This document shows positions 1-64,000 of a DNA stretch of 64,000 nucleotides, piece after piece. Both the position numbers and the translations under genes were made by a program. Source of the stretch: an uncultured Planctomycetia bacterium (GTDB lineage Bacteria; Omnitrophota; Gorgyraeia; Duberdicusellales; Duberdicusellaceae); NCBI GenBank assembly GCA_964634935.1, contig CAZWJT010000002.1, positions 10,570 to 74,569 on the forward strand, in the 5' to 3' direction. Position 1 is the first letter of the stretch. Every line of letters begins with the position of its first letter. The notes beneath the pieces are model-generated. The model made no database searches, was not told the origin of the DNA, and saw only the letters and a program-made list of their open reading frames with translations.

Positions 1-2
1 AC

Positions 3-545
3 CTGCCATGCCGAATGAGTTATTTAGGAGATTTTCCTCAAGTTCCCGGAATCGTTGAAGACGGAAAAACTTTTCTTGAGAACGCGGCAAAAAAGGCAAT
101 GAGCATGTCCAGGATTTCCAGCCTATGGACTCTTGCTGATGATTCTGGTCTTGAAGTCAGGGCCTTGAACGGAAAACCGGGAGTTTTCTCTGCTCGATTC
201 GCAGGGACCCATGCGTCGTATGACGCGAACAATCGAAAATTACTGCGACAACTGCGCGGTGTTGCCAGAAAAGAACGGAACGCAAGATTTGTTTGTTGCG
301 TAGCGCTTGCTCGAAGCGGGATGATGGTGAAGCATTTTATGGGATTTTTGAACGGAATGATTGCTGAAGCGCCAGTCGGCAAGAATGGCTTCGGATATGA
401 TCCGGTATTCTTTCTGCCGAAATACCAGAAAACGCTGGCTGAACTTTCGCCGGAATTCAAAAACTCGATCAGCCATCGTTTCAAGGCTTTTATTCGTTTC
501 AAAGAATATTTTTTAAAATATTTGGAGCATCCGGATAAAATCTGA
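3..545 (+). CDS. rdgB: RdgB/HAM1 family non-canonical purine NTP (dITP/XTP) pyrophosphatase, 5'-truncated at the window edge
   Basis: C-terminal part of the Ham1 fold: LADDSGLEVRALNGKPGVFSARFAG, FGYDPVFF. The ORF is open to the window start. Confidence 0.8.
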   Translation: MPCRMSYLGDFPQVPGIVEDGKTFLENAAKKAMSMSRISSLWTLADDSGLEVRALNGKPGVFSARFAGTHASYDANNRKLLRQLRGVARKERNARFVCCVALARSGMMVKHFMGFLNGMIAEAPVGKNGFGYDPVFFLPKYQKTLAELSPEFKNSISHRFKAFIRFKEYFLKYLEHPDKI

Positions 546-598
546 TATAATCTGTTGCCTGTCGCGGATAGTTGTTATTCGATGGGTATTCTATGGTT

Positions 599-673
599 CG
601 GGGCGTGGCTCAGCTTGGCTAGAGCGCTTGGTTTGGGACCAAGATGTCGGAGGTTCAACTCCTCTCGCCCCGA
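599..673 (+). tRNA. tRNA-Pro (anticodon UGG); CCA not encoded
   Basis: Cloverleaf read by hand: 7-bp acceptor CGGGGCG/CGCCCCG, GCTCAG D-loop, anticodon loop TTTGGGA, T-loop GGTTCAACTCC, discriminator A. Confidence 0.8.
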
Positions 674-837
674 CTTTATCTTGATTTAATGCAAAAATTT
701 TCATTTTTAGGGGTGGGGGCGGTTTTCTGGTAACGTTACGGATGAAATAAAACGGTAATAGCTCGCGACTTATCAGAATAACTTGACAAGAGCTGTTTCA
801 GGATAGCGCTCAAAAATAGCGAGGTTGTACCGGTCAT

Positions 838-911
838 GCGCCTGTAGCTCAAACGGATAGAGCATCTGCCTTCTAAGCAGGTGGTTGGCAGTTCGATTCT
901 GCCCAGGCGCG
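838..911 (+). tRNA. tRNA-Arg (anticodon UCU); CCA not encoded
   Basis: Acceptor GCGCCTG/CAGGCGC, D-loop AGCTCAAACGGATAGAGC, anticodon loop CTTCTAA, T-arm GGCAGTTCGATTCTGCC, discriminator G. Confidence 0.8.
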
Positions 912-915
912 TTTT

Positions 916-2193
916 ATGAGCGCAGCACCGAAGAATCAAAACTGCGATATGATCAACAATAAAACCTTCAAAAAAAATCTCATTTTTTTCCTTTTTGGAT
1001 GTGTTATTTTCTATGGGGGTTTATCAATATTTCTTAATACTGCAGGTAAAAACAGACTAAATAAATTGCTCTGTGAATCTCTCGGCGAGCAGATTACTTT
1101 TCGGCGAGCTTTCTTTCTTCCTTTTCTTACTCTTCGGATAACGGGAGTTGTCACTTCGGATGCCGCGATTGAGGAACTTGTTGTAAGTCCGAATATCAGC
1201 AGCTTTTTTTCCGGCAAATTCGGCTTGCATGCCCTTTTAATCAAGCATCCAAGAATACTGATCACACGGAACAAGGATGGTTTTAAAATTCCTTTTCGGA
1301 ATTTGCTTGAAAGAAAGCTGCTCAAGCAGAGGGCGGCAGGGAATTCTGAAACGTCAGAGAGCGCGGAGCCTGTCCGCGATCGAGGAAAATCTTCCAAGCC
1401 AGCTGAATTTTTCTGCGATAAACTTCTCGTTGTAAACGGCGCTCTTGAAGTACGAGATGAAAGCGCCGGGAAAGAAAGATTCTTTGAGCTTCGGGGTATC
1501 CAGATTTCAATTTCTTCATTTCATCCGTCAGCAAACTCGGTATGTAAATTTTCCGTAAACGCACACCTCAAAACAGTTTCGCAGGGAATAAATGATTTCA
1601 TTGATTTTTCCGGCTGGGTTAATTTCCCTAAAAAAGCGATGCAGGCACAATGTCAGATAAAAAGTATCCCTTACCATGATGTGGCTTTTATTCTTCCGCA
1701 TTTTCTTCAGACTGACGCCCTGGGAATCCAGAATGCAGTTTTTTCTTTTGACGCCAAGATGAATTCCAAAGATAATGAACTGGTGATGAACTGTCTTGTG
1801 TTTTTGGATCAATACGTCTTGCAGTCTGAATCAGGCAGTATTTCCCAGGGAGTTCTTTTGCAAAGCCTCATCCGGTTGTTTCACGAAAAAGGCAAGACAG
1901 CCCCTTTTGAATTTACCGTGAAGACAAAATTTGATAATCCCCGGATAGATTTAAACCAGATTGGCAATCAGGCACTTTCACAGATTGGGTCAATAACTTT
2001 TATCGTCGGGAAAGAGGCGATGAAAAAAGCAGGCTCAAACGCAAAAGAGGTTGGGATAAAAGCAGCTGATACAATAAAGAAGGCCGCTCAAGAAATTTCC
2101 GATTCTCCTCGGGAGGCGATCCGCATTGCCGATGATTTTATGAATGCGGTGATCAGCACAAAGCCGGCTGAAGAGAATGCCACCAGCCAGTAA
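916..2193 (+). CDS. Hypothetical membrane-anchored protein (N-terminal TM helix; possibly AsmA/DUF748-like); true start may be ATG 949
   Basis: Long ORF starting 5 nt after tRNA-Arg. Hydrophobic LIFFLFGCVIFYGGLSIFL segment near the N terminus. No confident family match by eye. Confidence 0.45.
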   Translation: MSAAPKNQNCDMINNKTFKKNLIFFLFGCVIFYGGLSIFLNTAGKNRLNKLLCESLGEQITFRRAFFLPFLTLRITGVVTSDAAIEELVVSPNISSFFSGKFGLHALLIKHPRILITRNKDGFKIPFRNLLERKLLKQRAAGNSETSESAEPVRDRGKSSKPAEFFCDKLLVVNGALEVRDESAGKERFFELRGIQISISSFHPSANSVCKFSVNAHLKTVSQGINDFIDFSGWVNFPKKAMQAQCQIKSIPYHDVAFILPHFLQTDALGIQNAVFSFDAKMNSKDNELVMNCLVFLDQYVLQSESGSISQGVLLQSLIRLFHEKGKTAPFEFTVKTKFDNPRIDLNQIGNQALSQIGSITFIVGKEAMKKAGSNAKEVGIKAADTIKKAAQEISDSPREAIRIADDFMNAVISTKPAEENATSQ

Positions 2194-2255
2194 GCGCACG
2201 AAGAAACTTTACAATCGGTTTTTTTTGTATATAGTATACAGTAAGGAGTACCCAT

Positions 2256-2666
2256 ATGAGTCATGTCTATCATGGTCCAGAACGGAGAAATTTTAAGCGG
2301 GTTAAAGTTAATCTTATCGTAGTTTATCGGGAAGATGCGCCGCTCGATGTGCATATCCGGGCAAGCGGTGTTGATTACCAGGCGTCGATGGTTGATATCA
2401 GTGAAGGCGGAATGTCAATTTTAACCGAGGCAAATATTGCGGTTTCTACGACACTCTGGATAAAATTTTCGCTCCTTGACCGTAAAGACAAAGGGGTTGA
2501 TTTCTATGGAACAATGGAGCTGAAAGGCAAGGTTTTGAGCAATATTTTACTTGAAGGAGATACCCACCGCCTCGGCATCCAGTTTTTCAGCGTTGAAGAA
2601 AAAGATAAGTCCGATATCGCCCACTTTGTAGAAATTATCGATCAGCGTTTCAATCCCGGAAGTTAA
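2256..2666 (+). CDS. PilZ domain protein (c-di-GMP binding)
   Basis: RRNFKR..(c-di-GMP switch) and DISEGGMSI match the PilZ RxxxR / DxSxGG motifs. RBS AAGGAG 8 nt upstream. Confidence 0.7.
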   Translation: MSHVYHGPERRNFKRVKVNLIVVYREDAPLDVHIRASGVDYQASMVDISEGGMSILTEANIAVSTTLWIKFSLLDRKDKGVDFYGTMELKGKVLSNILLEGDTHRLGIQFFSVEEKDKSDIAHFVEIIDQRFNPGS

Positions 2667-2798
2667 TCCGCAATATTTTTTTGTTCTGAAAACCAGAGAA
2701 TAAGTTTATTGTTTGACAAAAGCCGTTTCTTTTATACAATAGAAACGTTTCCCGGCAAAAAAACAAATACACTTTAAAAACTTGATGCAGCAACTTTT

Positions 2799-4535
2799 AT
2801 GATTCTCCAGACACGGCAATGTACTCTGCTCGTCCTCATTTTACTTCTTTGCGTTCCGGTTTTTGGAGCTGAAGTATACTATCTGGGCCAGAATTCTTCC
2901 GGGGTCTCCGAAAAGACAACAAATCCTCGCTATTCCCTACAACAACGCTTCGCCGACTTTTTCACTTCACTCCAATCGCCCCAGAAAAACAATGAGAGTT
3001 CCGGGTATTTGGGTGGAACATTTATGCAGTCCGTTACGTGGAATGATATTGATGGCAATACTTCAAAATCCTACCTTGAGCAAGGGACAGACTATCTTAC
3101 CGAAGCGAATCTCAATATGCTTGAAAAGCTCGGAGGTGATTATCATTTTGAGGGGCAGTGGTTTTTGCGGAAAACTGATGACCGGAGGATTGAACCTCGC
3201 CGAGATGTGCGCCTAAAACAAGTTGACTTGCGGGTGTCAAACGATGAAAATCTATACCAGTTCGGTGATTTTTACGCTGACTTCTCACAATTTGTGCTTG
3301 GATCAAGTTTGGAAGGTTTTAATATTGATCTGCGGCCGGAAAAAAATCAGCACTATCAGTTTGTAACCGCCCGAAAGAGTAAGGCCGATATCGCGGCAGA
3401 TCTTTTTCAGAGGAATGTTTTTGGCTTTAAGGCCGACCGATATTTTCTTCAAGATTCAGAAATATTCTCGAACTTGCGTTTTGGTTTTCAGGCTGCCAGC
3501 AGCCAGGACGACAGCTCAACGTTACCCGCGCCGAATAGCACAAAGGATTTGCGCAATACCGTAATCGGATTTGACGGAGAGGTAGCGTTTCAGAGGGGTC
3601 CGGCAGTGCAGTATGAGTATGCCCGTAGTATGTATCTGGAGCATGAAGACTCTGCAACCGGGCATGATACTGATTTCGGGAGTGCCTTCCGAATCCAGCC
3701 TTCCTGGAATCTCGGAAAAACAAATTTACGATACCTTTATTATTACGGCCAGCCGGGATTCTATTCAGATGCCGGGTCATCGATGGCAGACAAGATTCAG
3801 CATCAACTGAGCATTGACCATCGTTTCAGCGATCGCTTGAGCGTGACGGTCAGTGAAAATTACTATTGGGATCATCTAACCGGCAGCACCTTAACCAAGC
3901 GGACGTATAATAATGAGAAGTATCTAAACCTAAACATCGTTCCATTTGCTTGGCGGACCAGCTTGTTTTTACGGCCGTATGTTAATTATCTGGCAAAAGA
4001 TTCGGATGATGAAATTAATTCCGTAGAGTCTCGTACGGTTACCACAGGAATCAATATGAATGATCGCTTGAATGAACATACGACATGCGGGTTAGGGTAT
4101 GAGTACCGGTCTTTTACTGATCAGGCCGCGAAAACTTCTTCCGAAACATTTCATCGGATCAAAGGCGACATCGCGCAGGATTTTATTTTTTTAAAACGGC
4201 GCCTGTACTATTCATTTGGTCCGATCGTGGATATTCGGAATCGCAAAGGCGATGACGATAAGGATGTTCACACGAGCATCGATTGGAATCTTCAGTATGA
4301 TCTGACTCCGGGAACCACGATGCGGATGGGCCACACCATCGCTGATACCAACAGCGCGACCCCCGACGGTGATTACTTGAACAATCGCGGATTTTGGGAA
4401 TTTGATTTTTTGATCAATAAGGAACGTTCGGCGCATTTTGTGCTTCGCAGCGAACGGAACCATTATATCAATGGGAATGGGGCGCAGAGTTATAAGGAGC
4501 TTCGGGTGATTTCGAAACTCGTGGTGAATTTCTGA
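2799..4535 (+). CDS. Outer-membrane beta-barrel protein (signal peptide, C-terminal Phe)
   Basis: N-terminal signal peptide LLVLILLLCVPVFGAEV. Alternating amphipathic pattern. Terminal ...KLVVNF. Stop overlaps the next start (TGATG). Confidence 0.55.
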   Translation: MILQTRQCTLLVLILLLCVPVFGAEVYYLGQNSSGVSEKTTNPRYSLQQRFADFFTSLQSPQKNNESSGYLGGTFMQSVTWNDIDGNTSKSYLEQGTDYLTEANLNMLEKLGGDYHFEGQWFLRKTDDRRIEPRRDVRLKQVDLRVSNDENLYQFGDFYADFSQFVLGSSLEGFNIDLRPEKNQHYQFVTARKSKADIAADLFQRNVFGFKADRYFLQDSEIFSNLRFGFQAASSQDDSSTLPAPNSTKDLRNTVIGFDGEVAFQRGPAVQYEYARSMYLEHEDSATGHDTDFGSAFRIQPSWNLGKTNLRYLYYYGQPGFYSDAGSSMADKIQHQLSIDHRFSDRLSVTVSENYYWDHLTGSTLTKRTYNNEKYLNLNIVPFAWRTSLFLRPYVNYLAKDSDDEINSVESRTVTTGINMNDRLNEHTTCGLGYEYRSFTDQAAKTSSETFHRIKGDIAQDFIFLKRRLYYSFGPIVDIRNRKGDDDKDVHTSIDWNLQYDLTPGTTMRMGHTIADTNSATPDGDYLNNRGFWEFDFLINKERSAHFVLRSERNHYINGNGAQSYKELRVISKLVVNF

Positions 4536-4987
4536 TGAAAAGAACATTCATCTGCATGATCACGGTGAATCTTTTGCTTGCAGGCTGTGCTGGTGCGCCT
4601 GTAGCGTCCATCCAGCGTACCGAAGAAAAAAAGAATGATTTTGTGCTCGCCGAAAAGGTTGTTCGCGACCTGTTTGATATCTACCAGGATTTTACCATGA
4701 AGAAATTCTCGGATGCCGTAGCAGATGATTTTGTTCCGATGCGCAGCGATTTTATCAATACCGCATCGAGGAATACCAGTAAAACCGTTCTTGTGGAAGT
4801 TACCTTTTCTTTGGAGCAGGTTTTGTCCAACAAGGATACGTTGGCAATAGAAATAAAGTGGCAAAAACACTCTCAGTCCTATGGCGATACGTCTGTAGGG
4901 TTAACGCAAGGGCGGGCCAATTTGGTATTTAAGAATAAACCAGGCCGGTGGCAGCTTTACCAGGTGAGCGGCGATAATCCATTTTAA
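4535..4987 (+). CDS. Lipoprotein (lipobox LLLAGC)
   Basis: MKRTFICMITVNLLLAGCAG is a lipoprotein signal. Translationally coupled to the upstream barrel gene. Confidence 0.55.
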   Translation: MKRTFICMITVNLLLAGCAGAPVASIQRTEEKKNDFVLAEKVVRDLFDIYQDFTMKKFSDAVADDFVPMRSDFINTASRNTSKTVLVEVTFSLEQVLSNKDTLAIEIKWQKHSQSYGDTSVGLTQGRANLVFKNKPGRWQLYQVSGDNPF

Positions 4988-5013
4988 TAGATGCACGAGA
5001 ACATGAGGAAACA

Positions 5014-8000
5014 ATGAGGTTTAAAACGATATTTTTTCTTACGCTTCTTGGTTTTCATTTCTGCGGTGTTTGTTGTTCTGGCTACGCGGAGGATGAGAGC
5101 CTTTCTCAGAAAGCGGCAAACCAAGTCATCGACAGCCTGCCTGATTTCATAAAAGATGTTCAGGCGATGCGGAATATGACTCCTCAGCAGAAAATCGATT
5201 ACCTTATGGGTGCGGTTGATGACCGGGTGAAAGAGAAGGTAAGCGAGAAATTCAAGGATCAAATCAAAGATAAAGTGAAAGATTTTACAAGAGCTGCTCT
5301 GCGGGCGCGCGCGTTCCAGGAATTCGGCATTCCTCAAATCCGCAATGCATTTGTTTTGGGCGAAGCGGTCAATTGGGGCAAGATTGAATCTGAGATCGTT
5401 TCCAACGTGGACACGAAGATGCGTATGTTTGATGCCGGATGGAAAGCCGCCGAAATCGGTTGGGGAGCCTATGAGGCATACGCGACAGGTGATGCGGTGG
5501 CGGCTGCGAAATCAATTAGCGGCAGCGTCTGTGAACTTTTGGCTGAGGCTTACATTCCAGGGTGGGGATGGATTAAGTTTGGAGCCAAGATGGTCGAAGC
5601 GCTGGGTAATTATGTTCTTTCATATGCCACGGATACCGCTGTTCAGGGTATGCTTGAAGATATGTATGGCATGAAATCGAATCCCTCGGGTTTTGCAGAT
5701 TGGTTGATTAAACAGTCTCCGCAGGCGATTATGGCGGATTTAAACAGTAAATGGGATGATGGCATGGCGTTTGGCTATCTCTGGCAGGGACAGGGAACGG
5801 ATAAAGGCGACGAAGAGATGAAGTCGCGTTTGCAATCGGTTCTTGTCGGGCTGCGTGGCCAGCTTCTTGCGAAAATCAAGGAAGAAGAAGCCAAAGAAAA
5901 AGAGCTTCAGCAGTATATGGAGCAGTATAACCAGGAGACAGAGAAGAGAGCGAAAGACTTGCAGTCTGTTGCAAAACAGGCTACCGATGAAGCAGAAAAG
6001 ATTTTGGCTCCAGTAAAATCGTTCCGCGAGAAATACTACGGGATTCGTAAACAAGAAGTTCAACAGCAGGAAACAAGAATCCGATCGCAAATGGTAGGCG
6101 GAGCAGGAATTGCGTATTCTTCTCTTAACTACAAAGGGCTGGTCAATATCTATAGAAACGCGCTGTCAGAAGTAAAAGACGGGCCTTCGAAAAGCGGCTT
6201 TGATAAAGAGGCCTACGAGCGTATGTACAATGAGTATGGTCCGGCAGTCGCAAAGGAATTAAAACGTTTCAGTGAGACGAATGAAGCGGCAATACAGGCC
6301 GCGGGAAAGGCCATGTGGGCGGCGTGGGGTCCTCAGTTTGATGCGCTCTCAACGCAGATTAACGCGGCTTTTAAGCGAGGGGATCATAGAACAGTAGAAG
6401 CGTTAAATAATCAGCTTGCCGCTTTGAACGCGCGATTTGCTCCGGTGCAACAGGCACACGCGAAAGCAGTCAGCGAGGCGCGCACAAAGATGGCGCTTGA
6501 AGAACAACTTTTGGGGACAGAGTATACGCTCGCAACGCTTGAAGCTACAGAACGAGGAGCAAAATTCGGCATGCGCATCGTAGAGGCGTATAAGTCAATC
6601 AATGATCAGTTGTCGAAAGCAAACACAGAGCTTGGCCTTGGCTTAAAAATATTGCGCGAAAATATCCATAAACTTAACTATCCAGGTTTATGGCGCCATG
6701 CTGGCAGTATTGCCGGAGCTATTGGCGGGGGTTACAGCGGTCCAGCTGAACAGCTGCGTAAAGGTGAGTATGAATTTTTTGTTGGTCCGGGGCATCTTTC
6801 AGGGGCGATTGCCAATGCTGAAGAAGAGGAGCGTAAACTCAAGGCAGACTTAGAAAAACTCAGTGAGCTTGACAGTGCAGAGCGGAAACTCTATGCGGCA
6901 TATCGCCAGGTAGTTGCTAACGCGTTCAATAGCTATCAAGCGGTCACTCCGGAACGGCTTCAGGTAATACATAAACCGCCAATTTTTTCAGGGGACCAGG
7001 AGGAAAATCGCCGCAATTCAATGATTGGTGCGGCTCGAAGTGGTAACCCGTCTTCGTTGGGAGATGAGTATTGGGGGATTGCTGATTTTCCCTATGTATC
7101 GTTTCCTGGAGGATATCCTCGTATTACCGGGACGATCATTTCTTTAGAGTTTTTAAACCAGATCGACAGTTTTCTGGGGAATCCATCTGAGCCGTATCGC
7201 GAGGCCTTAAAAAAGGTACAGCAAGATATTACGGCTTTACGCGGCTGGGCAGAAACTGACGAATTGGCAGGGATTATCAATCAGCTTGGTCCTCGGCTCT
7301 CCAAGCTTTTTGACCAGTACGCTTATTTTGGCGAAGGTATTCCTGGAATAATTTACAAATTTCGCGCGCTTCCTGAAGGAAAAGGCGGGCAGGGAACCAT
7401 TATTGATGAGCGCACCGTGTTGGATACGGCGGGTTATGTGTATCTTCAGGAGATGAAGGAAGTGTGGGAAAAGAATGGGCATCGTGTTGCGCAATTTGCC
7501 AATCTCGCAAAAGGATATGGGAAAGGCCATAACTATCCAAGGGATTATAACCCAAAGCGGTATATCGATAAGCTCCCTACCTGGCAGGGGATTCCTCAAA
7601 AGATTCAGATCTATGAACAGGCAATGATTCAGGCAATAAAAGAGAGTAAAGAGGCGTATGCTCAGGCTCGAAAGCAAATCGATGAGTTGAAAGACCAATT
7701 TGAGCAGTCGCGCAGCGGATTCGGCGCGATGAATCTGAAGAATATGCAGAATGTTCAAAAAACCCTGAAACTCATTATTCAGTACAATCTTGTTGCTCCA
7801 GGGTATACGGCAATGAAAGATGAGATTCTTCAGTTTGAAAAAGATATGGAAGAAGGAATCGCAACCTGGTTGGAAGAACAGAAAAAAAAGAATGAAGAAT
7901 ACCAGCGTCGGCAGGCAGAAGAAGCCAAATTCCAGGCGGAGGAGGCCCGCAAACAGGAAGAGGCAAGAAATCAGGATGCTTTAAAGCGGACCAATCCGGC

Positions 8001-9246
8001 TGAATACTATGGCTATCGAGTGGTGAGTAGCCGTCTGAATACATACTCGGTTGATGGTGTTTCCGGAGATATTATTGTTACTCGTGACAAGCTTGTTCAG
8101 GGGCAGCTGCATATTGACGCACAATTGAGCCATACAGATAAGGCAAAGACGCTTCTTTTCTCAGAAGATGGAGGAAGGACTTGGAAAGAAATACCACTAA
8201 GCGCGAACATCAGGTATTCGTTTTATCCGATGCCAAACAGGCTTTACAATCCTTTTGTCCAGATTAAAACCGAAGATCTTCTTGTAGTCAATCTCAAGCT
8301 TATTCCCAGCGCGAACGGGATTATCTATAAGGATGAAGATTTTAACCAGCAGGTAGTAGCCGCAGTTAAAGCGCTTGCCGAAGCATACGAGCGCCGGGAT
8401 TTATCGGGTTTTAGCGACCTTATTTCTCGGAATTATGCGGGAAATAAGACATTTCTCGAAGAAGGCGTTCGGTTTGATTTTGATCTTTTTCTCAATATTT
8501 CTTTGAAAATTTACATCAATCGCATTGAACAACGCGGAGATCGATTTGTCGTTGAAACCAAGTGGGATAAAAGCCAAACACCACGTCAGACAGGTCAGAC
8601 TCAAAAGACAACCGGACGAACCACGATTATGTTTGTAGTAGAGGATGGTAAACTCAAAGTTCAAAACCTGCGAGGAGATCTTCTCTATGCGACACTTTCT
8701 CCTGAAATTGCTCAAGCGAGTGGATTGTCTTCCGCCAAGGTTGAAGAAATCCGCACTGCTCGTGATGAGCGTAATCCGATACAACCGGGCGCGGGAACTA
8801 CAGATGATGATGGAGGGATCGCTTCTCCGGCGGCCACTTTGACTGTTACCACAAAAAGCTTGGAAGATGATTACGGTACCGGCGGCATGCCGGATCAGCA
8901 CATAGACTTTGCTACGGGTAATGTTATTTTAGGCGGAGCAGGAGGCGATATCGGACTTGAAGTGAATGGTTTCTGGGCACAAATAGGTGCCGGGATTAAA
9001 GAAGTCGGCACTTCATTCAATGCGACTACCGACGCTTCCGGAGTAACAGCGTTGGATAATAGCGTTTTTGGTCTTACAACAGGCAAAGTCTATATCTTTT
9101 TGACTACGGGTGGTTACTACGGTAAGCTTGAAGTGATTTCTTGGGATGAAGAAGACAGAGATCTTGATACTGTTTTTGATACCTCAATTGTGCAATTTCG
9201 CTATGCTGTCCAGACAAATGGGACATCCGATGTAACTACTCAGTAA
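5014..9246 (+). CDS. Giant (1410 aa) secreted coiled-coil protein, function unknown
   Basis: Signal peptide MRFKTIFFLTLLGFHFCGVCCSGYA. Long K/E/Q-rich heptad stretches (e.g. EEQKKKNEEYQRRQAEEAKFQAEEARKQEEARNQ). Gly/Thr-rich beta-like C-terminal 250 aa. RBS GAGGAAACAATG. Confidence 0.6.
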   Translation: MRFKTIFFLTLLGFHFCGVCCSGYAEDESLSQKAANQVIDSLPDFIKDVQAMRNMTPQQKIDYLMGAVDDRVKEKVSEKFKDQIKDKVKDFTRAALRARAFQEFGIPQIRNAFVLGEAVNWGKIESEIVSNVDTKMRMFDAGWKAAEIGWGAYEAYATGDAVAAAKSISGSVCELLAEAYIPGWGWIKFGAKMVEALGNYVLSYATDTAVQGMLEDMYGMKSNPSGFADWLIKQSPQAIMADLNSKWDDGMAFGYLWQGQGTDKGDEEMKSRLQSVLVGLRGQLLAKIKEEEAKEKELQQYMEQYNQETEKRAKDLQSVAKQATDEAEKILAPVKSFREKYYGIRKQEVQQQETRIRSQMVGGAGIAYSSLNYKGLVNIYRNALSEVKDGPSKSGFDKEAYERMYNEYGPAVAKELKRFSETNEAAIQAAGKAMWAAWGPQFDALSTQINAAFKRGDHRTVEALNNQLAALNARFAPVQQAHAKAVSEARTKMALEEQLLGTEYTLATLEATERGAKFGMRIVEAYKSINDQLSKANTELGLGLKILRENIHKLNYPGLWRHAGSIAGAIGGGYSGPAEQLRKGEYEFFVGPGHLSGAIANAEEEERKLKADLEKLSELDSAERKLYAAYRQVVANAFNSYQAVTPERLQVIHKPPIFSGDQEENRRNSMIGAARSGNPSSLGDEYWGIADFPYVSFPGGYPRITGTIISLEFLNQIDSFLGNPSEPYREALKKVQQDITALRGWAETDELAGIINQLGPRLSKLFDQYAYFGEGIPGIIYKFRALPEGKGGQGTIIDERTVLDTAGYVYLQEMKEVWEKNGHRVAQFANLAKGYGKGHNYPRDYNPKRYIDKLPTWQGIPQKIQIYEQAMIQAIKESKEAYAQARKQIDELKDQFEQSRSGFGAMNLKNMQNVQKTLKLIIQYNLVAPGYTAMKDEILQFEKDMEEGIATWLEEQKKKNEEYQRRQAEEAKFQAEEARKQEEARNQDALKRTNPAEYYGYRVVSSRLNTYSVDGVSGDIIVTRDKLVQGQLHIDAQLSHTDKAKTLLFSEDGGRTWKEIPLSANIRYSFYPMPNRLYNPFVQIKTEDLLVVNLKLIPSANGIIYKDEDFNQQVVAAVKALAEAYERRDLSGFSDLISRNYAGNKTFLEEGVRFDFDLFLNISLKIYINRIEQRGDRFVVETKWDKSQTPRQTGQTQKTTGRTTIMFVVEDGKLKVQNLRGDLLYATLSPEIAQASGLSSAKVEEIRTARDERNPIQPGAGTTDDDGGIASPAATLTVTTKSLEDDYGTGGMPDQHIDFATGNVILGGAGGDIGLEVNGFWAQIGAGIKEVGTSFNATTDASGVTALDNSVFGLTTGKVYIFLTTGGYYGKLEVISWDEEDRDLDTVFDTSIVQFRYAVQTNGTSDVTTQ

Positions 9247-9376
9247 TCTTTTCATCGCACGACATTTGCTCGTGGTATTTTAGAGAAATCTTCCTTTACA
9301 GCTCGCATAAAATTTGATAAAGTTATACAGATTTCTTAGGCCCTCTATACGTTGATTTTTTGGAATACGATAATAC

Positions 9377-9455
9377 GGTGGGTGTAGCTCAGTTTGGCTA
9401 GAGCACTTGACTGTGGCTCAAGATGTCGAGGGTTCAAATCCCTTCACCCACCCCA
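9377..9455 (+). tRNA. tRNA-His (anticodon GUG) with extra G-1 and encoded 3' CCA
   Basis: G(-1) precedes acceptor GTGGGTG/CACCCAC. Anticodon loop CTGTGGC. T-arm GAGGGTTCAAATCCCTT. Discriminator C followed by CCA in the DNA. Confidence 0.8.
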
Positions 9456-9462
9456 TATTTAA

Positions 9463-9518
9463 CCCTCATGCGAACCCGGACTCTTCGGAGCCACAAACGC
9501 ATGAGGGTTTTTCTTTTT
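9463..9518 (+). terminator. Hairpin plus T-run immediately after tRNA-His
   Basis: CCCTCATGCG ... CGCATGAGGG (10-bp stem, large loop) followed by TTTTTCTTTTT. Confidence 0.5.
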
Positions 9519-9553
9519 CTGGTGGGGAAGCGCTTGAGTTTGCTCCCCAAGAG

Positions 9554-10084
9554 ATGGTCGAGTTTATCAAATATCTGAAGAGCTATTCTTCGATATGGCC
9601 GAGAACTTACTTTTGTGAATTTCCTTTCTTTATCTCCATTACCAATTTTAAACGAAAAATATGCTTTGGAACACGGCCCGAAGACTTGGCCGATATGGGG
9701 ATTATTCATCAAAAAGCATGGGAAAGGCATCAGGCGCATTTAAATCGTCTGTCCCGATTTCCGCTTGATAAGGCAGAATATTATCAAAGGTTGAAGGAGA
9801 TGCATGCGGTGAATACCGTTCGTGGGCTTTCGACAATAACAGGGGAGGACTGGTCGTATATTGCTAAGATTCTTAGAGTTTTATTATTGCCGGAACCAAT
9901 TAAAGATTTTTTGAGGAATAATAAGAGCAATTCTGAGATTGTGAAGTTCTTCACTCTACGTCGTCTTCTTAATATTGTGCGGCAACGTGAGGAAAGGCTT
10001 CAATTAAGCTATTTCAGTGAGCTTATGGAAAAATATGGGATGGCGTTTATCGACTCTTGGACGCAGGATAACATCAAAAGATGA
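9554..10084 (+). CDS. Hypothetical protein (first gene of the island downstream of tRNA-His)
   Basis: ORF track 9407..10084 begins inside the tRNA. The first ATG downstream of the tRNA terminator is 9554 (MVEFIKYL...). No recognisable domain. Confidence 0.4.
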   Translation: MVEFIKYLKSYSSIWPRTYFCEFPFFISITNFKRKICFGTRPEDLADMGIIHQKAWERHQAHLNRLSRFPLDKAEYYQRLKEMHAVNTVRGLSTITGEDWSYIAKILRVLLLPEPIKDFLRNNKSNSEIVKFFTLRRLLNIVRQREERLQLSYFSELMEKYGMAFIDSWTQDNIKR

Positions 10085-10119
10085 ATCAAATCGCCGTGCC
10101 TAAATGTCCATTCCGTATG

Positions 10120-10147
10120 AATGTCCGCTCATTAGCGGACATTTTCT
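10120..10147 (+). terminator. Stem-loop after the hypothetical gene
   Basis: AATGTCCGCT-catt-AGCGGACATT followed by TT. The T-run is short, so this is a weak call. Confidence 0.3.
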
Positions 10148-10388
10148 AGCCAGCAGACATTTATAATAAAAGCGTAGGAACTGAAATTCCAATTAAGTTT
10201 ATTCACTTTTTCTGTATTCGGAAAAACAAGTAATATTTTGGGCTTCAAACGGCTCAAATTAGCCTGAAAAATAGTCTATTCCTGCAAAAATTGATTATTT
10301 TGCAGGCTTACGATAAAATGCCTTCGTTTTAGGTATTTGAGAATTTTTTTGATATTTTAGCCATAACATCGTGCAAGAAAAAAAAGAA

Positions 10389-10417
10389 TTGACAAATATT
10401 TGTTAAAATGGTATTAT
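10389..10417 (+). promoter_or_regulatory. Sigma70-like promoter TTGACA-N17-TATTAT for the ATPase/TOPRIM operon, overlapped by the near-palindrome TTGACAAATATTTGTTAA
   Basis: The -35 is 10389..10394 and the -10 is 10412..10417. The -35 lies inside an imperfect 9-9 inverted repeat, which could be an operator. Confidence 0.45.
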
Positions 10418-10462
10418 TACATTGTCAATAACGCTCAAAATAAGTATTTCAGGAGGGATAAA

Positions 10463-11689
10463 ATGATTCATTCATTTACGTTCAAAAATTTTTGTTCCTT
10501 TGCAAATAATGCCACAATATTGTTTCAGGATATTCGCAAAGGAGTAGAAACTAAGAGTAATATGTTTTGCGACACCTCGTTAGGCGACCGTGTAAGCAAA
10601 GTTATGATCGTGGTTGGGCCTAACGCGTCTGGTAAGACAAGCGCCCTTAAGGCGTTGGCTTTTCTTAGTTGGTTTGTGCGAAATTCCTTTGTTGGGCTGG
10701 AAGGGGAAAAGGAGCCAATCCCTGTCGATAATTTCGCTTTCTCAGAGGATAAAGAAAGCGTGTCGGAATTCGAATTGGTTTTTGATCACAAAGATGTTGT
10801 TTATAAATATATCCTGCATTTATGCAAAACCCATGTCATAAAGGAAGAGCTATACCGCAAAGAAGATACCCAGCATTTTAATTATATATTCAAGAGAAAT
10901 TGGAACGCACAGGCGGGGAGTTCTGAGATTGTTCAGCGCATAAATTTAAAGACAGAAATTCTTAAAGAAATCTTGCGCAAGAACGTGTCTTTAATTGCCG
11001 CGTCAGTCGCGATAAAGAACGATTTTCTTACAGATATTGCCGGGTTCTGGGAGAAGATCATTAGCAACGTTAATCGCATGGGAAAATCATGGGACACTTC
11101 TTCGCTTGGCGAACGCGGCTTATTTGAAGCCACAGAGGCCTATAATAAAAATCAAAATCTTTTTGTTAAAGTTGTTCAGTTTTTGAAAGACATTGATCTT
11201 GGTTTAGAGGGAGTGTTGATCGAAGAGGGAGAAGCTCGAAATCCTAAAACCGGAGAAGCGAAGAAAATTTATTTGCCATATGGCGTGCATAAGGTTAAGG
11301 ACAAGCAATATAAATTACCGTTAGCTTTTGAATCCAGCGGCACAAAAAATATGTTTGTGCTTTTGCATTTTCTTTTGCCAGCTATTGAGCAGGGCGGGCT
11401 TGCGGTAATAGACGAGCTTGAGATCGATTTGCATCCTCACGCCGTCCCGCAAATAATCGAGTTGTTCGCTAACCCAGCCACCAACCCTAAAAATAGCCAA
11501 CTCCTTTTTACTTCACATTCCCTGGAGGTTCTTAACCATCTTGAGAAGGAACAAATTGTTCTGGTTGAGAAAAAACAGGAGTGTAAAAGTGAGCTTTATC
11601 GGCTTGATGAATTGAAAGGAATACGTCGCGACGATAACATCTACGCAAAATATATGGCCGGTGCTTATGGCGCGGTTCCAAACATATAA
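10463..11689 (+). CDS. AAA_21/AAA_15 (ABC/OLD-type) ATPase, AbiLi/RloA/AriA-like
   Basis: Walker A VVGPNASGKTSALKAL. C-terminal ESSGTKNMFVLLHFL ... AVIDELEIDLHP ... LLFTSHSLEVL signatures. The ORF track starts at TTG 10400, but ATG 10463 has a strong RBS (AGGAGGG). Confidence 0.75.
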   Translation: MIHSFTFKNFCSFANNATILFQDIRKGVETKSNMFCDTSLGDRVSKVMIVVGPNASGKTSALKALAFLSWFVRNSFVGLEGEKEPIPVDNFAFSEDKESVSEFELVFDHKDVVYKYILHLCKTHVIKEELYRKEDTQHFNYIFKRNWNAQAGSSEIVQRINLKTEILKEILRKNVSLIAASVAIKNDFLTDIAGFWEKIISNVNRMGKSWDTSSLGERGLFEATEAYNKNQNLFVKVVQFLKDIDLGLEGVLIEEGEARNPKTGEAKKIYLPYGVHKVKDKQYKLPLAFESSGTKNMFVLLHFLLPAIEQGGLAVIDELEIDLHPHAVPQIIELFANPATNPKNSQLLFTSHSLEVLNHLEKEQIVLVEKKQECKSELYRLDELKGIRRDDNIYAKYMAGAYGAVPNI

Positions 11690-11705
11690 ATAAGGGAGCC
11701 GCGAT

Positions 11706-12248
11706 ATGACGCCAAGACGAATAAAGCCGACCAGAAACACAAAAACAACTGTTCTCATTGTAGGCGAAGGCCCTACCGAGAAAGCATTTTTGCAATATCT
11801 CAAGGAGTTATACGTCGCGTGTGATTATGCCTGTGCCGTAAAAGTAGAATGCGGTTCTGGCGGCTCACCTCGCTGTGTAGTGCAAAAAGCCATACGTTTA
11901 CGAGGTAGCAGGGCTTATGATAAGTGTTACGTGCTTTTTGACGCGGATAGGCCGCTTGAAACTGATTATAAATTATCTGATCGCATGAATAAGCGGCCTC
12001 GCGTTGAAGTTCTCAAGGCCACGCCATGCATAGAGGGGTTATTTTTGGCAATATTGAAACACCCCGGATTTTCTCAAGGAAGCGCCGCGTCACATGATTG
12101 CAAACGGGATTTCCATGCCGGTTACATATCCGAAGACAAAAAGATGGACAAACGGTCATATGGGGGGAAGTTTCCAAAAACGATACTGGATAGCCAAAGA
12201 GCGCAGGTTGCAGAGTTAGACCTTATTTTAAAGGCAATGCAGGTTTAG
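11706..12248 (+). CDS. RloB/DUF4276-like TOPRIM protein (AbiLii/OLD-nuclease-like partner)
   Basis: N-terminal basic tail then VLIVGEGPTEKAFLQYL (TOPRIM Glu) and VLFDADRP (DxD). Sits 16 bp after the ATPase gene; RBS AAGGGAG. Confidence 0.6.
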   Translation: MTPRRIKPTRNTKTTVLIVGEGPTEKAFLQYLKELYVACDYACAVKVECGSGGSPRCVVQKAIRLRGSRAYDKCYVLFDADRPLETDYKLSDRMNKRPRVEVLKATPCIEGLFLAILKHPGFSQGSAASHDCKRDFHAGYISEDKKMDKRSYGGKFPKTILDSQRAQVAELDLILKAMQV

Positions 12249-12316
12249 TGAATTTGCTTCAGGCGGTGTCGTCAGCAGGACGTTGTGGGTACCGGGAGCA
12301 ATAAACGGAGGATTTT

Positions 12317-12664
12317 ATGGGTGAAATAAAGGAACTTACAGAGAAAATAAAAGAATTCCGTGACGAGCGAGATTGGAAACAATTTCATAATCATAAGGAT
12401 ATGTCTCTCTCACTAATGCTTGAGGCAGCTGAAGTTTTAGAGCACTTTCAGTGGAAATCACAGAGCGAAGTCGAAAAACATGGAAATGCATGCAAAAATG
12501 AAATAGCTGAAGAGCTCGCTGATGTTGCTATGTACCTATTTGAGCTCGCAGATAATCTTGGTATTAATTTGTCCGATGCTATTGAGCATAAGCTGACAAA
12601 AAATGCTAAAAAGTACCCTGTAGAGAAAGCTAAAGGTAAACACACAAAATACGATAAATTATGA
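12317..12664 (+). CDS. MazG-like nucleoside triphosphate pyrophosphohydrolase (small all-alpha NTP-PPase)
   Basis: IKEFRDERDWKQFHNHKDMSLSLMLEAAEVLEHFQWK and EELADVAMYLFELA are typical of the MazG/dUTPase-like fold. RBS GGAGG. Its stop overlaps the next start (ATGA). Confidence 0.7.
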   Translation: MGEIKELTEKIKEFRDERDWKQFHNHKDMSLSLMLEAAEVLEHFQWKSQSEVEKHGNACKNEIAEELADVAMYLFELADNLGINLSDAIEHKLTKNAKKYPVEKAKGKHTKYDKL

Positions 12665-15075
12665 GGCTTTACTCGGGAACATCACAGCAATTCATTCAAG
12701 ATGCAATTCATAACCAAATCGCAGAGAAGTTAAAGAACGCATTTTTCGGATATTATCGTTACAATCCTTCCCCAGCGGAGATTAATTCTTGGCGCAACTC
12801 CCTTCGTTCGATTAGCCAAGTATTTCAGCATGCGGATCTGATGGATCATGGAGTTCTTCTTGAATACCAATTACCTTTAACTTCTCGCCGACTAGATTGC
12901 ATGATCTGTGGCCGTGATCAACAAAAAGCAGATAATGCTGTTATTGTGGAATTAAAACAATGGGATAGATGTGAAGAGGCGTATGGCGATAACGAAGTGC
13001 TCACATGGGTTGGAGGCGCAAAGCGAGAAGTATTACATCCTTCAGTCCAGGTTGGGCAATATCATCTTTACCTAGAAGATACGCACACAGCATTTAATGT
13101 TGATGATGACCCTGTTACCCTGAACGCTTGTACTTATTTACATAATTACAACTATTATTCCGACGACGTTATTTTTTCAGATAAATTCCAACTTCCTCTT
13201 AAACGGTATCCTCTATTTACTGCAGATGATGTTGAAAAGCTAACAGATTATTTGAGGGATAGACTTTTAACCGGAGACGGCCTAGATGTTTTACAAAGGA
13301 TCGAAGAAAGTAAATATCGTCCAAATAAAAAGCTCATGGATCACGTAGGTAACATAATAAAAAACAAAACAGAGTATATTCTGCTAGATGAGCAACTTAT
13401 CGTTTATGATGCTGTCTTGGGATGCGCAAAAAGAAGCTTCCATGATAAGCAAAAGTCTGTAATTGTTGTTAAAGGTGGCCCAGGCACTGGCAAGTCTGTT
13501 ATAGCAATTAACTTAATGGCTGACTTGCTATTGAAAGGTTACAACTCTCATTATGCCACTGGTTCAAAGGCTTTCACAGAGACATTGCGGAAGATCATCG
13601 GAACTCGCGGATCCGTACAGTTTAAATATTTTAACAGTTATGGTCAAGCAGAAGAGAATGCTGTAGATATTCTCATCGCGGATGAGGCCCATCGTATACG
13701 AGAGACAAGCAATAGTCGATTTACACCTCGCGCGAGCCGCTCCGAAATGACACAAATTGAAGAATTGCTTCGGGCGTCTAAGGTCGCGGTATTTTTTATT
13801 GATGATGACCAAGTAGTGCGTCCTAATGAAATAGGCTCTGTTGATTATATTAAGAGAATCGCAGACGATCGCAAAATCAAACTCCATGAATATGAATTAG
13901 AAGCTCAATTTCGTTGTAATGGATCTGATGCGTTTGTAAGTTGGATCAACAATACCTTAGGGATTAAAAGAACCGCCCATGTAATCTGGGATCAACATGA
14001 AGAATTTGATTTTAAGATATTTTCTAGTCCAATTGAACTTGAAAATGCCATACGTAATAATGTTGCACGAGGCTTTACTGGAAGAGTAACAGCTGGTTTT
14101 TGCTGGGATTGGTCGCTCCCGAATGAAGATGGTACGTTGAAAAATGATGTAATCATAGGAGATTATAAACGACCATGGGATGCAAAGCCGGAGGCTAAAC
14201 GCTTAGCTCCAGGTATTCCGAAAGCTTCCCTGTGGGCATATGATCCTAATGGTATTAATCAAGTTGGATGTGTGTATACTGCACAGGGTTTCGAGTTTGA
14301 TTATGTCGGAGTTATTTTTGGTGAAGATTTAGTATATGACTTTGATAAGCAAGAGTGGATCGGCAATTCGGCTAATTCCTCTGATAGCGTAGTTAAGCGG
14401 TCTAAGAACAAATTTGTGGATTTGGTAAAAAATACTTATAGAGTTTTATTAAGCCGAGGAATGAAGGGTTGTTACGTCTATTTTATGAATAAAGATACCG
14501 AGAGGTTTTTTAAATCACGAATTGAAGGTGATAATACACAAATAGATGAATCTTTAACCGTTTCTAGGCTTCTAGGTAGCGAGGTAGATTTTCTTGAACG
14601 TATTCTCCAAGACGTTGATAGCTCTTTGAAATACAAAGAATATTTACCAGTTTATACTTTGGCTGCGGCAGCCGGTGCATTCGGCGAAGGCATGGATGTT
14701 AAAGAAAAGGGTTGGATTAAGGTTAACATCGGTAAGGCTTTGAATAAAAAATTATTCGTTGCGAAAGTAATCGGTAAGTCTATGGAACCGTTAATTCCTG
14801 ATGGGAGCTATTGTGTGTTTAGTGCGAACGTTGTTGGCACGCGAGCGAATAAGATTGTTTTAGTTCAACACAGCAGCATTTCTGATCTTGATAGTGGCGG
14901 AAAATATACGGTGAAGAAATATACGAGTAAGAAAAAATACTCGTCAGATGACACTTGGGAACATGACGAAATAACTTTGTTGCCGCTAAATCCTGACTAC
15001 GCTCCCATCATAATACCGAATACCAATGAGGGCGAGTTTATGGTGATCGCAGAATTTATATCAGTATTAAAATAA
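12661..15075 (+). CDS. DUF2075-type nuclease/helicase: N-terminal PD-(D/E)xK motif, P-loop NTPase, C-terminal LexA/UmuD-type S24 autopeptidase domain
   Basis: RLDCMICG...AVIVELKQW matches D..ExK. Walker A VVKGGPGTGKSV and Walker B ILIADEAHRI. DUF2075 tail CVYTAQGFEFDYVGVIFGEDL. The C terminus has AAAAG (Ala671-Gly672) then 35 aa later VIGKSMEPLIPDGSYCVF (Ser707), TVKKY (Lys), LLPLNPDYAPIIIP, matching the S24 layout. Confidence 0.75.
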   Translation: MRLYSGTSQQFIQDAIHNQIAEKLKNAFFGYYRYNPSPAEINSWRNSLRSISQVFQHADLMDHGVLLEYQLPLTSRRLDCMICGRDQQKADNAVIVELKQWDRCEEAYGDNEVLTWVGGAKREVLHPSVQVGQYHLYLEDTHTAFNVDDDPVTLNACTYLHNYNYYSDDVIFSDKFQLPLKRYPLFTADDVEKLTDYLRDRLLTGDGLDVLQRIEESKYRPNKKLMDHVGNIIKNKTEYILLDEQLIVYDAVLGCAKRSFHDKQKSVIVVKGGPGTGKSVIAINLMADLLLKGYNSHYATGSKAFTETLRKIIGTRGSVQFKYFNSYGQAEENAVDILIADEAHRIRETSNSRFTPRASRSEMTQIEELLRASKVAVFFIDDDQVVRPNEIGSVDYIKRIADDRKIKLHEYELEAQFRCNGSDAFVSWINNTLGIKRTAHVIWDQHEEFDFKIFSSPIELENAIRNNVARGFTGRVTAGFCWDWSLPNEDGTLKNDVIIGDYKRPWDAKPEAKRLAPGIPKASLWAYDPNGINQVGCVYTAQGFEFDYVGVIFGEDLVYDFDKQEWIGNSANSSDSVVKRSKNKFVDLVKNTYRVLLSRGMKGCYVYFMNKDTERFFKSRIEGDNTQIDESLTVSRLLGSEVDFLERILQDVDSSLKYKEYLPVYTLAAAAGAFGEGMDVKEKGWIKVNIGKALNKKLFVAKVIGKSMEPLIPDGSYCVFSANVVGTRANKIVLVQHSSISDLDSGGKYTVKKYTSKKKYSSDDTWEHDEITLLPLNPDYAPIIIPNTNEGEFMVIAEFISVLK

Positions 15076-15085
15076 TAGGTTAGGC

Positions 15086-15790
15086 ATGATATTAAAACCC
15101 GGTGAAATAGTTTCTTATTTAACAATGTGCCAGCACGAAGGGGTAAACCTTCAGCGGGGCATGAATTTCCGGTTAAAGGGCGGGCTAAGTGTCATTTTAA
15201 TGAGCTTAAGAAAGAATGCCCCGTATGCTGATAGAGTCGAGGATGATGGTGGCGTTCTGATCTATGAAGGCCACGATGTTCCGAAATATCAGGGGTTAAA
15301 GCAAAATCCAAAACAAATTGATCAGCCAGGGCTTACTCCCTCAGGGGCATTAACCGAAAATGGCAAGTTTTTCAAAGCGGCCGAAGGATATAAGAAAAAT
15401 AATGGCATTCCAGAGCTCGTTAAAGTTTATGAGAAGATACGTAACGGCATTTGGACGTATTCTGGGATTTTTGAATTGATTGATGCATGGCAGGAAGCTG
15501 CTGGGAAGCGAAAGGTATTTAAATTCAAACTAAAAATTACCGATCGGTCAGAGGCCGATCGCGACCCTGCAAATAAGGACGACTTGGATCATACGCGCGT
15601 AATACCCACAGATGTTAAATTGGCGGTATGGGAGCGCGATAAAGGACGATGTGTTGTATGCAATTCGGCAAACAACTTGCACTTTGATCACATTATCCCA
15701 TTCTCAAAGGGCGGTACATCTTTAAAAGCAGAAAATATTCAATTGATGTGTGCAAGGCATAATCTAAATAAACGAGATAAATTAATTTAG
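15086..15790 (+). CDS. SRA(YDG)-like domain fused to an HNH endonuclease: putative type IV modification-dependent restriction enzyme
   Basis: C-terminal HNH: CVVCNSANNLHFDHIIPFSKGG...NIQLMCARHN. The N-terminal GGLSVILMS...YADRVEDDGGVLIYEGHD resembles the SRA motif S-V-L-SGG...Y-DD-D-G...YTG-GG. 10 bp after the DUF2075 gene. Confidence 0.55.
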   Translation: MILKPGEIVSYLTMCQHEGVNLQRGMNFRLKGGLSVILMSLRKNAPYADRVEDDGGVLIYEGHDVPKYQGLKQNPKQIDQPGLTPSGALTENGKFFKAAEGYKKNNGIPELVKVYEKIRNGIWTYSGIFELIDAWQEAAGKRKVFKFKLKITDRSEADRDPANKDDLDHTRVIPTDVKLAVWERDKGRCVVCNSANNLHFDHIIPFSKGGTSLKAENIQLMCARHNLNKRDKLI

Positions 15791-15970
15791 ATTCGATAAA
15801 CTTTTGATAAGGAAACGAATTAAATGGCATTGGTTTGTTGATCATTGGGTTTTGTTAGCTCAAAATTCGGGGAGCTTCACATTTTTTTGCTCCTGTGGCT
15901 CTAGACTGCGCGGTTTCTAATACCGCGAGGCCACCCCAGCTTAAAAATTTCTGCCAAATTTTTAAGCGTC

Positions 15971-16148
15971 CCAAAGCCATCCCGGGAAATATCCACAGGA
16001 AATTTCCCGGGTATTCAAACGGCGAGGGGCAGGATTACATATCGCTACTTCCAATGTCTTCCTGAGCATATCAATCAGATCTTCTGAATATCAAATGGCA
16101 GAGGGTTTTGTCTGGTAAAGGAAAACCTTTTATAATATAATGTTTTAT
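15971..16148. repeat. 178-bp direct repeat, copy 1 (identical to 18686..18863); contains a palindrome and a consensus promoter
   Basis: Base-by-base comparison of the two copies shows identity over 178 bp. Internal inverted repeat CCCGGGAAAT-N11-ATTTCCCGGG at 15981..16011. Confidence 0.9.
16108..16136 (+). promoter_or_regulatory. Sigma70 promoter TTGTCT-N17-TATAAT at the 3' end of repeat copy 1
   Basis: -35 16108..16113, 17-nt spacer, -10 TATAAT 16131..16136. Points toward the gene starting at 16323. Confidence 0.6.
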
Positions 16149-16322
16149 GCCCTTTTTGTAAATAAGAATGGCCTTGCCCGAGTGCTGGATTGTGCCGTCT
16201 ACCGAGATCAAAGGGCTTCTGTACAAGAACCCAAAGGGCAACCGATCGGTGATTGACTGTTATGGCGAGAAAGGCATGCTAAAAAGAGGGCTTCGCTTTA
16301 AGGATAACTGGGAGCTTCTGAA

Positions 16323-16820
16323 ATGACAGAATTGCTTCAAGCACAAGTTCGATCTATCGGCGAGCATTACGTTGTTGCTCGGCTTACGACGCTGGGGTTT
16401 ATCGTGGGCTTGGCGCCTGAGAATACAAGAGCTGTTGATATTATTGCGATGAGCGAGGATGGCAAAAGAAACCTCCAGATTCAGGTTAAAACGCGAACGG
16501 AAGGCCGTTCTGCCGATAAAGGCTGGATGATGAGTGAGAAACACGAATCCTTAGTGAATGACAATTTATATTATATTTTCGTTACTTTACCGGAGCAATG
16601 GACTGACCGCGATCAACCGTCCACTTTTATTATTCCATCAAAGAAAGTGGCCGCTATTGTTAAGCAATCGCATAAAGACTGGACATCCAGCCCCGGGCGT
16701 AAAGGTCAAAAGCGTAACGATACCAAAATGAGACGAATCAAGCCGATCTATTCAGATTCTCCATCAATTCCTGCTGACTGGATGGATGAATACCGGGATA
16801 ATTGGGAGATTTTGAAATGA
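16323..16820 (+). CDS. Small hypothetical protein with a PD-(D/E)xK-like motif arrangement
   Basis: GEHYVVARL ... VDIIAM ... LQIQVK resembles the E / D / (E/Q)xK restriction-endonuclease-fold core. No other match. Confidence 0.4.
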   Translation: MTELLQAQVRSIGEHYVVARLTTLGFIVGLAPENTRAVDIIAMSEDGKRNLQIQVKTRTEGRSADKGWMMSEKHESLVNDNLYYIFVTLPEQWTDRDQPSTFIIPSKKVAAIVKQSHKDWTSSPGRKGQKRNDTKMRRIKPIYSDSPSIPADWMDEYRDNWEILK

Positions 16821-17470
16821 CTTTAGATCGATATGTCGCATGGGCCTTGGCTAATATTAACATAACCCTTCCCGTTTCCCGCAGAGTTGAGGAAGATTGG
16901 TTATATAATTGGTCGAGGACGTTGGATGCGATTAACAGCGTGACTGGGATATTTGAGGTTACGTCGTTGATATTCTCACGGTCTGAGTTTCTTGGCGGTT
17001 TATATCTTGGAAAAACGGCGGATACAACAGCTGACGATTTTAAACTGTTCTGGGATAAGTTCTTCCCGGAGGAGTATAAGGATTTTCATAATATGAGCGG
17101 CCAAGGTAAAGGTTCAGACATCTTCAATGTATTCAGAAATAATATCCTTCACTCAGGGACAGCAACGGCGATTAAATCTGGTGCCGATGATATTATTGGC
17201 TGGTTGATGGGATACGGGGTAAATCCCGATGGCAAGGGCATATCTTTTAAGGATCGGGCGTTTCATATTGACTGCCAGAATCTAACTACCGAGTTCAAAG
17301 AGGCGCTGAAGAAATATATTTCTTACTTGAAAGATGATACGGATGATTTAAACGGACAGGGCATTCCAAGCGTACGCTGGAGAAAAGGATTTTGGTATAC
17401 CTTAAAGCCTGTTTATATGGATTCTGCTTCATGGGGCGCTTTAGGTCGAGATAATAAGATTTATTCTTAA
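16817..17470 (+). CDS. Hypothetical protein, translationally coupled (ATGA) to the upstream gene
   Basis: ATG 16817 overlaps stop 16818..16820. No recognisable motif. Confidence 0.4.
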   Translation: MTLDRYVAWALANINITLPVSRRVEEDWLYNWSRTLDAINSVTGIFEVTSLIFSRSEFLGGLYLGKTADTTADDFKLFWDKFFPEEYKDFHNMSGQGKGSDIFNVFRNNILHSGTATAIKSGADDIIGWLMGYGVNPDGKGISFKDRAFHIDCQNLTTEFKEALKKYISYLKDDTDDLNGQGIPSVRWRKGFWYTLKPVYMDSASWGALGRDNKIYS

Positions 17471-17485
17471 TGCGAGAGGTTAATT

Positions 17486-18436
17486 ATGGCGAAAATTATA
17501 TGCTTCACTGCAATATTATTGCTGAATACTATTTTAGCAAGCGCGCAGGATACCCCTTTGGAAAAACAACTGACATTGATATACAAGAATGCGGAAGATG
17601 CAACCACCAAAGGCGATATCGAGCAGTCAGATTTTTGGTTGGCCAGATACATGGGTTTAACAGCCACAGATGAAAACACAAACCGTGGCTACCCCGATTT
17701 AATCCCATTGTTTAAAAAACGAGAGGATTTAAAACCCACAGCATTTATCTCTGGAAAGTACGATGATAGTTTTATCGAATTCTACGCTCGCGGAACATGT
17801 GGCATGTGGGGCGCGCCCGATGAAGGTATTGATAGAGAAAAGCGAGAATTTATAATTCAGTCCTATTCAGATGGTCGCTATTTTGTCGAGATAACAGCTT
17901 CGCCTCGGCTTGAGAATTGGTCTATTTTAAAAGAGCCCGCAGTTGTAGCCGTTATCCCTCTCGGGAAAAACCCCATTATCCATTCAGGTAAACTTGATAA
18001 AAATGCGGTTGCTAAACGCTTCAAGAATATGCCCTTTGATATCGGAGAAAGTTTTATCCACTACGTCTGGCAACCGGAAATGCACGATTTAGATGGGGAT
18101 GGCATACCTGAAGTATGGATCCGCTATATTAAGGCTTGGGCCGATGGTTTTTCTCAGGAATTGGCTATATATAAAATTAAAGATGACAGTGATCTTGTCC
18201 TATTAAAGCAGTTCTCCGGTGAAGCCGAAGGCATTGCCAGACGCCTTGACGGGAATGGGGTCGAGATAGGCACCGGCTTTACTAATAAGAATGTTGGGCA
18301 TCTAGGTTTTGATCAGACACGCCTTGAAATATGGGCATACAGAGATGGCAAATTCATAAAGACTTCCGAAAGGAATGTTCCCCATATTCTCTGGAGTAAT
18401 GCATGGGAGAAGTATTATTTTAATAGTCAAAAATGA
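17486..18436 (+). CDS. Secreted hypothetical protein (signal peptide)
   Basis: MAKIICFTAILLLNTILASAQD signal peptide. RBS GAGAGG. Confidence 0.5.
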   Translation: MAKIICFTAILLLNTILASAQDTPLEKQLTLIYKNAEDATTKGDIEQSDFWLARYMGLTATDENTNRGYPDLIPLFKKREDLKPTAFISGKYDDSFIEFYARGTCGMWGAPDEGIDREKREFIIQSYSDGRYFVEITASPRLENWSILKEPAVVAVIPLGKNPIIHSGKLDKNAVAKRFKNMPFDIGESFIHYVWQPEMHDLDGDGIPEVWIRYIKAWADGFSQELAIYKIKDDSDLVLLKQFSGEAEGIARRLDGNGVEIGTGFTNKNVGHLGFDQTRLEIWAYRDGKFIKTSERNVPHILWSNAWEKYYFNSQK

Positions 18437-18463
18437 TGTTTTGCGGGACAATGGATTAGTTAG

Positions 18464-18506
18464 CAGGCTACAAGGCAGTTTCTAACCTGCTTAAGCCATC
18501 GACCCC
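18464..18506. repeat. 45-bp motif copy A (CAGGCTACAAGGCAGTTTCTAA core)
   Basis: A 22-nt perfect match plus a similar 20-nt extension relative to 20515..20557. Starts 28 bp after the stop of the secreted-protein gene. Confidence 0.7.
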
Positions 18507-18685
18507 AATGAAACTTACTTCTTTCTGTCTCGACAAAGCAGAAAGAAGTTTAGTTGAATTGTCCCCGAACAGCTTTCGGAAAATGTCAAAGAGATTTTCC
18601 GAATATGAGAGATGTTCGGGGTACAACACTGCATGCGGTGCAAAAAGCAGCGCAGGCCATCAGAAAAGGCCAAGGTTTAGTTACT

Positions 18686-18863
18686 CCAAAGCCATCCCGG
18701 GAAATATCCACAGGAAATTTCCCGGGTATTCAAACGGCGAGGGGCAGGATTACATATCGCTACTTCCAATGTCTTCCTGAGCATATCAATCAGATCTTCT
18801 GAATATCAAATGGCAGAGGGTTTTGTCTGGTAAAGGAAAACCTTTTATAATATAATGTTTTAT
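18686..18863. repeat. 178-bp direct repeat, copy 2
   Basis: Identical to 15971..16148. ORF-track ORFs 18508..18780 and 18554..18802 lie in it and are considered spurious. Confidence 0.9.
18823..18851 (+). promoter_or_regulatory. Sigma70 promoter TTGTCT-N17-TATAAT (repeat copy 2) driving gltA
   Basis: -10 18846..18851. gltA ATG 18935 with RBS AGAGAGGTGG. Confidence 0.6.
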
Positions 18864-18934
18864 AATCGTGTATTAAGAGATTGTACCTGTTGCTAAAATA
18901 AACCAGTATATGATGTCTGAAAGAGAGGTGGCAA

Positions 18935-20230
18935 ATGAATATTCCGGAATCAGGTAAGCCGCTCGATACGGCCGCAATAACAATTGGTGATAAGATCGTT
19001 TCCTGTCCTATTATCACAGGCGTTGAGAATGAGAAAGCCTTGGATATTTCTGGGCTTCGCAATAAAACAGGTTACGTGACGTATGACGAGGGATATGTCA
19101 ATACCGCCTCTTGCTTAAGCAGCATTACCTACATAGACGGGGAGAATGGAATATTGCGATACAGGGGGATTCCCGTGGAAGAACTTGCCGCAAAACGAAG
19201 CTTTATTGAAGTCGCTCATTTGCTTATTTTCGGGCACTTGCCGTCGGTTACAGAGAAAAGTACCTTTTCTAAACTTCTTACCAGTAACTGCATGATTCAT
19301 GACAATATGGTCAAGCTTTTTGATAACTTGCCCGGTTCAAGCCATCCCATGGCTACTTTGTCGGCAATGGTGGTGACGCTTTCTGCGTATTATCCTGAGT
19401 TGGTAAAGCCCGAGATGAACGCAGGGGAGATGAATAAAATTATTGCCGAACTTCTTGCCAAGATCAGGACCCTTGCGGCGTATTCATACAAAAAATCCAT
19501 CGGTGAACCTATCATTTACCCGAAACGCGAGTATAAATATGTCGAAAACTTTCTTCATATGATGTTTTCCACTCCTGTAGATGAATACCCCTTAGATCAA
19601 GAAGTGGTAGATGCCCTGGAAAAGATTCTTATCCTCCACGCTGATCATGAGCAGAATTGCAGTACTTCAACCGTGCGGTTGGTGGGAAGTTCTAAAGCCA
19701 ATCTTTTTGCGTCTATCTCTGCGGGTATTTGTGCCCTCTGGGGACCTTTACATGGCGGTGCGAATCAAGCCGTTATTGAGATGCTTGAGGCGATCGTTAG
19801 GGATAAGATAGATGTGAGGCATGTTATCGAGAAAGCAAAGGACAAAAATAATCCTTTCTTGCTTATGGGTTTTGGCCATCGAATTTATAAGAATTTTGAT
19901 CCCCGGGCGAGGATTATTAAGGAAATATGCGATAAAGTGCTCACGAAACTGGGTATCAATGATCCTTGTCTTGAGATTGCTAAAAAGATCGAGGAAGTAG
20001 CCCTGAAAGACGATTTCTTCATTCAACGCAAACTTTATCCTAACGTTGATTTTTACAGCGGCATAATTCTTCGCGCGATCGGTATCCCGACGAATATGTT
20101 TACCGTTATTTTTGCTATGGGGCGGCTTCCTGGATGGATCGCACATTGGAAGGAACAATGTGAGTCTCCCAATCAAAAGATTGGGCGACCCCGTCAAGTC
20201 TATATCGGAGCGCCACTGACGCATATATAA
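18935..20230 (+). CDS. gltA: Citrate synthase
   Basis: Canonical LILHADHEQNCSTSTVRLVGSS, GPLHGGANQAV, MGFGHRIYKNFDPRA motifs. Confidence 0.9.
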   Translation: MNIPESGKPLDTAAITIGDKIVSCPIITGVENEKALDISGLRNKTGYVTYDEGYVNTASCLSSITYIDGENGILRYRGIPVEELAAKRSFIEVAHLLIFGHLPSVTEKSTFSKLLTSNCMIHDNMVKLFDNLPGSSHPMATLSAMVVTLSAYYPELVKPEMNAGEMNKIIAELLAKIRTLAAYSYKKSIGEPIIYPKREYKYVENFLHMMFSTPVDEYPLDQEVVDALEKILILHADHEQNCSTSTVRLVGSSKANLFASISAGICALWGPLHGGANQAVIEMLEAIVRDKIDVRHVIEKAKDKNNPFLLMGFGHRIYKNFDPRARIIKEICDKVLTKLGINDPCLEIAKKIEEVALKDDFFIQRKLYPNVDFYSGIILRAIGIPTNMFTVIFAMGRLPGWIAHWKEQCESPNQKIGRPRQVYIGAPLTHI

Positions 20231-20514
20231 CGCTACCGGTTTTCAGGTCGGATATCGTGGGTGATTTGCTGTAGCGGTTATTCCTCTTATAAAAATCCCG
20301 GTTCTTCATGCAAGCAAGCTTCATAGCGACAAGGCCGTTCAACATTTCAAGAATTTTGATCAGATCCATCTTGAAATATTGAGAATATAGAAATGGGCAA
20401 TTTGTGAAAACTTCAGGACGGGATACCTCCTCATATTTTGTGGAAAGAATCTTGGGGGGGGTATTAGTTGGCAGCGCTGAAGGGTGTTCTATGAGATTAT
20501 AGGTGTTACGCCAA

Positions 20515-20557
20515 CAGGCTACAAGGCAGTTTCTAATCCGCTGAATCCGGCGATTCC
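20515..20557. repeat. 45-bp motif copy B (CAGGCTACAAGGCAGTTTCTAA core), with a partial upstream copy at 20463..20483
   Basis: See copy A. Located 284 bp after the gltA stop. Confidence 0.7.
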
Positions 20558-20649
20558 ACAGTTTGACTGCGTACGACCCTTGAATTTTGCATGATAATGT
20601 TTCTGACTGATGTTTTTATTGACTTTAAGAATATTTTTGCTATTATAAT

Positions 20650-20664
20650 TAGAAATAATTTCTA
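20650..20664. promoter_or_regulatory. 7-1-7 palindrome TAGAAATaATTTCTA: putative Fur-family (Zur) operator
   Basis: Perfect 7-1-7 inverted repeat ending 6 nt before the ATG of the Fur-family regulator gene. Fur, Zur and PerR boxes are 7-1-7 repeats. Confidence 0.45.
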
Positions 20665-20670
20665 TTTAGA

Positions 20671-21090
20671 ATGAGCACGCTAGAAGATTATTTAGGCAAA
20701 TTGAAACAGGGCGGGTTTAAACTCACGCCGCGCAGGCAGGCAATTATTGAGCTTTTTGTTGACGGCAAGAGCCACTTGACACCGGAAGATGTGTGGGAAA
20801 AACTCAAGAAGCAGTTCGACCATTGCGGGCTTCCCAGCGTGTACCGTAATCTGGAGAGCCTTGTCGAATGCGGGATATTAACAAGAATTCAGCAATTTGA
20901 CCGCAAGAAGCATTACGGATTGTGTTCATCCGTCCACAGCGACCACCACCATCATATTACCTGCGTGAAATGCGGAAGAGTTGAGGGAATACATGGTTGC
21001 ACAATCGGCAACGCGAAAAAAATTAAAGGATATAAAATTATCAGCCATTTTATGCAGGTGAATGGGGTATGTTCTGGATGTGCCCGATGA
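20671..21090 (+). CDS. zur: Fur-family metalloregulator, probably Zur
   Basis: Winged-helix N terminus (TPRRQAIIELF), His-rich HSDHHHHITC and C-terminal CxxC. Directly upstream of znuACB. Confidence 0.7.
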   Translation: MSTLEDYLGKLKQGGFKLTPRRQAIIELFVDGKSHLTPEDVWEKLKKQFDHCGLPSVYRNLESLVECGILTRIQQFDRKKHYGLCSSVHSDHHHHITCVKCGRVEGIHGCTIGNAKKIKGYKIISHFMQVNGVCSGCAR

Positions 21091-21142
21091 TCGATTTTTG
21101 AGCGTTTTCCGGTGTTTGTATGACCGAAAACGAAGATAGCTT

Positions 21143-22099
21143 ATGAAGGTTGGTTTTATGAGAAATTCCATCGTTCTTCTTTTTATTCTTTTATTGAGCA
21201 TGCCATCCGGGATAAGCCAACAGGCTGCTGAGAAATTGGAGGTTATGACTACGCTTTTTCCTTTCTATGATTTTGTCCGGCAGATCGGCAAAGAAAAAGT
21301 TACCGTACGACTGCTGGTACCGCCTGGCGTTGAACCCCATGCGTTTGAATTGAAGCCACGAGATATCATTCAGATTAACAAATCAGATATTTTTATCTAT
21401 ACGGGAAAATATATGGAGCCGTGGGTTCAGGACATGCTTGCCGGCATCAGACATACGAATCTTTTAGTTATTGACGCAAGTCAGGGAATTGAGCTTTTAT
21501 CGGGAGAACACTCGCATTCCGAATTGCACCATTCCCAAAAAGAGGATGCTTCTCTGGAAAAAGATCCTCACATCTGGCTGGATCTCGGGCATGACCAAAG
21601 CATAGTTGATGCTATTACCCAGGCTCTCATCGAACGTGATCCGGCGAACAAGGAGTTTTATCTTCAAAATGCCAAGGCATATAAACTCAAGCTTGCTGAT
21701 CTCGACAGCCGCTTCAAGAAAAGTTTTGCCGGGGTCCAGCAGAGGACGATTCTTCATGCTGGACATTTCGCATTTGGCTACTTTGCGAAGCGATACGGCT
21801 TAGAGTACGTTTCTCCATACGCTGGTTTTTCTCCAAATGCCGAGCCAAGCCCAAAGGCGATAGCAGAGTTGATTCAGAAGTCAAAGCAACTGAAAGCACA
21901 GCGTATTTATTATGAGGAGCTTTTAGATCCTAAAGTTGCACGAACAATTGCCCGGGAAACAGGGGTGAAGTTGGAGTTGCTCCACGGGGCGCACAATGTC
22001 AGCAAGAATGAGCTTGCAAGAGGGATCACATTTCTGGAAATCATGGAAGACAATCTTAAGAAATTACAAAAAGGGTTTGGTTCTCATGAACATCATTGA
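21143..22099 (+). CDS. znuA: Zinc ABC transporter substrate-binding protein (ZnuA/TroA family) with His-rich loop
   Basis: Signal peptide, His/Glu-rich loop HSHSELHHSQKED, TroA-like fold motifs. The alternative start ATG 21158 has the better RBS. Confidence 0.75.
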   Translation: MKVGFMRNSIVLLFILLLSMPSGISQQAAEKLEVMTTLFPFYDFVRQIGKEKVTVRLLVPPGVEPHAFELKPRDIIQINKSDIFIYTGKYMEPWVQDMLAGIRHTNLLVIDASQGIELLSGEHSHSELHHSQKEDASLEKDPHIWLDLGHDQSIVDAITQALIERDPANKEFYLQNAKAYKLKLADLDSRFKKSFAGVQQRTILHAGHFAFGYFAKRYGLEYVSPYAGFSPNAEPSPKAIAELIQKSKQLKAQRIYYEELLDPKVARTIARETGVKLELLHGAHNVSKNELARGITFLEIMEDNLKKLQKGFGSHEHH

Positions 22100-22826
22100 T
22101 GTCGCTGATCTGAGCGTTGAATACCGGGGTGTTGAGGCTCTTGCAAACATTTCCTTCCAGGTGGATGCCGGAGATTACATTGGGATCGTAGGTCCGAATG
22201 GTTCGGGTAAAACTACGCTTGTCAAGGCACTGCTTGGGCTTGTCGTATGCCGCGGTTCTATATTTTTTGAGGGCACGAGCCTACCCGATTTTTCTTCACG
22301 AAACCACATTGGATACCTTCCGCAGAAAATGTCGTTTCTTGATGCGCGATTTCCCGCGACAGCCCAAGAGATCGTTGTTTCCGGGATGTATTGTTGTAAA
22401 AAGTTTCCCCGGCGTTTATCCAAAGGCGACTACGGGGCTGCGGAAAAGGTGATGGAGCTTCTCGGTATTGCCGATTTGCGCAGTCGTTCCATTGGCAGGC
22501 TTTCCGGCGGTCAGCAGCAACGCGTTTTTTTGGCACGGGCGCTTGTGCAGCGCCCTAAACTTTTAATTTTGGATGAACCAACGGTAGCATTAGATCCGCA
22601 GTCCCGGGAAATATTTTACTCAACCGTTCAGAAACTGAACCGGGAAGATAACATTACGGTTCTTCTGGTGTCGCATGATGTCGGTTCTATCGGGAATTAT
22701 GCTTCAAAATTATTGTATGTCGACAGGCAAATTATATTTTACGGAACATTCGAAGAGTTTTGTAAATCGCAGAAGATGTCCGCTTATTTCGGGTCCGGAC
22801 AGCATATGATCTGTCACCGGCATTAA
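22086..22826 (+). CDS. znuC: Zinc ABC transporter ATP-binding protein
   Basis: Walker A GPNGSGKTT, ABC signature LSGGQQQR, Walker B LLILDEPT. Start taken at ATG 22086, overlapping the znuA stop. Confidence 0.8.
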   Translation: MNIIDVADLSVEYRGVEALANISFQVDAGDYIGIVGPNGSGKTTLVKALLGLVVCRGSIFFEGTSLPDFSSRNHIGYLPQKMSFLDARFPATAQEIVVSGMYCCKKFPRRLSKGDYGAAEKVMELLGIADLRSRSIGRLSGGQQQRVFLARALVQRPKLLILDEPTVALDPQSREIFYSTVQKLNREDNITVLLVSHDVGSIGNYASKLLYVDRQIIFYGTFEEFCKSQKMSAYFGSGQHMICHRH

Positions 22827-22882
22827 TGAACGCAAGAAGCATCATCAGCATGCGCTTTTAGTTTTTATCCAACGAAGGAACA

Positions 22883-23719
22883 ATGATGGAGCATGTTTTT
22901 AATCAAATTCAGGAAGCGCTCCAGTATTCGTTTATTCACCGGGCGTTGATAGCTGGCTGTTGCATAGCATTAGGCTGTTCTTTTCTCGGTGTTTTTCTTG
23001 TATTGCGCAGGCTTTCTTTGATCGGAGATGGTCTTGCGCACGTGAGTTTCGCGACGGTCGCTTTCGCGTTAGTTGTTCACGCCCAGCCGATGCTCATCTC
23101 AATGCCTCTTGTGGGGCTTATGTCGCTTCTCATCCTCAAACTGAATGAAAAAGCACAGGTGTACAGCGACGCGGCAATCGGTCTTGTAGCCTCATTTGGC
23201 ATCGCATTGGGGGTGCTTCTTGCCAGTACCGGAGGAGGATTCAACATTGATTTATTTAGTTACCTGTTTGGCAATATTCTTTCCATCAGCGATCTTGAAG
23301 TCTGGATGACCGCTGGCATCTCTTTTTTGGTCGCCGCAACAATCATGCTTCTGTACCATGATTTATTCGCGATAGCCTTTGATGAAGAATACGCGCAGGT
23401 TTTAGGAATCAAGGTACGTCTGGTCAATAAGATTTTAATCCTTTTGACTGCTTTTATCGTGGTGCTGGGAATTAAGGTGGTTGGCACCATGCTGGTTTCC
23501 AGCCTGATTATTTTGCCAGCGATATCAGCGCTGCAAGTGGTACGGAGTTTCCGGGCGACGATTGTGCTTGCTGGAATATTCGCGATCACTTCGGTCGTTG
23601 CCGGCATCGTTGTTTCATACCTTCTGGATTATCCTTCCGGAGCGACCATTGTTCTGATTAATTTTGTATTTTTTATCGGATCCTTTTTTTCCGGCAGGCT
23701 GAATACAGGAAAACATTAG
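22883..23719 (+). CDS. znuB: Zinc/manganese ABC-3 family permease
   Basis: Multi-TM ABC-3 permease pattern, ending in a hydrophobic Gly-rich C terminus. Confidence 0.7.
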   Translation: MMEHVFNQIQEALQYSFIHRALIAGCCIALGCSFLGVFLVLRRLSLIGDGLAHVSFATVAFALVVHAQPMLISMPLVGLMSLLILKLNEKAQVYSDAAIGLVASFGIALGVLLASTGGGFNIDLFSYLFGNILSISDLEVWMTAGISFLVAATIMLLYHDLFAIAFDEEYAQVLGIKVRLVNKILILLTAFIVVLGIKVVGTMLVSSLIILPAISALQVVRSFRATIVLAGIFAITSVVAGIVVSYLLDYPSGATIVLINFVFFIGSFFSGRLNTGKH

Positions 23720-23777
23720 TCTATTTTTTAAAACCTCGCGATTCTATTCTTGGCGCCCTGGATTTAAACAAGATTTC

Positions 23778-23806
23778 TTGACAATGTGGTTTATTGCTGT
23801 ATTATT
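23778..23806 (+). promoter_or_regulatory. Sigma70-like promoter TTGACA-N17-ATTATT ending 5 nt before the ATG (possibly leaderless transcript)
   Basis: -35 23778..23783. -10 about 23801..23806. ATG 23812 has no RBS. Confidence 0.4.
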
Positions 23807-23811
23807 AGCAT

Positions 23812-24156
23812 ATGCCAGAAAATAAACAATTGGTGGTTGGCCGGCCGAAAAAATACCGCTGTGTTCAGGGTGAGCCGAAGATTAAATATTTTAAGCCGCA
23901 AGGAGTTCCGCCGCGGCTTCTCAGGGAAGTTTTGCTTACGATTGATGAGTGTGAAGCGCTTTGTCTGGCCGACCGGCAGGGTAAGTACCATTTGGATGCT
24001 GCTCGGATCATGAGGATCTCCCGCCAAACTTTCGGCAATATTCTTGCGAGCGCACGTCAAAAGGTAGCTGAGGCGATTCTTTCCGGCAAAGCGCTCCGCA
24101 TTGGTGGTGGAACATACGAAATTTCGAAACACTCAAAGGAAGAAAAAGATGCGTAA
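23812..24156 (+). CDS. DUF134/UPF0251 family small DNA-binding protein (sigma-70 region-4-like HTH)
   Basis: GRPKKYRCVQGEPKIKYFKPQGVP...LTIDECEALCLADRQGKYHLDAARIMRISRQTFGNILASARQKVAEAIL matches the DUF134 consensus. Confidence 0.7.
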   Translation: MPENKQLVVGRPKKYRCVQGEPKIKYFKPQGVPPRLLREVLLTIDECEALCLADRQGKYHLDAARIMRISRQTFGNILASARQKVAEAILSGKALRIGGGTYEISKHSKEEKDA

Positions 24157-24508
24157 AGCACGCGCGAAGAAATATTTTTTGGGCGAAGGGAACAGCCGGA
24201 GATTGAATTGCGCTCAGGCGGTCATTGAAGCCTATCGGGATCTGTTTGGCGTGCCTGAAGGAGAAACTGCCCAGTTTGCACAATGCGGCGGGGGACGGGC
24301 CCCTGAAGGTAAATGTGGCGCTTACTATGCGGCTCAGTATTTAGTCGCCAGAAAGGACGCAAAGGAGCTGGTTGGCTTAGAGCAATTATTCAAGACTGCC
24401 GCCGGTTCTCTCCGATGTAGAGATATACGCCGCCAGGGGAAACTTTCTTGCGTTGGTTGTGTTGAAGTTGCTTCAGAATTTCTTGAAGGAGGGTGTCATG
24501 ATTCATAA
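24149..24508 (+). CDS. C_GCAxxG_C_C family redox-active Cys-rich protein
   Basis: CAQAVIEAY ... CGGGRAPEGKCGAYYAAQY ... CVGC spacing. Start ATG 24149 (RBS AAAGGAAGAAAAAG) overlaps the DUF134 stop. Confidence 0.55.
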   Translation: MRKARAKKYFLGEGNSRRLNCAQAVIEAYRDLFGVPEGETAQFAQCGGGRAPEGKCGAYYAAQYLVARKDAKELVGLEQLFKTAAGSLRCRDIRRQGKLSCVGCVEVASEFLEGGCHDS

Positions 24509-27014
24509 ACTCATTGCGTTTGCCTTGGCCAAGCCAAAAATTGTATTTTTTTTAACCGGACTAGCAGTTTTTCTGTCTTTCTTTGCGTTTCTTCGGATAA
24601 AAGTTGATACGGATCCTGAGAATATGCTTCCTGAGAATGAATTTGTTCGCGTGTTTAACCATGAGGTAAAACGCGAATTTGCCATTTATGATTATGTGGT
24701 GCTGGGAGTGGTGAACGAGCACGATGCAAATGGAGTTTTTAATCCGGCTACATTGGAAAAAATATATGCGATCAGTGGCGAGATAAAAACCGTAGATGGT
24801 GTTATTTCCTATGAGGTGATGAGTATTTCAAATAAAGATGATATCGAGCAAGCCGGAGAAGGCGCAATCAGTTTTCGCTGGCTTATGGGCAAACCACCCT
24901 ATACTGTAAATGAAGCCCTTCGCATTAAGTCGCGTGCTTTAGAAAATCCGATGTTTTACGACACGTTGATTTCGCGTGATGGCAAGGCGCTTTGCGTCTA
25001 TGTTCCGATCAAAGAAAAGAAATTGAGTTACCGTGTAGCAAAGTCAATTCAAAAAATTCTTCAGAAATATCCCGGAACAGAGCAATATCATTTAACCGGT
25101 CTTCCTCTGGCGGAGGATGCCTTTGGGATTGAAATGTTCTGGCAGATGGGGATTTCTGCTCCGCTTGCGGTCCTAGTCATTTTTCTTCTTATGTGGTGGT
25201 TCTTCCAGCATGTGGTTTTGGTTATCATGCCGCTGGTTATGGCTCTTGTTGTTGTTATTTTGACTATGGGCCTTTTGGTTGGGCTTGGTTTTCCTATTCA
25301 TATTATGAGTTCGATGATTCCCATATTTCTTTTGCCGATATCAGTGCTTGATTCCATCCATATCCTGAATGAATTCTTTGAGAAATATCGGACCTTTCGC
25401 GATAAAAATAAAACAATTACCCATGTTTTGAACGAGCTTTACCGGCCAAACCTTTTTACTTCTCTCACTACAGTTGCTGGTTTTTTCTCGCTTTCCTTCG
25501 CGCCGATCCCCCCGGTTCAGGTATTCGGTATTGCCGTGGCTTTTGGCGTTAGTCTTGCTTGGTTTCTTACGGTATTGTTAATTCCCGCATATATTGCGCT
25601 TTTGGATGAAAAAAAGATGGTGCATTTCGGTGTGCATGAAGATGAGATAAAAAAAGGTTTTTTAAGCCGCCTGCTTGCGGCCTGGGGAAGGTTTACCGTA
25701 GTACGATGGCAGCAGGTATTGTTTGGCGCTTTTGTGGTGGTGGGTGTTTCGATTTATGGGATTACACACATTGAGATTAACGATAATCCTACGAAGTGGT
25801 TTAACAAAAAACACCCGATACGAGTCGCCGATAAGGTATTGAATGCGCATTTTGGAGGTACGTACAGTGCGTATCTTGTACTTGACGCTCATGACAAACA
25901 GGCACAGGTTTTCCAGGAACCGCAGATGTTACGCTACATTGAAGGTTTGCAGAGCTATCTTCTGGAAAAAGGAAAAGTGGGGAAATCGACGTCTGTGGCA
26001 GATATCACCAAAAAGGTATACTATGAGTTATTGGGCGGGGATAAAAAGAATAACGTGATACCCGCAACACCGCAGGCTGTGGCTCAAGCGTTGATCTCAT
26101 TCGAGAATTCGCATAAGCCGGATGATCTATGGCATTTTGTGACTCCGGATTATTCCAAAGCGAATCTTTGGCTTCAGCTGACTTCAGGAGACAATAAGGA
26201 TATGGCAGCGGTAGTACGACAGGTAGATGAATACTTCAAGGCTCATCCTGCGCCTTTTCGCCTATCGCATCACTGGGCAGGATTGACCTATGTCAATATG
26301 GTTTGGCAGGATAAGATGGTAGTGGGAATGCTCGTGAACTTTTTAGGGAGTTTTCTTATTGTTCTTTTCATGATGCTCATCCTTTTTAAATCTCCTTTTA
26401 CCGGGTTTTTATCGATGCTGCCGCTTACGCTCACCATTCTTTTTATCTACGGGTCGCTGGGTTTCACCGGCAAGGAATATGATATGCCGGTAGCCGTGCT
26501 TTCTGCCCTTACCTTGGGATTGGCAGTTGATTTTGCGATTCATTTTATTGAACGTTCCAGGATGCTGTACGCGGAAAATAAAAGCTGGCCGAAAACCGCT
26601 GAAAAAATGTTTGCTACTCCAGCGAGGGCTTTGATCAAGAACGCGCTGGTTATTTCAATAGGGTTTCTTCCGCTTTTTGCTTCGCCGCTTGTTCCGTACA
26701 ATACCGTTGGTTTTTTCATGTTTATGATCATGCTTATCGCAAGCATAACAACGCTTATGGTCCTGCCGGCTTTTATCACCGGTTTTCCACGGCTTGTATT
26801 TAACGATTCAGAAGTAAGAACGCTCTGCTCTTGCAGTAAGTGCGTTTTTCTGTCATTGTTCATTGCGGCTGCGGTCGTTTATATTCTTCTGGGTTATAAC
26901 TTGGCAAGAATGAATGTAGCGACAATCATCGGAGTGGGGGTCGTCGTCCTTTTATCAGGAATTTGTTTTTTTACTTCGCGACAAAAAATGTGCAAAAAAG
27001 GAGGATCACAATGA
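24498..27014 (+). CDS. MMPL/RND-superfamily transporter (HpnN-like lipid exporter)
   Basis: Two 6-TM bundles with large periplasmic loops, MMPL-type. Start ATG 24498 with RBS GAAGGAGGG. Confidence 0.7.
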   Translation: MIHKLIAFALAKPKIVFFLTGLAVFLSFFAFLRIKVDTDPENMLPENEFVRVFNHEVKREFAIYDYVVLGVVNEHDANGVFNPATLEKIYAISGEIKTVDGVISYEVMSISNKDDIEQAGEGAISFRWLMGKPPYTVNEALRIKSRALENPMFYDTLISRDGKALCVYVPIKEKKLSYRVAKSIQKILQKYPGTEQYHLTGLPLAEDAFGIEMFWQMGISAPLAVLVIFLLMWWFFQHVVLVIMPLVMALVVVILTMGLLVGLGFPIHIMSSMIPIFLLPISVLDSIHILNEFFEKYRTFRDKNKTITHVLNELYRPNLFTSLTTVAGFFSLSFAPIPPVQVFGIAVAFGVSLAWFLTVLLIPAYIALLDEKKMVHFGVHEDEIKKGFLSRLLAAWGRFTVVRWQQVLFGAFVVVGVSIYGITHIEINDNPTKWFNKKHPIRVADKVLNAHFGGTYSAYLVLDAHDKQAQVFQEPQMLRYIEGLQSYLLEKGKVGKSTSVADITKKVYYELLGGDKKNNVIPATPQAVAQALISFENSHKPDDLWHFVTPDYSKANLWLQLTSGDNKDMAAVVRQVDEYFKAHPAPFRLSHHWAGLTYVNMVWQDKMVVGMLVNFLGSFLIVLFMMLILFKSPFTGFLSMLPLTLTILFIYGSLGFTGKEYDMPVAVLSALTLGLAVDFAIHFIERSRMLYAENKSWPKTAEKMFATPARALIKNALVISIGFLPLFASPLVPYNTVGFFMFMIMLIASITTLMVLPAFITGFPRLVFNDSEVRTLCSCSKCVFLSLFIAAAVVYILLGYNLARMNVATIIGVGVVVLLSGICFFTSRQKMCKKGGSQ

Positions 27015-27796
27015 AAAATTTTCTCGCAGCTATCAGCATGATGCTCTTGCTCGGGAATGTGCACGCTCAAGAATTGAGCGTTGATGCGATTGTCAGCAAA
27101 GCGAATGACCGTTCATACTATCAAGGGAAGGATGGCAGCGCGAAAGCGACCATGGTCGTCACCGATGCTCAGGGGCGTACCCGGCAGCGTCAGTTAACAA
27201 TTTTGAAACTGAATACCCAGAAAGGCGGAGACCAAAAGTATTATGTGTATTTTCATAAGCCGAATGATGTGAAAGGAATGAGTTATGTTGTTTGGAAGCA
27301 CACAGGTAAAGATGACGACCGCTGGTTATATCTTCCGGCTATGGATTTAGTACGGCGGATTGCCGCATCGGACAAGCGTTCCAGCTTTGCCGGGACAACA
27401 TTCCTCTATGAAGATATATCAGGCCGTTCCATTACCCTGGATACGCATGAATTAGTTTCAAGCGACGGCAGCCGGTATGTTGTCAAAAATACCCCGAAAG
27501 ACCCTGGAGAAGTTGAATTTATTTCTTACCTTGTTTCGATTGACAAGCATAACTTCCTTCCATTGAAAGCAGAATATTTTGATAAGTCCGGGAAGCTCTA
27601 CCGAACTATCGAGGCTTTAGAAGTGCGGGATATTCAAGGGTATCCGACTATTACCAAAATGAAGGCCGTTGATTTAAACGCCAACTCCAATACGGTAACA
27701 GAATTCAGCGATATTGCATATGATTTGGGGTTGCAGGATGATATATTTACTGAGCGCTCCTTGCGCACGCCGCCGCAGAAATGGCTGAAGGAGTGA
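27011..27796 (+). CDS. Outer-membrane lipoprotein-sorting (LolA-like) periplasmic protein
   Basis: Signal peptide MKNFLAAISMMLLLGNVHAQ. LolA-like family commonly paired with MMPL exporters. RBS AGGAGG. Confidence 0.55.
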   Translation: MKNFLAAISMMLLLGNVHAQELSVDAIVSKANDRSYYQGKDGSAKATMVVTDAQGRTRQRQLTILKLNTQKGGDQKYYVYFHKPNDVKGMSYVVWKHTGKDDDRWLYLPAMDLVRRIAASDKRSSFAGTTFLYEDISGRSITLDTHELVSSDGSRYVVKNTPKDPGEVEFISYLVSIDKHNFLPLKAEYFDKSGKLYRTIEALEVRDIQGYPTITKMKAVDLNANSNTVTEFSDIAYDLGLQDDIFTERSLRTPPQKWLKE

Positions 27797-27800
27797 AGTA

Positions 27801-29081
27801 ATGAGGCGTATTCTGACATTGAGCGTGCTTGCCATTTTTTCTACGTTGCCCTTAGCTCAAGCAGTAGATTTTCCTGAATGGCACGGGTTTATTGAACATG
27901 CGTTTGGCGGCCGTGCGAATCAAGATTTCCTTACGAAACACAAAAACTACAATTTATTGGAACAGAGGTTGCAGCTCAAGACCCGCTACGCGATACCGGG
28001 AGATAATCTTTTATCTTCCTGGAACGGAGTTTTAACCTATAAGGGTGATTTTGTTCTCGACGAATACTTTAATACTACAGGGTCTTACGAGGTACGTGAT
28101 TTCAATCTTGCTTTTAGTCCGGTGCGATTTATGGATCTTAAGCTTGGGCGTCAAGTGCTAACCTGGGGTACCGGTGATTATCTCTTTATTAACGATCTTT
28201 TTCCAAAAGACTATGTTTCTTTCTATGCTGGAAGGGACGATGAATATCTGAAAAAGCCTTCTGACGCGCTGCGTGTATCATTGTACCCGAGCATGGCGAA
28301 TGTTGATTTTGTCGTCATTCCACATTTTACCCCGAATACCTTACCCGAAGGAGACAGACTCTCGTTTTTTGACAGTTTCCAGGGCGGTATCTCCGGCAGA
28401 GAAAGCGATCGTAACGCTGTGAAACCAGCCTGGCAAGCGCGCAATTTCCAATATGCCTTACGTTTTTATCGCACCTTTGGCAGTGTTGAGGGCGCTTTCT
28501 ATTATTATCGAGGGTTTGACCCTTCACCAAGGAGCTATCTTAATGAGGCAAACCGACAGCTTTTTTATGAACGCTTAGATGCGTATGGCGCAAGTGTGCG
28601 AGGTCATTTTTTTGGAGGCATCGGCTCTTTTGAGATGGGGTATTACCGGTCACGGCAGGATCCCAACGGGAATAACCGGCTTATTGAGAATTCAATGCTG
28701 AAGTGGCTTATTGGATATGAGAAAGACATGGGGAATGATTTCAAACTTGGACTGCAGTATCTTTTTGAGCAAAAGTTAAATTACGATAATTATCAAGCGG
28801 CGCTTTTACCTCAAGATTATTTTTGGGATGAATATAAACATCTTTTGACGCAGCGTTTAACCAAATTTTATAAGAATCAAACTGTGATGCTGGGAATTTT
28901 CAACTTTTGGTCTCCGTCGGATAAAGACGGGTATGTTCGAATATTAGGAACCTATGATTTAAACGATCAGTGGAAACTTGCCTGCGGCTTTAATATTCCG
29001 TGGGGGGAAGATGAGAATACTGATTTTGGGATGATGCAGAAGAACAAAAATGTATTCATCCGTATGCGCTATAGTTTTTAG
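27801..29081 (+). CDS. Outer-membrane beta-barrel protein (DUF1302-like partner of MMPL/LolA-like systems)
   Basis: Signal peptide, beta-strand periodicity, C-terminal FIRMRYSF. Confidence 0.5.
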   Translation: MRRILTLSVLAIFSTLPLAQAVDFPEWHGFIEHAFGGRANQDFLTKHKNYNLLEQRLQLKTRYAIPGDNLLSSWNGVLTYKGDFVLDEYFNTTGSYEVRDFNLAFSPVRFMDLKLGRQVLTWGTGDYLFINDLFPKDYVSFYAGRDDEYLKKPSDALRVSLYPSMANVDFVVIPHFTPNTLPEGDRLSFFDSFQGGISGRESDRNAVKPAWQARNFQYALRFYRTFGSVEGAFYYYRGFDPSPRSYLNEANRQLFYERLDAYGASVRGHFFGGIGSFEMGYYRSRQDPNGNNRLIENSMLKWLIGYEKDMGNDFKLGLQYLFEQKLNYDNYQAALLPQDYFWDEYKHLLTQRLTKFYKNQTVMLGIFNFWSPSDKDGYVRILGTYDLNDQWKLACGFNIPWGEDENTDFGMMQKNKNVFIRMRYSF

Positions 29082-29115
29082 AATTTACAGGAGTTTTTCT
29101 GGGTGAGGAGGAGAC

Positions 29116-29295
29116 ATGGAACGGATCTTAAGGGGTATAGCTGGTTTTTTTGTACTGGGAAGCTTATTGCTTGCGCATTTTGTTGATATCCGCTGGCTCT
29201 GGTTTACTGCTTTTGTTGGAGCGAATCTTTTCCAGTCGGCGTTTACCAACTGGTGTCCAATGATGGAAATCTTGCGGAAATTACGCATCCGGTGA
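29116..29295 (+). CDS. DUF2892 (YgaP-like) small membrane protein, 59 aa; below the ORF-track cutoff
   Basis: MERILRGIAGFFVLGSLLLAHFVDIRWLWFTAFVGANLFQSAFTNWCPMMEILRKL has the DUF2892 GxxLxxxG...NLFQS..TxxCP pattern. RBS GAGGAGGAG. Confidence 0.6.
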   Translation: MERILRGIAGFFVLGSLLLAHFVDIRWLWFTAFVGANLFQSAFTNWCPMMEILRKLRIR

Positions 29296-29329
29296 TGGGC
29301 CATACGCACAACTTCTTGGCTCTATCGAA

Positions 29330-30076
29330 ATGAGAGAAATGGCGAATCCCGCGGCTATGAATGCATCTTCCTCAGTTACCTTTCTTCAGGATATCTTTCA
29401 GGCAAGAGGTGTTTCCTTCGCGCGCATTGCTTACTATGCGGATAGCTACCTTTTTCCGTTTGATGTTCACGGCTGTCGGATTCTTGAAGTTGGAGGAGGA
29501 AATGGAGCTTTGGCTCTCTATATCCAGGCTTGCCGAAAAGCGCGAATCGACGTGCTTGACGCATACTGCGGGCCTGGAAATACAATTTCCAATCAAGAGA
29601 CCTTTTTAAGCTGGATTGAGCGCACCGGAGCCATGAGTATACAGATCATGAAGGAAGATGCGCGCACAGCATCAATAGAGAAATCTTCCTACAACCATAT
29701 TTATATGCGTAATTGCCTGCATCACATCTTTGGAAAAACCAAGCATAGCCACGATGATATTACACGCCAGATGAGTTTATTTTATGACTGGCTTACCCCA
29801 GGAGGCTCATTGGTTCTGGGAGAGGTTGGCTGGATGGTAGCCTGGCGGCTCTGTCCACCATTGCGGCAGCTCCTTTTCCCTGGGGTTGTGTATGCCTCGA
29901 AGCATGGTTTTCGAAGCTGGCTTTTTTGCGCAGAGCAAGCGGGATTTCAATTCAAGGGTATTCGTTGGTATGTACCATTTAGGCTGAGAAAGATAAGTTT
30001 TTTATTCGCGAATGAATTTGCCAATATGTTTCTTACCGGAGCATTTGTGCTTTATTTCGATAAGCCGAAAGTGTGA
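29330..30076 (+). CDS. Class I SAM-dependent methyltransferase
   Basis: Motif I ILEVGGGNGALAL. Post-I acidic residue. Confidence 0.55.
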   Translation: MREMANPAAMNASSSVTFLQDIFQARGVSFARIAYYADSYLFPFDVHGCRILEVGGGNGALALYIQACRKARIDVLDAYCGPGNTISNQETFLSWIERTGAMSIQIMKEDARTASIEKSSYNHIYMRNCLHHIFGKTKHSHDDITRQMSLFYDWLTPGGSLVLGEVGWMVAWRLCPPLRQLLFPGVVYASKHGFRSWLFCAEQAGFQFKGIRWYVPFRLRKISFLFANEFANMFLTGAFVLYFDKPKV

Positions 30077-30395
30077 CTTCAGAAAGAAGAGGAAACAGTT
30101 CGTGTCATATCTCATCAGGGATGTTATTTTAAAGGTGGTTTCTATTCATAAATCGTCATGAGTTTTTTTGTGGATCAGTATTATCATATTGGATGTCGCA
30201 TGTTTTTTTCTTCCATAGTGTAACAATATTTATGAGCGCATAGATTCTTTTCATTTGCGCAAATCGCTTCTGGTATTCCAAAAATATACCCCGTTCTGCG
30301 CACACGATCGAAAGTAAAAACAAAAATACTTGCAAAGCAGTTCAATATTGATTATTATGAATGTGCAATATTCTTAACATGTAACAAAGCTTTAT

Positions 30396-31499
30396 ATGTT
30401 GATCGAAACGCCATATTATTTAATTCATGAGAGGAAATTGCTGAAAAATCTCAAGGTCATCCAGTATGTACGCGAGCATTCTGGAGTAAAATCAGTGCTG
30501 GCGCTTAAGTGTTTTTCAACCTGGAGTGTTTTTGGACTGATGAAAAAATATATGGATGGAACAACAGCCAGTTCGGTCTATGAAGCTCGCCTGGGTTATG
30601 AAAAGTTCGGCAAGGAAGTGCACGTTTATTCAGTAGCTTTCTCTCAAAAAGAGATCGAAGAGGTTGGTAAATTTTCCGATACAGTTATTTTCAATTCGGT
30701 CAATCAATTAAAAACGTTTTTCCCTTATGTCCGCTCGCGGCGAATCGGATTGCGTATTAATCCTTTCGTCAGCTATTCGCATTTTGATTTAGCAGATCCA
30801 GCGCGGAAATTTTCTCGGCTTGGCGTTGTCCAGAAAAAACTGCCGCGCGATGCGTGTTCCCTGATTAACGGCGTTATGTTCCATTTTAACTGTGAAAATG
30901 ACAACTTCAGCAATTTTTCTTCAAATCTCGATTTTATCAGCCAGCGATATGGGGCTGTATTGCGTGATTTAGAATGGGTAAGTCTTGGTGGGGGAATTTA
31001 TTTTACCAAAACTGGCTATCCGCTTGAACAGTTTTGCAAGAAACTGAAGGAATTTCGTGATCGTTTTCATCTCGATGTGTATTTAGAGCCGGGCGAAGGC
31101 GCGATCACTGAGTCAACCGAATTGGTTACCCGTGTTCTCGATATTGTTCGGAACAAAGTCGATATCGCAATTGTAGATGCGTCTACCGAAGCGCACATGC
31201 TTGATTTGTTGGTTTACCGCATACCGGCTAAGGTGGAAAATGTTGGACGAGGGAAGTTTCGCTATATGATCACCGGACGGTCGTGTCTGGCGGGGGATAT
31301 CTTTGGTAATTTTGAGTTTCAAAGGAAACTGAAAATCGGTACTGTTATTAAATTTTCTGATGCGGCTGGCTATACGATGGTTAAAAAAAACTGGTTTAAC
31401 GGGCTTCCAATGCCGGCTATCGTTGTTGAGAGGCTTGATGGGTCAGTTGAAATGATCCGTCGGTTCAATTATAAAGATTTTGTCACAAGCTTATCTTAG
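30396..31499 (+). CDS. nspC: Carboxynorspermidine/carboxyspermidine decarboxylase
   Basis: NspC family N terminus and PLP-fold motifs (VLALKCFS..., EPGEGAI). Confidence 0.8.
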   Translation: MLIETPYYLIHERKLLKNLKVIQYVREHSGVKSVLALKCFSTWSVFGLMKKYMDGTTASSVYEARLGYEKFGKEVHVYSVAFSQKEIEEVGKFSDTVIFNSVNQLKTFFPYVRSRRIGLRINPFVSYSHFDLADPARKFSRLGVVQKKLPRDACSLINGVMFHFNCENDNFSNFSSNLDFISQRYGAVLRDLEWVSLGGGIYFTKTGYPLEQFCKKLKEFRDRFHLDVYLEPGEGAITESTELVTRVLDIVRNKVDIAIVDASTEAHMLDLLVYRIPAKVENVGRGKFRYMITGRSCLAGDIFGNFEFQRKLKIGTVIKFSDAAGYTMVKKNWFNGLPMPAIVVERLDGSVEMIRRFNYKDFVTSLS

Positions 31500-31535
31500 G
31501 AACAAGGTTCTACCACAATAAGGAGATTTGATGAG

Positions 31536-32783
31536 ATGAAGAAAAACGTGTTGATTCTTGGGGCGGGGGGAGTGGCAAATGTTGCAGCACATAAATGTGC
31601 TCAGCACAACGATATTCTCGGTGATATTTGTATTGCTTCAAGAAAACAAGATAAATGCGATATGATTATCGAAAGTATCCGGAAAAAGAAAAACATTCGC
31701 GATGCGTCAAAAAAAATATATTCTCGCCAGATTGAGCTTTTTGATATTCCGGCGACCGTTAAGCTTATCAACGAAACAGGTTCGCAGATAGTGATCAATC
31801 TTGCCCAGGCTTATGTAAATATGTCTGTACTTGAAGCCTGTATTCAGGCGGGAGTGTCCTATATGGATACCGCAATACACGAGGATCCCAATAAAGTCTG
31901 CGAAGATCCGCCGTGGTACGCAAATTATGAGTGGAAAAGAAAAGGCCGCTGTAAGGAGAAAAACATTACCGCTATTCTTGGTGTTGGTTTTGATCCGGGA
32001 GTTGTTAATGCGTATTGCGCGCTTGCCGTAAAGCGATATTTTGACACGATAGACACCATCGACATATTAGATGTGAACGCTGGAAGCCACGGAAAGTATT
32101 TTGCAACCAATTTTGATCCTGAAATAAATTTCCGTGAGTTTAAAAAAGTCTGGACATGGATTGACCGTTCCTGGGTTATGGAAAAGATGCATTCAATAAA
32201 GATGATCTACGATTTTCCCGTTGTTGGCAGGCAGCCGATCTACTTGAATGGGCATGATGAGCTGCATTCGTTGTCTAAAAACATCGATGCGAATAGTATT
32301 CGTTTTTGGATGGGTTTTAGCGATCACTACATCAATGTTTTTACGGTTTTGACAAATCTGGGGATGATTTCAGAGAAACCAATAAAAACAGCAGAAGGTA
32401 TTGAAGTCGTTCCTTTAAAGGTGTTAAAGGCTCTTCTTCCGGATCCGGCCTCTCTTGCTCCGAGCTATACCGGAAAAACCTGTATCGGAAATTTCATAAG
32501 AGGAACGAAAGAGAGGAAAGCACGCGAAATATTTATCTATAATATCTGTGACCACGCTGAATGTTTTCAGGAAGTCGAATCGCAGGCGATTTCATATACT
32601 GCTGGTGTTCCGCCTGCGGCAGCCGCTATTCTTCTTGCCCAAGGTATCTGGGATGTGGGAACTATGGTAAATGTTGAGGAGTTAGATCCGGATCCTTTTC
32701 TGAAATTATTAGACACTATGGGGCTTACTACGAGCATTGAAGAACATCCGGTACCTCTGGAACCAAGCGTACGAATCAAATAG
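31536..32783 (+). CDS. Carboxynorspermidine synthase / saccharopine dehydrogenase family
   Basis: Rossmann LILGAGGVANVAAHK. Adjacent to nspC, the canonical alternative spermidine pathway pair. Confidence 0.75.
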   Translation: MKKNVLILGAGGVANVAAHKCAQHNDILGDICIASRKQDKCDMIIESIRKKKNIRDASKKIYSRQIELFDIPATVKLINETGSQIVINLAQAYVNMSVLEACIQAGVSYMDTAIHEDPNKVCEDPPWYANYEWKRKGRCKEKNITAILGVGFDPGVVNAYCALAVKRYFDTIDTIDILDVNAGSHGKYFATNFDPEINFREFKKVWTWIDRSWVMEKMHSIKMIYDFPVVGRQPIYLNGHDELHSLSKNIDANSIRFWMGFSDHYINVFTVLTNLGMISEKPIKTAEGIEVVPLKVLKALLPDPASLAPSYTGKTCIGNFIRGTKERKAREIFIYNICDHAECFQEVESQAISYTAGVPPAAAAILLAQGIWDVGTMVNVEELDPDPFLKLLDTMGLTTSIEEHPVPLEPSVRIK

Positions 32784-32806
32784 TCAGGAAACCCCTGGAG
32801 TGAGTA

Positions 32807-34081
32807 GTGATTGAACCAAGGATCATAGCGCTTTTTGTTTTTATCGTAACCTATATTCTTTTTGTTTTTTTGCCGCATAAAAGGACAATTGTCTGCATTT
32901 TTTCTTCATTACTGCTGCTTCTTCTGCGAACGATTTCTTGCCGGGAGGCTTTTTCGGCGATTAATTGGAATGTGATGGGCATTTTTATCGGTACACTCGC
33001 GGTTGCTGATGTTTTCATGAAAAGCCGGGTTCCGGCTTATATCGCGGAAATAATCGTTGATCGAGCAAAGAATACCTGCCAGGCAATTTTATTTATTTGT
33101 CTTTTGACTGGATTTATTTCTGCATTTGTTGAGAATGTGGCGACCGTACTGATCGTTGCGCCTATCGCATTGTCTTTAGCAAAGAAACTCAAAATGAACC
33201 CAACCAATATGATGATAGCAATTGCTATCTCAAGTAATCTCCAGGGAACTGCGACGTTAATCGGAGATCCGCCAAGTATGCTTTTAGGCGGGTTTGCCAA
33301 GATGAACTTCATGGATTTCTTTTTCTACCAGGGAAAACCCAGCATATTCTTTGCAGTCGAATTAGGAGCGGTTGCTTCATTTTTTATTCTGTATTTCGTT
33401 TTTCGAAACTACCGTCAAAAAACTCAGCTTGTGCCGGTAGAGAAGGTATATTCTTGGGTTCCAACGGTTATGCTGGTTACGCTTATTCTTTTGCTGGCAG
33501 TAAGTTCATTCTTTGATACAGGGTTTTCTTACCTTGCGGGAGTTTTAAGTATGGTATTTGGGGTTATTGCGCTTCTTTGGCAGAAATGTATCTATCGGAA
33601 ATCGCTTATTCAGGATCTGAAAGCGCTCGATTGGGATACTACTTTTTTTCTGATCGGTGTTTTTATTCTCGTCGGGAGCATTACCGTGACCGGATGGATT
33701 GAGGTTGCTTCAAGTTTTCTTTCAAGCGTGGTAGGGGAGAATCTTTTTCTGGGGTATACTCTGCTTGTTTTCCTAGCGATGGTTCTTTCGGCCTTTGTCG
33801 ACAATGTTCCATTCTTGGCTACAATGTTGCCGGTTGCAATCTCAATGTCTGACAAATTACAGATTCATCCCGCACTGTTTCTGTTCGGACTACTCATTGG
33901 AGCAAGTCTTGGGGGAAATATTACTCCCATAGGCGCTTCAGCAAATATCGTCGCGTGTGGGCTTTTAAAAAAAGAAGGATACCGGGTAACTTTTAAGGAT
34001 TTTGGAAAGATCGGGATACCCTTTACGCTTGCTGCAGTGGGCGCTGCGTATCTTTTTGTCTGGTTTACTTGGAAAGGGTAA
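32807..34081 (+). CDS. ArsB/NhaD-superfamily permease (GTG start)
   Basis: Multi-TM, inverted-repeat transporter pattern. GTG start with RBS GGAG. Confidence 0.5.
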   Translation: MIEPRIIALFVFIVTYILFVFLPHKRTIVCIFSSLLLLLLRTISCREAFSAINWNVMGIFIGTLAVADVFMKSRVPAYIAEIIVDRAKNTCQAILFICLLTGFISAFVENVATVLIVAPIALSLAKKLKMNPTNMMIAIAISSNLQGTATLIGDPPSMLLGGFAKMNFMDFFFYQGKPSIFFAVELGAVASFFILYFVFRNYRQKTQLVPVEKVYSWVPTVMLVTLILLLAVSSFFDTGFSYLAGVLSMVFGVIALLWQKCIYRKSLIQDLKALDWDTTFFLIGVFILVGSITVTGWIEVASSFLSSVVGENLFLGYTLLVFLAMVLSAFVDNVPFLATMLPVAISMSDKLQIHPALFLFGLLIGASLGGNITPIGASANIVACGLLKKEGYRVTFKDFGKIGIPFTLAAVGAAYLFVWFTWKG

Positions 34082-34274
34082 GCTTAAACAGGGGCCGTGT
34101 GCTTTGCCAATCCTGCCTTGACAAAGACTTTGGAATGTGTTATTATTTATCCACGGTGACATTATGAGCCCAAAAAATATCTCCACAAAGAAATCTTTGG
34201 CGTATGTGCTTGTACGCGTAGAGGTATTTTTTGCCTCGGTGTTTTCACCGTAAAGCTCGCGCATTGCTTAATCA

Positions 34275-34306
34275 AGCCCTGTCGGTGAAAACCGACAGGG
34301 CTTTTT
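34275..34306 (+). terminator. Rho-independent terminator GCCCTGTCGG-tgaaaa-CCGACAGGGC-TTTTTT
   Basis: Perfect 10-bp GC-rich stem followed by a T6 run. Confidence 0.75.
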
Positions 34307-34366
34307 TGTTTTTAAACGCATCCTAAATTGGTAGTTTCGGTGAAGAAAAAAAGTAATTCGGGAAGA

Positions 34367-34429
34367 ATGATTATGAATTTTATGGTTGCAGTTATTTTAG
34401 TATGTGTGCTTGTATGTGCTCCGCCATAG
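34367..34429 (+). CDS. Branched-chain amino-acid leader peptide MIMNFMVAVILVCVLVCAPP
   Basis: 20-codon ORF with 5 Val, 2 Ile and 2 Leu. RBS GGGAAG. Followed 20 nt later by a terminator hairpin, directly upstream of ilvB. Confidence 0.6.
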   Translation: MIMNFMVAVILVCVLVCAPP

Positions 34430-34449
34430 CGGGTATTTTTCCATTTATA

Positions 34450-34485
34450 CCCCTGTTGGCGGAAGTGAACAGGGGTTTTTCTTTT
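34450..34485 (+). terminator. Attenuator terminator CCCCTGTT-N10-AACAGGGG-TTTTTCTTTTT
   Basis: 8-bp stem plus T-run between the leader peptide and ilvB (start 34505). Confidence 0.65.
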
Positions 34486-34504
34486 TATCAGGAAAGGAGT
34501 AAAA

Positions 34505-36154
34505 ATGAAATATTCAGGAGCAGAAATAATCATTCGGATTTTGGAAATAAATGGAATAGGCCTTATTGCTGGGATTCCAGGGGGTTCTAACTTGCCTTTG
34601 TATGACGCGCTGCACAAAAGCACGATACGTCATATTTTGGCCCGCCATGAACAAGGAGCTGGATTTATTGCTCAGGGCATAGCCCGTTCCACAGGGAAAC
34701 CCGGAATTTGTTTTGCCACTTCTGGTCCGGGAGCGGCAAACTTAATTACTGCGATTGCTGATGCAAAATTAGACTCTATTCCCATTATTGCGATTACCGG
34801 CCAGGTTCCCCGCGCATACATTGGGACTGATGCTTTTCAGGAAGTGGATATGTACGGAATGACCATTCCTATTACAAAGCATAATTTTCTTGTGAAGGAA
34901 GCGAAAGAATTGGTTCGGATTATACCTGAAGCGTTTCACATCGCTTTGTCCGGGAGGCCAGGCCCTGTTCTTGTGGATGTTCCCAGGGATGTGCAGATTG
35001 AAAAGGCAACAGTATCAAATTGGCCGGATGCGTTCTCTGGGGGAAAACCATCGCTGATTCATCTTCACGATATCAGAAAGGCGGTAGCGTTATTTCAAAA
35101 ATCACGGCTACCTCTTTTCTATGTAGGCGGAGGAATACGTTTTGGGAATGCTGGTAAATATATTGAAGAGATATCATCAGATGGGAATATACCGATTGCT
35201 GCAACACTGATGGGCTTGAGCACTATTGATACCGCTCATCCCTGGTACTACGGATTGGTGGGAATGCACGGCCAGCGTGAAACCAATGAAATGTTCCGGA
35301 AGGCAGATTTGATTATTGCATTAGGAGCGCGATTCGGCGATCGGACGACCGGAGACATCGAATACTTTTGTCCGCAGGCAAAAATCATCCATGTTGACAT
35401 TGATGAAGCCGAAATTGGAAAGAACCAGAGCGTGGATTTAGGCATCTGCGCGGATAGTGCCAGTTTTCTACGCGCATTTCAGAAACATTGCGACATAAGA
35501 AAGAGTAGGTGGCCTTGTCGGGTGCGGCAATTTACTCTTGGGGCAAACAGTTCATTCGAGCGTGCTCTACAACCAAGAGCAATCATGCAATATATTGCCC
35601 GGTGTGTTGGCCGGAACGCTCTTATTACTACGGATGTTGGCCAACATCAGATGTGGACAGCGCAATATTACCCATTTACGCCAAAAAATAAGTTTTTGAC
35701 TTCGGGTGGTCTTGGGACAATGGGCTTTGGATTTCCTGCGGCGATAGGAGCGGCTCTCATGCATCCAAAAAGAAAAGTTATCTGCATAAGCGGCGATGGC
35801 TCATTCTTAATGAACATGCAGGAGTTAGCAGTTTTAAGTGAGGAGAACTTGGACTTGAAAATCATTATATTGAAAAACAACCATTTGGGGCTTGTGCGGC
35901 AGCAACAGAATCTTTTCTATAACCAGCGCTATATTGCGTCGCAGCTTCAGTGTTCACCTGATTTTGCAGGCATTGCTCGTGGTTTTGGCGTCTTAGGTTA
36001 TGATCTGTCCTGCACGGAAAATCCAGAAGCGCTCTTATACGACGCATTAAAAAAGAAAGGTCCGGCTCTGGTTAGTATACCAATCAGCCATGAGGAAGCA
36101 GTTTTGCCGATGGTTATTCCGGGGAAAAGTAATCTTGAAATGATAGGAGGTTAA
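34505..36154 (+). CDS. ilvB: Acetolactate synthase large subunit (biosynthetic, TPP-dependent)
   Basis: IAGIPGGSNLPLYDAL ... GPGAANLITAIADAKLDSIPIIAITGQVP ... TPP motif GDGSFLMNMQEL. Confidence 0.85.
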   Translation: MKYSGAEIIIRILEINGIGLIAGIPGGSNLPLYDALHKSTIRHILARHEQGAGFIAQGIARSTGKPGICFATSGPGAANLITAIADAKLDSIPIIAITGQVPRAYIGTDAFQEVDMYGMTIPITKHNFLVKEAKELVRIIPEAFHIALSGRPGPVLVDVPRDVQIEKATVSNWPDAFSGGKPSLIHLHDIRKAVALFQKSRLPLFYVGGGIRFGNAGKYIEEISSDGNIPIAATLMGLSTIDTAHPWYYGLVGMHGQRETNEMFRKADLIIALGARFGDRTTGDIEYFCPQAKIIHVDIDEAEIGKNQSVDLGICADSASFLRAFQKHCDIRKSRWPCRVRQFTLGANSSFERALQPRAIMQYIARCVGRNALITTDVGQHQMWTAQYYPFTPKNKFLTSGGLGTMGFGFPAAIGAALMHPKRKVICISGDGSFLMNMQELAVLSEENLDLKIIILKNNHLGLVRQQQNLFYNQRYIASQLQCSPDFAGIARGFGVLGYDLSCTENPEALLYDALKKKGPALVSIPISHEEAVLPMVIPGKSNLEMIGG

Positions 36155-36157
36155 CGA

Positions 36158-36583
36158 ATGGAACATAAATCTATTTTTTGCCTTGAGCTTATTGTGCGAA
36201 ACCATTCCGGAGTCATGGCGCATATTACGGGTCTTTTCTCGCGGCGTAACTTCAATTTAGAAGGTATTCTTTGTGCGCCGCTGAGGGATGAAGAAAAAAG
36301 CTGTGTCTATTTATTCGTGAGAGAGACTGGGCGGATGGAGCAGACGATAAAACAACTTCTTAAACTCTATGACGTTGTTTCGGTTCGGATGCGGATGGAC
36401 AGAAACCAATATTTTTTCCACGATTTGCGCAAACTTGTTCGGCGCCATGCAAAATTTTTGCATGGAAGGAACTTTGCCGGAGAGAGCGTGTCTAAGGAAA
36501 AGGAATCCATCAAAGGTTTTCATCCGGTGTTTTCGGGCAAAACACCGGAAGACGTGCTGAAAAAAAATAAAAAAGTGGTATAG
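36158..36583 (+). CDS. ilvN: Acetolactate synthase small (regulatory, ACT-domain) subunit
   Basis: LIVRNHSGVMAHITGLFSRRNFNLEGI ACT-domain signature. 3 nt after ilvB. Confidence 0.7.
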   Translation: MEHKSIFCLELIVRNHSGVMAHITGLFSRRNFNLEGILCAPLRDEEKSCVYLFVRETGRMEQTIKQLLKLYDVVSVRMRMDRNQYFFHDLRKLVRRHAKFLHGRNFAGESVSKEKESIKGFHPVFSGKTPEDVLKKNKKVV

Positions 36584-36590
36584 TATATCT

Positions 36591-37853
36591 ATGAAATTAT
36601 TCCGTGTAATTTTCCTGTGTCTTATTTCTTTTTCTTTTTTTTCAGAATTAGACGCAGAAGAAATTCTTTCCTGGGGCGACTGTCTGCTCGAAGCGCAAAA
36701 AAACAACCCTGACTTAATTTCCGCAGCCGCCAGCATCAGCCAGAAGCAAGCGGCAAAAACTATTGCTGGAAGTGGGCTTTACCCGCGTGTTGATCTGAGC
36801 GCTGCTGCTTCTTCGAGCAAATCTGAACCAGCGAGCGCCTCTGACTCTTATTCATACGCAGTCACCGGAAAACAACTCTTATTCGACGGTTTTAAGACGA
36901 TCAATAAAGTAGGATCCGCTTCGGAGAACATAAAGGTTGCACAGGAAGGATACCGCTATACTTCGGGTGATGTCCGTTTTCGTCTGCGTGCTGCTTTTGT
37001 GAATCTTCTAAAAGCGCAAGAACTTATTAACGTTGCTGAAGAGATTGTGCGCATTCGACGGAGCAGTCTTGAGCTTATTACGTTGCGTTATCTATCGGGT
37101 TTCGAACACAAGGGAGCTTTGCTGACCGCAGAAGCGAATCTTCGGCAAGCAAAGTTTGAGCTTTCTCAGTCGCGACGTAATGCTGAATTTTTGCAAAGGC
37201 AGTTAACCAAAGAAATGGGACGGAAGATCTTTGCGCCGGTAACCGTAAGGGGAGATTTTTCCGTGCGTACCGATATTTCGGAAAGACCAGAATTTGAGCG
37301 CTTAGCAAAAGAACATCCATCGGTTCTTCAGGGGGCAGCAAAAAAGAACGCGGCATTTCTTGATCTTCGATCTGCGTATGGAGAGTTTATTCCTCAGGTT
37401 TCAGCAAACACATCAGTCGGGAAGCGAGGTTCTCATCTTTTTCCAGAGAATGATCAGTGGAGTTTAGGGCTTACCTTTTCACTGCCTTTGTTGGAAGGTG
37501 GGTTACGGCACGCTCAGGTAGCGCAAGCCCAGGCAGTCTATGCCCAGCTTATTGCGGATGAGCAGAGCACGCTTGATGCAATTTCCGTTCATCTTCATGA
37601 CGCTTGGATGGCGCTTGAAGATGCCCTAGAGAACGTTGAGGTACAGGATAAGATTTTAATCGCGGCAAAAGAACGATTGAAGATTGCTGAAGCCCAGTAC
37701 TCCACTGGTTTTATCAATTTTGATAACTGGATTATCATAGAAAACGATTTAGTCAAAGCCAAGAAGACCTACCTTGAAGCTGAGGCAAACGCGCTGCTTG
37801 TGGAAGCAAGTTGGGTTTTGGCGAAAGGAGAAACCTTAGAATATGCACAGTAG
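36591..37853 (+). CDS. TolC-family outer-membrane efflux protein
   Basis: Signal peptide plus two OEP repeat halves. Confidence 0.7.
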   Translation: MKLFRVIFLCLISFSFFSELDAEEILSWGDCLLEAQKNNPDLISAAASISQKQAAKTIAGSGLYPRVDLSAAASSSKSEPASASDSYSYAVTGKQLLFDGFKTINKVGSASENIKVAQEGYRYTSGDVRFRLRAAFVNLLKAQELINVAEEIVRIRRSSLELITLRYLSGFEHKGALLTAEANLRQAKFELSQSRRNAEFLQRQLTKEMGRKIFAPVTVRGDFSVRTDISERPEFERLAKEHPSVLQGAAKKNAAFLDLRSAYGEFIPQVSANTSVGKRGSHLFPENDQWSLGLTFSLPLLEGGLRHAQVAQAQAVYAQLIADEQSTLDAISVHLHDAWMALEDALENVEVQDKILIAAKERLKIAEAQYSTGFINFDNWIIIENDLVKAKKTYLEAEANALLVEASWVLAKGETLEYAQ

Positions 37854-38817
37854 AGCCCTAAAAATCATTCTCGTTGTTTTGTTACTGACTGGTATTGGAT
37901 GGTGGGTATACATGAAGACCCACTCAGTGAAGCAGGGGCAATCGTTAGTGCGTGAAGTCAGTCCATCGTATGGGAGTTTGCAGAAGATTATTTCTGCGAC
38001 GGGAACAGTCCTTCCTAAGAACAGGCTTGCGGTAAAACCGCCAGTAAACGGAAGAATTGACCAGATGCTTGTAAAAGAAGGAGAAAAAGTGAAAGCTGGC
38101 CAAGTTCTGGCCTGGATGAGTTCGACCGAGCGGGCGGCTCTGCTTGATGCGGCACGCGGCCAAGGAGCAGAAACTCTGGATTATTGGAGTCAGGTTTACA
38201 AGGCAATTCCTCTTGTTTCTCCGATAGACGGCGAAGTTATCGTTGCTACCATACAGCCTGGACAAAGCATCACGACAAATGATCCAGTAGCCGTTATTTC
38301 CGACCAGCTCATTATCCGGGCGCAGGTCGATGAAACTGATATCGGTCATATTCTGGTTGGCCAAAAAGCAACGGTTATAATCGATGCGTATCCACAAGAG
38401 CGGATTGATGCTTCGGTGGAGCATTTGTATTACGAATCGGCAACCGTAAACAATGTTACGATTTATCAGGTGGATCTTACGCCTCAGAAAATTATGCCGT
38501 TTTTCCGTTCCGGGATGAATGCCACGATTGATTTTATCATCCAGCAAAAAGATCATGTTTTAGTGATTCCTCAGGAAGCTGTATATGCGTCTGATGATGA
38601 ACAGTATGTTTTTGTTCGAGATCCTGACCAGGGTGAACCAAGGCGGATTCCAGTCCAATTAGGTCTTTCTGATGACAAGAATGTTGAAATTCTATCCGGG
38701 GTTACGAGTCAGGATGTGATTATCGTAACGACAAAAAAATATACTTTACCGAGTGGTAATACCGGAAGCAATCCATTTATGCCTAGAATGTCCGGTTTAC
38801 GGAGACAAGCTCGGTAG
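37843..38817 (+). CDS. macA: Efflux periplasmic adaptor (MacA/HlyD family membrane fusion protein)
   Basis: N-terminal TM, barrel-sandwich and lipoyl motifs. Overlaps the TolC gene stop. Confidence 0.7.
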   Translation: MHSRALKIILVVLLLTGIGWWVYMKTHSVKQGQSLVREVSPSYGSLQKIISATGTVLPKNRLAVKPPVNGRIDQMLVKEGEKVKAGQVLAWMSSTERAALLDAARGQGAETLDYWSQVYKAIPLVSPIDGEVIVATIQPGQSITTNDPVAVISDQLIIRAQVDETDIGHILVGQKATVIIDAYPQERIDASVEHLYYESATVNNVTIYQVDLTPQKIMPFFRSGMNATIDFIIQQKDHVLVIPQEAVYASDDEQYVFVRDPDQGEPRRIPVQLGLSDDKNVEILSGVTSQDVIIVTTKKYTLPSGNTGSNPFMPRMSGLRRQAR

Positions 38818-38836
38818 AACTGAGTTGCCTACAAAG

Positions 38837-40810
38837 ATGATCAGTGTAAGGAATATATCCAAGGCATACCAGATGGGTGAAGTGCGGGTTGAGGCTCTGT
38901 GCGCTGTATCCTTAGAGATTACCCAGGGAGAATTTGTTGCGATTATGGGAGCTTCTGGCTCAGGGAAATCTACCTTAATGCATGTTCTTGGTTTGTTGGA
39001 TCGTCCTGATTCCGGAGAGTATTTTTTGGCGGGACATGATGTAACGAAGCTTACCGATAACGATCTGGCGCTCGTTCGAAATCAGTTGGTTGGTTTTGTT
39101 TTCCAGCAGTTTCATCTGTTGTCACGGATGACTGCTCTGGAGAATGCTGAGCTTCCACTTGTTTATGCCGGCAAACGGAACTTAAAGGAACGAGCGATCA
39201 AAGAGCTTACCGAAGTTGGTCTTCATGAGAGGCTTATGCACCGGCCGAATGAGATGTCTGGGGGACAACAGCAGAGAGTTGCTATTGCACGAAGTTTAGT
39301 GAATGATCCACTGATCATTTTTGCTGACGAGCCAACAGGGAATTTGGATTCAAAGAGCAAGGAGGAAATACTAGGGATATTACAAAAGCTACACAGAAGT
39401 GGGAAAACAGTAGTTATTGTTACTCATGAAAATGATATTGCTGCTCATGCTCAGCGCATTATTACGATGCGCGATGGGCAGATTATTGCTGATCGAGTTG
39501 TTTCGGATGTGAAAAAAGATCCAGGAATAAAATTGCAGGAAAACCTGGTTGGAAATGTTTTATCACGCTCCGAGAAAATGTTTAAGGGAGGGATGGAGTT
39601 TCTTGATTATGTGAAGCAAGCGGTTTCCGCGATGATAACGCACAAGCTGCGGGCATTTTTGTCCATTCTCGGGATCTTGATTGGCGTTGCTGCTGTTGTT
39701 GCAATGCTTGCAATTGGGCAAGGCGCGAAAGAATCAATCGAGAAGCAACTTTTATCCCTGGGATCGAATTTGTTGGTTGTGCGTCCCGGGGCGCAGCGTT
39801 CCATGGGCGTAGCTTTGCAATCAGGCGTAACCACTCGTTTTACGCTGCGCGATGTCGAAGAAATCAAGAAGAATATTCATTTAGTGAAGGATGTCAGTCC
39901 TTCCATGCGCGCGAGAGCTCAACTGGTGTATGCGAATAAAAATTGGAATACGCAGATTGAAGGAGTCGGAGTCGGGTATGCTCAACTACGTTCCGCAATT
40001 CCGGAAATTGGAAGGTTTTTTACCGAAGAAGAAGTAAAAACGCGCAGCAAGGTAGTGTTACTTGGTATCACTGTGGCAAAGGAGCTTTTTGGTGTTCTGA
40101 ATCCTGTTGGTGAAAACATAAAAATCAATCTGATTAACTTTAAAGTGATTGGTGTATTGCCGGAGAAAGGTTCAGCCGGTCATCAGGATCAGGATGATTT
40201 GGCTCTTATTCCGGTGACTACTGCAATGTACCGGGTCATCGGAAGGCAATATATTGATTCGATTTATGTCGAAGCCGTCGATGCCGATTCCCTGGGTGAA
40301 GTCGAGGATGCCATCAGAGATACGATTATCAAGCAACACCGCCTTCTTACTGAAGAACAGAAAGATTCATTTCAGATTAGGAATATGTCGGATATCCGGA
40401 AAACTTTGGAATCTACAACGCACACCATGTCTCTTTTACTTGGGGCAATTGCCGCTATCTCGCTTGTGGTTGGGGGGATAGGGATTATGAATATCATGCT
40501 GGTGTCTGTTACTGAGCGCACACGCGAAATCGGGCTACGGAAAGCAATCGGAGCTAATAATCGAGATATTTTGAACCAGTTTCTCATCGAAGCAATATTA
40601 ATGTCATCTATTGGCGGCGTAGCTGGTATCTTATTGGGTAGTGGAGCATCGATGCTGATTGCATTGATAACCGGATGGTCGGTTAAGATTTCCGTCTTTG
40701 CCGCGACTCTTTCTACTGTTTTTTCGCTCTTGGTCGGAGTAATTTTCGGTTTGTGGCCGGCAAAACAAGCATCCCGCTTAAACCCGATCGAAGCACTGCG
40801 TTATGAGTAA
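38837..40810 (+). CDS. macB: MacB-type ABC transporter (ATPase fused to FtsX-like permease)
   Basis: Walker A GASGSGKST, LSGGQQQR, Walker B IIFADEPT, then an FtsX 4-TM domain. Start ATG 38837. Confidence 0.8.
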   Translation: MISVRNISKAYQMGEVRVEALCAVSLEITQGEFVAIMGASGSGKSTLMHVLGLLDRPDSGEYFLAGHDVTKLTDNDLALVRNQLVGFVFQQFHLLSRMTALENAELPLVYAGKRNLKERAIKELTEVGLHERLMHRPNEMSGGQQQRVAIARSLVNDPLIIFADEPTGNLDSKSKEEILGILQKLHRSGKTVVIVTHENDIAAHAQRIITMRDGQIIADRVVSDVKKDPGIKLQENLVGNVLSRSEKMFKGGMEFLDYVKQAVSAMITHKLRAFLSILGILIGVAAVVAMLAIGQGAKESIEKQLLSLGSNLLVVRPGAQRSMGVALQSGVTTRFTLRDVEEIKKNIHLVKDVSPSMRARAQLVYANKNWNTQIEGVGVGYAQLRSAIPEIGRFFTEEEVKTRSKVVLLGITVAKELFGVLNPVGENIKINLINFKVIGVLPEKGSAGHQDQDDLALIPVTTAMYRVIGRQYIDSIYVEAVDADSLGEVEDAIRDTIIKQHRLLTEEQKDSFQIRNMSDIRKTLESTTHTMSLLLGAIAAISLVVGGIGIMNIMLVSVTERTREIGLRKAIGANNRDILNQFLIEAILMSSIGGVAGILLGSGASMLIALITGWSVKISVFAATLSTVFSLLVGVIFGLWPAKQASRLNPIEALRYE

Positions 40811-40988
40811 TTTTCTAAGCGTAATGCAGTTGGTTCATCAAAGATATTTTTAGAAACTTCTTGTTCTCTTGTCACAATACTATATAATCGTTAAATCGCT
40901 TGTGTCGTTTGTCTGTTCGTTTCGCTAAGCTTTCGCGCAGAATTGGTGAGCGGTTTGTGATTTTTAGGCTATCAAATTTGTTAGGATA

Positions 40989-42431
40989 ATGAAATACAAA
41001 AATGCTTTGTTTCTCAACCCGTATGTTGAAGGTTCCGCGACAAGCGCAATGAAATTTTTTCCTCCTACCGGGCTTGAATATGTCGCGACAAGCGCCAAGG
41101 GTTATGTCGAAAAAGTAACCTTGCTTGATTTACGTTATGAACCGGAACTTTCCAAGCCCGACGCGCTTATTGATCTTATCAGCAGAGAAATCGACATTGT
41201 TTGTGCCGGAATAGGCTGGGATAGACAGCTTCCCGAAATCTGCAGTCTTCTCAACCGTATCCCTGAAGGAATTTTAGTTATTGTTGGAGGGTATACAGCG
41301 ACTGAAAAAGTTGAGGAGCTTTTTAAAAATTGCCAGAGGATAGACATAATTGTTCGTGGTGAAGGGGAAGAAACGATACGTGAGATTCTCCGGGGTTTGT
41401 CACTTGATCGAATTCTTGGTATTTCGTACCGTCAAAAGGAAGGAATTATTCACAACGCGAATCGTCCTTTGCCGGATATTGATAACATTCTTTCTCCTGA
41501 TCGTTCATTACGGCGGAATCAATATCGACTCAACTTCAGCGGGGTCAATATTTCAAACTTAAGTTTTGACACAGTCTTAAGTGCCAGAGGATGCCCTTTT
41601 AACTGTAAATTCTGCACTTTCAGTTTAAACCCGCTTGGGCAAAAAAGAAGCTACGCCCCACGAAATGCCGTTTCAGTAGTTGAAGAAATAGCCAACCTTA
41701 ACGCCAATATTATTCTTTTTAGCGACGAGAATTTTTCCGTTGATCCTCGGCGTGCAGAGGAAATTTGCGATTTGATTATTGCCCGTAAGCTAAAAAAAAG
41801 ATTTGCAGCGCAGGTCCGTCTTGATATCGCGAAATATCCGATTCTCCTTGAGAAAATGGTTCAAGCTGGATTTAAAGCGCTTTTGATCGGAATTGAATCT
41901 CCCCACGATTGGATTCTTGCCCAATTGAATAAAGGTTTTGATTCAAAAACTATTCGCGAGTCCTTTAAGGTACTTACCAAATACCCTATTTTTTATCACG
42001 GCTATTTTATTTACGGCAACATTGGCGAAACCGAGGACGAGATGCTCCAGATTCCCATTTTTGCCAAACAAATAGGGGTTGATTCAATTACCTGTCTTAA
42101 ATTGCGCATTGAAAAATTTTCTCCGTTGCGGGAGCTTGCCGAGCGTACACCTGGGTATCACGTAACCTCGCGAGGTGAACTCTATTCCGATTCCTACAGC
42201 CATGCTGCTCTGAAAAAAATCGGCAGGCGGATCAAATTCTCTTTTTATAACCCCGGGAGATTTATTAAGATTCTTCGTAAATCAACGAAGGTAAGATTTT
42301 TCACTTTCAAGGAAATTTTTCTTTTAATCCTTGCTTTGCCGCTTGTTTTGGCGAATTTTATTATCCGGGATATCCAAAAAGGTAGGCTTCTTGATTCTCT
42401 AAAGCGCCTTTTTATTAAGAATACCCGATAA
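40989..42431 (+). CDS. B12-binding domain-containing radical SAM protein
   Basis: N-terminal cobalamin-binding Rossmann fold and CPFNCKFC (CxxxCxxC). Confidence 0.7.
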   Translation: MKYKNALFLNPYVEGSATSAMKFFPPTGLEYVATSAKGYVEKVTLLDLRYEPELSKPDALIDLISREIDIVCAGIGWDRQLPEICSLLNRIPEGILVIVGGYTATEKVEELFKNCQRIDIIVRGEGEETIREILRGLSLDRILGISYRQKEGIIHNANRPLPDIDNILSPDRSLRRNQYRLNFSGVNISNLSFDTVLSARGCPFNCKFCTFSLNPLGQKRSYAPRNAVSVVEEIANLNANIILFSDENFSVDPRRAEEICDLIIARKLKKRFAAQVRLDIAKYPILLEKMVQAGFKALLIGIESPHDWILAQLNKGFDSKTIRESFKVLTKYPIFYHGYFIYGNIGETEDEMLQIPIFAKQIGVDSITCLKLRIEKFSPLRELAERTPGYHVTSRGELYSDSYSHAALKKIGRRIKFSFYNPGRFIKILRKSTKVRFFTFKEIFLLILALPLVLANFIIRDIQKGRLLDSLKRLFIKNTR

Positions 42432-42574
42432 GTCCAGATTTTAACCTAAAAACCACTTTTCATCTTCCGTTCCTCTAGATATAATTATTGTGTAACGTGT
42501 CATTGCGATGGTTTGTTTTCTGGTTCTATACGGAACTTTTCCAATGATTTCAGTGTCTAAGGAGTAAAAGCCGG

Positions 42575-43129
42575 ATGGAAAATGTTAATCATGAGATTAT
42601 TCATAACGCAGCATCAGGCGACATTTCTGCATTTGAAGAGATTTATAAAACATACGGAGGTTTTGTGTATACTTTAGCCTTAAAAGTTACGCGAAATACC
42701 CATGATGCTGAAGAAATTACCCAAGAGGTATTTTTAAAGATATACTCGCATTTACGGGGGTTTCGTTTTCGTTCTTCCTTTAAAACCTGGGTGTATCGAA
42801 TCGCCATCAATACAAGTTTCAATTATTTGAGAAAGCATAAAAAAGAAAAACAGCAAGTTGTGCACGTTGAAGATATTCAGCAAATTCCAACCAAGGAGAT
42901 TGAACCAGATTACACCAATGAGAAGCGGGAAGAGATTTCCCGCGCACTTTTAACCCTTAATCTTCAACAAAAAACCTGCATACTACTGCGGGAAATAGAA
43001 GGGTTAAGTTATCAGGAAATATCTCAAGCATTGAAAATCCCGATAAATACTGTTCGTTCTCGAATTAAGCGAGCCCGTCAGGCGCTCCTGGCGTATGGGC
43101 AACGGGGGATTAAAGATTATGCAGTGTAA
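42575..43129 (+). CDS. ECF-subfamily RNA polymerase sigma-70 factor
   Basis: Regions 2 and 4 (YRIAINTSFNYLR; LSYQEISQALKIPINTVRSRIKRAR). Confidence 0.8.
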   Translation: MENVNHEIIHNAASGDISAFEEIYKTYGGFVYTLALKVTRNTHDAEEITQEVFLKIYSHLRGFRFRSSFKTWVYRIAINTSFNYLRKHKKEKQQVVHVEDIQQIPTKEIEPDYTNEKREEISRALLTLNLQQKTCILLREIEGLSYQEISQALKIPINTVRSRIKRARQALLAYGQRGIKDYAV

Positions 43130-43601
43130 TCAGGTTCAGGATATTTTATTGACAGATTATTCGGATCGCGAGATTGCTCCCTGGAAAAAACAGGAAATCG
43201 ACAGACATCTTGCGCAGTGCTCTGGATGCCGGGAGCTTTATGAGCAAATTCAGGGGCTTCGTATTGAACTCAAAAAAGATCGCTCGGATTTTCCGCCTTC
43301 CCGGGTCTGGGAGAGGATTCGAGCGCGCATTGAAGGACAGCGTTTAGCTGTGCCGGAAAGAATTCCATGGTTCCAGAGATTATTTGAGCGTATCCGTTTA
43401 CCCGCTCCAGTGTTGTATCCTGTTTTTGCATCTTTCGCAGTCATTCTTCTTTTGGCGGGCACGGTTTATTTTCACTCATCCCATCGGCCGAGTTTACGAC
43501 CGGGATCCGGGGTAAGCTTGTTTCAGCTGGCTGCATTAGCAACCGACGCGCAGGATGATGAAAAGAATTTTCTCATGGACGTTGAGAAATATTTTCTCTG
43601 A
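43119..43601 (+). CDS. Anti-sigma factor (zinc-finger HxxxCxxC, single TM)
   Basis: HLAQCSGC zinc-binding motif and a central TM helix. Overlaps the sigma-factor gene stop. Confidence 0.6.
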   Translation: MQCNQVQDILLTDYSDREIAPWKKQEIDRHLAQCSGCRELYEQIQGLRIELKKDRSDFPPSRVWERIRARIEGQRLAVPERIPWFQRLFERIRLPAPVLYPVFASFAVILLLAGTVYFHSSHRPSLRPGSGVSLFQLAALATDAQDDEKNFLMDVEKYFL

Positions 43602-43647
43602 AGGAACTTTTCTTGGGTTCCTTTGTCTAAGTTTTTGAAAGGAGGTA

Positions 43648-44145
43648 ATGAACATGAAGATTCCAAGGATGATTTTAGGGGTGCTTTTTGGGTGTTTTGT
43701 CGCAGTTTCTGGTTATGCCCAAGAAGAAGGAGTAGAAGAGAAAGGTTCTGGATCGCATTTTGAGCGCATGATGGACGGAGTAACCCAAGGGTTGGGCTTA
43801 ACTGCCCAACAGCAAGAACAACTGCAACAAAACAGAAAACTTCAGCGTGAAAAAATAGCGGTTTTACGAAAAGAACTCAAGGGAAAATGGACACGTCTCA
43901 ATGATGCTTTGCGCGATCCAAAGGTAACAAAAGACTCTGTGCAGCCGCTTCTTGCAGAGTTAAAATCCGTACACAGTCAGATTATTGATGCACGCATCGA
44001 TGGCATCTTAAGAGTACGGACAATTCTCACTCCGGAGCAGTATGAGAAATTTCAGAAATTTGCCCTAGAGCGTAAAGAAAAAAATAAAGGACGTTTTCAG
44101 GAGCGGATGAGAGAAAAGCGGCAAAAATACGAGTCGGAAGAATAA
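43648..44145 (+). CDS. Periplasmic LTXXQ-motif protein (CpxP/Spy family)
   Basis: Signal peptide, LTAQQQEQL and LTPEQYEKF repeats. Confidence 0.65.
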   Translation: MNMKIPRMILGVLFGCFVAVSGYAQEEGVEEKGSGSHFERMMDGVTQGLGLTAQQQEQLQQNRKLQREKIAVLRKELKGKWTRLNDALRDPKVTKDSVQPLLAELKSVHSQIIDARIDGILRVRTILTPEQYEKFQKFALERKEKNKGRFQERMREKRQKYESEE

Positions 44146-44166
44146 AACTTTTTCCTGTTCCTTCTG

Positions 44167-44203
44167 CTATCCCATGGGTTAAGCCCGTGGGATAGTTTTG
44201 TTT
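44167..44203 (+). terminator. Rho-independent terminator CTATCCCATGGG-ttaag-CCCGTGGGATAG-TTTTGTTT
   Basis: 12-bp stem (one G-U) plus T-run after the LTXXQ gene. Confidence 0.7.
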
Positions 44204-45166
44204 ACTTTATTGATTTCATTTTCAAAAAGTTACAAGAAGATTCGACAGGGTATTCTAGTGCAAAAAAAACGTCTTTCTATTTGGATTCAGGCAGTACGTC
44301 CGTTTGCCTTTTCGGCATCCGTAATTCCAGTTTTGCTTGGTGGAGCAACGGCGTTCTTTTTTTCACAGCGAGCGGATTGGTATTTATTGCCAGTTGCGAT
44401 GCTTTGTGCGATCCTTTTCCATTCCGGGACAAACCTGATTAATGAATATTATGATTTTAAGCGGGGAGTTGATCGGAAAGAGACTTTTGGCTCAAGCCGG
44501 GTATTAGTCGATAACCTCGAAAAACCAGAAGTTATTCTGCAGCTCGGTGTTACATTTTTTATCATAGGAATTTTGTTTTCAGGATTCCTGATCTCAGTGC
44601 GTGGTTTCGGGCTGTTTCTTTTTATGCTCGTAGGACTGATTGGAGGTTTTTTTTATACCGGTGGCCCACGCGGTTATAAGTACTTAGCGTTGGGGGATAT
44701 TTTGGTTTTTCTCTTGATGGGTCCGGTCATGGTGATTGGTTCGTATTTTACCTTGACTGGGACCTATCGGGTTGAGGCGTTCTATTTTTCTTTGCCGGTA
44801 GGTTTGTTGGTTGTCGCCATACTCAGTGTGAACAATATGCGCGATATACGACATGATCGTCAAGCCGGCATATGGACTTTAGAAAATATTGTGGGATTTG
44901 AAAGGGCAAAGATTGGAAATATTTTGCTTCTTATCGGTGCCTATCTCAGTGTTTTGTTGATGATCGCGGTGAGGATTTTGCCGTTCTGGTCATTCTCGAT
45001 ATTGCTAAGCCTTCCGTTGGGGCTACGCAGTATGAGGGTTATTCTAGCTAGTAACCAAGATAACAGTTTCACCCTCATGCATGCTGACCGGCAGAATGCT
45101 CAACTGCATCTTTTTTTTGGCCTCCTTTTGATTTTATCGCTGGTGTTTGGCAAAATTCTCAGATAG
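44198..45166 (+). CDS. UbiA-family prenyltransferase (MenA-like 1,4-dihydroxy-2-naphthoate octaprenyltransferase)
   Basis: NLINEYYDFKRGVD and a second Asp-rich region in an 8-9 TM protein. Confidence 0.6.
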   Translation: MFTLLISFSKSYKKIRQGILVQKKRLSIWIQAVRPFAFSASVIPVLLGGATAFFFSQRADWYLLPVAMLCAILFHSGTNLINEYYDFKRGVDRKETFGSSRVLVDNLEKPEVILQLGVTFFIIGILFSGFLISVRGFGLFLFMLVGLIGGFFYTGGPRGYKYLALGDILVFLLMGPVMVIGSYFTLTGTYRVEAFYFSLPVGLLVVAILSVNNMRDIRHDRQAGIWTLENIVGFERAKIGNILLLIGAYLSVLLMIAVRILPFWSFSILLSLPLGLRSMRVILASNQDNSFTLMHADRQNAQLHLFFGLLLILSLVFGKILR

Positions 45167-45262
45167 ATTGTGCCCGGTAAGCGGAACTTCTTTCGTTAAA
45201 TTATCCAGATCGTTTGCCGTTGCAAAATATTCAGTAATGATTTTTAGCAAATATTTTTTGCG

Positions 45263-46402
45263 ATGTTCCATCATTGGGTTTCGCTAAACCTTCCAAGAAA
45301 AATACATAAATCAGGCGCTTTTGTCTGGGTATCCTATTTTTCGTTCTTCACCGTTATGGTTTTTTATGTTTATTCTGCTTTCGGTTTGTCGCAAGATACC
45401 TTCCGATTACTTCCGCAAAATCGTTCATTTTTGATGGGATTTATTCCGATCCCTAAGCAGCCACTCGGTACAAAAAGTTGGCAGGATGCATTTCTGTTGC
45501 TTGGAAAACATTCTGAGGTTGTATTGCATCATCTTCATGTTGACTGGGGTTATTTTCTCGGACGAACGACGCATGCTCCAGAAATAGAAAGTCTGGAATT
45601 TATCTCTGCGATGGCCAAAAAGCACAATCTTCATCTATTTTTAGTTATTGATCCCTTGACTCCCGATCGGTCGACTATTGATTGTTTTGAAACTGGGCTG
45701 AGTCCGAGTTTTTCCGATGAGAACATCCGGAAGGCTTTCCGCAAGTGTGTTCAGCGGGTAATTGCGCGATATCAGCCTGCGTACCTTGCGCTTGGTTCGG
45801 AGTTCAATACATATTTTGCAAAGAACCAGGCGGAAAAAAAACATTTTCTCAGCTTATACCGGATACTTTACAAAGGTTTGAAAGAGAGGTTTCCGGCGCT
45901 TCCGATTTTCATAACTTTCCAATTCGAATCTTTGTCCGGTATGGTTGACGGGAATTCGCAGTGGGAGCTCATCGAAGATTTTTTCCCGTATCTCGATATT
46001 TTTGCAATCAGTACTTATCCCTATCCGTGGTTCCGCAATCCAGGCTTGATACCCGAAAATTACTATCATCAGATCAAAGAGCACATCAATAAGCCGCTTG
46101 TGATCGCTGAATCTGGTTGGCCGAGTAATCCCCCGGGAAACCGAGATAGCGGTGATCAGCAAGAAGCATTTTTAAGGATTTTTGCTAGGCATATCGAAGA
46201 GCTTTCTGTCCAGGTATGGATTTGGTGGTTTTTGCACGATTGGCAGGGAGAAGGGTATCCGGAAGTTTTTAGGACAATGGGTTTTTTTAGTTCGCAGGGG
46301 AGAAAGAAGCCTGCCTGGGATTTTTGGGTACAACTACAGAATTTGCCGCTTTCGTCCATCGCGCGAAAACCTTTTTCAGATTGTTCACTCGAATTTCAAT
46401 GA
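45263..46402 (+). CDS. Putative clan GH-A (TIM-barrel) glycoside hydrolase
   Basis: LALGSEFN (acid/base Glu) and VIAESGWPSNPPG (nucleophile Glu) resemble GH5/GH17/GH26 signatures. Confidence 0.4.
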   Translation: MFHHWVSLNLPRKIHKSGAFVWVSYFSFFTVMVFYVYSAFGLSQDTFRLLPQNRSFLMGFIPIPKQPLGTKSWQDAFLLLGKHSEVVLHHLHVDWGYFLGRTTHAPEIESLEFISAMAKKHNLHLFLVIDPLTPDRSTIDCFETGLSPSFSDENIRKAFRKCVQRVIARYQPAYLALGSEFNTYFAKNQAEKKHFLSLYRILYKGLKERFPALPIFITFQFESLSGMVDGNSQWELIEDFFPYLDIFAISTYPYPWFRNPGLIPENYYHQIKEHINKPLVIAESGWPSNPPGNRDSGDQQEAFLRIFARHIEELSVQVWIWWFLHDWQGEGYPEVFRTMGFFSSQGRKKPAWDFWVQLQNLPLSSIARKPFSDCSLEFQ

Positions 46403-46471
46403 GTGTGCGTTTGTTTCTGTTGAAAAACAATTTTCGTCGCAGTAGAATAAGCATATAATTTTTAGAACATT

Positions 46472-47107
46472 ATGGAGATAGATTTTACGGTTCTCCGCGA
46501 GCACATGGTTTCCGAACAAATTGAGAAGAGGGGGATACAGGATACCCGCCTTCTTGATGTTTTGCGTTCAGTTGAACGCCATCTTTTTGTCTCCGATCAT
46601 ATGCGCCAGTTTGCTTATGAAGATCGACCCTTGCCGATCGGAGCAGAACAAACGATTTCTCAGCCGTATATCGTTGCATTCATGACCGAGCTTCTTGCTC
46701 TTCAAGGAACTGAGCGCGTTCTTGAGATTGGCACTGGCAGCGGTTACCAGGCAGCCATTTGTTCGCGCTTAGCCAATGAGGTATATACGGTTGAGATAAT
46801 CCCCGAGCTTGCCCAAAAAGCGGAGCTAGTTGTTCGGGCGCTTGGGTATGACAATATTCATATTCTTTGTGCCGATGGAATTGAGGGTTGGGCTGGGGCT
46901 GCTCCTTTTGACGCGATTATCGTAACCTGTGCGCCCGCTGAAGTGCCAAAACAGCTTATCCTGCAGCTGAAAGATAATGGGAAAATGGTTATTCCGGTTG
47001 GAATCGATTATCAAAATCTTCAGATTGTGCATAAACAAAAAACGCATATTGAACGGCAAACCGTTCTTCCAGTGATGTTTGTTCCAATGATTCGAAAGAG
47101 CGGATAA
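46472..47107 (+). CDS. pcm: Protein-L-isoaspartate O-methyltransferase
   Basis: VLEIGTGSGYQAAI SAM motif and Pcm-specific N terminus. Confidence 0.8.
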   Translation: MEIDFTVLREHMVSEQIEKRGIQDTRLLDVLRSVERHLFVSDHMRQFAYEDRPLPIGAEQTISQPYIVAFMTELLALQGTERVLEIGTGSGYQAAICSRLANEVYTVEIIPELAQKAELVVRALGYDNIHILCADGIEGWAGAAPFDAIIVTCAPAEVPKQLILQLKDNGKMVIPVGIDYQNLQIVHKQKTHIERQTVLPVMFVPMIRKSG

Positions 47108-47115
47108 GGAAAATG

Positions 47116-47766
47116 TTACTGTGAGCGTTTTTGTTCAGTTTCAATTTTTTGAATCAGGCGGTCTATCTCGTTTGTTATCGGGGCAGGGAGGACATTGAGT
47201 AGCTGCACATCGTTGCGAAATTTTTTAAGTGCATGGATAAACTGGATTACGATGAGTTTTTGTTTTCTTTTTTCTTCATCCGGGTCATGAGCTTTCCGCT
47301 GGCGGATTAAATCAACCACTTCCTTTTTTACAGTCTCATAGTTATCCGTATTTTCGATAAAATTTTGCTTTACCTTTTGATACATTGGTGCGTCAAGGCT
47401 TTTTTTTGCTTTTTGCAGCATCGTAACCATTTCCAATGTCGGCATTTCTTGGTTTTGGTCCGATGTTTTGGCACCGGAAGAATCCGGCAGTTCTTTTTTC
47501 AGAAACAGATGCGATCGGATAAGCTTAAGGGCGGTCAGCTTTTTAATTTTGAGTTCTTGGTTGATGTAGCCGTCAAAATCATCAAAGCCCCACTGCCGGT
47601 ATATTTTTTCCTGCCAAACCCAAGAAAGGACTTCTCCGAATTTACGCCATGAATGTTTAAAATTGCGCGAACTCTGCAATACCTGTGCGCGCAAGGTATT
47701 TTCCTCGGGCAAGCACTGGCGTTCGTGTGGAGGAATTTTTTTGTTGTTCGCTGTCGATGGTTCCAT
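47116..47766 (-). CDS. Hypothetical protein (the only clear minus-strand gene)
   Basis: 216-aa ORF convergent with pcm. No recognised domain. Confidence 0.45.
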   Translation of the reverse strand: MEPSTANNKKIPPHERQCLPEENTLRAQVLQSSRNFKHSWRKFGEVLSWVWQEKIYRQWGFDDFDGYINQELKIKKLTALKLIRSHLFLKKELPDSSGAKTSDQNQEMPTLEMVTMLQKAKKSLDAPMYQKVKQNFIENTDNYETVKKEVVDLIRQRKAHDPDEEKRKQKLIVIQFIHALKKFRNDVQLLNVLPAPITNEIDRLIQKIETEQKRSQ

Positions 47767-47864
47767 TTCTTGAGTATTGTATAGGAGGTATCCGCGCTGT
47801 CAAGCACGATATCGATGATTTAAATTTTTCTTATTTTTTCCTTTCCCAATGATATAATATCTCC

Positions 47865-48563
47865 ATGATTCATGAAACGATAGTTTTTCGCTGGTCGTAT
47901 AGGTTCTTGTCGGCAATTTTTCTTTTTTCCAGCACTTTCTTTTCCGTCTTTGCAGATACGATATACCTGCGCAACGGCCGGGCTATGGAAGGGGTTATTC
48001 GTCAGGAAAATGAATCAGGAATAAAGCTTGAAGTTGGTTTTGGGACGGTTACAGTAGAGCGTGAGGAAATTCTGCGTGTCGAAAGGACAGAAGGTTCAGA
48101 GTCGGCATTGCAGGAAAAATGGGAAGAAAAGAAAAAGTTTCGGGCAAAAATAGATGAAGAATTAAGCGCGCAACCTAAAACCGTCCGTTACGACCAAGCA
48201 GCCGGTCATATTATTGTAAGCGTTCTATTGAATAAAAAAACCCGTGTTCTCCTGCTTCTTGATACTGGAGCTTCTTTGGTAATATTGACGAACCGCATTG
48301 CCCAGGAACTTGGTATTGATATGAATAAACTCACCGGCGATCTTCAATTGCAATTGGCTGATGGTAGGCGTGTTCTTGCCAAGCGCGTGCTTTTGGAGAG
48401 CGTTAAAGTTGAAGATGCCGAGGTTGAAAACGTTGAAGCCGCAATTATTCCCACTGAAATCGGAGGGGGCACAGAGGGGCTGCTCGGGATGTCGTTTTTA
48501 AAGAATTTTAACTTTCGCATTGATCAAGATAATAAAAAGTTAATTTTAGAGAAAGTGCGGTAA
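47865..48563 (+). CDS. Retropepsin-like (clan AA) aspartic protease, membrane-anchored
   Basis: LLLDTGASLVILT catalytic D-T-G motif. N-terminal TM. Confidence 0.65.
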   Translation: MIHETIVFRWSYRFLSAIFLFSSTFFSVFADTIYLRNGRAMEGVIRQENESGIKLEVGFGTVTVEREEILRVERTEGSESALQEKWEEKKKFRAKIDEELSAQPKTVRYDQAAGHIIVSVLLNKKTRVLLLLDTGASLVILTNRIAQELGIDMNKLTGDLQLQLADGRRVLAKRVLLESVKVEDAEVENVEAAIIPTEIGGGTEGLLGMSFLKNFNFRIDQDNKKLILEKVR

Positions 48564-48582
48564 TTCATACTCTTCCATCGAT

Positions 48583-49794
48583 ATGTCGAGTGAAACAAAA
48601 CGCGCAATGTCTCTCATCGTTCTTTTTGGCTTTGTGAGCCTTTTCGGTGACATCGTTTATGAAGGCGCGAGAAGTGTTAACGGGCCGTATCTTAAAATTC
48701 TGGGAGCAAATGCAGCGCTTGTAGGTATTATTGCTGGCATCGGAGAGCTTTTTGGATATGCGATCAGATTATTTTCCGGGTATTTTGCCGATCGGACTAG
48801 GGCATATTGGGTTTTTATGTTTTTAGGCTACGGAATGCTTATTACGGTTCCGCTTCTCTCGCTCGCAAACACCTGGCAAGTCGCCGCTCTTTTTATCGTT
48901 GCCGAACGCTTAGGTAAGGCATTGCGTGGTCCTGCGCGCGATACCATTCTTTCGCAAGCCACCAAAAAAGTAGGCACTGGATTTGGATTCGCCATCGCAG
49001 AGTTTCTTGACCAGATTGGCGCAATTACTGGTCCGTTGATCTTTGTTTTGTTTTTTATGATCCAGGGTGTTCGCGAGAAGGCAATTTTAGATTATCAGAA
49101 TGCCTATGCATTGCTTTGGGTGCCTTTTCTCATAGTGTTTCTCTGTATATGGTGGGCACGGCGGAAAGTACCGAATCCAGAAATTTTTGAACAAGTTTCA
49201 TCGAGAAAAAGCGATAAACTTACGCGTGTATTTTGGCTGTATGTTTGTTTTACTTTTATTACCACGCTTGGTTTTGTTAATTTTGTTCTTGTCGGGTATC
49301 ATCTGAAAGCAGCAGGATTAGTCAGTGAAACCGTCATCCCGTTATTATATGCAATTGCCATGGGAGTTGATGCTTTTGTCGCACTTGCAGTCGGTAAGTG
49401 GTATGATCTTTGCAAGGAGAAAACCAAGAATGAGAACGCCGGATTGTCAGTGCTTTTAATCATTCCTTTTTGCTCGTTGCTTATTCCGCTATGCGTTTTT
49501 TCGACAAAGATTCCACTCTTAATTGCTGGTGTTATTTTATGGGGAATGACCATGGGAGCGCATGAGACGGTGATGCGTTCGGCAATCGCTGATATCACGC
49601 CTCTTTTGAAGCGCGGAACCGGATATGGTATTTTTAATACCAGTTACGGAATTGCTCTCTTTTTAGGAAGTGCTGGTATGGGTTTTTTTTATGATTTTTC
49701 ACGCGCTGCTTTAATTGGAATATCAATGCTAGTCCAATGCATCGCAATCGGGATGTTTTTTGTCTTACGGAAGCATGCTTTTCAAATTTCATAA
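48583..49794 (+). CDS. MFS transporter
   Basis: 12-TM MFS pattern. Confidence 0.6.
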   Translation: MSSETKRAMSLIVLFGFVSLFGDIVYEGARSVNGPYLKILGANAALVGIIAGIGELFGYAIRLFSGYFADRTRAYWVFMFLGYGMLITVPLLSLANTWQVAALFIVAERLGKALRGPARDTILSQATKKVGTGFGFAIAEFLDQIGAITGPLIFVLFFMIQGVREKAILDYQNAYALLWVPFLIVFLCIWWARRKVPNPEIFEQVSSRKSDKLTRVFWLYVCFTFITTLGFVNFVLVGYHLKAAGLVSETVIPLLYAIAMGVDAFVALAVGKWYDLCKEKTKNENAGLSVLLIIPFCSLLIPLCVFSTKIPLLIAGVILWGMTMGAHETVMRSAIADITPLLKRGTGYGIFNTSYGIALFLGSAGMGFFYDFSRAALIGISMLVQCIAIGMFFVLRKHAFQIS

Positions 49795-49807
49795 CTGAAG
49801 GAGATGT

Positions 49808-50902
49808 ATGTCGCAGAAAAAGAAAAAAGTGGCAATTCTTACTGGCGGGGGTGATTGTCCTGGACTGAATGCGGTGATTCGGGCAATTACAAAAAAATTG
49901 ATTTTGGGATATGACATCGAGGTTCTTGGCATTGAAGATGGCTATGAAGGCTTGGTCCAGAATCGTTGGCATCGGCTTTCCTATAACGATGTTTCAGGGA
50001 TCTTGACACTCGGTGGGACGATATTGGGTACGTCTAATGTCGCGAATCCATATCGGTACGCCATCAAAAAAAATGGAAGAGTTTTTTTTAGGGATTTTTC
50101 TCGGAAAACGTTAAGAAATATCCGCCGGATGGGTATTGATGCATTGGTGTGCATCGGCGGCGATGGCACTCTGAATACAGCATACCGTCTTTTCCAAGAC
50201 GGAGTTTCGGTAATCGGGGTTCCGAAAACGATTGATAATGACATAAAAGAAACGGATATTACTTTTGGTTTTGATACGGCGGTGGCAATAGCTACGGAGG
50301 GCATCGATCGGATTCATACTACCGCTCAATCCCATCATCGGATTATGATTGTAGAACTTATGGGTCGCAAAGCGGGTTGGATTGCTCTTTATGCCGGTGT
50401 CGCCGGCGGGGGTGATATTATTTTGATCCCCGAGATCAAGTATTCTTTGCAATCCGTAGCGAAAAAAGTTGAGGAGCGTAATCGGAAAGGAAAGAAGTTT
50501 AGCATTATTGTGGTTGCCGAGGGCGCTCGTGCGCGGGGAAAAGATTTTACGGTACAAAGAATTGTAAAGGAAAGTCCGGATGCGCTGCGTTTTGGAGGTG
50601 TCGGTTTTTCCTTAGGCGCAAGCCTTGAGCATATGACTGATATTGAAACGAGAACAGTTGTAATGGGGCATTTGCAGCGGGGAGGTACTCCCACGGCGTT
50701 TGATCGTATTTTAGCAACTCAGCTTGGTGCGGAAGCGGCAGAAATGGTTGCCCAGGGAAAGTTTGGGAAGATGGTAGCAGTGCGAAACGGAGAGTTTGTC
50801 CATGTCCCGTTGGAACATGTAGCGGGAGGGTTTAAAGAGGTCCCGCCGGACAATAAGGTATTCTTATCAGCTCGTGAAGTCGGCATTTGTTTCGGCGATT
50901 AA
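49808..50902 (+). CDS. pfkA: 6-phosphofructokinase
   Basis: GGDCPGLNAVIRA, GGDGT, MGR motifs. Confidence 0.85.
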   Translation: MSQKKKKVAILTGGGDCPGLNAVIRAITKKLILGYDIEVLGIEDGYEGLVQNRWHRLSYNDVSGILTLGGTILGTSNVANPYRYAIKKNGRVFFRDFSRKTLRNIRRMGIDALVCIGGDGTLNTAYRLFQDGVSVIGVPKTIDNDIKETDITFGFDTAVAIATEGIDRIHTTAQSHHRIMIVELMGRKAGWIALYAGVAGGGDIILIPEIKYSLQSVAKKVEERNRKGKKFSIIVVAEGARARGKDFTVQRIVKESPDALRFGGVGFSLGASLEHMTDIETRTVVMGHLQRGGTPTAFDRILATQLGAEAAEMVAQGKFGKMVAVRNGEFVHVPLEHVAGGFKEVPPDNKVFLSAREVGICFGD

Positions 50903-50929
50903 CCGGGCGTGAGCAGGTAAAGCATTGGA

Positions 50930-52471
50930 ATGCGAGCGAAGCTTCAGGAAAAATACATTCTGTTTTCTGTCCCGCTTCATCCCCAATTGGAGGTTTTTTC
51001 TCGGAAAATCATAGAACAGGGTTGGAGGATCATCGCGACAGAACCGGCCTATTCCTATCTTCGAAAACGAGGGCTTATGATTCGAAGCATGAATAGCTTT
51101 ACTGGCATGCATTTTCACTATCCATTTCCTGATACGCTCTCTCCGAAAGTAGAGGCGGCTTTAACTTTGGATATCCCTGAACGAATTGATGCACTCTATG
51201 AAATCCCATACCCTCTTTCTGAAGGGAATGACGTGGGAGGTATGACGCTTGTGGCTTTGGCATTAAAAGGAAAAAGAGTCGTGATGACCGAGCCTGCGCA
51301 GATGCGGATATTTCTTTCTGAGCTTGAACAAGGGCGGTGTTTTTCGGTGTCGCTCAGAGAAAGCTTTTCAAGCGATGCATACAGGAAAATTTGTCAGCAT
51401 TATCTTTCGTTAGCGCAACGCGATTGTGCTTTGCATGATACAGTCGGTATCTGCGGCAGCAAGATACGCAATTTATCGCACGGGGAAAACCCATATCAAA
51501 AGAATGCAGCTTTCTATGCGCTCAATGGGGTTTCTGCCGGCGTTGCTTCGTTACGGCAAGTGCTTGGGGTTGATCCTTGTTACACCAATCTCGCTGATGT
51601 TGATTCACTTTTGATCACTCTGGGAAAACTCCAGGAGGCTTTTAGAGTAAATCAAATCGGAAGGCCATATATCGCGGTTTCAGCAAAGCATGGAAATGCT
51701 TGCGGTATAGGAGTGAGTCTGTGTAGCCCTTTTCAGGCATTGCTAAAGGCTTTTTGGGGAAATCCCCGAGCTATCTGGGGAGGGGAGTGTATTGTTAATT
51801 TTCCCATTGATGAACAACTTGCCGAGATGTTTTTAAGAAGTACAAGGCGCAAGCGGCTTCACGGGTCATCGTATTGGATGTTTGATGTTGTGATCGCCCC
51901 GAGGCTACGGAATGGGGCGAAAAAGATTCTGGGCGTAAATTCACAGAGAAAGGTGTTTCTTTATTCCCAGGCGCAGTATGGGAAGAGCTATTTGCAAAAA
52001 AAGCAGTTAAGAATTCTTCAGGGAGGATTTCTTGTCCAAGATCCGCCAAATTATATTCTGCGATTGAATGCCCTTCAGTGGTTTCGGAAACCGAAGAGCA
52101 TGAGGACAAAGATCGATTTGTTAATTGCCTGGGCTGCTGCGTATACATCGTTTCACGGAGGAAATGAAATTGCCGTTGCGCGTAACGGAATGCTTCTTGC
52201 AGCAGGGGGCGGGCCGTCGACTTTCGATGCCGCGCAGACTCTTGTTCAGCGTGCTCGAGAGTGTGGACATCTATTGCAGAAATCTGCTTTTTGCGCCAAT
52301 GCTTTTTTCCCTTTTCCGGATTCTGCCCGGGTGCTTATCCGCAGTGGTTGCGATAGCGGAGTTGTTCCTGAAGGAGGGAAGCGCTTTGCAGAAGTATCGT
52401 CATTCCTTTCGCGGCACACATCGGCCCTTGGTTTTATTCCTTTCTGCTATCGTGGATTCTGCCGTCATTAA
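50930..52471 (+). CDS. purH: Divergent bifunctional AICAR transformylase / IMP cyclohydrolase
   Basis: GENPYQKNAAFY, KHGNACGIG, VVIAPRL and the C-terminal NAFFPFPDS...GVVPEGG match PurH landmarks. N-terminal MGS-like domain. Confidence 0.65.
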   Translation: MRAKLQEKYILFSVPLHPQLEVFSRKIIEQGWRIIATEPAYSYLRKRGLMIRSMNSFTGMHFHYPFPDTLSPKVEAALTLDIPERIDALYEIPYPLSEGNDVGGMTLVALALKGKRVVMTEPAQMRIFLSELEQGRCFSVSLRESFSSDAYRKICQHYLSLAQRDCALHDTVGICGSKIRNLSHGENPYQKNAAFYALNGVSAGVASLRQVLGVDPCYTNLADVDSLLITLGKLQEAFRVNQIGRPYIAVSAKHGNACGIGVSLCSPFQALLKAFWGNPRAIWGGECIVNFPIDEQLAEMFLRSTRRKRLHGSSYWMFDVVIAPRLRNGAKKILGVNSQRKVFLYSQAQYGKSYLQKKQLRILQGGFLVQDPPNYILRLNALQWFRKPKSMRTKIDLLIAWAAAYTSFHGGNEIAVARNGMLLAAGGGPSTFDAAQTLVQRARECGHLLQKSAFCANAFFPFPDSARVLIRSGCDSGVVPEGGKRFAEVSSFLSRHTSALGFIPFCYRGFCRH

Positions 52472-52593
52472 CCGGGAAAATTGCCAAAAAGTTCTTGATT
52501 AATTAAAAAAGCGCGATAAAATTTTTCTTTACATTCATGGATAAAATTTAAAAAAGAACGACAGCGAAAGTTCAGATAAAAAGGACGGTTCAT

Positions 52594-53070
52594 ATGAATG
52601 CTGGGCCAGTAAGCAAAGAAATTGAAAACCTTGTTGCGGAATGGAAAGACAAGGAAGGGAACCTCATTATGATTCTTCATGCTATTCAGAATCACCATGG
52701 GTATGTTCCCCGGGAACTTTCGCTTGAGCTTTCCCGTCTGCTTGATGTACCGCTTGCGCGTATTTATGAAGTAATTACTTTCTATAATTTTTTCAAAATA
52801 GATGCCCCCGGGAAGCATACAATTTCTATCTGTATGGGTACCGCGTGCTATCTGAGAGGCGCCCCTGATATCTTAGAGCAGGTGAAAGGGATTCTTAATA
52901 TTGTAGAAGGGCAGACAACGGAAGATGGTTTGTTTCATCTCGAAGTTGTGCGGTGTCTCGGATGTTGCGGGTTAGCCCCGGTAGTGAAGATTGACGAAAA
53001 GATATACGGAAAGCTGAAAAAAAGTGAGATTGCCGAGATTCTCGCGCATTACGATAAAACAGAGGAATGA
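52594..53070 (+). CDS. hndA: NuoE-like [2Fe-2S] subunit of NAD(P)-dependent [FeFe]-hydrogenase
   Basis: CMGTACYLRG ... CLGCCGLAP thioredoxin-like 2Fe-2S motif. Confidence 0.8.
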   Translation: MNAGPVSKEIENLVAEWKDKEGNLIMILHAIQNHHGYVPRELSLELSRLLDVPLARIYEVITFYNFFKIDAPGKHTISICMGTACYLRGAPDILEQVKGILNIVEGQTTEDGLFHLEVVRCLGCCGLAPVVKIDEKIYGKLKKSEIAEILAHYDKTEE

Positions 53071-53073
53071 TCT

Positions 53074-53433
53074 ATGAAAAAAATTCTGAAGGAAGATCTT
53101 GAGAGGATGGTTCAACCAGGAGAATCTTCTGCGCGCCAATATATCAAAGTCGGAATGAGCAGTTGCGGTATTGCTGCCGGAGCGGAGGAAGTTTTTCGTA
53201 CTTTGGTTGAAGAATCAGCCAAGCGCAACATCACCATTGAGATTAAGAAAAGCGGGTGTCTTGGCATGTGTCATCTTGAGCCGCTTGTTGAAGTTTCAGT
53301 CCAGGATGTTCCTCGGGTCATCTATGGAAAAGTCACCAAAGATTCAGCAGTCGCTATTCTCGAGAAACATGTCGTTGGCAAAAGTTTAGTGCAAGATGCG
53401 ATCGTTGAATTTCAAGCAAAGGAAGGCCTATAG
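53074..53433 (+). CDS. hndB: Small [2Fe-2S] ferredoxin-like hydrogenase subunit
   Basis: SSCGIAAGAEEV ... SGCLGMCHLEP. Confidence 0.65.
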   Translation: MKKILKEDLERMVQPGESSARQYIKVGMSSCGIAAGAEEVFRTLVEESAKRNITIEIKKSGCLGMCHLEPLVEVSVQDVPRVIYGKVTKDSAVAILEKHVVGKSLVQDAIVEFQAKEGL

Positions 53434-55176
53434 ATGTATACGCGGCACATATTGCTGAAAGATACCTCGAATAAAGGGCCGGACGTTACCAAGGAATTTT
53501 ATGCCCAATTTGTGAATCAGCTTCGGGAGGCAAACTTAGTAGATATCATTCAGGTTGTCCGGGTAGCGGATATTGGGTTCTATGGGCAGGGAGTAGTTGT
53601 TAAAATTCTCCCTGAGAACCTCGTTTATGTCAACGTGAAGGATGTTGATATCCGGAACATTATCGCCCATGCCTTTCAATCCGGCGAAGCTCCCGCAGGT
53701 TTACAGCATGATTTTCAGCCGAAGCAGAGCAGAATTGTTTTACGGAATTGCGGGGTTATCGATCCGGAAAATATTGAAGATTATATAGCGCATGGAGGTT
53801 ACCAAGCGCTCAAGAAAGCTATTTTTGACCTGACTTCTGAGCAGGTGCTCGATGAAATGAAAAAAAGCGGGCTGCGGGGCCGGGGTGGAGCAGGATATCC
53901 AACCTGGATGAAATGGAAGTTTACCCGTGACCAGAAAGCAGAGCAGAAATATATTATTTGCAATGGCGACGAAGGCGATCCTGGAGCATATATGGATCGG
54001 AGCGTTTTGGAAGGTGATCCCCATTCAGTTATTGAAGGATTGATGATCGGCGGCATTACCATTGGAGCGCAGAAAGGCTATTTTTATATTCGTGCCGAAT
54101 ATCCCTTGGCTGTTGAACGCATCAAAAAGGCTATTGGTCAAGCATATGAATGCGGGTTAGCCGGAAAGAATATCTTAGGGAGTAAGGTTTGTTTTGATCT
54201 TGATGTGCGGCTTGGAGCAGGAGCGTTTGTTTGTGGAGAAGAAACAGCGTTGATTGCCTCAATTGAAGGAAGAAGAGGAACTCCACGTCCCAGGCCACCA
54301 TATCCTTCGGTGAAAGGACTCTGGAATAAACCAACGGCAATTAATAATGTTGAAACCTTGGCCAATGTTCCGCAGATTATCAGGCATGGAGGTAGCCGGT
54401 TTGCTCAAATTGGTACGGAAAAGTCAAAAGGGACCAAAGTGTTTGCGGTAACTGGAAAAGTAAAAAACTCAGGCTTGGTAGAAGTTCCTATGGGTATTGC
54501 GCTTCGTGAAATAGTTTATGATATCGGTGGGGGCACCGTTTCGGGTAAGGATGTGAAAGCCGTACAAACCGGAGGACCATCTGGGGGGGTGATTCCGAAA
54601 GAATTTTTGGATACGCCCATTGATTATGAAAATCTCCAGAAGCTTGGCTCAATCATGGGTTCGGGCGGTATGATCGTGATGGATACAGATGACTGCATGG
54701 TTGATATTGCGAAATTTTATCTCCAGTTTTGTGTTGATGAATCATGCGGTAAATGCGCCCCGTGTCGTATCGGCGGATATCAGTTGCTGAGTATTTTGAA
54801 TAAAATTTCAGAAGGACGTGCTTCACTCGATGATTTAGGTAATTTAAAAAAGATAGCTCATGCTATGCAAAAAGCGTCACTCTGCGCTCTCGGGCAGACT
54901 GCAGCGAATCCGGTTTTATCGACGATACAGTATTTTGAACAGGAATATAAGGAACACATACTTAATAAGAAGTGTCCCGCTCACCGTTGCAAAGCTTTAG
55001 TGACGTACAGTATCGTCCAGGCAAAATGTAAGCGCTGTAAAGTGTGTGCAATGAATTGTCCGGTGCACGCTATCGGGGGTGATCGGGATAAAGGTTTTTA
55101 TGTTGAATTGGATAAATGCATTAAGTGTGGCAAGTGTCTTGAGGTATGTAAGTTTGGGGCAATTTTAAAGGAGTAG
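53434..55176 (+). CDS. hndC: NuoF-like NAD(P)H-binding flavoprotein subunit (FMN, [4Fe-4S], C-terminal 2x[4Fe-4S])
   Basis: GRGGAGYPT, FMN/NADH motifs, CGKCAPC, and C-terminal CKRCKVCAMNCP / CIKCGKCLEVC. Confidence 0.85.
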   Translation: MYTRHILLKDTSNKGPDVTKEFYAQFVNQLREANLVDIIQVVRVADIGFYGQGVVVKILPENLVYVNVKDVDIRNIIAHAFQSGEAPAGLQHDFQPKQSRIVLRNCGVIDPENIEDYIAHGGYQALKKAIFDLTSEQVLDEMKKSGLRGRGGAGYPTWMKWKFTRDQKAEQKYIICNGDEGDPGAYMDRSVLEGDPHSVIEGLMIGGITIGAQKGYFYIRAEYPLAVERIKKAIGQAYECGLAGKNILGSKVCFDLDVRLGAGAFVCGEETALIASIEGRRGTPRPRPPYPSVKGLWNKPTAINNVETLANVPQIIRHGGSRFAQIGTEKSKGTKVFAVTGKVKNSGLVEVPMGIALREIVYDIGGGTVSGKDVKAVQTGGPSGGVIPKEFLDTPIDYENLQKLGSIMGSGGMIVMDTDDCMVDIAKFYLQFCVDESCGKCAPCRIGGYQLLSILNKISEGRASLDDLGNLKKIAHAMQKASLCALGQTAANPVLSTIQYFEQEYKEHILNKKCPAHRCKALVTYSIVQAKCKRCKVCAMNCPVHAIGGDRDKGFYVELDKCIKCGKCLEVCKFGAILKE

Positions 55177-55177
55177 A

Positions 55178-56923
55178 ATGCTTAAGGCGAGAATTAATGA
55201 TATCGAAGTGAGCGTCAAAGAAGGGACGACGATTCTAGACGCAGCAAAACAAGTACAGATAAAAATACCGACTCTTTGCAAGCATCCAGATCTTTTCTCT
55301 TCCGCCGCATGCGGCATCTGTATCGTTCGCATTAAAGGTTCTGCCAAGATGTTGCGTGCGTGTTGCACGCCTATTGAATCAGGGATGGAAATTATTACGC
55401 ACGATCCCGAAATAGTTGCTGTACGCAGGACGGTTCTCGAGCTCATTTTGTCAAATCACCCAAATGATTGTTTGAAATGTGGAAGAAATAACAACTGTGA
55501 ACTGCAAAAATTAGCCGCTGATTTCGGGATTCGGGAGGATCTTTTCGCCAAGTTTCTGAAAAATATTCCGAAGGATGAGTCGACGGGAACAATTGTCCTT
55601 GAGCCGTCAAAATGTATCCTTTGTGGTAGGTGCATTGAAGTCTGTCAAGATATGCAGAATGTTTGGGCGCTTTCTTTTCTCGAAAGAGGATTTAGTACGC
55701 GCATTTCACCTGCGGGGGATATTAAATTATCGGATTCACCTTGTGTGCGTTGTGGGCAGTGCTCCAACCATTGTCCGACAGGGGCAATTTTCGAGAAAGA
55801 TGATACGGAAAAAATATGGCGAGCGCTTCAGGATACCGAGAAATACTGCGTTGTTCAGATTGCTCCGGCGGTACGCGTTGCCATCGGTGAAGCCTTTGGA
55901 TTTGGCATTGGAAAGAATTTGACCAAAAAACTCTACGCTGCCTTGCGTCGGCTTGGTTTTGAAGCGGTGTTTGATACAAGTTTTGGCGCAGATGTGACGA
56001 TTATGGAAGAAGCCAGTGAGTTTGTCGAGCGGTTTCAACATCAAAAAGGTCCTTTACCGCTTATTACCACCTGTTGTCCTTCCTGGGTTGATTTTATGGA
56101 AAAATTTCATCACGATATGATTCCGCATTTTTCATCCTGTAAATCACCCCACGAAATCGTAGGGGCTATTGCGAAAACATATTACGCAAAACAACGCGGG
56201 ATTGATCCGAAAAAGATTTTTATGGTTTCGATAATGCCCTGCACATCAAAAAAATATGAGATTACACGAAGTGACGAAATGTTTGCTTCTGGTTGTCAGG
56301 ATATCGATGTTTCGATCACGACCCGGGAGCTTGCGCGGATGATTAAACAATCGGGAATTTATTTTGAAGACCTTCCAGAAGAGGATGCCGATAGCCTGCT
56401 GGGTCAGTATACTGGAGCAGGGGTAATTTTCGGGGCGACAGGAGGGGTTATGGAGGCAGCTCTGCGCACCGCTTATTTTTTTATTACCGGCAAAGATATC
56501 GTTGATGTGGAGTTTAAAAATGTGAGAGGCCTGAAAGGGGTTAAAGAGACAGAGATTGAAATCAACGGGAAAATTATTCGGCTGGCAATTGCCCATGGTT
56601 TGAGCAATGTTGAGTATGTTATCGATAAAGTACGCCAAGCTCAGCTGATGCACGCAGAGCTTCCCTATCACTTCATTGAAGTAATGGCGTGCGCCGGCGG
56701 CTGTGTTGGCGGAGGAGGACAGCCCTACGGCGTGACTGACGAACTACGCACAAAACGCGCAAACGGTCTTTATCAGGATGACCGGGAGCAGCAGGTTCGA
56801 TATTCGCATCGCAATCCGGCGATTGAGAAGCTCTATCAGGACTTTTTGGAAAAACCCTTAAGCATACAGTCAGAAAAACTTCTCCATACTACGTATAAAG
56901 CACGCCCGCTTTATCGGAAATAA
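55178..56923 (+). CDS. hndD: [FeFe]-hydrogenase catalytic subunit (H-cluster)
   Basis: L1 TTCCPSWV, L2 MPCTSKKYE, L3 EVMACAGGCVGGGGQP. N-terminal 2Fe-2S and 4Fe-4S ferredoxin modules. Confidence 0.9.
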   Translation: MLKARINDIEVSVKEGTTILDAAKQVQIKIPTLCKHPDLFSSAACGICIVRIKGSAKMLRACCTPIESGMEIITHDPEIVAVRRTVLELILSNHPNDCLKCGRNNNCELQKLAADFGIREDLFAKFLKNIPKDESTGTIVLEPSKCILCGRCIEVCQDMQNVWALSFLERGFSTRISPAGDIKLSDSPCVRCGQCSNHCPTGAIFEKDDTEKIWRALQDTEKYCVVQIAPAVRVAIGEAFGFGIGKNLTKKLYAALRRLGFEAVFDTSFGADVTIMEEASEFVERFQHQKGPLPLITTCCPSWVDFMEKFHHDMIPHFSSCKSPHEIVGAIAKTYYAKQRGIDPKKIFMVSIMPCTSKKYEITRSDEMFASGCQDIDVSITTRELARMIKQSGIYFEDLPEEDADSLLGQYTGAGVIFGATGGVMEAALRTAYFFITGKDIVDVEFKNVRGLKGVKETEIEINGKIIRLAIAHGLSNVEYVIDKVRQAQLMHAELPYHFIEVMACAGGCVGGGGQPYGVTDELRTKRANGLYQDDREQQVRYSHRNPAIEKLYQDFLEKPLSIQSEKLLHTTYKARPLYRK

Positions 56924-57005
56924 TGCCGTGTTTTCTCGGGGGAAAATATTTTACTTGACAAATGATACGAATATAGTATCATTATTATCAGCAAGGAGGT
57001 CACGT

Positions 57006-57497
57006 ATGAACGATAAAAAAGAAACAACCATTATACGAGATATAGCGACTGTTCTTGAAGCAGAAAATTTTTTCTCTACCTGCTTTGGGCATCTGGAGGT
57101 TTTAATTAAGAATGGAACAATACAAAGCACGATTCGTTTCTATCGTGAACAGTCACTGAAGAACGCTCAGTTTTTACGCAAGTATCTGAATACGTTTGCG
57201 GGAGAGCGTACGCCAGAAAAGAGCACTTGTTCGCAATGCAAGGTATTGCCGGAGAGTTTTTCTCTCGAAGGAGCTCTGAATTTGGGTCTTGAAATTATCG
57301 ATGTAGCCATTACTCATTATCGCTCAATCATCAAAAAAATTCCTGCGTCACCCGAAAAAGAAACACTTGAGAGGTATCTTTCCGAGAAACTTGAGCAGAA
57401 AAAGTTTTTTAAGCGAGAAAAGCAGTTTGATCATATACACAGCGCAGGAGTGGTTGATTCATTTTGTGTGCCATATTTGCTTTCCCGGTTATATTAA
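57006..57497 (+). CDS. Hypothetical protein downstream of the hydrogenase
   Basis: ATG 57006 with RBS AGGAGG. The ORF track starts earlier at GTG 56928. Confidence 0.4.
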   Translation: MNDKKETTIIRDIATVLEAENFFSTCFGHLEVLIKNGTIQSTIRFYREQSLKNAQFLRKYLNTFAGERTPEKSTCSQCKVLPESFSLEGALNLGLEIIDVAITHYRSIIKKIPASPEKETLERYLSEKLEQKKFFKREKQFDHIHSAGVVDSFCVPYLLSRLY

Positions 57498-57524
57498 TCT
57501 TGCAAATTATCAGGTAAAGACGGT

Positions 57525-57923
57525 ATGAAATTGATTACGCGTGATACTGACTACGCAATACGTTCGTTGATTTATTTTGCAAAAGGGAAAAATTCGATAA
57601 TTTCGGTCAACCAGCTCGTTGAGGATTTAAAAATTCCGCGGGCTTTTCTCCGGAAAATCCTCCAGGTGCTCAGCGCGAATCATCTGTTGGCGTCTACAAA
57701 AGGGAAACGAGGGGGGTTTTATCTTGCGAGAGAGCCAAAGAAAATTAGGATTTTTGATGTCGCAATTCTTTTTCAAAAAAAACTCCCTTTTACCGAATGT
57801 TTTTTTAAGAAAAATATTTGCCCAGAACAGAGAACTTGTCCACTCAGGAAGAGGCTTTTGGGTATTGAGAGATATATTGTTATGAATTTGAAGGATATGT
57901 CCATTGCTTCGCTTTTATCCTAG
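57525..57923 (+). CDS. Rrf2-family transcriptional regulator (NsrR/IscR-like, 3 Cys)
   Basis: MKLITRDTDYAIRSLIYFA ... wHTH. C-terminal Cys cluster CFFKKNICPEQRTC. Confidence 0.75.
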   Translation: MKLITRDTDYAIRSLIYFAKGKNSIISVNQLVEDLKIPRAFLRKILQVLSANHLLASTKGKRGGFYLAREPKKIRIFDVAILFQKKLPFTECFFKKNICPEQRTCPLRKRLLGIERYIVMNLKDMSIASLLS

Positions 57924-57933
57924 ATAGAATTCC

Positions 57934-58728
57934 ATGAAGCGGACGATTATCACTATTCACAAAGATAAATGCATCGGTTGCGGTATGTGCATAAGCGGAT
58001 GTCCTGAGGGAGCAATAGAGTTAATTGATGGGAAGGCATGCCTGGTGAATGCCAGTCATTGCGATGGGCTGGGTGCGTGCGTCGGAGTGTGTCCATATGG
58101 GGCAATCGAGACGGTTGAAAAAGAAAGTGCCGCTTACAACGAGCAGGCAGTTCTTGAAAGCATTATCCCACAGGGAAAAGAATCGGTTTCTCAACATCTA
58201 CGGCATTTAAAAGAACATCAGCAGTATGAGTATTTACGTGATGCGAAAAAGTATCTTGATCAACACGGTCTCTCGGATTATTATTCTTCAGCGGACAATG
58301 TTCATTCCGCTTGTCCTTTTAGTTCTCCAGAAAGATCATCAGGGATGAAGTCTGACATTGGCAAGAATTTACAACCCTGGCCGATACAGCTTCAACTCGT
58401 GAATCCGGATGCGCTCTTCTTCGAAAATGCGAAAATAGTTATTGCCGCCGATTGTGTTGCCTATCGTTATAGAGATTTTCAAAGCGCGGTTTCTTGGGGC
58501 AGTGTGGTTTTAATATTTTGTCCGAAACTTGATCATGCAAATGAACTTTATCAGGAAAAACTCGTATCGATTTTTAAGGCTCATACCATTCTTTCTGTAA
58601 CTGTTTTTCGAATGGAAGTTCCCTGTTGTTCTGCGTTAAGTAAATTAGTTTTTCAGGCTCAGAAAACTTCTGGAAAGGACTTTTTGATCCAAGAGCAAGT
58701 CATTTCCATTGCTGGCGAGAAACTATAA
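57934..58728 (+). CDS. 4Fe-4S dicluster ferredoxin-domain protein with uncharacterised C-terminal domain
   Basis: CIGCGMCISGCP and CDGLGACVGVCP. Confidence 0.6.
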   Translation: MKRTIITIHKDKCIGCGMCISGCPEGAIELIDGKACLVNASHCDGLGACVGVCPYGAIETVEKESAAYNEQAVLESIIPQGKESVSQHLRHLKEHQQYEYLRDAKKYLDQHGLSDYYSSADNVHSACPFSSPERSSGMKSDIGKNLQPWPIQLQLVNPDALFFENAKIVIAADCVAYRYRDFQSAVSWGSVVLIFCPKLDHANELYQEKLVSIFKAHTILSVTVFRMEVPCCSALSKLVFQAQKTSGKDFLIQEQVISIAGEKL

Positions 58729-58756
58729 AGGAAACCAGATAAGCAAGGAGGATGTT

Positions 58757-60421
58757 ATGGATATGTTGTGTCGTCAATGCGAGCAAACTGCTCGGGGGAC
58801 CGGCTGTACGGTCAAAGGAGTATGCGGTAAAACTCCGGAAACAGCGGGTCTACAGGATTTATTGATTTATTCATTGAAAGGCATTGCTTATTATGGTTGG
58901 CGTGCCGCTGAACTCGGTGTACGAGAATCCAGCGTTGAGCGATTTGTTATCGAAAGCCTTTTTACAACGATTACCAATGTGAATTTTGATCAGCAGGTGA
59001 TCGCTGAGTTGATTTATGCCTCTGTATCAATGAGGGAAAAAATAAGAGATTCTTTTCTGTCCGCCTACAAAGCCAAATACGGTTGTCCATGTACCGACGC
59101 ACTTTCTCAGTCTGCACTTTATATGCCAGAAAAGACAATTGCGGGCTTGCTTGCTCAAGCGTATGCGGTTCGCCAAGAAGCTTTATCCGAAGTGGATTCC
59201 GACACAACGAGCTTACGTGAGATTCTTCTTTTTGGGCTTAAGGGGATGGCCGCATATGCTGATCATGCCGCTCTTTTGGGCAGGGAGGATACGGGGGTGA
59301 ATCTTTTCTTCTATAAAGGTCTTATGGCGCTTGCCGACAAAAACTTTACCTCGGAACGACTCGTCAACTTAATCATGGATTTTGGCCTTCAAAACCTGCG
59401 TTGTATGGAGATTTTGGATGATGGGCATACGGGTACATTCGGGCATCCTGTTCCAACGAAAGTCATTGTTGGGGTCAGGAAGGGTCCAGCGATTATTGTC
59501 TCTGGGCATGATCTCAATGATTTACAGCAGCTCCTTGAACAGACAAAGAACAAAGGAATCAACATCTATACTCACGGTGAGATGCTGCCGGCTCATGGGT
59601 ATCCAGTGCTTAAGGACTATTCTCATTTAGTCGGTCATTTTGGCACGGCTTGGCAGAATCAACAACGTGAATTTGATAATCTACCGGCAGTCATACTCAT
59701 GACAACCAATTGTATCCAAGAACCGCGGACGTCGTATCAAGACAGAATTTTTACTACTGGTCTTGTTCGATGGCCAGGCGTCCGTCATATCAGCGCTCAG
59801 AATGGCAAGAAAGATTTTACGCCAGTTATTGAAAAAGCTCTTGCTTTGGGAGGTTTTAGTGCTGAGAAGCAAGATGCCCAGACCATGGTAGGTTTTTCAC
59901 GCAATGCGGTTCTCAATGTCGCAAGTAAAGTAATTGAACTTGTTCAGACAAAGAAAATCAGGCATTTTTTCCTGGTTGGCGGTTGTGATGGGGCAAAACC
60001 CGGTAGAAATTACTATACCGAATTAGTCAAGAAAATTCCGTCCGATTGTCTGATTCTTACTCTTGCCTGCGGTAAATTTCGATTTAATACCATAGATTTT
60101 GGAACGATAGAAGGTTTGCCGCGCCTGCTCGACTGTGGTCAATGTAACGACGCATACTCTGCGATTCAGATCGCACTGGCCCTGGCAAAAGCATTCCGTT
60201 GCGACGTCAATAGTCTGCCACTTTCTTTAATACTTTCCTGGTATGAACAGAAAGCCGTTTGTATCTTACTTACGCTTCTGGCCCTAGGGGTAAAAAACAT
60301 ACGCATAGGACCTTCTTTGCCTGCGTTCATTTCTCCGAATATACTTACCGTGCTTGTCGAAAAGTTTGGTTTAAAGCCAATTTCAACTCCCGAAGAAGAT
60401 TTGCGTTCAATTTTAGGGTAA
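58757..60421 (+). CDS. hcp: Hybrid-cluster protein / hydroxylamine reductase
   Basis: N-terminal CRQCEQTARGTGC Cys cluster plus the Hcp fold. Start ATG 58757 after AAGGAGGA. Confidence 0.85.
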   Translation: MDMLCRQCEQTARGTGCTVKGVCGKTPETAGLQDLLIYSLKGIAYYGWRAAELGVRESSVERFVIESLFTTITNVNFDQQVIAELIYASVSMREKIRDSFLSAYKAKYGCPCTDALSQSALYMPEKTIAGLLAQAYAVRQEALSEVDSDTTSLREILLFGLKGMAAYADHAALLGREDTGVNLFFYKGLMALADKNFTSERLVNLIMDFGLQNLRCMEILDDGHTGTFGHPVPTKVIVGVRKGPAIIVSGHDLNDLQQLLEQTKNKGINIYTHGEMLPAHGYPVLKDYSHLVGHFGTAWQNQQREFDNLPAVILMTTNCIQEPRTSYQDRIFTTGLVRWPGVRHISAQNGKKDFTPVIEKALALGGFSAEKQDAQTMVGFSRNAVLNVASKVIELVQTKKIRHFFLVGGCDGAKPGRNYYTELVKKIPSDCLILTLACGKFRFNTIDFGTIEGLPRLLDCGQCNDAYSAIQIALALAKAFRCDVNSLPLSLILSWYEQKAVCILLTLLALGVKNIRIGPSLPAFISPNILTVLVEKFGLKPISTPEEDLRSILG

Positions 60422-60430
60422 GCCACGAAA

Positions 60431-60477
60431 AACCCGCACAGCTGATTCGAAAAGGTTGTGCGGGTTTCCTTTTTTTC
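60431..60477 (+). terminator. Rho-independent terminator after hcp
   Basis: AACCCGCACA-N16-TGTGCGGGTT-TCCTTTTTTT. Confidence 0.7.
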
Positions 60478-60487
60478 AAGAAACAGG

Positions 60488-60515
60488 TTTACAACTTTTT
60501 TGCGGCGGATATAAT
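60488..60515 (+). promoter_or_regulatory. Sigma70 promoter TTTACA-N16-TATAAT
   Basis: -35 60488..60493. -10 60510..60515. Upstream of the small ORF and olsBA. Confidence 0.45.
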
Positions 60516-60542
60516 ACACCTATTATAAATTCAGGATGGATA

Positions 60543-60800
60543 ATGCTTCTTTTTTATCTGATTATCTTTATTTCAGGGATCTTTACGTTTTGGACTGTGC
60601 CAGCCCGAGAGTTTCCTTTCATTGGAGACAGCGCGCCTTCTTTTGCCGTTGAAACTACACAAGATTCAGCTCATTTTCTGGATACTGATCGCGGTACAGC
60701 CAAGATGCGCATCGAGCCAGTCTATGCTTCTTATGCGTATTCAGCTTGTTTTTTTGTGAGCAACAATTACCATCCAAAAAACAACCAGAACAATACATGA
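60543..60800 (+). CDS. Small single-TM protein, translationally coupled (ATGA) to olsB
   Basis: MLLFYLIIFISGIFTFW TM helix. Its stop overlaps the olsB ATG 60797. Confidence 0.35.
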   Translation: MLLFYLIIFISGIFTFWTVPAREFPFIGDSAPSFAVETTQDSAHFLDTDRGTAKMRIEPVYASYAYSACFFVSNNYHPKNNQNNT

Positions 60801-61513
60801 GCGTAGTATCTCGGCGTTTTCAGATTATGCGAATTTCTGATGGTATTTTTTTGCAAAAAGCCCAGGCATTGCGCCAACGCGTTTTCTTTGGAAGCCAAGG
60901 GTATGACACGGATCAATACGATTCGTTTTGTACGCATCTTGTCGTCGTTGACAAAACGACAGGTTCGGTTGTTGGTACGTATCGAATGTTGCTGCGTTCG
61001 GAGGCGGAAAAAGGATGCGGTTTCTATTCAGAAAGTGAGTTTGATCTGCGCCGCATACGTGATTATTACCAGGGTGAGATTTTAGAAATAGGCCGGGCAT
61101 GCGTAGATCCTCTCTACCGAAAATACCCGGTTTTGAATAGAATTTGGAAAGAAATTTTTTTGTTTTGCAGTGAACACAAAGTTCAGGTTATTATTGGGTG
61201 TGCAAGTATCCTGGAGCCAAAACCTGATTCTCTAGGGAGAATAAATGCTTTTTTTCGTGCCCATTGTTTTTCATCGGAAGCATTAAGGGTGTATCCGCAT
61301 CCCGGGAAAGCTTATCCATATGATCGATCCGTTTCTTTGCAGCCAGCGGATCATATCGCGAAAACGCTTCCTTCTTTAATCAAAGGATATTTAAATCTAG
61401 GCGCTGTTGTTTGCGGAGATCCGGTGTGGGATGGCGTATTTCAGACGGCAGATTTTTTTATGATGCTGGATTTGACTAAATCACAAACCGCCTATCACCG
61501 TAAGTTTTTATAA
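60797..61513 (+). CDS. olsB: Ornithine-acyl-ACP N-acyltransferase (GNAT-like, OlsB family)
   Basis: OlsB/hemolysin-like acyltransferase family motifs. Confidence 0.65.
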   Translation: MSVVSRRFQIMRISDGIFLQKAQALRQRVFFGSQGYDTDQYDSFCTHLVVVDKTTGSVVGTYRMLLRSEAEKGCGFYSESEFDLRRIRDYYQGEILEIGRACVDPLYRKYPVLNRIWKEIFLFCSEHKVQVIIGCASILEPKPDSLGRINAFFRAHCFSSEALRVYPHPGKAYPYDRSVSLQPADHIAKTLPSLIKGYLNLGAVVCGDPVWDGVFQTADFFMMLDLTKSQTAYHRKFL

Positions 61514-61514
61514 C

Positions 61515-62315
61515 ATGTCTGCGATGCGGTTTTTCTTTTTTTGTCTTGCGCTTTTACTCTGCATCTGCGGTACGGCATTTCTTCAGATTCTCTTTTTTAT
61601 ACCTCGCGCATATCGCCGCCGGGCAATCGCTCTTTTTATCCGTTTTTTTGGGCGAATATTTATTTTTCTTTTAGGTATCCGGGTAAAGATATCGGGGAAA
61701 CTCGATGTTCTTTTTCTAAGGGGTGCATTTTTAGTCTCTAACCATCTTGGATATCTTGATGGGATTATTCTGACAAGTATTTTTCCATTGGTATTTGTCG
61801 CCAGGGCTGATTTACGCACATGGCCAGTTTTTGGTTTTTTTTCGTTTCTTTCAAATACTATTTTTGTAAATCGTACGAATCCAGGGAATATCCGAAATGA
61901 GATTGCCAGGATCCAATCTTTTTTAAAAGACCGGGTTAACGTTGTTCTGTTTCCTGAAGGAACTTCGACCGATGGCATGCGTATGAATCCTTTTAAATCT
62001 TCATTCTTTGAAGCCCCGTTGCAGGCACAAGCCAGTATTTTGCCGATAGCAATTACCTATAGGTATTTGGACGATGTTTTAGTTGATGAAACGAATAAAG
62101 ATCATTTATACTGGTACGGTGATATGCGGTTTTTCCCTCATTTCTTCAGGCTTTTTCAGCATAAATCGATTGACGTGACCGTGGATGTTGCGGAACCGAT
62201 TGCATACGAGGAAAACGTACAAACCCGTAAGGATGTTTGTAATTTGGTTCGCAAGTCTATTCAAGAATCCCTTCAGGCCGCTCAGCGCAATAGTTCCGAA
62301 GCAGTAGAAGCATAG
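61515..62315 (+). CDS. olsA: Lyso-ornithine lipid O-acyltransferase (PlsC family)
   Basis: NHLGYLD (HxxxxD) and FPEGTST motifs. 2 nt after olsB. Confidence 0.65.
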   Translation: MSAMRFFFFCLALLLCICGTAFLQILFFIPRAYRRRAIALFIRFFGRIFIFLLGIRVKISGKLDVLFLRGAFLVSNHLGYLDGIILTSIFPLVFVARADLRTWPVFGFFSFLSNTIFVNRTNPGNIRNEIARIQSFLKDRVNVVLFPEGTSTDGMRMNPFKSSFFEAPLQAQASILPIAITYRYLDDVLVDETNKDHLYWYGDMRFFPHFFRLFQHKSIDVTVDVAEPIAYEENVQTRKDVCNLVRKSIQESLQAAQRNSSEAVEA

Positions 62316-62452
62316 AATCATATACGCACTTCTTGACTTTTGGTCAATACTTCCTTACAATACCGTCGTATAGAAAAAGATCCTTTCGAGCAATATTTCC
62401 AGAGGCGGAGGAGATTTCGTGAAAAATCTCAGGGTTGTAAGCGGAGGATAGT

Positions 62453-62974
62453 ATGGAGCAGACTGAAAATATTTTCTTTGAAGAAATCCAGCAATTTCGC
62501 AGAAAGGTTCATATTGCTATTGCCCTCGGATTCTCGATGCTTTTTTGGGGAGTGGCTTCCTTCTTGTTTTTCATGCGTACTATTTTCCTTGAGGATGTCG
62601 TGTCGGTTCAAGAAGTGCTTCCTGGAGTATTGCTTTTCGGTCTTCTTTTGCCGTGGTTCCTTTATGCTGCCAAATTGATCGTTGAAGTAAGAGCTGACGG
62701 GGTTTACTTTCGATTTTTTCCTTTTCATTGCAAAATGCGGAAAATTCCACTGAGCGCGCTTATAAGCTATGAGCCAAAGCCATGCAATCCCTTGCCAGAT
62801 GTTGGCGGGTTTGGTTTTGGGCGTTTTCCCAAAACGAGAGTATACAATATTTGCGGTACAACGGGCGTACGACTCGAGTTATCCGATGGCAAGGGGATTA
62901 TTTTCGGTTCACAGCGGCCCAAGGAATTTATTGAAGCAATCTCTTTGGTTAAAAAACAGCAGGTTGTTTCATAA
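62453..62974 (+). CDS. Hypothetical membrane protein (2 TM plus PH-like C-terminal domain?)
   Basis: Two hydrophobic helices. No family assigned. Confidence 0.4.
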   Translation: MEQTENIFFEEIQQFRRKVHIAIALGFSMLFWGVASFLFFMRTIFLEDVVSVQEVLPGVLLFGLLLPWFLYAAKLIVEVRADGVYFRFFPFHCKMRKIPLSALISYEPKPCNPLPDVGGFGFGRFPKTRVYNICGTTGVRLELSDGKGIIFGSQRPKEFIEAISLVKKQQVVS

Positions 62975-63032
62975 TGTAAGTAGTCTTTTCAGAGATTACG
63001 GTAAAAAGCGATTCAGAAGAAAGGAGTCTTGT

Positions 63033-63611
63033 ATGGGAAAATCTTTACGCGGCACAGAGACTGAAAAGAATCTTTTAAAGGCATTTGCGGGTGAATCACA
63101 GGCGAGGAACCGCTATACCTATTTCGCGAGTGTTGCGAAAAAAGAAGGATTTGAGCAGATTGCCAATATTTTCGACGAAACCGCCCTGAATGAAAAAGAA
63201 CACGCAAAAGTGTTTTTTAAATATCTTGAAGGAGGGGAAGTTGAAATTACTGCGGCATATCCTGCGGGTATGATACAGAATACGCTCAAAAATCTTGAAG
63301 CTGCTGCCGATGGGGAAAAAATGGAGTGGACGACGCTCTACGCAGATTTTGCTCAAGTTGCGAAGAACGAAGGATTCCCTGAAGTTGCGCGTTCATTTGA
63401 ACAAATCGCCAAAGTAGAAAAGTTCCACGAATCCCGCTACCGGACATTAATTTCTTCTATTGCCGCAGGCGAGGTATTCAAGAAGAAAACGACCGTGAAG
63501 TGGCATTGTATAAATTGTGGATATGTTTTTGAGGGTGCGGAAGCTCCTCGGGAGTGTCCGGCTTGCAAGCATCCACAGTCATTCTACGAGGTTCTGGCGG
63601 AAAATTATTAA
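63033..63611 (+). CDS. rbr: Rubrerythrin
   Basis: Two EXXH ferritin-like motifs and C-terminal rubredoxin CINCGY...CPAC. RBS AAGGAG. ATG 63033, internal to the ORF-track ORF. Confidence 0.85.
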   Translation: MGKSLRGTETEKNLLKAFAGESQARNRYTYFASVAKKEGFEQIANIFDETALNEKEHAKVFFKYLEGGEVEITAAYPAGMIQNTLKNLEAAADGEKMEWTTLYADFAQVAKNEGFPEVARSFEQIAKVEKFHESRYRTLISSIAAGEVFKKKTTVKWHCINCGYVFEGAEAPRECPACKHPQSFYEVLAENY

Positions 63612-63641
63612 GATATCATAATAAACTGCAAAAGAGGAGGC

Positions 63642-64000
63642 ATGATGAAATTCAAACGGGTAGGAGTAGTATTTTTTGTTCTTGGCTTGATTGTTTCTCT
63701 GTTTTTTCTCGGAAATATCCAGGCTCAAGAATTTTCTGCAGACATCGTTTCTAAAGTGTCTGGAACCGAGATGAAGGGGAAAATTTATTCGGCGAAAGAC
63801 AAAGTTCGCATGGAAGCCGGACAGCAAATCACGATAACCAGAATGGATAAAAAACTAGCAATTGTGCTGATGCCGGATCAGAAAATGTATATGGAGATGC
63901 CGATTCAAGGGCAAATTCCAACCCCGATGGACGTGTCTTCTCAGGATACCGCTGATCGTATTTTAGTTGGCACGGAAGTTCTGGAAGGGAAAACGGTTGA
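63642..64000 (+). CDS. Secreted protein, 3'-truncated at the window end (LolA/DUF4412-like?)
   Basis: Signal peptide VVFFVLGLIVSLFFLGNIQAQ. Open to the window end. Confidence 0.4.
   Translation, partial: MMKFKRVGVVFFVLGLIVSLFFLGNIQAQEFSADIVSKVSGTEMKGKIYSAKDKVRMEAGQQITITRMDKKLAIVLMPDQKMYMEMPIQGQIPTPMDVSSQDTADRILVGTEVLEGKTV

What the first reader, a model, noticed from the sequence alone, without database searches (positions are those of the whole stretch)
15971..18863. Perfect 178-bp direct repeat carrying a consensus sigma70 promoter and a 10-bp-arm palindrome; one copy heads a 3-gene cassette, the other drives gltA
15971..16148 and 18686..18863 are identical over 178 bp by direct comparison. 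Each ends with TTGTCT-N17-TATAAT (16108..16136; 18823..18851), 72 bp upstream of gltA in copy 2 and 175 bp upstream of the first cassette gene in copy 1. Each also contains CCCGGGAAAT-N11-ATTTCCCGGG (15981..16011; 18696..18726), a likely dimeric-regulator site or RNA hairpin. Perfect identity over 178 bp, with diverged flanks, suggests recent duplication or gene conversion of a promoter-plus-operator module: either a mobile promoter cassette or a shared regulon element linking the accessory cassette to central metabolism.
Basis: seen in the sequence. Interest (0 to 1): 0.65.

Follow-up and report, generated by a model that had tools for sequence, protein, structure and literature searches.

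The report
Duplicated defence-operon promoter now heading citrate synthase
A 178-base promoter segment from a restriction-modification defence operon of an uncultured Omnitrophota bacterium occurs twice, once before the decayed tail of that operon and once fused to a relocated citrate synthase gene; this is a tidy but not unprecedented case of a housekeeping gene borrowing a promoter.

Summary
15971-16148 and 18686-18863 are identical over 178/178 bases, occur only twice in the window, and have sharp ends. An independent k=31 metagenome contig (L111) breaks exactly 30 nt inside each copy, so the repeat is not an assembly invention.

The host is a Candidatus Omnitrophota MAG. The last 25 nt of the repeat hold a -10 box. 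In copy 1 only, that box runs on into a leader (16149-16177) that is 86-94% identical to the upstream region of restriction-modification (R-M) operons in relatives. So the promoter is native to a defence operon.

The "3-gene cassette" is that operon's tail. A microhomology deletion at about 16177 removed the R-M genes and 88 codons of a 140-aa nuclease-like gene.

gltA is the newcomer. In close relatives it sits 27 bp behind an aminotransferase gene in a purK-purE cluster. Here only the gltA block (18895-20231) remains. It is fused to copy 2 at about the predicted transcription start and lies on the remains of a second C316-like gene.

Best reading: a local promoter duplication, or promoter capture, in a defence island. 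There is no evidence of an autonomous mobile promoter element. The palindrome is a 14-bp-arm hairpin that is absent from the relatives examined. Promoter activity is inferred, not shown.

The parts
15971..16148 (+). Repeat copy 1 (R178). Its 3' side is native: it continues into the R-M-type leader.
   Evidence: 178/178 identity to copy 2. 16124-16177 is 94% identical to L099:2586-2639 and L100:34-87; 16138-16170 is 94% identical to L106:1-33; 16136-16177 is 86% identical to L109:182-223. All of these lie upstream of R-M operons.
18686..18863 (+). Repeat copy 2 (R178), fused at its 3' end to the relocated gltA block.
   Evidence: Identical to copy 1. It diverges from copy 1 and from all relatives' leaders exactly at 18864.
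15981..16011 (.). Hairpin/palindrome in copy 1: 14-bp arms, one mismatch, 3-nt loop.
   Evidence: -20 kcal/mol, z = -4.4. Not present upstream of the homologous promoters in L099 or L109.
18696..18726 (.). The same hairpin/palindrome in copy 2.
16108..16141 (+). Predicted promoter of copy 1. -35-like TTGTCT at 16108-16113. Two overlapping TATAAT boxes at 16131-16136 and 16136-16141. Only the second box is conserved in relatives. It puts the predicted start at about 16147-16149, the repeat's last bases.
   Evidence: pattern scan, 10 of 12. (TATAAT conserved in L099 and L109 at the same position). Function inferred, not shown.
18823..18856 (+). The same predicted promoter in copy 2. The predicted start is at about 18862-18864, giving gltA a 5' UTR of about 71 nt.
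16149..16177 (+). Remnant of the conserved R-M operon leader, cut by a deletion.
   Evidence: Matches the leaders of L099, L100, L106 and L109 up to ...GGCCTTGC. From there the window continues with L099:7848 onward, inside the 140-aa gene. The junction has the microhomology GGC(C/T)TTGC.
16168..16326 (+). 52-aa ORF. It is the C-terminal 52 residues of a 140-aa PD-(D/E)XK-like protein, with an ATG supplied by the leader. Probably a non-functional fragment.
   Evidence: Apart from its first residue (Met, from the leader ATG) and one C/R difference, it matches residues 89-140 of the L099 140-aa protein.
16323..16820 (+). A165, a PD-(D/E)XK nuclease-fold protein.
   Evidence: No direct Pfam hit. 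The family has 1161 representatives with invariant D39 and near-invariant Q54-V55-K56. 6 of 52 members hit PDDEXK_5. AF2 model pLDDT 96; the fold matches the SPARDA nuclease, I-Ssp6803I, Hjc and EcoRV.
16817..17470 (+). B217, unknown function.
   Evidence: No hits in Pfam, PADLOC, NCBIfam or PDB. Follows type III Mod-Res genes in L106, L107 and L112.
17486..18436 (+). C316, a secreted protein of an Omnitrophota-specific family. It is the last gene of these operons.
   Evidence: 81 homologues; every source name given is Omnitrophota/Omnitrophica or a generic label. The 85% hit is named 'secreted protein' in Ca. Omnitrophus magneticus. AF2 pLDDT 92.5, no meaningful PDB fold match.
18464..18507 (+). 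Conserved 44-nt right end of the module (CAGGCTACAAGGCAGTTTCTAACCTGCTTAAGCCATCGACCCCA).
   Evidence: All relatives share it, then most diverge immediately after ...GACCCCA; in all there are six different flanks.
18508..18685 (.). Spacer S between module 1 and repeat copy 2. Hairpin-rich, origin unknown.
   Evidence: No homologue in any fetched locus except L111. No residual similarity to the left flank of copy 1.
18864..18894 (+). 31-nt junction stretch between repeat copy 2 and the recognisable gltA block.
   Evidence: No significant homology to anything fetched. It may be a degraded aminotransferase 3' end.
18895..20231 (+). Relocated gltA block: the last 12 nt of the ancestral aminotransferase gene, the 27-nt spacer with its ribosome-binding site, and gltA (CDS 18935-20230).
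   Evidence: Pfam Citrate_synt E = 9e-136. 82-86% nucleotide identity to L089-L091 and L094-L097, starting at 18895/18896 and ending at 20228-20231. In those loci gltA follows an aminotransferase gene.
20270..20558 (+). Pseudogene remnant of a second C316-like gene (C') plus a degenerate copy of the 44-nt right end (20515-20558).
   Evidence: tblastn: C316 residues 154-181 match 20271-20354 (E = 7e-4), with further pieces out of frame. blastn: 20270-20354 and 20355-20553 match L106:6729-6813 and 7093-7287 at 76% and 71%. It is truncated at the 5' end, has a 279-nt internal deletion and contains frameshifts.

Best explanation
R178 is a local duplication of the promoter region of a restriction-modification (R-M) defence operon. 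It lies in an integrase-less defence island next to tRNA-His in a Candidatus Omnitrophota genome.

Copy 1 is in its original place. Its conserved -10 box runs straight into the leader that heads R-M operons in related genomes. In this genome a microhomology-mediated deletion joined that leader to codon 89 of a 140-aa nuclease-like gene. The R-M genes were lost, leaving only the operon's tail: a 52-aa fragment, the A165 PD-(D/E)XK nuclease-fold protein, B217 and the secreted protein C316.

Copy 2 is the derived one. It ends about where transcription is predicted to start. There it is joined to a promoterless block holding the last 12 nt of an aminotransferase gene, the ribosome-binding site and gltA. 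That block came from the purK-purE-aminotransferase-gltA cluster in which gltA sits in close relatives. It replaced most of a second, older C316-type gene.

Consequence: citrate synthase and the leftover defence genes are now read from identical promoters, and the 2.5-kb cassette is flanked by direct repeats that could loop it out.

Shown here: the repeat, its independent confirmation, the native status of copy 1's 3' side, the deletion junction, the loss of gltA's ancestral context, and the C' remnant.

Inferred: that the TATAAT region is an active promoter, that transcription starts near the repeat end, and the order and mechanism of the events.
For: - Repeat identity and copy number.
- Independent contig L111 ends 30 nt inside each copy.
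- Host and gltA relatives.
- gltA lies 27 bp behind an aminotransferase gene in seven loci from relatives with about 90% or higher protein identity (L089-L091, L094-L097). Nucleotide homology to the window is confined to 18895-20231.
- Window 16124-16177 matches the upstream region of R-M operons in L099, L100, L106 and L109. The match runs past the repeat end only in copy 1.
- The second TATAAT is conserved in position in L099 and L109.
- The cassette genes sit at the 3' end of type I-like and type III R-M operons in relatives.
- Deletion junction with microhomology, and the 52-aa ORF as the C-terminus of the 140-aa protein.
- C' pseudogene downstream of gltA.
- In relatives the sequence upstream of about -12 differs in every case. 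Two copies sharing 153 nt further upstream must therefore derive from each other within this lineage.
- Zero differences is unremarkable. At the 0.19% divergence between the window and L111, two 178-nt copies as old as that split would be expected to differ at 0.34 sites, P(0) = 0.71.
- Surrounding genes are defence genes (AbiLi/AbiLii, SLFN-type helicase plus S24 peptidase, SRA-HNH).
Against: - No transcript data exist. The promoter call rests on a motif that is no more frequent than chance in this region and on conservation of the -10 in only three distinct relatives.
- The origin of the 5' 153 nt of the repeat, and of both left flanks (15791-15970 and 18508-18685), is unknown. I cannot say which left junction is ancestral.
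- A copy-and-paste of just 178 bp to a site 2.5 kb away needs either two junctions formed together or several steps.
- The assembly graph implied by L111 fits the tandem arrangement. It fits equally well a single chromosomal copy plus a 2715-bp circle.
- The rest of the genome could not be searched, so further copies of R178 or a second gltA cannot be excluded.
Confidence: 0.62

Rival explanations
1. Gene conversion between two older tandem defence modules. Two diverged modules, each with its own promoter head and C316-type tail, were already side by side. gltA replaced the interior of the second module. The two promoter regions were later homogenised by gene conversion.
For: The two tails (C316/44-mer and C'/44-mer) are only about 67-70% identical, so two old modules did exist here. 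Head and tail units recur around different cargo in relatives.
Against: In relatives only the -10 and leader are shared between modules, and the sequence upstream of about -12 always differs. Yet the window copies share 153 nt further upstream. No residual diverged homology remains on either side of the 178 nt, which a conversion tract inside a longer old homology would usually leave.
Confidence: 0.17
2. Campbell-type insertion or loop-out polymorphism. The chromosome originally carried left flank-R178-gltA. A 2715-bp circle (leader remnant through spacer S plus one R178) integrated by homologous recombination at R178. Alternatively, the population is a mix of integrated, deleted and circular forms.
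For: A single crossover within R178 reproduces the observed structure exactly. L111 is bounded by the repeat on both sides, as expected for either topology. Direct repeats of 178 bp can recombine (established knowledge).
Against: The circle would carry no replication or recombination gene. This rival still needs an earlier event that fused R178 to gltA, so it adds a step rather than removing one. It does not explain why copy 1 has the native leader junction unless the circle came from a sister element with the same 153 nt upstream.
Confidence: 0.13
3. Autonomous mobile promoter element (MITE-like) or a conserved regulon operator. R178 spreads by its own mechanism, or is kept identical because a regulator binding the palindrome co-controls gltA and the cassette.
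For: It meets the formal definition of a putative mobile promoter family of size 2. The palindrome half-site ATTTCCCGGG with up to 1 mismatch occurs 15 times in the window against 5.1 +/- 2.0 in shuffles, but 4 of the 15 are the repeat itself.
Against: No terminal inverted repeats and no target-site duplications (read directly from the flanks). Only two copies in 64 kb. No match in plasmids, phages, viral contigs or the metagenome palindrome scan. The palindrome is absent from the homologous promoters in relatives. No regulator gene lies in the cassette.
Confidence: 0.05
4. Assembly artefact. The repeat or the join across it was created by the assembler.
For: The source is a MAG contig. A 178-bp exact repeat is longer than common k-mers, and its traversal may have been guessed.
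Against: An independent assembly from another run, 5 mismatches away, contains both internal junctions and breaks exactly at the repeat ends. All four junction types must therefore exist in real reads.
Confidence: 0.03

Closest known systems
Putative mobile promoters (PMPs; Matus-Garcia, Nijveen and van Passel, Nucleic Acids Res 2012, PMC3488235)
   Same: Highly similar non-coding stretches (at least 50 nt, at least 80% identity) upstream of non-homologous genes in one genome, with non-homologous upstream genes as well. They are proposed to rewire transcription. R178 fits the operational definition as a two-member family.
   Different: Here the donor context (an R-M operon head) and the recipient (a relocated gltA) can both be identified, and the junction lies at the predicted transcription start. 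Nothing suggests that the segment itself is mobile.
Promoter capture after gene relocation or deletion fusion, as seen in experimental evolution (from my own knowledge of that literature, not checked here)
   Same: A gene that has lost its own promoter becomes expressed by being joined to a pre-existing promoter through illegitimate recombination. Junctions show little or no homology.
   Different: The usual cases are deletions that fuse a gene to an upstream promoter. Here the promoter is present twice, so the donor operon kept its copy.
Integron (Pc promoter plus gene cassettes)
   Same: In relatives a fixed promoter-bearing head is followed by exchangeable cargo (type I-like R-M, type III R-M, accessory genes), and the array has a sharp, recurrent right boundary.
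   Different: No integrase, attI or attC sites were found. Each unit has its own promoter. The boundaries look like recombination between conserved head and tail sequences.
Defence islands or hotspots with conserved flanks and swapped interiors
   Same: R-M modules of different types are exchanged between a conserved head (-10 plus leader) and a conserved tail (C316 plus 44-mer) in related Omnitrophota. The window region is packed with defence genes.
   Different: One 'slot' here holds a central-metabolism gene (gltA) instead of a defence system.

Membership tests
Putative mobile promoter (PMP) family, as defined in PMC3488235 | At least 50 nt at 80% identity or more between the upstream regions of two coding sequences in one genome | tested here: met
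   178 nt at 100%. Definition read. The paper's pipeline samples fixed 100-nt windows near the start codon; I did not reproduce its exact windowing.
Putative mobile promoter (PMP) family, as defined in PMC3488235 | Downstream coding sequences are not homologous | tested here: met
   The 52-aa fragment and A165 (PD-(D/E)XK fold) versus citrate synthase. The right flanks show no similarity.
Putative mobile promoter (PMP) family, as defined in PMC3488235 | Upstream coding sequences are not homologous | tested here: met
   SRA-HNH gene (15086-15790) versus C316 (17486-18436). The left flanks show no similarity.
MITE or IS-derived mobile element | Terminal inverted repeats and target-site duplications; multiple dispersed copies | tested here: not met
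   The ends are CCAAAGCC... and ...GTTTTAT, with no inverted repeat. The flanking bases differ, so there is no target-site duplication. Only two copies in the window. The rest of the genome could not be tested.
Integron cassette array | IntI tyrosine recombinase with attI and a Pc promoter; cassettes ending in attC sites | tested here: not met
   No recombinase among the ORFs from 9.4 to 24 kb. The recurrent 44-nt right end is not an imperfect inverted repeat of attC type (sequence). No formal attC model was run.
Integrated element with att direct repeats | An integrase or recombinase gene, and short att repeats that are part of the target (for example a tRNA 3' end) | tested here: not met
   No integrase lies between or beside the repeats. 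The tRNA-His 3' end is not repeated anywhere in the window. The repeat holds a promoter, not a tRNA fragment.
Sigma-70-type promoter | -35 and -10 hexamers at 16-18-nt spacing that direct initiation about 7 nt downstream | tested here: inconclusive
   The motif is present (10 of 12), and the -10 is conserved at the same position in L099 and L109. However, the motif count in the region equals the chance expectation, and no transcript data are available.
Intrinsic terminator (for the hairpin) | A G+C-rich stem followed by a run of U | tested here: not met
   The stem is strong (-20 kcal/mol), but on both strands the tail is not a clear U run (UAUUCAAA and AUGGCUUU). The terminator scan did not call it.
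Rfam RNA families | A match at the gathering score | tested here: not met
   Only three tRNAs matched in the window. No match in L099, L106 or L109.

The most novel reading that the evidence does not exclude
In this Omnitrophota lineage a conserved head (a -10 box plus an ~85-nt leader, possibly structured) and a conserved tail (the secreted-protein gene C316 plus a 44-nt end with a razor-sharp boundary, ...GACCCCA) may form a two-ended slot. The interior would then be swapped by recombination: type I-like R-M, two unrelated type III R-M systems, accessory PD-(D/E)XK nucleases. In this genome one such slot would have taken up the housekeeping gene gltA, which also sits in at least four different contexts among relatives with about 89% or higher protein identity. 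That would be an integrase-free cassette-exchange system able to recruit core metabolic genes.
Probability: 0.2. Interest if true: 0.65.

Novelty: new member of a known kind. Interest (0 to 1): 0.38.

Why it matters
This is a cleanly resolved natural example of transcriptional rewiring in an uncultured phylum. A central-metabolism gene left its ancestral operon, landed in a defence island, and appears to depend on a promoter copied from a restriction-modification operon. Donor, recipient and junctions are all identifiable at base resolution.

It also shows how defence operons decay here: the R-M genes were lost by microhomology deletion while accessory genes persist. The remaining cassette sits between direct repeats that make it easy to lose.

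The finding does not reveal a new kind of element. Its wider value is the hint that head and tail sequences of these operons act as recombination handles for cargo exchange.

Tried and rejected
- **Exact-protein contig look-ups.** The window's own gltA and C316, and the 100%-identical representative P0001, are not on record.
- **Genome-contig scan with gltA.** The best hit had only 62% identity, so it gave no useful relatives.
- **Metagenome scan for the palindrome with a free loop.** Eight unrelated hairpins and no R178.
- **Viral-contig scans** for the leader and the 44-nt tail: nothing.
- **R178 against plasmids and phages:** nothing.
- **Residual homology beyond the repeat.** None between the two left flanks or the two right flanks. 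This argues against a longer old duplication.
- **tRNA-His att-type repeat:** none.
- **Rfam** on the window and on relatives' leaders: nothing beyond tRNAs.
- **Consensus fold of the leader.** Three sequences give one compensatory pair, too few to judge.
- **C316 fold search.** Only weak beta-propeller-like matches with TM below 0.3; not informative.
- **Function of the cassette proteins.** Pfam, PADLOC and NCBIfam gave no hits for A165, B217, C316 or the 140-aa protein, and PDB sequence searches of A165, B217 and C316 gave none.
- **MITE, integron and att-site readings** were considered and rejected (see the membership tests).


Full report
**1. The observation**

The two stretches 15971-16148 and 18686-18863 are identical at all 178 positions. 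The bases just outside differ on both sides. A sensitive blastn of the 178-mer finds no third copy in the 64-kb window. The copies are 2715 bp apart start to start and enclose 2537 bp.

It matches 10 of 12 consensus positions. The surrounding 6 kb holds as many promoter-like sites as shuffled sequence does (15 against 14.0 +/- 3.9), so the motif alone proves nothing.

The palindrome is also there. When folded it is a nearly perfect hairpin with 14-bp arms, one A/A mismatch and a 3-nt loop. Its energy is -20 kcal/mol and no shuffle folds as well.

**2. The repeat is not an assembly artefact**

A Logan contig from run SRR12133403 (L111, 2597 bp) equals window 16119-18715 with five mismatches. 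It begins with the last 30 nt of the repeat and ends with the first 30 nt. That is how a k=31 graph breaks at a two-copy repeat.

So a second, slightly different population carries the same internal junctions (16148/16149 and 18685/18686). Its graph branches at the same repeat ends. The data cannot distinguish the tandem arrangement from one chromosomal copy plus a 2715-bp circle.

**3. Host and neighbourhood**

The gltA product is 100% identical to a protein from a 266,689-bp NCBI contig. Its named nearest relatives are all annotated as Candidatus Omnitrophota or Omnitrophica MAGs.

Between tRNA-His (9378-9455) and gltA lies an island with no integrase, made of defence genes:
- AbiLi/AbiLii (10400-12248)
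- a small ORF with no family hit, 12317-12664
- an SLFN-type helicase fused to an S24 peptidase (12661-15075)
- an SRA-HNH nuclease (15086-15790)

No copy of the tRNA 3' end marks an island border.

**4. gltA is the newcomer**

In seven loci from relatives with about 90% or higher protein identity (L089-L091, L094-L097), gltA lies 27-28 bp behind an aminotransferase gene in a purK / hexapeptide-repeat / purE / aminotransferase / gltA cluster.

Nucleotide homology between these loci and the window (82-86%) starts at 18895/18896 and stops at 20228-20231. That start is 12 nt inside the aminotransferase gene's 3' end. Nothing else from that cluster is in the window.

Two further relatives (L092, L093) carry gltA in yet other contexts. 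L093 still has a remnant of the aminotransferase C-terminus in front of it. So in this genome gltA arrived as a promoterless block. The 178-nt segment is not its ancestral upstream region.

**5. The promoter belongs to a restriction-modification operon**

Close homologues of the cassette proteins were traced to contigs from other metagenomes. There the genes sit at the 3' end of R-M operons:

| Loci | Gene order |
|---|---|
| L099, L100 | type I-like R subunit, N6_Mtase/Eco57I, 140-aa protein, A165, C316 |
| L098 | type III Mod, Res, 140-aa protein, A165, C316 |
| L109 | type III Mod, Res, 140-aa protein, A165 homologue (168 aa), NYN-domain gene |
| L106, L107, L112 | type III Mod, Res, B217, C316 |

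Window 16124-16177 is 94% identical to L099:2586-2639 and L100:34-87. Window 16138-16170 is 94% identical to L106:1-33, and 16136-16177 is 86% identical to L109:182-223. All of these lie directly upstream of the first R-M gene.

This match spans the repeat's 3' end. Copy 1 runs on into the family's leader (GCCCTTTTTGTAAATAAGAATGGCCTTGC). Copy 2 departs from it exactly at 18864. Copy 1 is therefore native on its 3' side, and copy 2 is derived.

The hexamer conserved in all relatives is the second TATAAT (16136-16141 and 18851-18856). With the usual spacing, the start falls at about 16147-16149. The repeat therefore ends at the predicted transcription start.

In the relatives whose upstream region is held (L099/L100 and L109), the sequence upstream of about -12 is different in each case. 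A divergent gene lies there in L099. What looks like the end of an insertion sequence lies there in L109, by my reading of the sequence.

Sharing a further 153 nt upstream thus means that the two window copies derive from each other within this lineage. They are not the heads of two independent elements.

**6. The "3-gene cassette" is a decayed operon**

At about 16177 the leader is joined to the sequence matching L099:7848 onward, codon 89 of the 140-aa gene. The junction shows the microhomology GGC(C/T)TTGC.

The 52-aa ORF at 16168-16326 corresponds to the last 52 residues of that protein. Its ATG is supplied by the leader, so its first residue differs. The 140-aa protein is a paralogue of A165 (26% identity). 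This explains the 26-nt repeat 16302-16327 / 16796-16821.

What is known of the three remaining proteins:
- **A165** has a PD-(D/E)XK nuclease fold. D39 is invariant and Q54-V55-K56 nearly so. 6 of 52 family members hit PDDEXK_5. An AF2 model with pLDDT 96 matches the SPARDA nuclease, I-Ssp6803I, Hjc and EcoRV.
- **B217** has no recognisable relatives.
- **C316** has a signal-peptide-like N-terminus (my reading of the sequence). It belongs to a family of 81 proteins; every source name given is Omnitrophota/Omnitrophica or a generic label. Its model is confident but matches no solved fold.

All four reading frames are intact in L111 as well.

**7. What lies under gltA**

Downstream of gltA, 20270-20553 is a remnant of a second C316-type gene. 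Residues 154-181 are recognisable (E = 7e-4). They are followed directly by the last ~50 codons, with frameshifts. This reflects a 5' truncation and a 279-nt internal deletion relative to L106.

The remnant ends in a degenerate copy (20515-20558) of the 44-nt sequence that ends the C316 module (18464-18507). It is only 67-76% identical to C316 and its relatives, so it is old. The fur-znuACB region follows.

The gltA block therefore replaced the interior of an older module. Only part of that module's tail survives.

**8. How the repeat arose**

The simplest account is a local duplication. A promoter-bearing segment was placed, at or after gltA's arrival, directly in front of the promoterless block. 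Selection for citrate synthase expression would favour such an event.

Perfect identity needs no special pleading. At the 0.19% divergence between the window and L111, two copies as old as that split would be expected to differ at 0.34 positions.

Two rivals remain:
- **Gene conversion between two old module heads.** The tails show that two modules existed. Against it stand the 153 nt of non-family sequence shared upstream and the lack of any residual homology outside the 178 nt.
- **Integration or loop-out of a 2715-bp circle by recombination at R178.** This reproduces the structure but still needs an earlier R178-gltA fusion.

A self-mobile element is unlikely. There are no inverted ends, no target duplication and only two copies. 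Nothing matched in plasmids, phages, viral contigs or the metagenome palindrome scan.

**9. The palindrome**

It sits at the 5' end of the repeat, about 125-155 nt upstream of the -10 box. It is missing from the homologous promoters of L099 and L109.

It lacks a clear U-tail on either strand, and the terminator scan did not call it. Its half-site is somewhat enriched in the window (15 against 5.1 +/- 2.0), but four of those sites are the repeat itself and the others carry mismatches or lie inside genes.

It could be a transcript-end hairpin, an insulating hairpin or a protein site. Nothing here decides between these. It is not a conserved part of the promoter family.

**10. Comparison with known systems**

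By the operational definition of Matus-Garcia et al. (PMC3488235), R178 is a two-member "putative mobile promoter" family. It has at least 50 nt at 80% identity or more upstream of non-homologous genes, with non-homologous upstream genes as well.

In mechanism it looks like promoter capture after gene relocation. It fails the tests for a MITE, an integron and an att-flanked integrated element (see the membership tests).

**11. A wider pattern, only partly followed**

L098 and L099 share only a sharply bounded 1952-bp module (140-aa gene, A165, C316, 44-mer) at 97% identity. It sits behind unrelated R-M genes.

L099, L106 and L109 share only the ~85-nt head (-10 plus leader), in front of otherwise unalignable R-M genes.

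Almost all loci lose similarity immediately after ...GACCCCA, into six different flanks.

Head and tail thus behave as recombination handles around exchangeable cargo. In the window one such slot holds gltA. Whether this is ordinary defence-island mosaicism or a more specific exchange mechanism is open.

**12. Verdict**

The ideas of a mobile cassette or a designed regulon do not.

The locus is a well-documented instance of a known phenomenon, so interest is moderate (0.38). The main uncertainties are promoter activity, which is inferred, and the exact order of events.

Noticed in passing
L099:2596-2692, L106:1-113, L109:180-268; remnant at window 16149-16177: An ~85-nt leader (GTTTTATRCCCTTTTTGTAAATAAGAWTGRCC... 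then a hairpin, GGCGGT...ACCGCC in L106 against GGTGGT...ATCACC in L099) heads three otherwise unalignable R-M operons (one type I-like, two type III). It shows one compensatory pair and has no Rfam match. It may be a regulatory 5' UTR for R-M expression.
   Followed up: partly
window 18464-18507 and 20515-20558; L098:9473-9516 and the equivalent positions in L099-L108: A 44-nt sequence after C316 is shared by all relatives. In most of them similarity stops at once after ...GACCCCA, and six different flanks follow. In L101 a convergent 533-aa gene takes its last 16 codons from this sequence. This looks like a recurrent recombination breakpoint or an element end.
   Followed up: partly
L089-L097 compared with window 18895-20231: Among relatives with about 89% or higher protein identity, gltA sits in at least four different genomic contexts: behind an aminotransferase gene; before CorA; after a 1761-aa protein with an aminotransferase remnant; and in the window's defence island. 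That is unusual mobility for a core TCA-cycle gene.
   Followed up: partly
window 9456-15790: A defence island with no integrase, next to tRNA-His. It holds a ParB-HTH-like ORF, AbiLi/AbiLii (AAA_21 plus RloB), a small ORF with no family hit (12317-12664), an SLFN/DUF2075-type helicase fused to an S24 peptidase domain, and an SRA-HNH nuclease. No tRNA-derived direct repeat marks its far end.
   Followed up: partly
window 16302-16327 and 16796-16821: A 26-nt direct repeat (88% identical) at two gene junctions. It is explained by paralogy: the 140-aa protein and A165 share the C-terminal motif DNWE(L/I)LK, and in each case the next gene starts in an ATGA overlap.
   Followed up: yes
window 20559-20670: The fur-type regulator gene (20671-21090), followed by a znuA/znuC/znuB-like operon, is preceded by TTGACT-N16-TATTAT. 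There is also an AT-rich palindrome (AATTAGAAATAATTTCTATTT) that looks like a Fur/Zur box. This is where the core genome resumes after the second 44-mer.
   Followed up: no
window 599-912 and 916-9246: tRNA-Pro and tRNA-Arg are separated from tRNA-His by about 8.5 kb. That stretch encodes large proteins not characterised here, including one of 1410 aa, and a 136-aa ORF that looked PilZ-like to me (not scanned). It may be a second insertion within a tRNA cluster.
   Followed up: no
L109:1-140: Upstream of the R-M head in L109, the sequence reads like the 3' end of an ISL3-family transposase and its terminal repeat (...GGTGAAGAGCC). I recognised this from memory and did not test it.
   Followed up: no

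What the first reader, a model, noticed from the sequence alone, without database searches (positions are those of the whole stretch)
34230..34504. Classical leader-peptide attenuator upstream of ilvBN
Between the terminator at 34275..34306 and ilvB lies a 20-codon ORF, MIMNFMVAVILVCVLVCAPP (34367..34429; 9 of 20 residues Val/Ile/Leu), with an RBS. An intrinsic terminator follows 20 nt later (34450..34485) and ends 19 nt before the ilvB ATG. This is the textbook arrangement for ribosome-mediated attenuation by branched-chain amino acids. It is notable here because the organism looks like an uncultured anaerobe, where T-box or other mechanisms are often assumed.
Basis: partly seen in the sequence, partly recalled or inferred. 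Interest (0 to 1): 0.5.

Follow-up and report, generated by a model that had tools for sequence, protein, structure and literature searches.

The report
Tandem valine-sensing leader-peptide attenuators before ilvBN
The short valine-rich reading frame and terminator in front of the acetolactate synthase genes are a real, textbook ribosome-mediated attenuator, but it is the second of two duplicated attenuators in series, an arrangement conserved in the enzyme's closest relatives from other uncultured bacteria.

Summary

A mutually exclusive antiterminator can be drawn (34420-36 with 34447-63). It is the most stable fold until the terminator 3' arm is made. A ribosome on the stop codon blocks it; one stalled on the Val/Ile/Leu codons does not.

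A near-consensus promoter (34118-34146) lies upstream of the "first terminator" (34274-34303). Between them is a paralogous unit: leader MSPKNISTKKSLAYVLVRVEVFFASVFSP (34164..34253), antiterminator 34241-50/34283-92, and an anti-antiterminator (34153-59/34245-51).

The same two-unit layout precedes ilvB in six of the closest homologues examined (55-58% identical), whatever gene lies upstream. Base changes there are compensated in the antiterminator and terminator helices.

Single leader-peptide attenuators precede this enzyme clade in many phyla, including E. coli ivbL, so the mechanism itself is ordinary. The organism is most likely an Omnitrophota MAG.

Verdict: a real, known mechanism in a duplicated in-series variant that I did not find described for branched-chain amino acid operons. 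Interest is moderate.

The parts
34118..34146 (+). Sigma-70-type promoter: TTGACA, 17 nt, TATTAT, with TG at 34138-39 (extended -10). The transcription start is predicted near A34153.
   Evidence: One search gives 11 of 12 consensus matches and the TG. It is the only strong site in the spacer, and none was found between 34304 and 34366. The same TTGACA..TGnTATAAx sits upstream of unit 1 in L083, L084, L085, L166, L171 and L172. The start site is inferred, not measured.
34153..34159 (+). ACGGUGA. It is the SD-like element of leader 1 (GGUGA, 4 nt before the ATG) and the 5' strand of the anti-antiterminator, pairing with UCACCGU at 34245-34251.
   Evidence: The MFE folds show this pairing. It is invariant or wobble-compatible in 7 lineages, with 95.9% of cells paired. 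RNAalifold predicts it independently.
34164..34253 (+). Leader ORF 1, MSPKNISTKKSLAYVLVRVEVFFASVFSP*. The regulatory codons are GTG CTT GTA CGC GTA GAG GTA at 34206-34226.
   Evidence: It is paralogous to leader 2, with GTG CTT GTA in frame in both (D2). Homologous Val-run leaders occur in L082-L085, L166, L171 and L172. By composition alone it is only borderline: 50 of 2000 shuffles match it.
34241..34250 (+). Antiterminator 1, 5' strand (GUUUUCACCG). The leader 1 stop codon TAA (34251-53) follows immediately.
   Evidence: It is 10 bp perfectly complementary to 34283-34292 (I5). Across 7 lineages 94% of cells pair, three pairs change on both sides, and 0 of 500 shuffles reach the covariation score.
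34274..34314 (+). Terminator 1: a 13-bp stem (34274-86/34291-303) plus a U-tract. Its 5' arm and loop (34283-92, CGGUGAAAAC) form the 3' strand of antiterminator 1.
   Evidence: -25.7 kcal/mol. In 7 lineages 100% of cells pair and 6 pairs covary.
34360..34365 (+). SD-like GGGAAG of leader 2.
   Evidence: Read directly from the sequence. The spacing favours ATG 34373 (7 nt) over ATG 34367 (1 nt).
34367..34429 (+). Leader ORF 2, M(IM)NFMVAVILVCVLVCAPP*. The regulatory Val/Ile/Leu codons are at 34385-34414.
   Evidence: Homologous leaders ending ..LPP*..KPPP*..SLPP*..LLPP* and ..RPPP* occur in L083-85, L166, L171 and L172.
34420..34436 (+). Antiterminator 2, 5' strand. UCCGCCA pairs with UGGCGGA at 34457-63. 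GGGUAU pairs with AUACCC at 34447-52. The stop codon TAG (34427-29) lies inside this strand. The strand can also fold on itself as a small hairpin, 34420-24/34429-33.
   Evidence: I3. One search gives -23.2 kcal/mol on 34418-34466. The upper helix shows 3 pairs changed on both sides relative to L083/L084/L085. RNAalifold predicts the CCNCC/GGGG hairpin around the stop codon.
34449..34486 (+). Terminator 2: a 9-bp stem (34449-57/34468-76) plus the U-tract UUUUUCUUUUU.
   Evidence: It is 72% identical to terminator 1 in register (D1). All cells pair and 3 pairs covary.
34505..36583 (+). The regulated genes. ilvB (34505..36154, 549 aa) is the biosynthetic acetolactate synthase large subunit. The ilvN-like ACT small subunit is at 36158..36583 (141 aa).
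   Evidence: Pfam finds TPP_enzyme_N/M/C and ACT_AHAS_ss. TIGR00118 scores 642.7 against a cut-off of 538.35, and the best models are the E. coli IlvB and IlvN types.

Best explanation
The ilvBN genes are preceded by two ribosome-mediated (leader-peptide) transcription attenuators in series. The two arose by duplication, and both respond mainly to the supply of charged tRNA-Val, with some Ile and Leu codons.

Transcription starts at the promoter 34118-34146. In each unit a short ORF rich in Val/Ile/Leu codons ends directly on the 5' strand of an antiterminator helix. The 3' strand of that helix is the 5' arm and loop of an intrinsic terminator.

- If Val/Ile/Leu-tRNAs are plentiful, the ribosome runs to the stop codon (..SP-TAA in unit 1, ..PP-TAG in unit 2) and covers the antiterminator strand. 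The terminator folds and transcription stops.
- If they are scarce, the ribosome stalls on the regulatory codons, at least 13 nt upstream. The antiterminator forms before the terminator 3' arm is made, and RNA polymerase reads through.
- In unit 1 an untranslated leader is also off. The SD-containing 5' end ACGGUGA pairs with the antiterminator strand.

ilvBN is made only when both terminators are passed, so output is the product of two read-through decisions. That should give a lower basal level and a steeper response.

What is shown: the sequences, the alternative pairings and their energies, the paralogy of the two units, and their conservation and covariation in relatives.

What is inferred: the transcription start, translation of both ORFs, the kinetic order of folding, the sensing of tRNA charging, and the benefit of having two units.
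For: - **Promoter and terminators.**
- **Paralogy of the two units.** They share codons GTG CTT GTA in frame, the motif GGTATTTTT, and terminators 72% identical in register.
- **Antiterminators.** I5 is 10 bp and perfect. I3 is 13 pairs in two helices. Energies are AT2 -23.2 against T2 -19.3, and AT1 -15.7 against T1 -25.7.
- **Ribosome position.** With the ribosome modelled at each codon, the antiterminator is the MFE fold of the RNA available before the terminator 3' arm exists. This holds while the A-site is at or before 34227 (unit 1) or 34409 (unit 2). It cannot form when the ribosome is on the last codons or the stop.
- **Untranslated unit 1.** It folds into the anti-antiterminator (7 of 7 pairs), and AT1 forms 0 of 10 pairs.
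- **Conserved layout.** The same two-unit layout, with alignable sequence, precedes ilvB in L083, L084, L085, L166, L171 and L172. Their upstream genes are unrelated, and one is on the opposite strand.
- **Contiguous units.** In L084 the T-run of terminator 1 abuts the ATG of leader 2, so the units are transcribed in series.
- **Covariation.** AT1: 94% paired, 3 pairs with double changes, slid controls 37-62%. Anti-AT1 plus T1: 98.6% paired, 7 covarying pairs. AT2 upper helix: 3 covarying pairs. T2: 100% paired.
- **One linked change.** An A-to-G change in L084 (UUCGCCG) is compensated in the antiterminator (GGCGAA) and tolerated as G-U in the anti-antiterminator.
- **Between the window's own units.** The homologous 7-bp helix UUCACCG/CGGUGAA became UCCGCCA/UGGCGGA, three double changes. 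The stop codon immediately follows the strand in both.
- **Positive control.** The scan recovers E. coli ivbL.
Against: - There is no transcript, ribosome or expression data. The start site is only predicted, and it places the SD of leader 1 at the extreme 5' end of the RNA.
- The SD of leader 2 is weak and its start codon is ambiguous.
- At thermodynamic equilibrium both terminators win for every ribosome position. The switch therefore depends on co-transcriptional kinetics, as in all classical attenuators, and this was not simulated.
- Leader 1 of the window has only 4 Val and 2 Leu in its best 10-residue stretch, which is not striking by composition alone (50 of 2000 shuffles).
- Untranslated unit 2 is predicted to fold into the antiterminator, unlike the trp paradigm.
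- L166 and L171 lack the upper helix of antiterminator 2.
- Only 7 related lineages could be aligned, so the covariation counts are small and not phylogenetically independent.
- A second promoter overlapping terminator 1 cannot be excluded by sequence.
Confidence: 0.75

Rival explanations
1. This is a single attenuator. Only unit 2 (34360-34486) regulates ilvBN. The hairpin at 34274-34303 is just the terminator of the upstream transporter gene, and the ORF at 34164..34253 is a chance ORF.
For: The transporter gene (ending at 34081) has no other terminator between its stop codon and 34274, so terminator 1 probably also stops read-through from upstream. Leader 1 is only borderline by composition.
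Against: The only strong promoter lies between the transporter gene and terminator 1. Unit 1 is paralogous to unit 2. It is conserved in front of ilvB in relatives with different upstream genes, and one of those genes is on the opposite strand. Its antiterminator and anti-antiterminator are conserved and covary.
Confidence: 0.08
2. Unit 1 is an independent small gene: a 29-residue peptide or a roughly 155-nt small RNA with its own promoter and terminator. ilvBN would then be transcribed from a separate, unrecognised promoter between 34304 and 34366, and only unit 2 would act in cis.
For: Region 34153-34315 folds unusually well (z = -7.2). Attenuator-derived RNAs and leader peptides can act in trans in other bacteria, for example rnTrpL and peTrpL of Sinorhizobium (PMC7968998, PMC7298713, listed).
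Against: No promoter-like site was found between the units. In L084 the units are contiguous, with the T-run of terminator 1 directly followed by the ATG of leader 2. The conserved features of unit 1 are exactly those of an attenuator: a Val run, a stop codon at the antiterminator strand, and three mutually exclusive helices. A trans role would add to cis attenuation rather than replace it.
Confidence: 0.1
3. The switch is operated by a ligand, a tRNA or a protein (a riboswitch, a T-box, or an RNA-binding attenuation protein) rather than by a translating ribosome, and the ORFs are incidental.
For: Alternative terminator and antiterminator hairpins are common to all of these mechanisms. No experiment ties the switch to translation.
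Against: No Rfam family matches at gathering score, or convincingly at E<=10. The T-box model does find the Bacillus ilvB leader used as a control. The sequence between the start codon and the Val run is variable in length and sequence, which does not fit an aptamer. What is conserved is the reading frame, the Val codons (with synonymous variation GTA/GTC/GTG) and the position of the stop codon.
Confidence: 0.04
4. These are chance ORFs next to ordinary terminators, with no regulation.
For: T-rich spacers readily encode V/I/L/F-rich peptides.
Against: Shuffle tests, conservation in 7 lineages, and covariation.
Confidence: 0.03

Closest known systems
E. coli ivbL-ilvBN attenuator (leader peptide IvbL, MTTSMLNAKLLPTAPSAAVVVVRVVVVVGNAP)
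   Same: It regulates the same enzyme type. The window IlvB is 51% identical to E. coli IlvB, and its best NCBIfam models are the IlvB and IlvN types. It has the same logic: a Val/Leu-rich leader ORF, then a terminator shortly before ilvB. Both leaders end in Pro-stop. My scan recovers it.
   Different: E. coli has one unit and the window has two in series. The leader and RNA sequences are not alignable. The window leaders are shorter, with interrupted Val runs mixed with Ile, Leu and Cys. CRP-cAMP control in E. coli comes from my own knowledge and has no counterpart examined here.
trp-type classical attenuation (regions 1:2, 2:3, 3:4)
   Same: Both use mutually exclusive anti-antiterminator, antiterminator and terminator pairings, set by the position of the ribosome on a leader ORF. 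Unit 1 matches the full scheme, including termination when the leader is not translated.
   Different: In both units the stop codon lies directly at or within the antiterminator 5' strand. In unit 1 the anti-antiterminator strand is the SD region at the 5' end of the RNA. Unit 2 without translation is predicted to read through.
Tandem attenuators of the Salmonella mgtCBR leader (PMC3641672), and tandem riboswitches and T-boxes (the latter from my own knowledge)
   Same: Two complete short-ORF-controlled switches sit in one 5' leader and act in series on the same operon.
   Different: The mgtCBR ORFs are unrelated to each other and sense different signals (ATP and proline, as I recall it). Here the two units are paralogues, both dominated by Val codons, and they control an amino acid biosynthetic operon through two intrinsic terminators.
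Predicted leader-peptide attenuators of ilv operons outside proteobacteria. These include Actinobacteria (PMC1262725) and the Corynebacterium ilvB uORF (PMC10272879). From my own knowledge, Vitreschak et al. 2004 covers Bacteroidetes/Chlorobi and Thermotogales. Lopatovskaya et al. 2010 is listed in the references of PMC4833913; I did not read it.
   Same: Short V/I/L-rich ORFs overlap or precede terminators upstream of ilvB in diverse phyla.
   Different: In the papers I could read I found no description of a duplicated, in-series pair upstream of ilvB, and none for Omnitrophota.

Membership tests
Ribosome-mediated (leader-peptide) transcription attenuators | A short ORF with a start codon and ribosome-binding site in the 5' leader of the operon | tested here: met
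   Leader 1 is 34164..34253, with GGUGA 4 nt upstream. Leader 2 is 34367 or 34373..34429, with GGGAAG upstream. The SD of leader 2 is weak or ambiguous.
Ribosome-mediated (leader-peptide) transcription attenuators | A cluster of codons for the amino acid(s) made by the regulated pathway | tested here: met
   Leader 2 has 8 V/I/L in 10 residues, matched by 8 of 2000 shuffles. Leader 1 has 6 in 10, matched by 50 of 2000. Relatives carry VVVV(V) runs at the homologous place.
Ribosome-mediated (leader-peptide) transcription attenuators | An intrinsic terminator between the leader ORF and the structural gene | tested here: met
   T1 is 34274-34303 at -25.7 kcal/mol. T2 is 34449-34476 at -19.3 kcal/mol. 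Both have U-tracts.
Ribosome-mediated (leader-peptide) transcription attenuators | An antiterminator helix mutually exclusive with the terminator | tested here: met
   It is conserved with compensatory changes.
Ribosome-mediated (leader-peptide) transcription attenuators | Geometry such that a ribosome at the stop codon blocks the antiterminator, while one stalled on the regulatory codons does not | tested here: met
   Footprint modelling. The stop codon abuts or lies within the antiterminator 5' strand in both units and in most relatives.
Ribosome-mediated (leader-peptide) transcription attenuators | An anti-antiterminator (1:2) pairing that gives termination without stalling | tested here: inconclusive
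   Unit 1 meets it (ACGGUGA/UCACCGU). Unit 2 has a conserved small hairpin around the stop codon, but the untranslated RNA is predicted to prefer the antiterminator.
Ribosome-mediated (leader-peptide) transcription attenuators | Read-through increases when the cognate aminoacyl-tRNA is limiting | not testable with these tools
   This needs reporter or transcript assays under Val/Ile/Leu limitation.
Orthologue of the enterobacterial ivbL leader | Sequence homology of the leader peptide and RNA to ivbL | tested here: not met
   ivbL leaders (..AAVVVVRVVVVVGNAP) share no alignable sequence with the window leaders. The conserved unit 1 signature occurs only in the window, L081, L083-85 and L166, and by eye in L171 and L172.
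T-box leader | A match to the T-box covariance model (specifier loop, T-box sequence) | tested here: not met
   No T-box hit at E<=10 in 33900-34700, or at gathering score in the whole window. The model does detect the Bacillus ilvB leader L036.
Any curated Rfam cis-regulatory family (amino acid leaders, ilvB motifs, riboswitches) | A score at or above the family gathering threshold | tested here: not met
   Only sub-threshold hits driven by the terminator hairpins.

The most novel reading that the evidence does not exclude
The most novel reading is that an old duplication produced a two-stage, self-similar valine sensor, maintained as a pair across a deep clade of uncultured bacteria. The clade's IlvB proteins are only 55-60% identical to one another.

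On this reading the two stages are not redundant. Stage 1 is off unless it is translated and the ribosome stalls. Stage 2 is on unless a ribosome reaches its Pro-Pro-stop end. Slow termination at Pro-stop would park the ribosome on the antiterminator strand.

Together they would form a kinetic proofreading or ultrasensitive gate on tRNA-Val charging. C-terminal Pro-stop would then be a general, unrecognised design feature of branched-chain amino acid leader peptides: 20 of 54 predicted leaders have it, against 6% of control mini-ORFs.
Probability: 0.3. Interest if true: 0.5.

Novelty: new variant of a known kind. Interest (0 to 1): 0.35.

Why it matters
Leader-peptide attenuation of ilvBN has been textbook since the E. 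coli work, so the mechanism itself teaches little that is new. Three things are worth recording.

1. It contains a conserved pair of paralogous attenuators in series. This is a natural analogue of tandem riboswitches and T-boxes, but driven by ribosomes, and it could be used to test how serial attenuators sharpen or tighten an amino acid response.

2. It extends ribosome-mediated attenuation to an Omnitrophota genome and its unnamed relatives. It also shows that this AHAS clade carries leader peptides across many phyla. Annotation pipelines that call the hairpin at 34274-34303 a gene-end terminator, or ignore the mini-ORFs, would misread the locus.

3. The strong excess of Pro-stop endings among these leaders suggests a testable link between slow termination after proline and attenuator efficiency.

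Tried and rejected
- **Rfam searches.** I ran permissive and gathering searches on the region, the whole window and 12 related loci. There was no family hit. The sub-threshold hits (BSnc120, trpB motif and others) are alignments to the terminator hairpins.

- **Equilibrium folding with a masked ribosome footprint.** The terminator is always the MFE fold, so this approach cannot discriminate. I replaced it with folding of the RNA available before the terminator 3' arm exists.

- **Close relatives for fine-scale comparison.**
  - The GTDB species scan gave at most 53% identity.
  - The 5.8-billion-protein search gave at most 58%.
  - The only other copy (L081) is identical in the spacer.

- **Alignment A5.** It misplaced the window stop codon by 3 nt and was discarded in favour of A2 and A6.

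- **The long inner helix of unit 1 in the window (34171-86/34218-33, I1).** RNAalifold does not recover it in relatives, so I do not claim it.

- **Recent horizontal transfer of ilvBN.** No GC or GC3 anomaly was found.

- **Literature.** I searched for tandem branched-chain amino acid leader peptides and found nothing. The library lacks most subscription papers, including Vitreschak et al. 2004 and Lopatovskaya et al. 2010.

Full report
**What is there**

The spacer 34082-34504 lies between a CitMHS/ArsB-type transporter gene (32807..34081) and a two-gene acetolactate synthase unit. The large subunit is at 34505..36154. It has the TPP_enzyme N/M/C domains and scores 642.7 on TIGR00118 against a cut-off of 538.35. 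The ACT small subunit is at 36158..36583.

It reads MIMNFMVAVILVCVLVCAPP* at 34367..34429, with 5 Val, 2 Ile and 2 Leu. It is followed 20 nt later by a 9-bp GC-rich stem (34449-57/34468-76) and UUUUUCUUUUU, which ends 19 nt before the ilvB ATG. The SD-like GGGAAG (34360-65) fits the in-frame ATG at 34373 better than the ATG at 34367.

An ORF this rich in V/I/L arose in 8 of 2000 dinucleotide shuffles of the segment. Only 6 of 708 comparable ORFs anywhere in the window reach the same value.

The promoter scan finds one strong site in the spacer: TTGACA-17-TATTAT with an upstream TG, at 34118-34146. It lies upstream of the "first terminator" (34274-34303), and nothing promoter-like sits between that terminator and the mini-ORF.

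Between the promoter and that terminator is a second ORF, MSPKNISTKKSLAYVLVRVEVFFASVFSP* (34164..34253). GGUGA lies 4 nt upstream of its ATG.

The repeat search shows that the two ORF-plus-terminator units are diverged copies of each other:
- 34196-34214 matches 34396-34414. This includes GTG CTT GTA, which encodes V-L-V in frame in both.
- GGTATTTTT occurs at 34223 and at 34432.
- The terminators 34277-34312 and 34451-34486 are 72% identical in register.

**Alternative structures**

Each unit has an antiterminator.
- Unit 1: GUUUUCACCG (34241-50) is perfectly complementary to CGGUGAAAAC (34283-92). That sequence is the inner 5' arm and loop of terminator 1 (I5).
- Unit 2: UCCGCCA..GGGUAU (34420-36) pairs with AUACCC..UGGCGGA (34447-63). 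That covers the whole 5' arm and loop of terminator 2 (I3).

Energies:

| Structure | kcal/mol |
|---|---|
| AT2, on 34418-34466 | -23.2 |
| T2 alone | -19.3 |
| Small stop-codon hairpin plus T2 | -26.0 |
| AT1 | -15.7 |
| T1 alone | -25.7 |

The two stop codons sit at the same structural place. TAA (34251-53) comes directly after the AT1 strand. TAG (34427-29) lies inside the AT2 strand.

I modelled a ribosome at every codon, taking the RNA as occluded up to 12 nt past the first A-site base. I then folded only the RNA that exists before the terminator 3' arm is made.
- The full antiterminator is the MFE structure while the A-site is at or before 34227 in unit 1. That covers all four clustered Val codons and the adjacent Leu codon.
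- In unit 2 it forms fully or almost fully (11-13 of 13 pairs) while the A-site is at or before 34409.
- It cannot form once the ribosome is on the last codons or on the stop.

At equilibrium the terminator always wins. The switch must therefore be kinetic, as in the classical cases.

Without translation, unit 1 folds so that the 5' end ACGGUGA (34153-59, which includes the SD) pairs with UCACCGU (34245-51). The antiterminator does not form (whole unit z = -7.2). Unit 2 without translation prefers the antiterminator.

**Comparative evidence**

This IlvB has no close relative. The best match among 5.8 billion proteins is 58% identical, and the best in GTDB species genomes is 53%. One other contig (L081) is identical across the spacer.

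I fetched the DNA around the closest homologues. Six of them carry the same two-unit leader with alignable sequence: L083, L084, L085, L166, L171 and L172. Their IlvB proteins are 55-58% identical to the window's. The shared layout, in order, is:
1. a TTGACA..TGnTATAAx promoter;
2. (A)CGGUGA, 4-6 nt before the ATG of leader 1;
3. a Val run (TTVVVVGEV, ATVVVAV, VITVVQVV, VVEVVVV or VVEVNVVVVV);
4. UUCACCG at or near the stop codon;
5. a terminator with GGUGAA in its loop;
6. leader 2, ending ..LPP, ..KPPP, ..SLPP, ..LLPP or ..RPPP, then the stop codon and a G-rich stretch beginning GGG;
7. terminator 2;
8. the SD of ilvB.

The genes upstream are unrelated: a kinase/AsmA protein, BipA, a PAS-HD protein and a TonB-dependent receptor. 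In L166 the upstream gene is on the opposite strand. Unit 1 therefore belongs to ilvB and not to the preceding gene.

In L084 the T-run of terminator 1 is directly followed by the ATG of leader 2. This leaves no spacer for a separate promoter.

L082 has unit 1 only, followed by an odd repetitive stretch.

**Covariation**

Results on the 7-sequence alignment of unit 1 (A4):
- The antiterminator has 94% of cells paired, against 37-62% when the partner strand is slid by 1-3 columns.
- Three of its pairs change on both sides, and no shuffle out of 500 reaches its covariation score.
- The anti-antiterminator plus terminator 1 have 98.6% of cells paired, with 7 pairs changed on both sides.
- RNAalifold, given no hint, predicts the anti-antiterminator (9 bp) and terminator 1.

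One substitution is especially telling. L084 has UUCGCCG where the others have UUCACCG. Its terminator loop has GGCGAA instead of GGUGAA, which restores the antiterminator pair. The same G forms a G-U wobble with the invariant ACGGUGA.

For unit 2:
- Terminator 2 is 100% paired, with 3 covarying pairs.
- The upper antiterminator helix shows three double changes between the window (UCCGCCA/UGGCGGA) and L083/L084 (GCCACCG/CGGUGGC).
- L166 and L171 lack that upper helix and keep only the UAGGGG/CCCCUA part.
- RNAalifold predicts a conserved CCNCC/GGGG hairpin enclosing the stop codon.

The same three double changes separate the homologous helices of the window's own two units.

**How common, and how known**

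I scanned 700 nt upstream of 166 loci encoding IlvB homologues. The scan looked for a mini-ORF with at least 6 V/I/L in 10 residues, followed within 60 nt by a hairpin and a T-run. Fifty loci had at least one such unit. They include:
- E. coli ivbL, recovered and annotated as such;
- enterobacterial ilvL;
- Leptospira, Spirochaetia, Verrucomicrobiota, Fibrobacteres, Bacteroidales and Zoogloea.

Bacillus has a T-box, which Rfam detects.

The script flagged six loci as tandem, counting the window. Four more were found by eye: L083, L086, L171 and L172. Among these ten, three have sequences that do not align with the window's: Breznakibacter (L042), L086 and L100.

In the held literature, "tandem attenuators" refers to the Salmonella mgtCBR leader (PMC3641672), and two leader peptides are described for erm genes (PMC8274638). 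I found no description of duplicated branched-chain amino acid leader-peptide attenuators. Key subscription papers could not be read, so this absence is weak evidence.

**The organism**

Citrate synthase from the same window (18935..20230) has relatives at 80-92% identity. All the named ones are Candidatus Omnitrophica/Omnitrophota. The window also encodes a [FeFe]-hydrogenase set, a hybrid-cluster protein and outer-membrane efflux components. This fits an anaerobic diderm.

It is unexplained why IlvB has no relative above 58% when citrate synthase has many above 80%. The ilvBN genes show no GC or GC3 anomaly.

**Verdict**

The true element is a pair of paralogous Val/Ile/Leu leader-peptide attenuators in series, spanning about 34118-34486.

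The sequence anatomy, energetics, paralogy, conservation and covariation are shown. The transcription start, translation of the ORFs, the kinetic competition, sensing of tRNA charging, and any gain from having two stages are inferred.

It is a new variant of a well-known kind, of moderate interest.

Noticed in passing
Leaders in the window (34248-53, 34421-29) and in L002-L172: Predicted branched-chain amino acid leader peptides end in proline far more often than chance. Twenty of 54 unique leaders do (..NAP*..TP*..SP*..PP*), against 6.1% of 492 control mini-ORFs from the same regions. The CCN codons also form the C-rich strand of a hairpin. The excess may therefore reflect RNA pairing, slow termination after Pro, or both. 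Related sequences are not independent.
   Followed up: partly
window 34505-36154, compared with 18935-20230: IlvB has no homologue above 58% identity in 5.8 billion proteins. Citrate synthase from the same contig has many at 80-92%, all the named ones Omnitrophota. Close relatives of this organism seem to lack this ilvBN, or it was not assembled. There is no GC or GC3 anomaly.
   Followed up: partly
window 36583-40810: An outer-membrane efflux gene (OEP, 36591..37853) starts 7 nt after the ilvN stop codon. HlyD (37843..) and MacB-type ABC (38753..) genes follow, overlapping one another. The efflux genes may be co-transcribed with ilvBN and so sit behind the attenuators. Relatives have unrelated genes after ilvN, with gaps of roughly 100-290 nt.
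   Followed up: no
window 36158-36583: The small subunit is 141 aa. The IlvN-like subunits next to the closest homologues are 95-103 aa. Only residues 7-93 match the IlvN model, so there is an uncharacterised C-terminal extension of about 45 residues.
   Followed up: no
L082 1150-1315: In this closest homologue (58%), unit 2 is replaced by a stretch of repeats of the form CCATGGACCATGG / GGTCCATAGTCTATGG, between terminator 1 and the ilvB SD. Its nature is unknown.
   Followed up: no
window 9378-15790: Downstream of tRNA-His (9378-9455) lies a block typical of defence or mobile islands. It holds an AAA_21/AAA_15 ATPase (10400..11689), a Schlafen-group-3 helicase fused to an S24 peptidase (12661..15075) and an HNH endonuclease (15086..15790).
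   Followed up: no
window 2799-9246: Two large ORFs have no Pfam or NCBIfam match at the thresholds used: 578 aa (2799..4535) and 1410 aa (5014..9246). The 1410-aa protein is alone in its 90% cluster.
   Followed up: no
window 34420-34442 and 34221-34246: In each leader a small hairpin followed by a U-rich run lies just before the antiterminator loop: UCCGC-CAUA-GCGGG then UAUUUUU, and GAGGUAUUUUUUGCCUC then GGUGUUUU. The consensus scan flags both as terminator-like. They could be RNA polymerase pause sites that synchronise transcription with the leader ribosome, as the 1:2 hairpin does in trp. This is my inference and was not tested.
   Followed up: no
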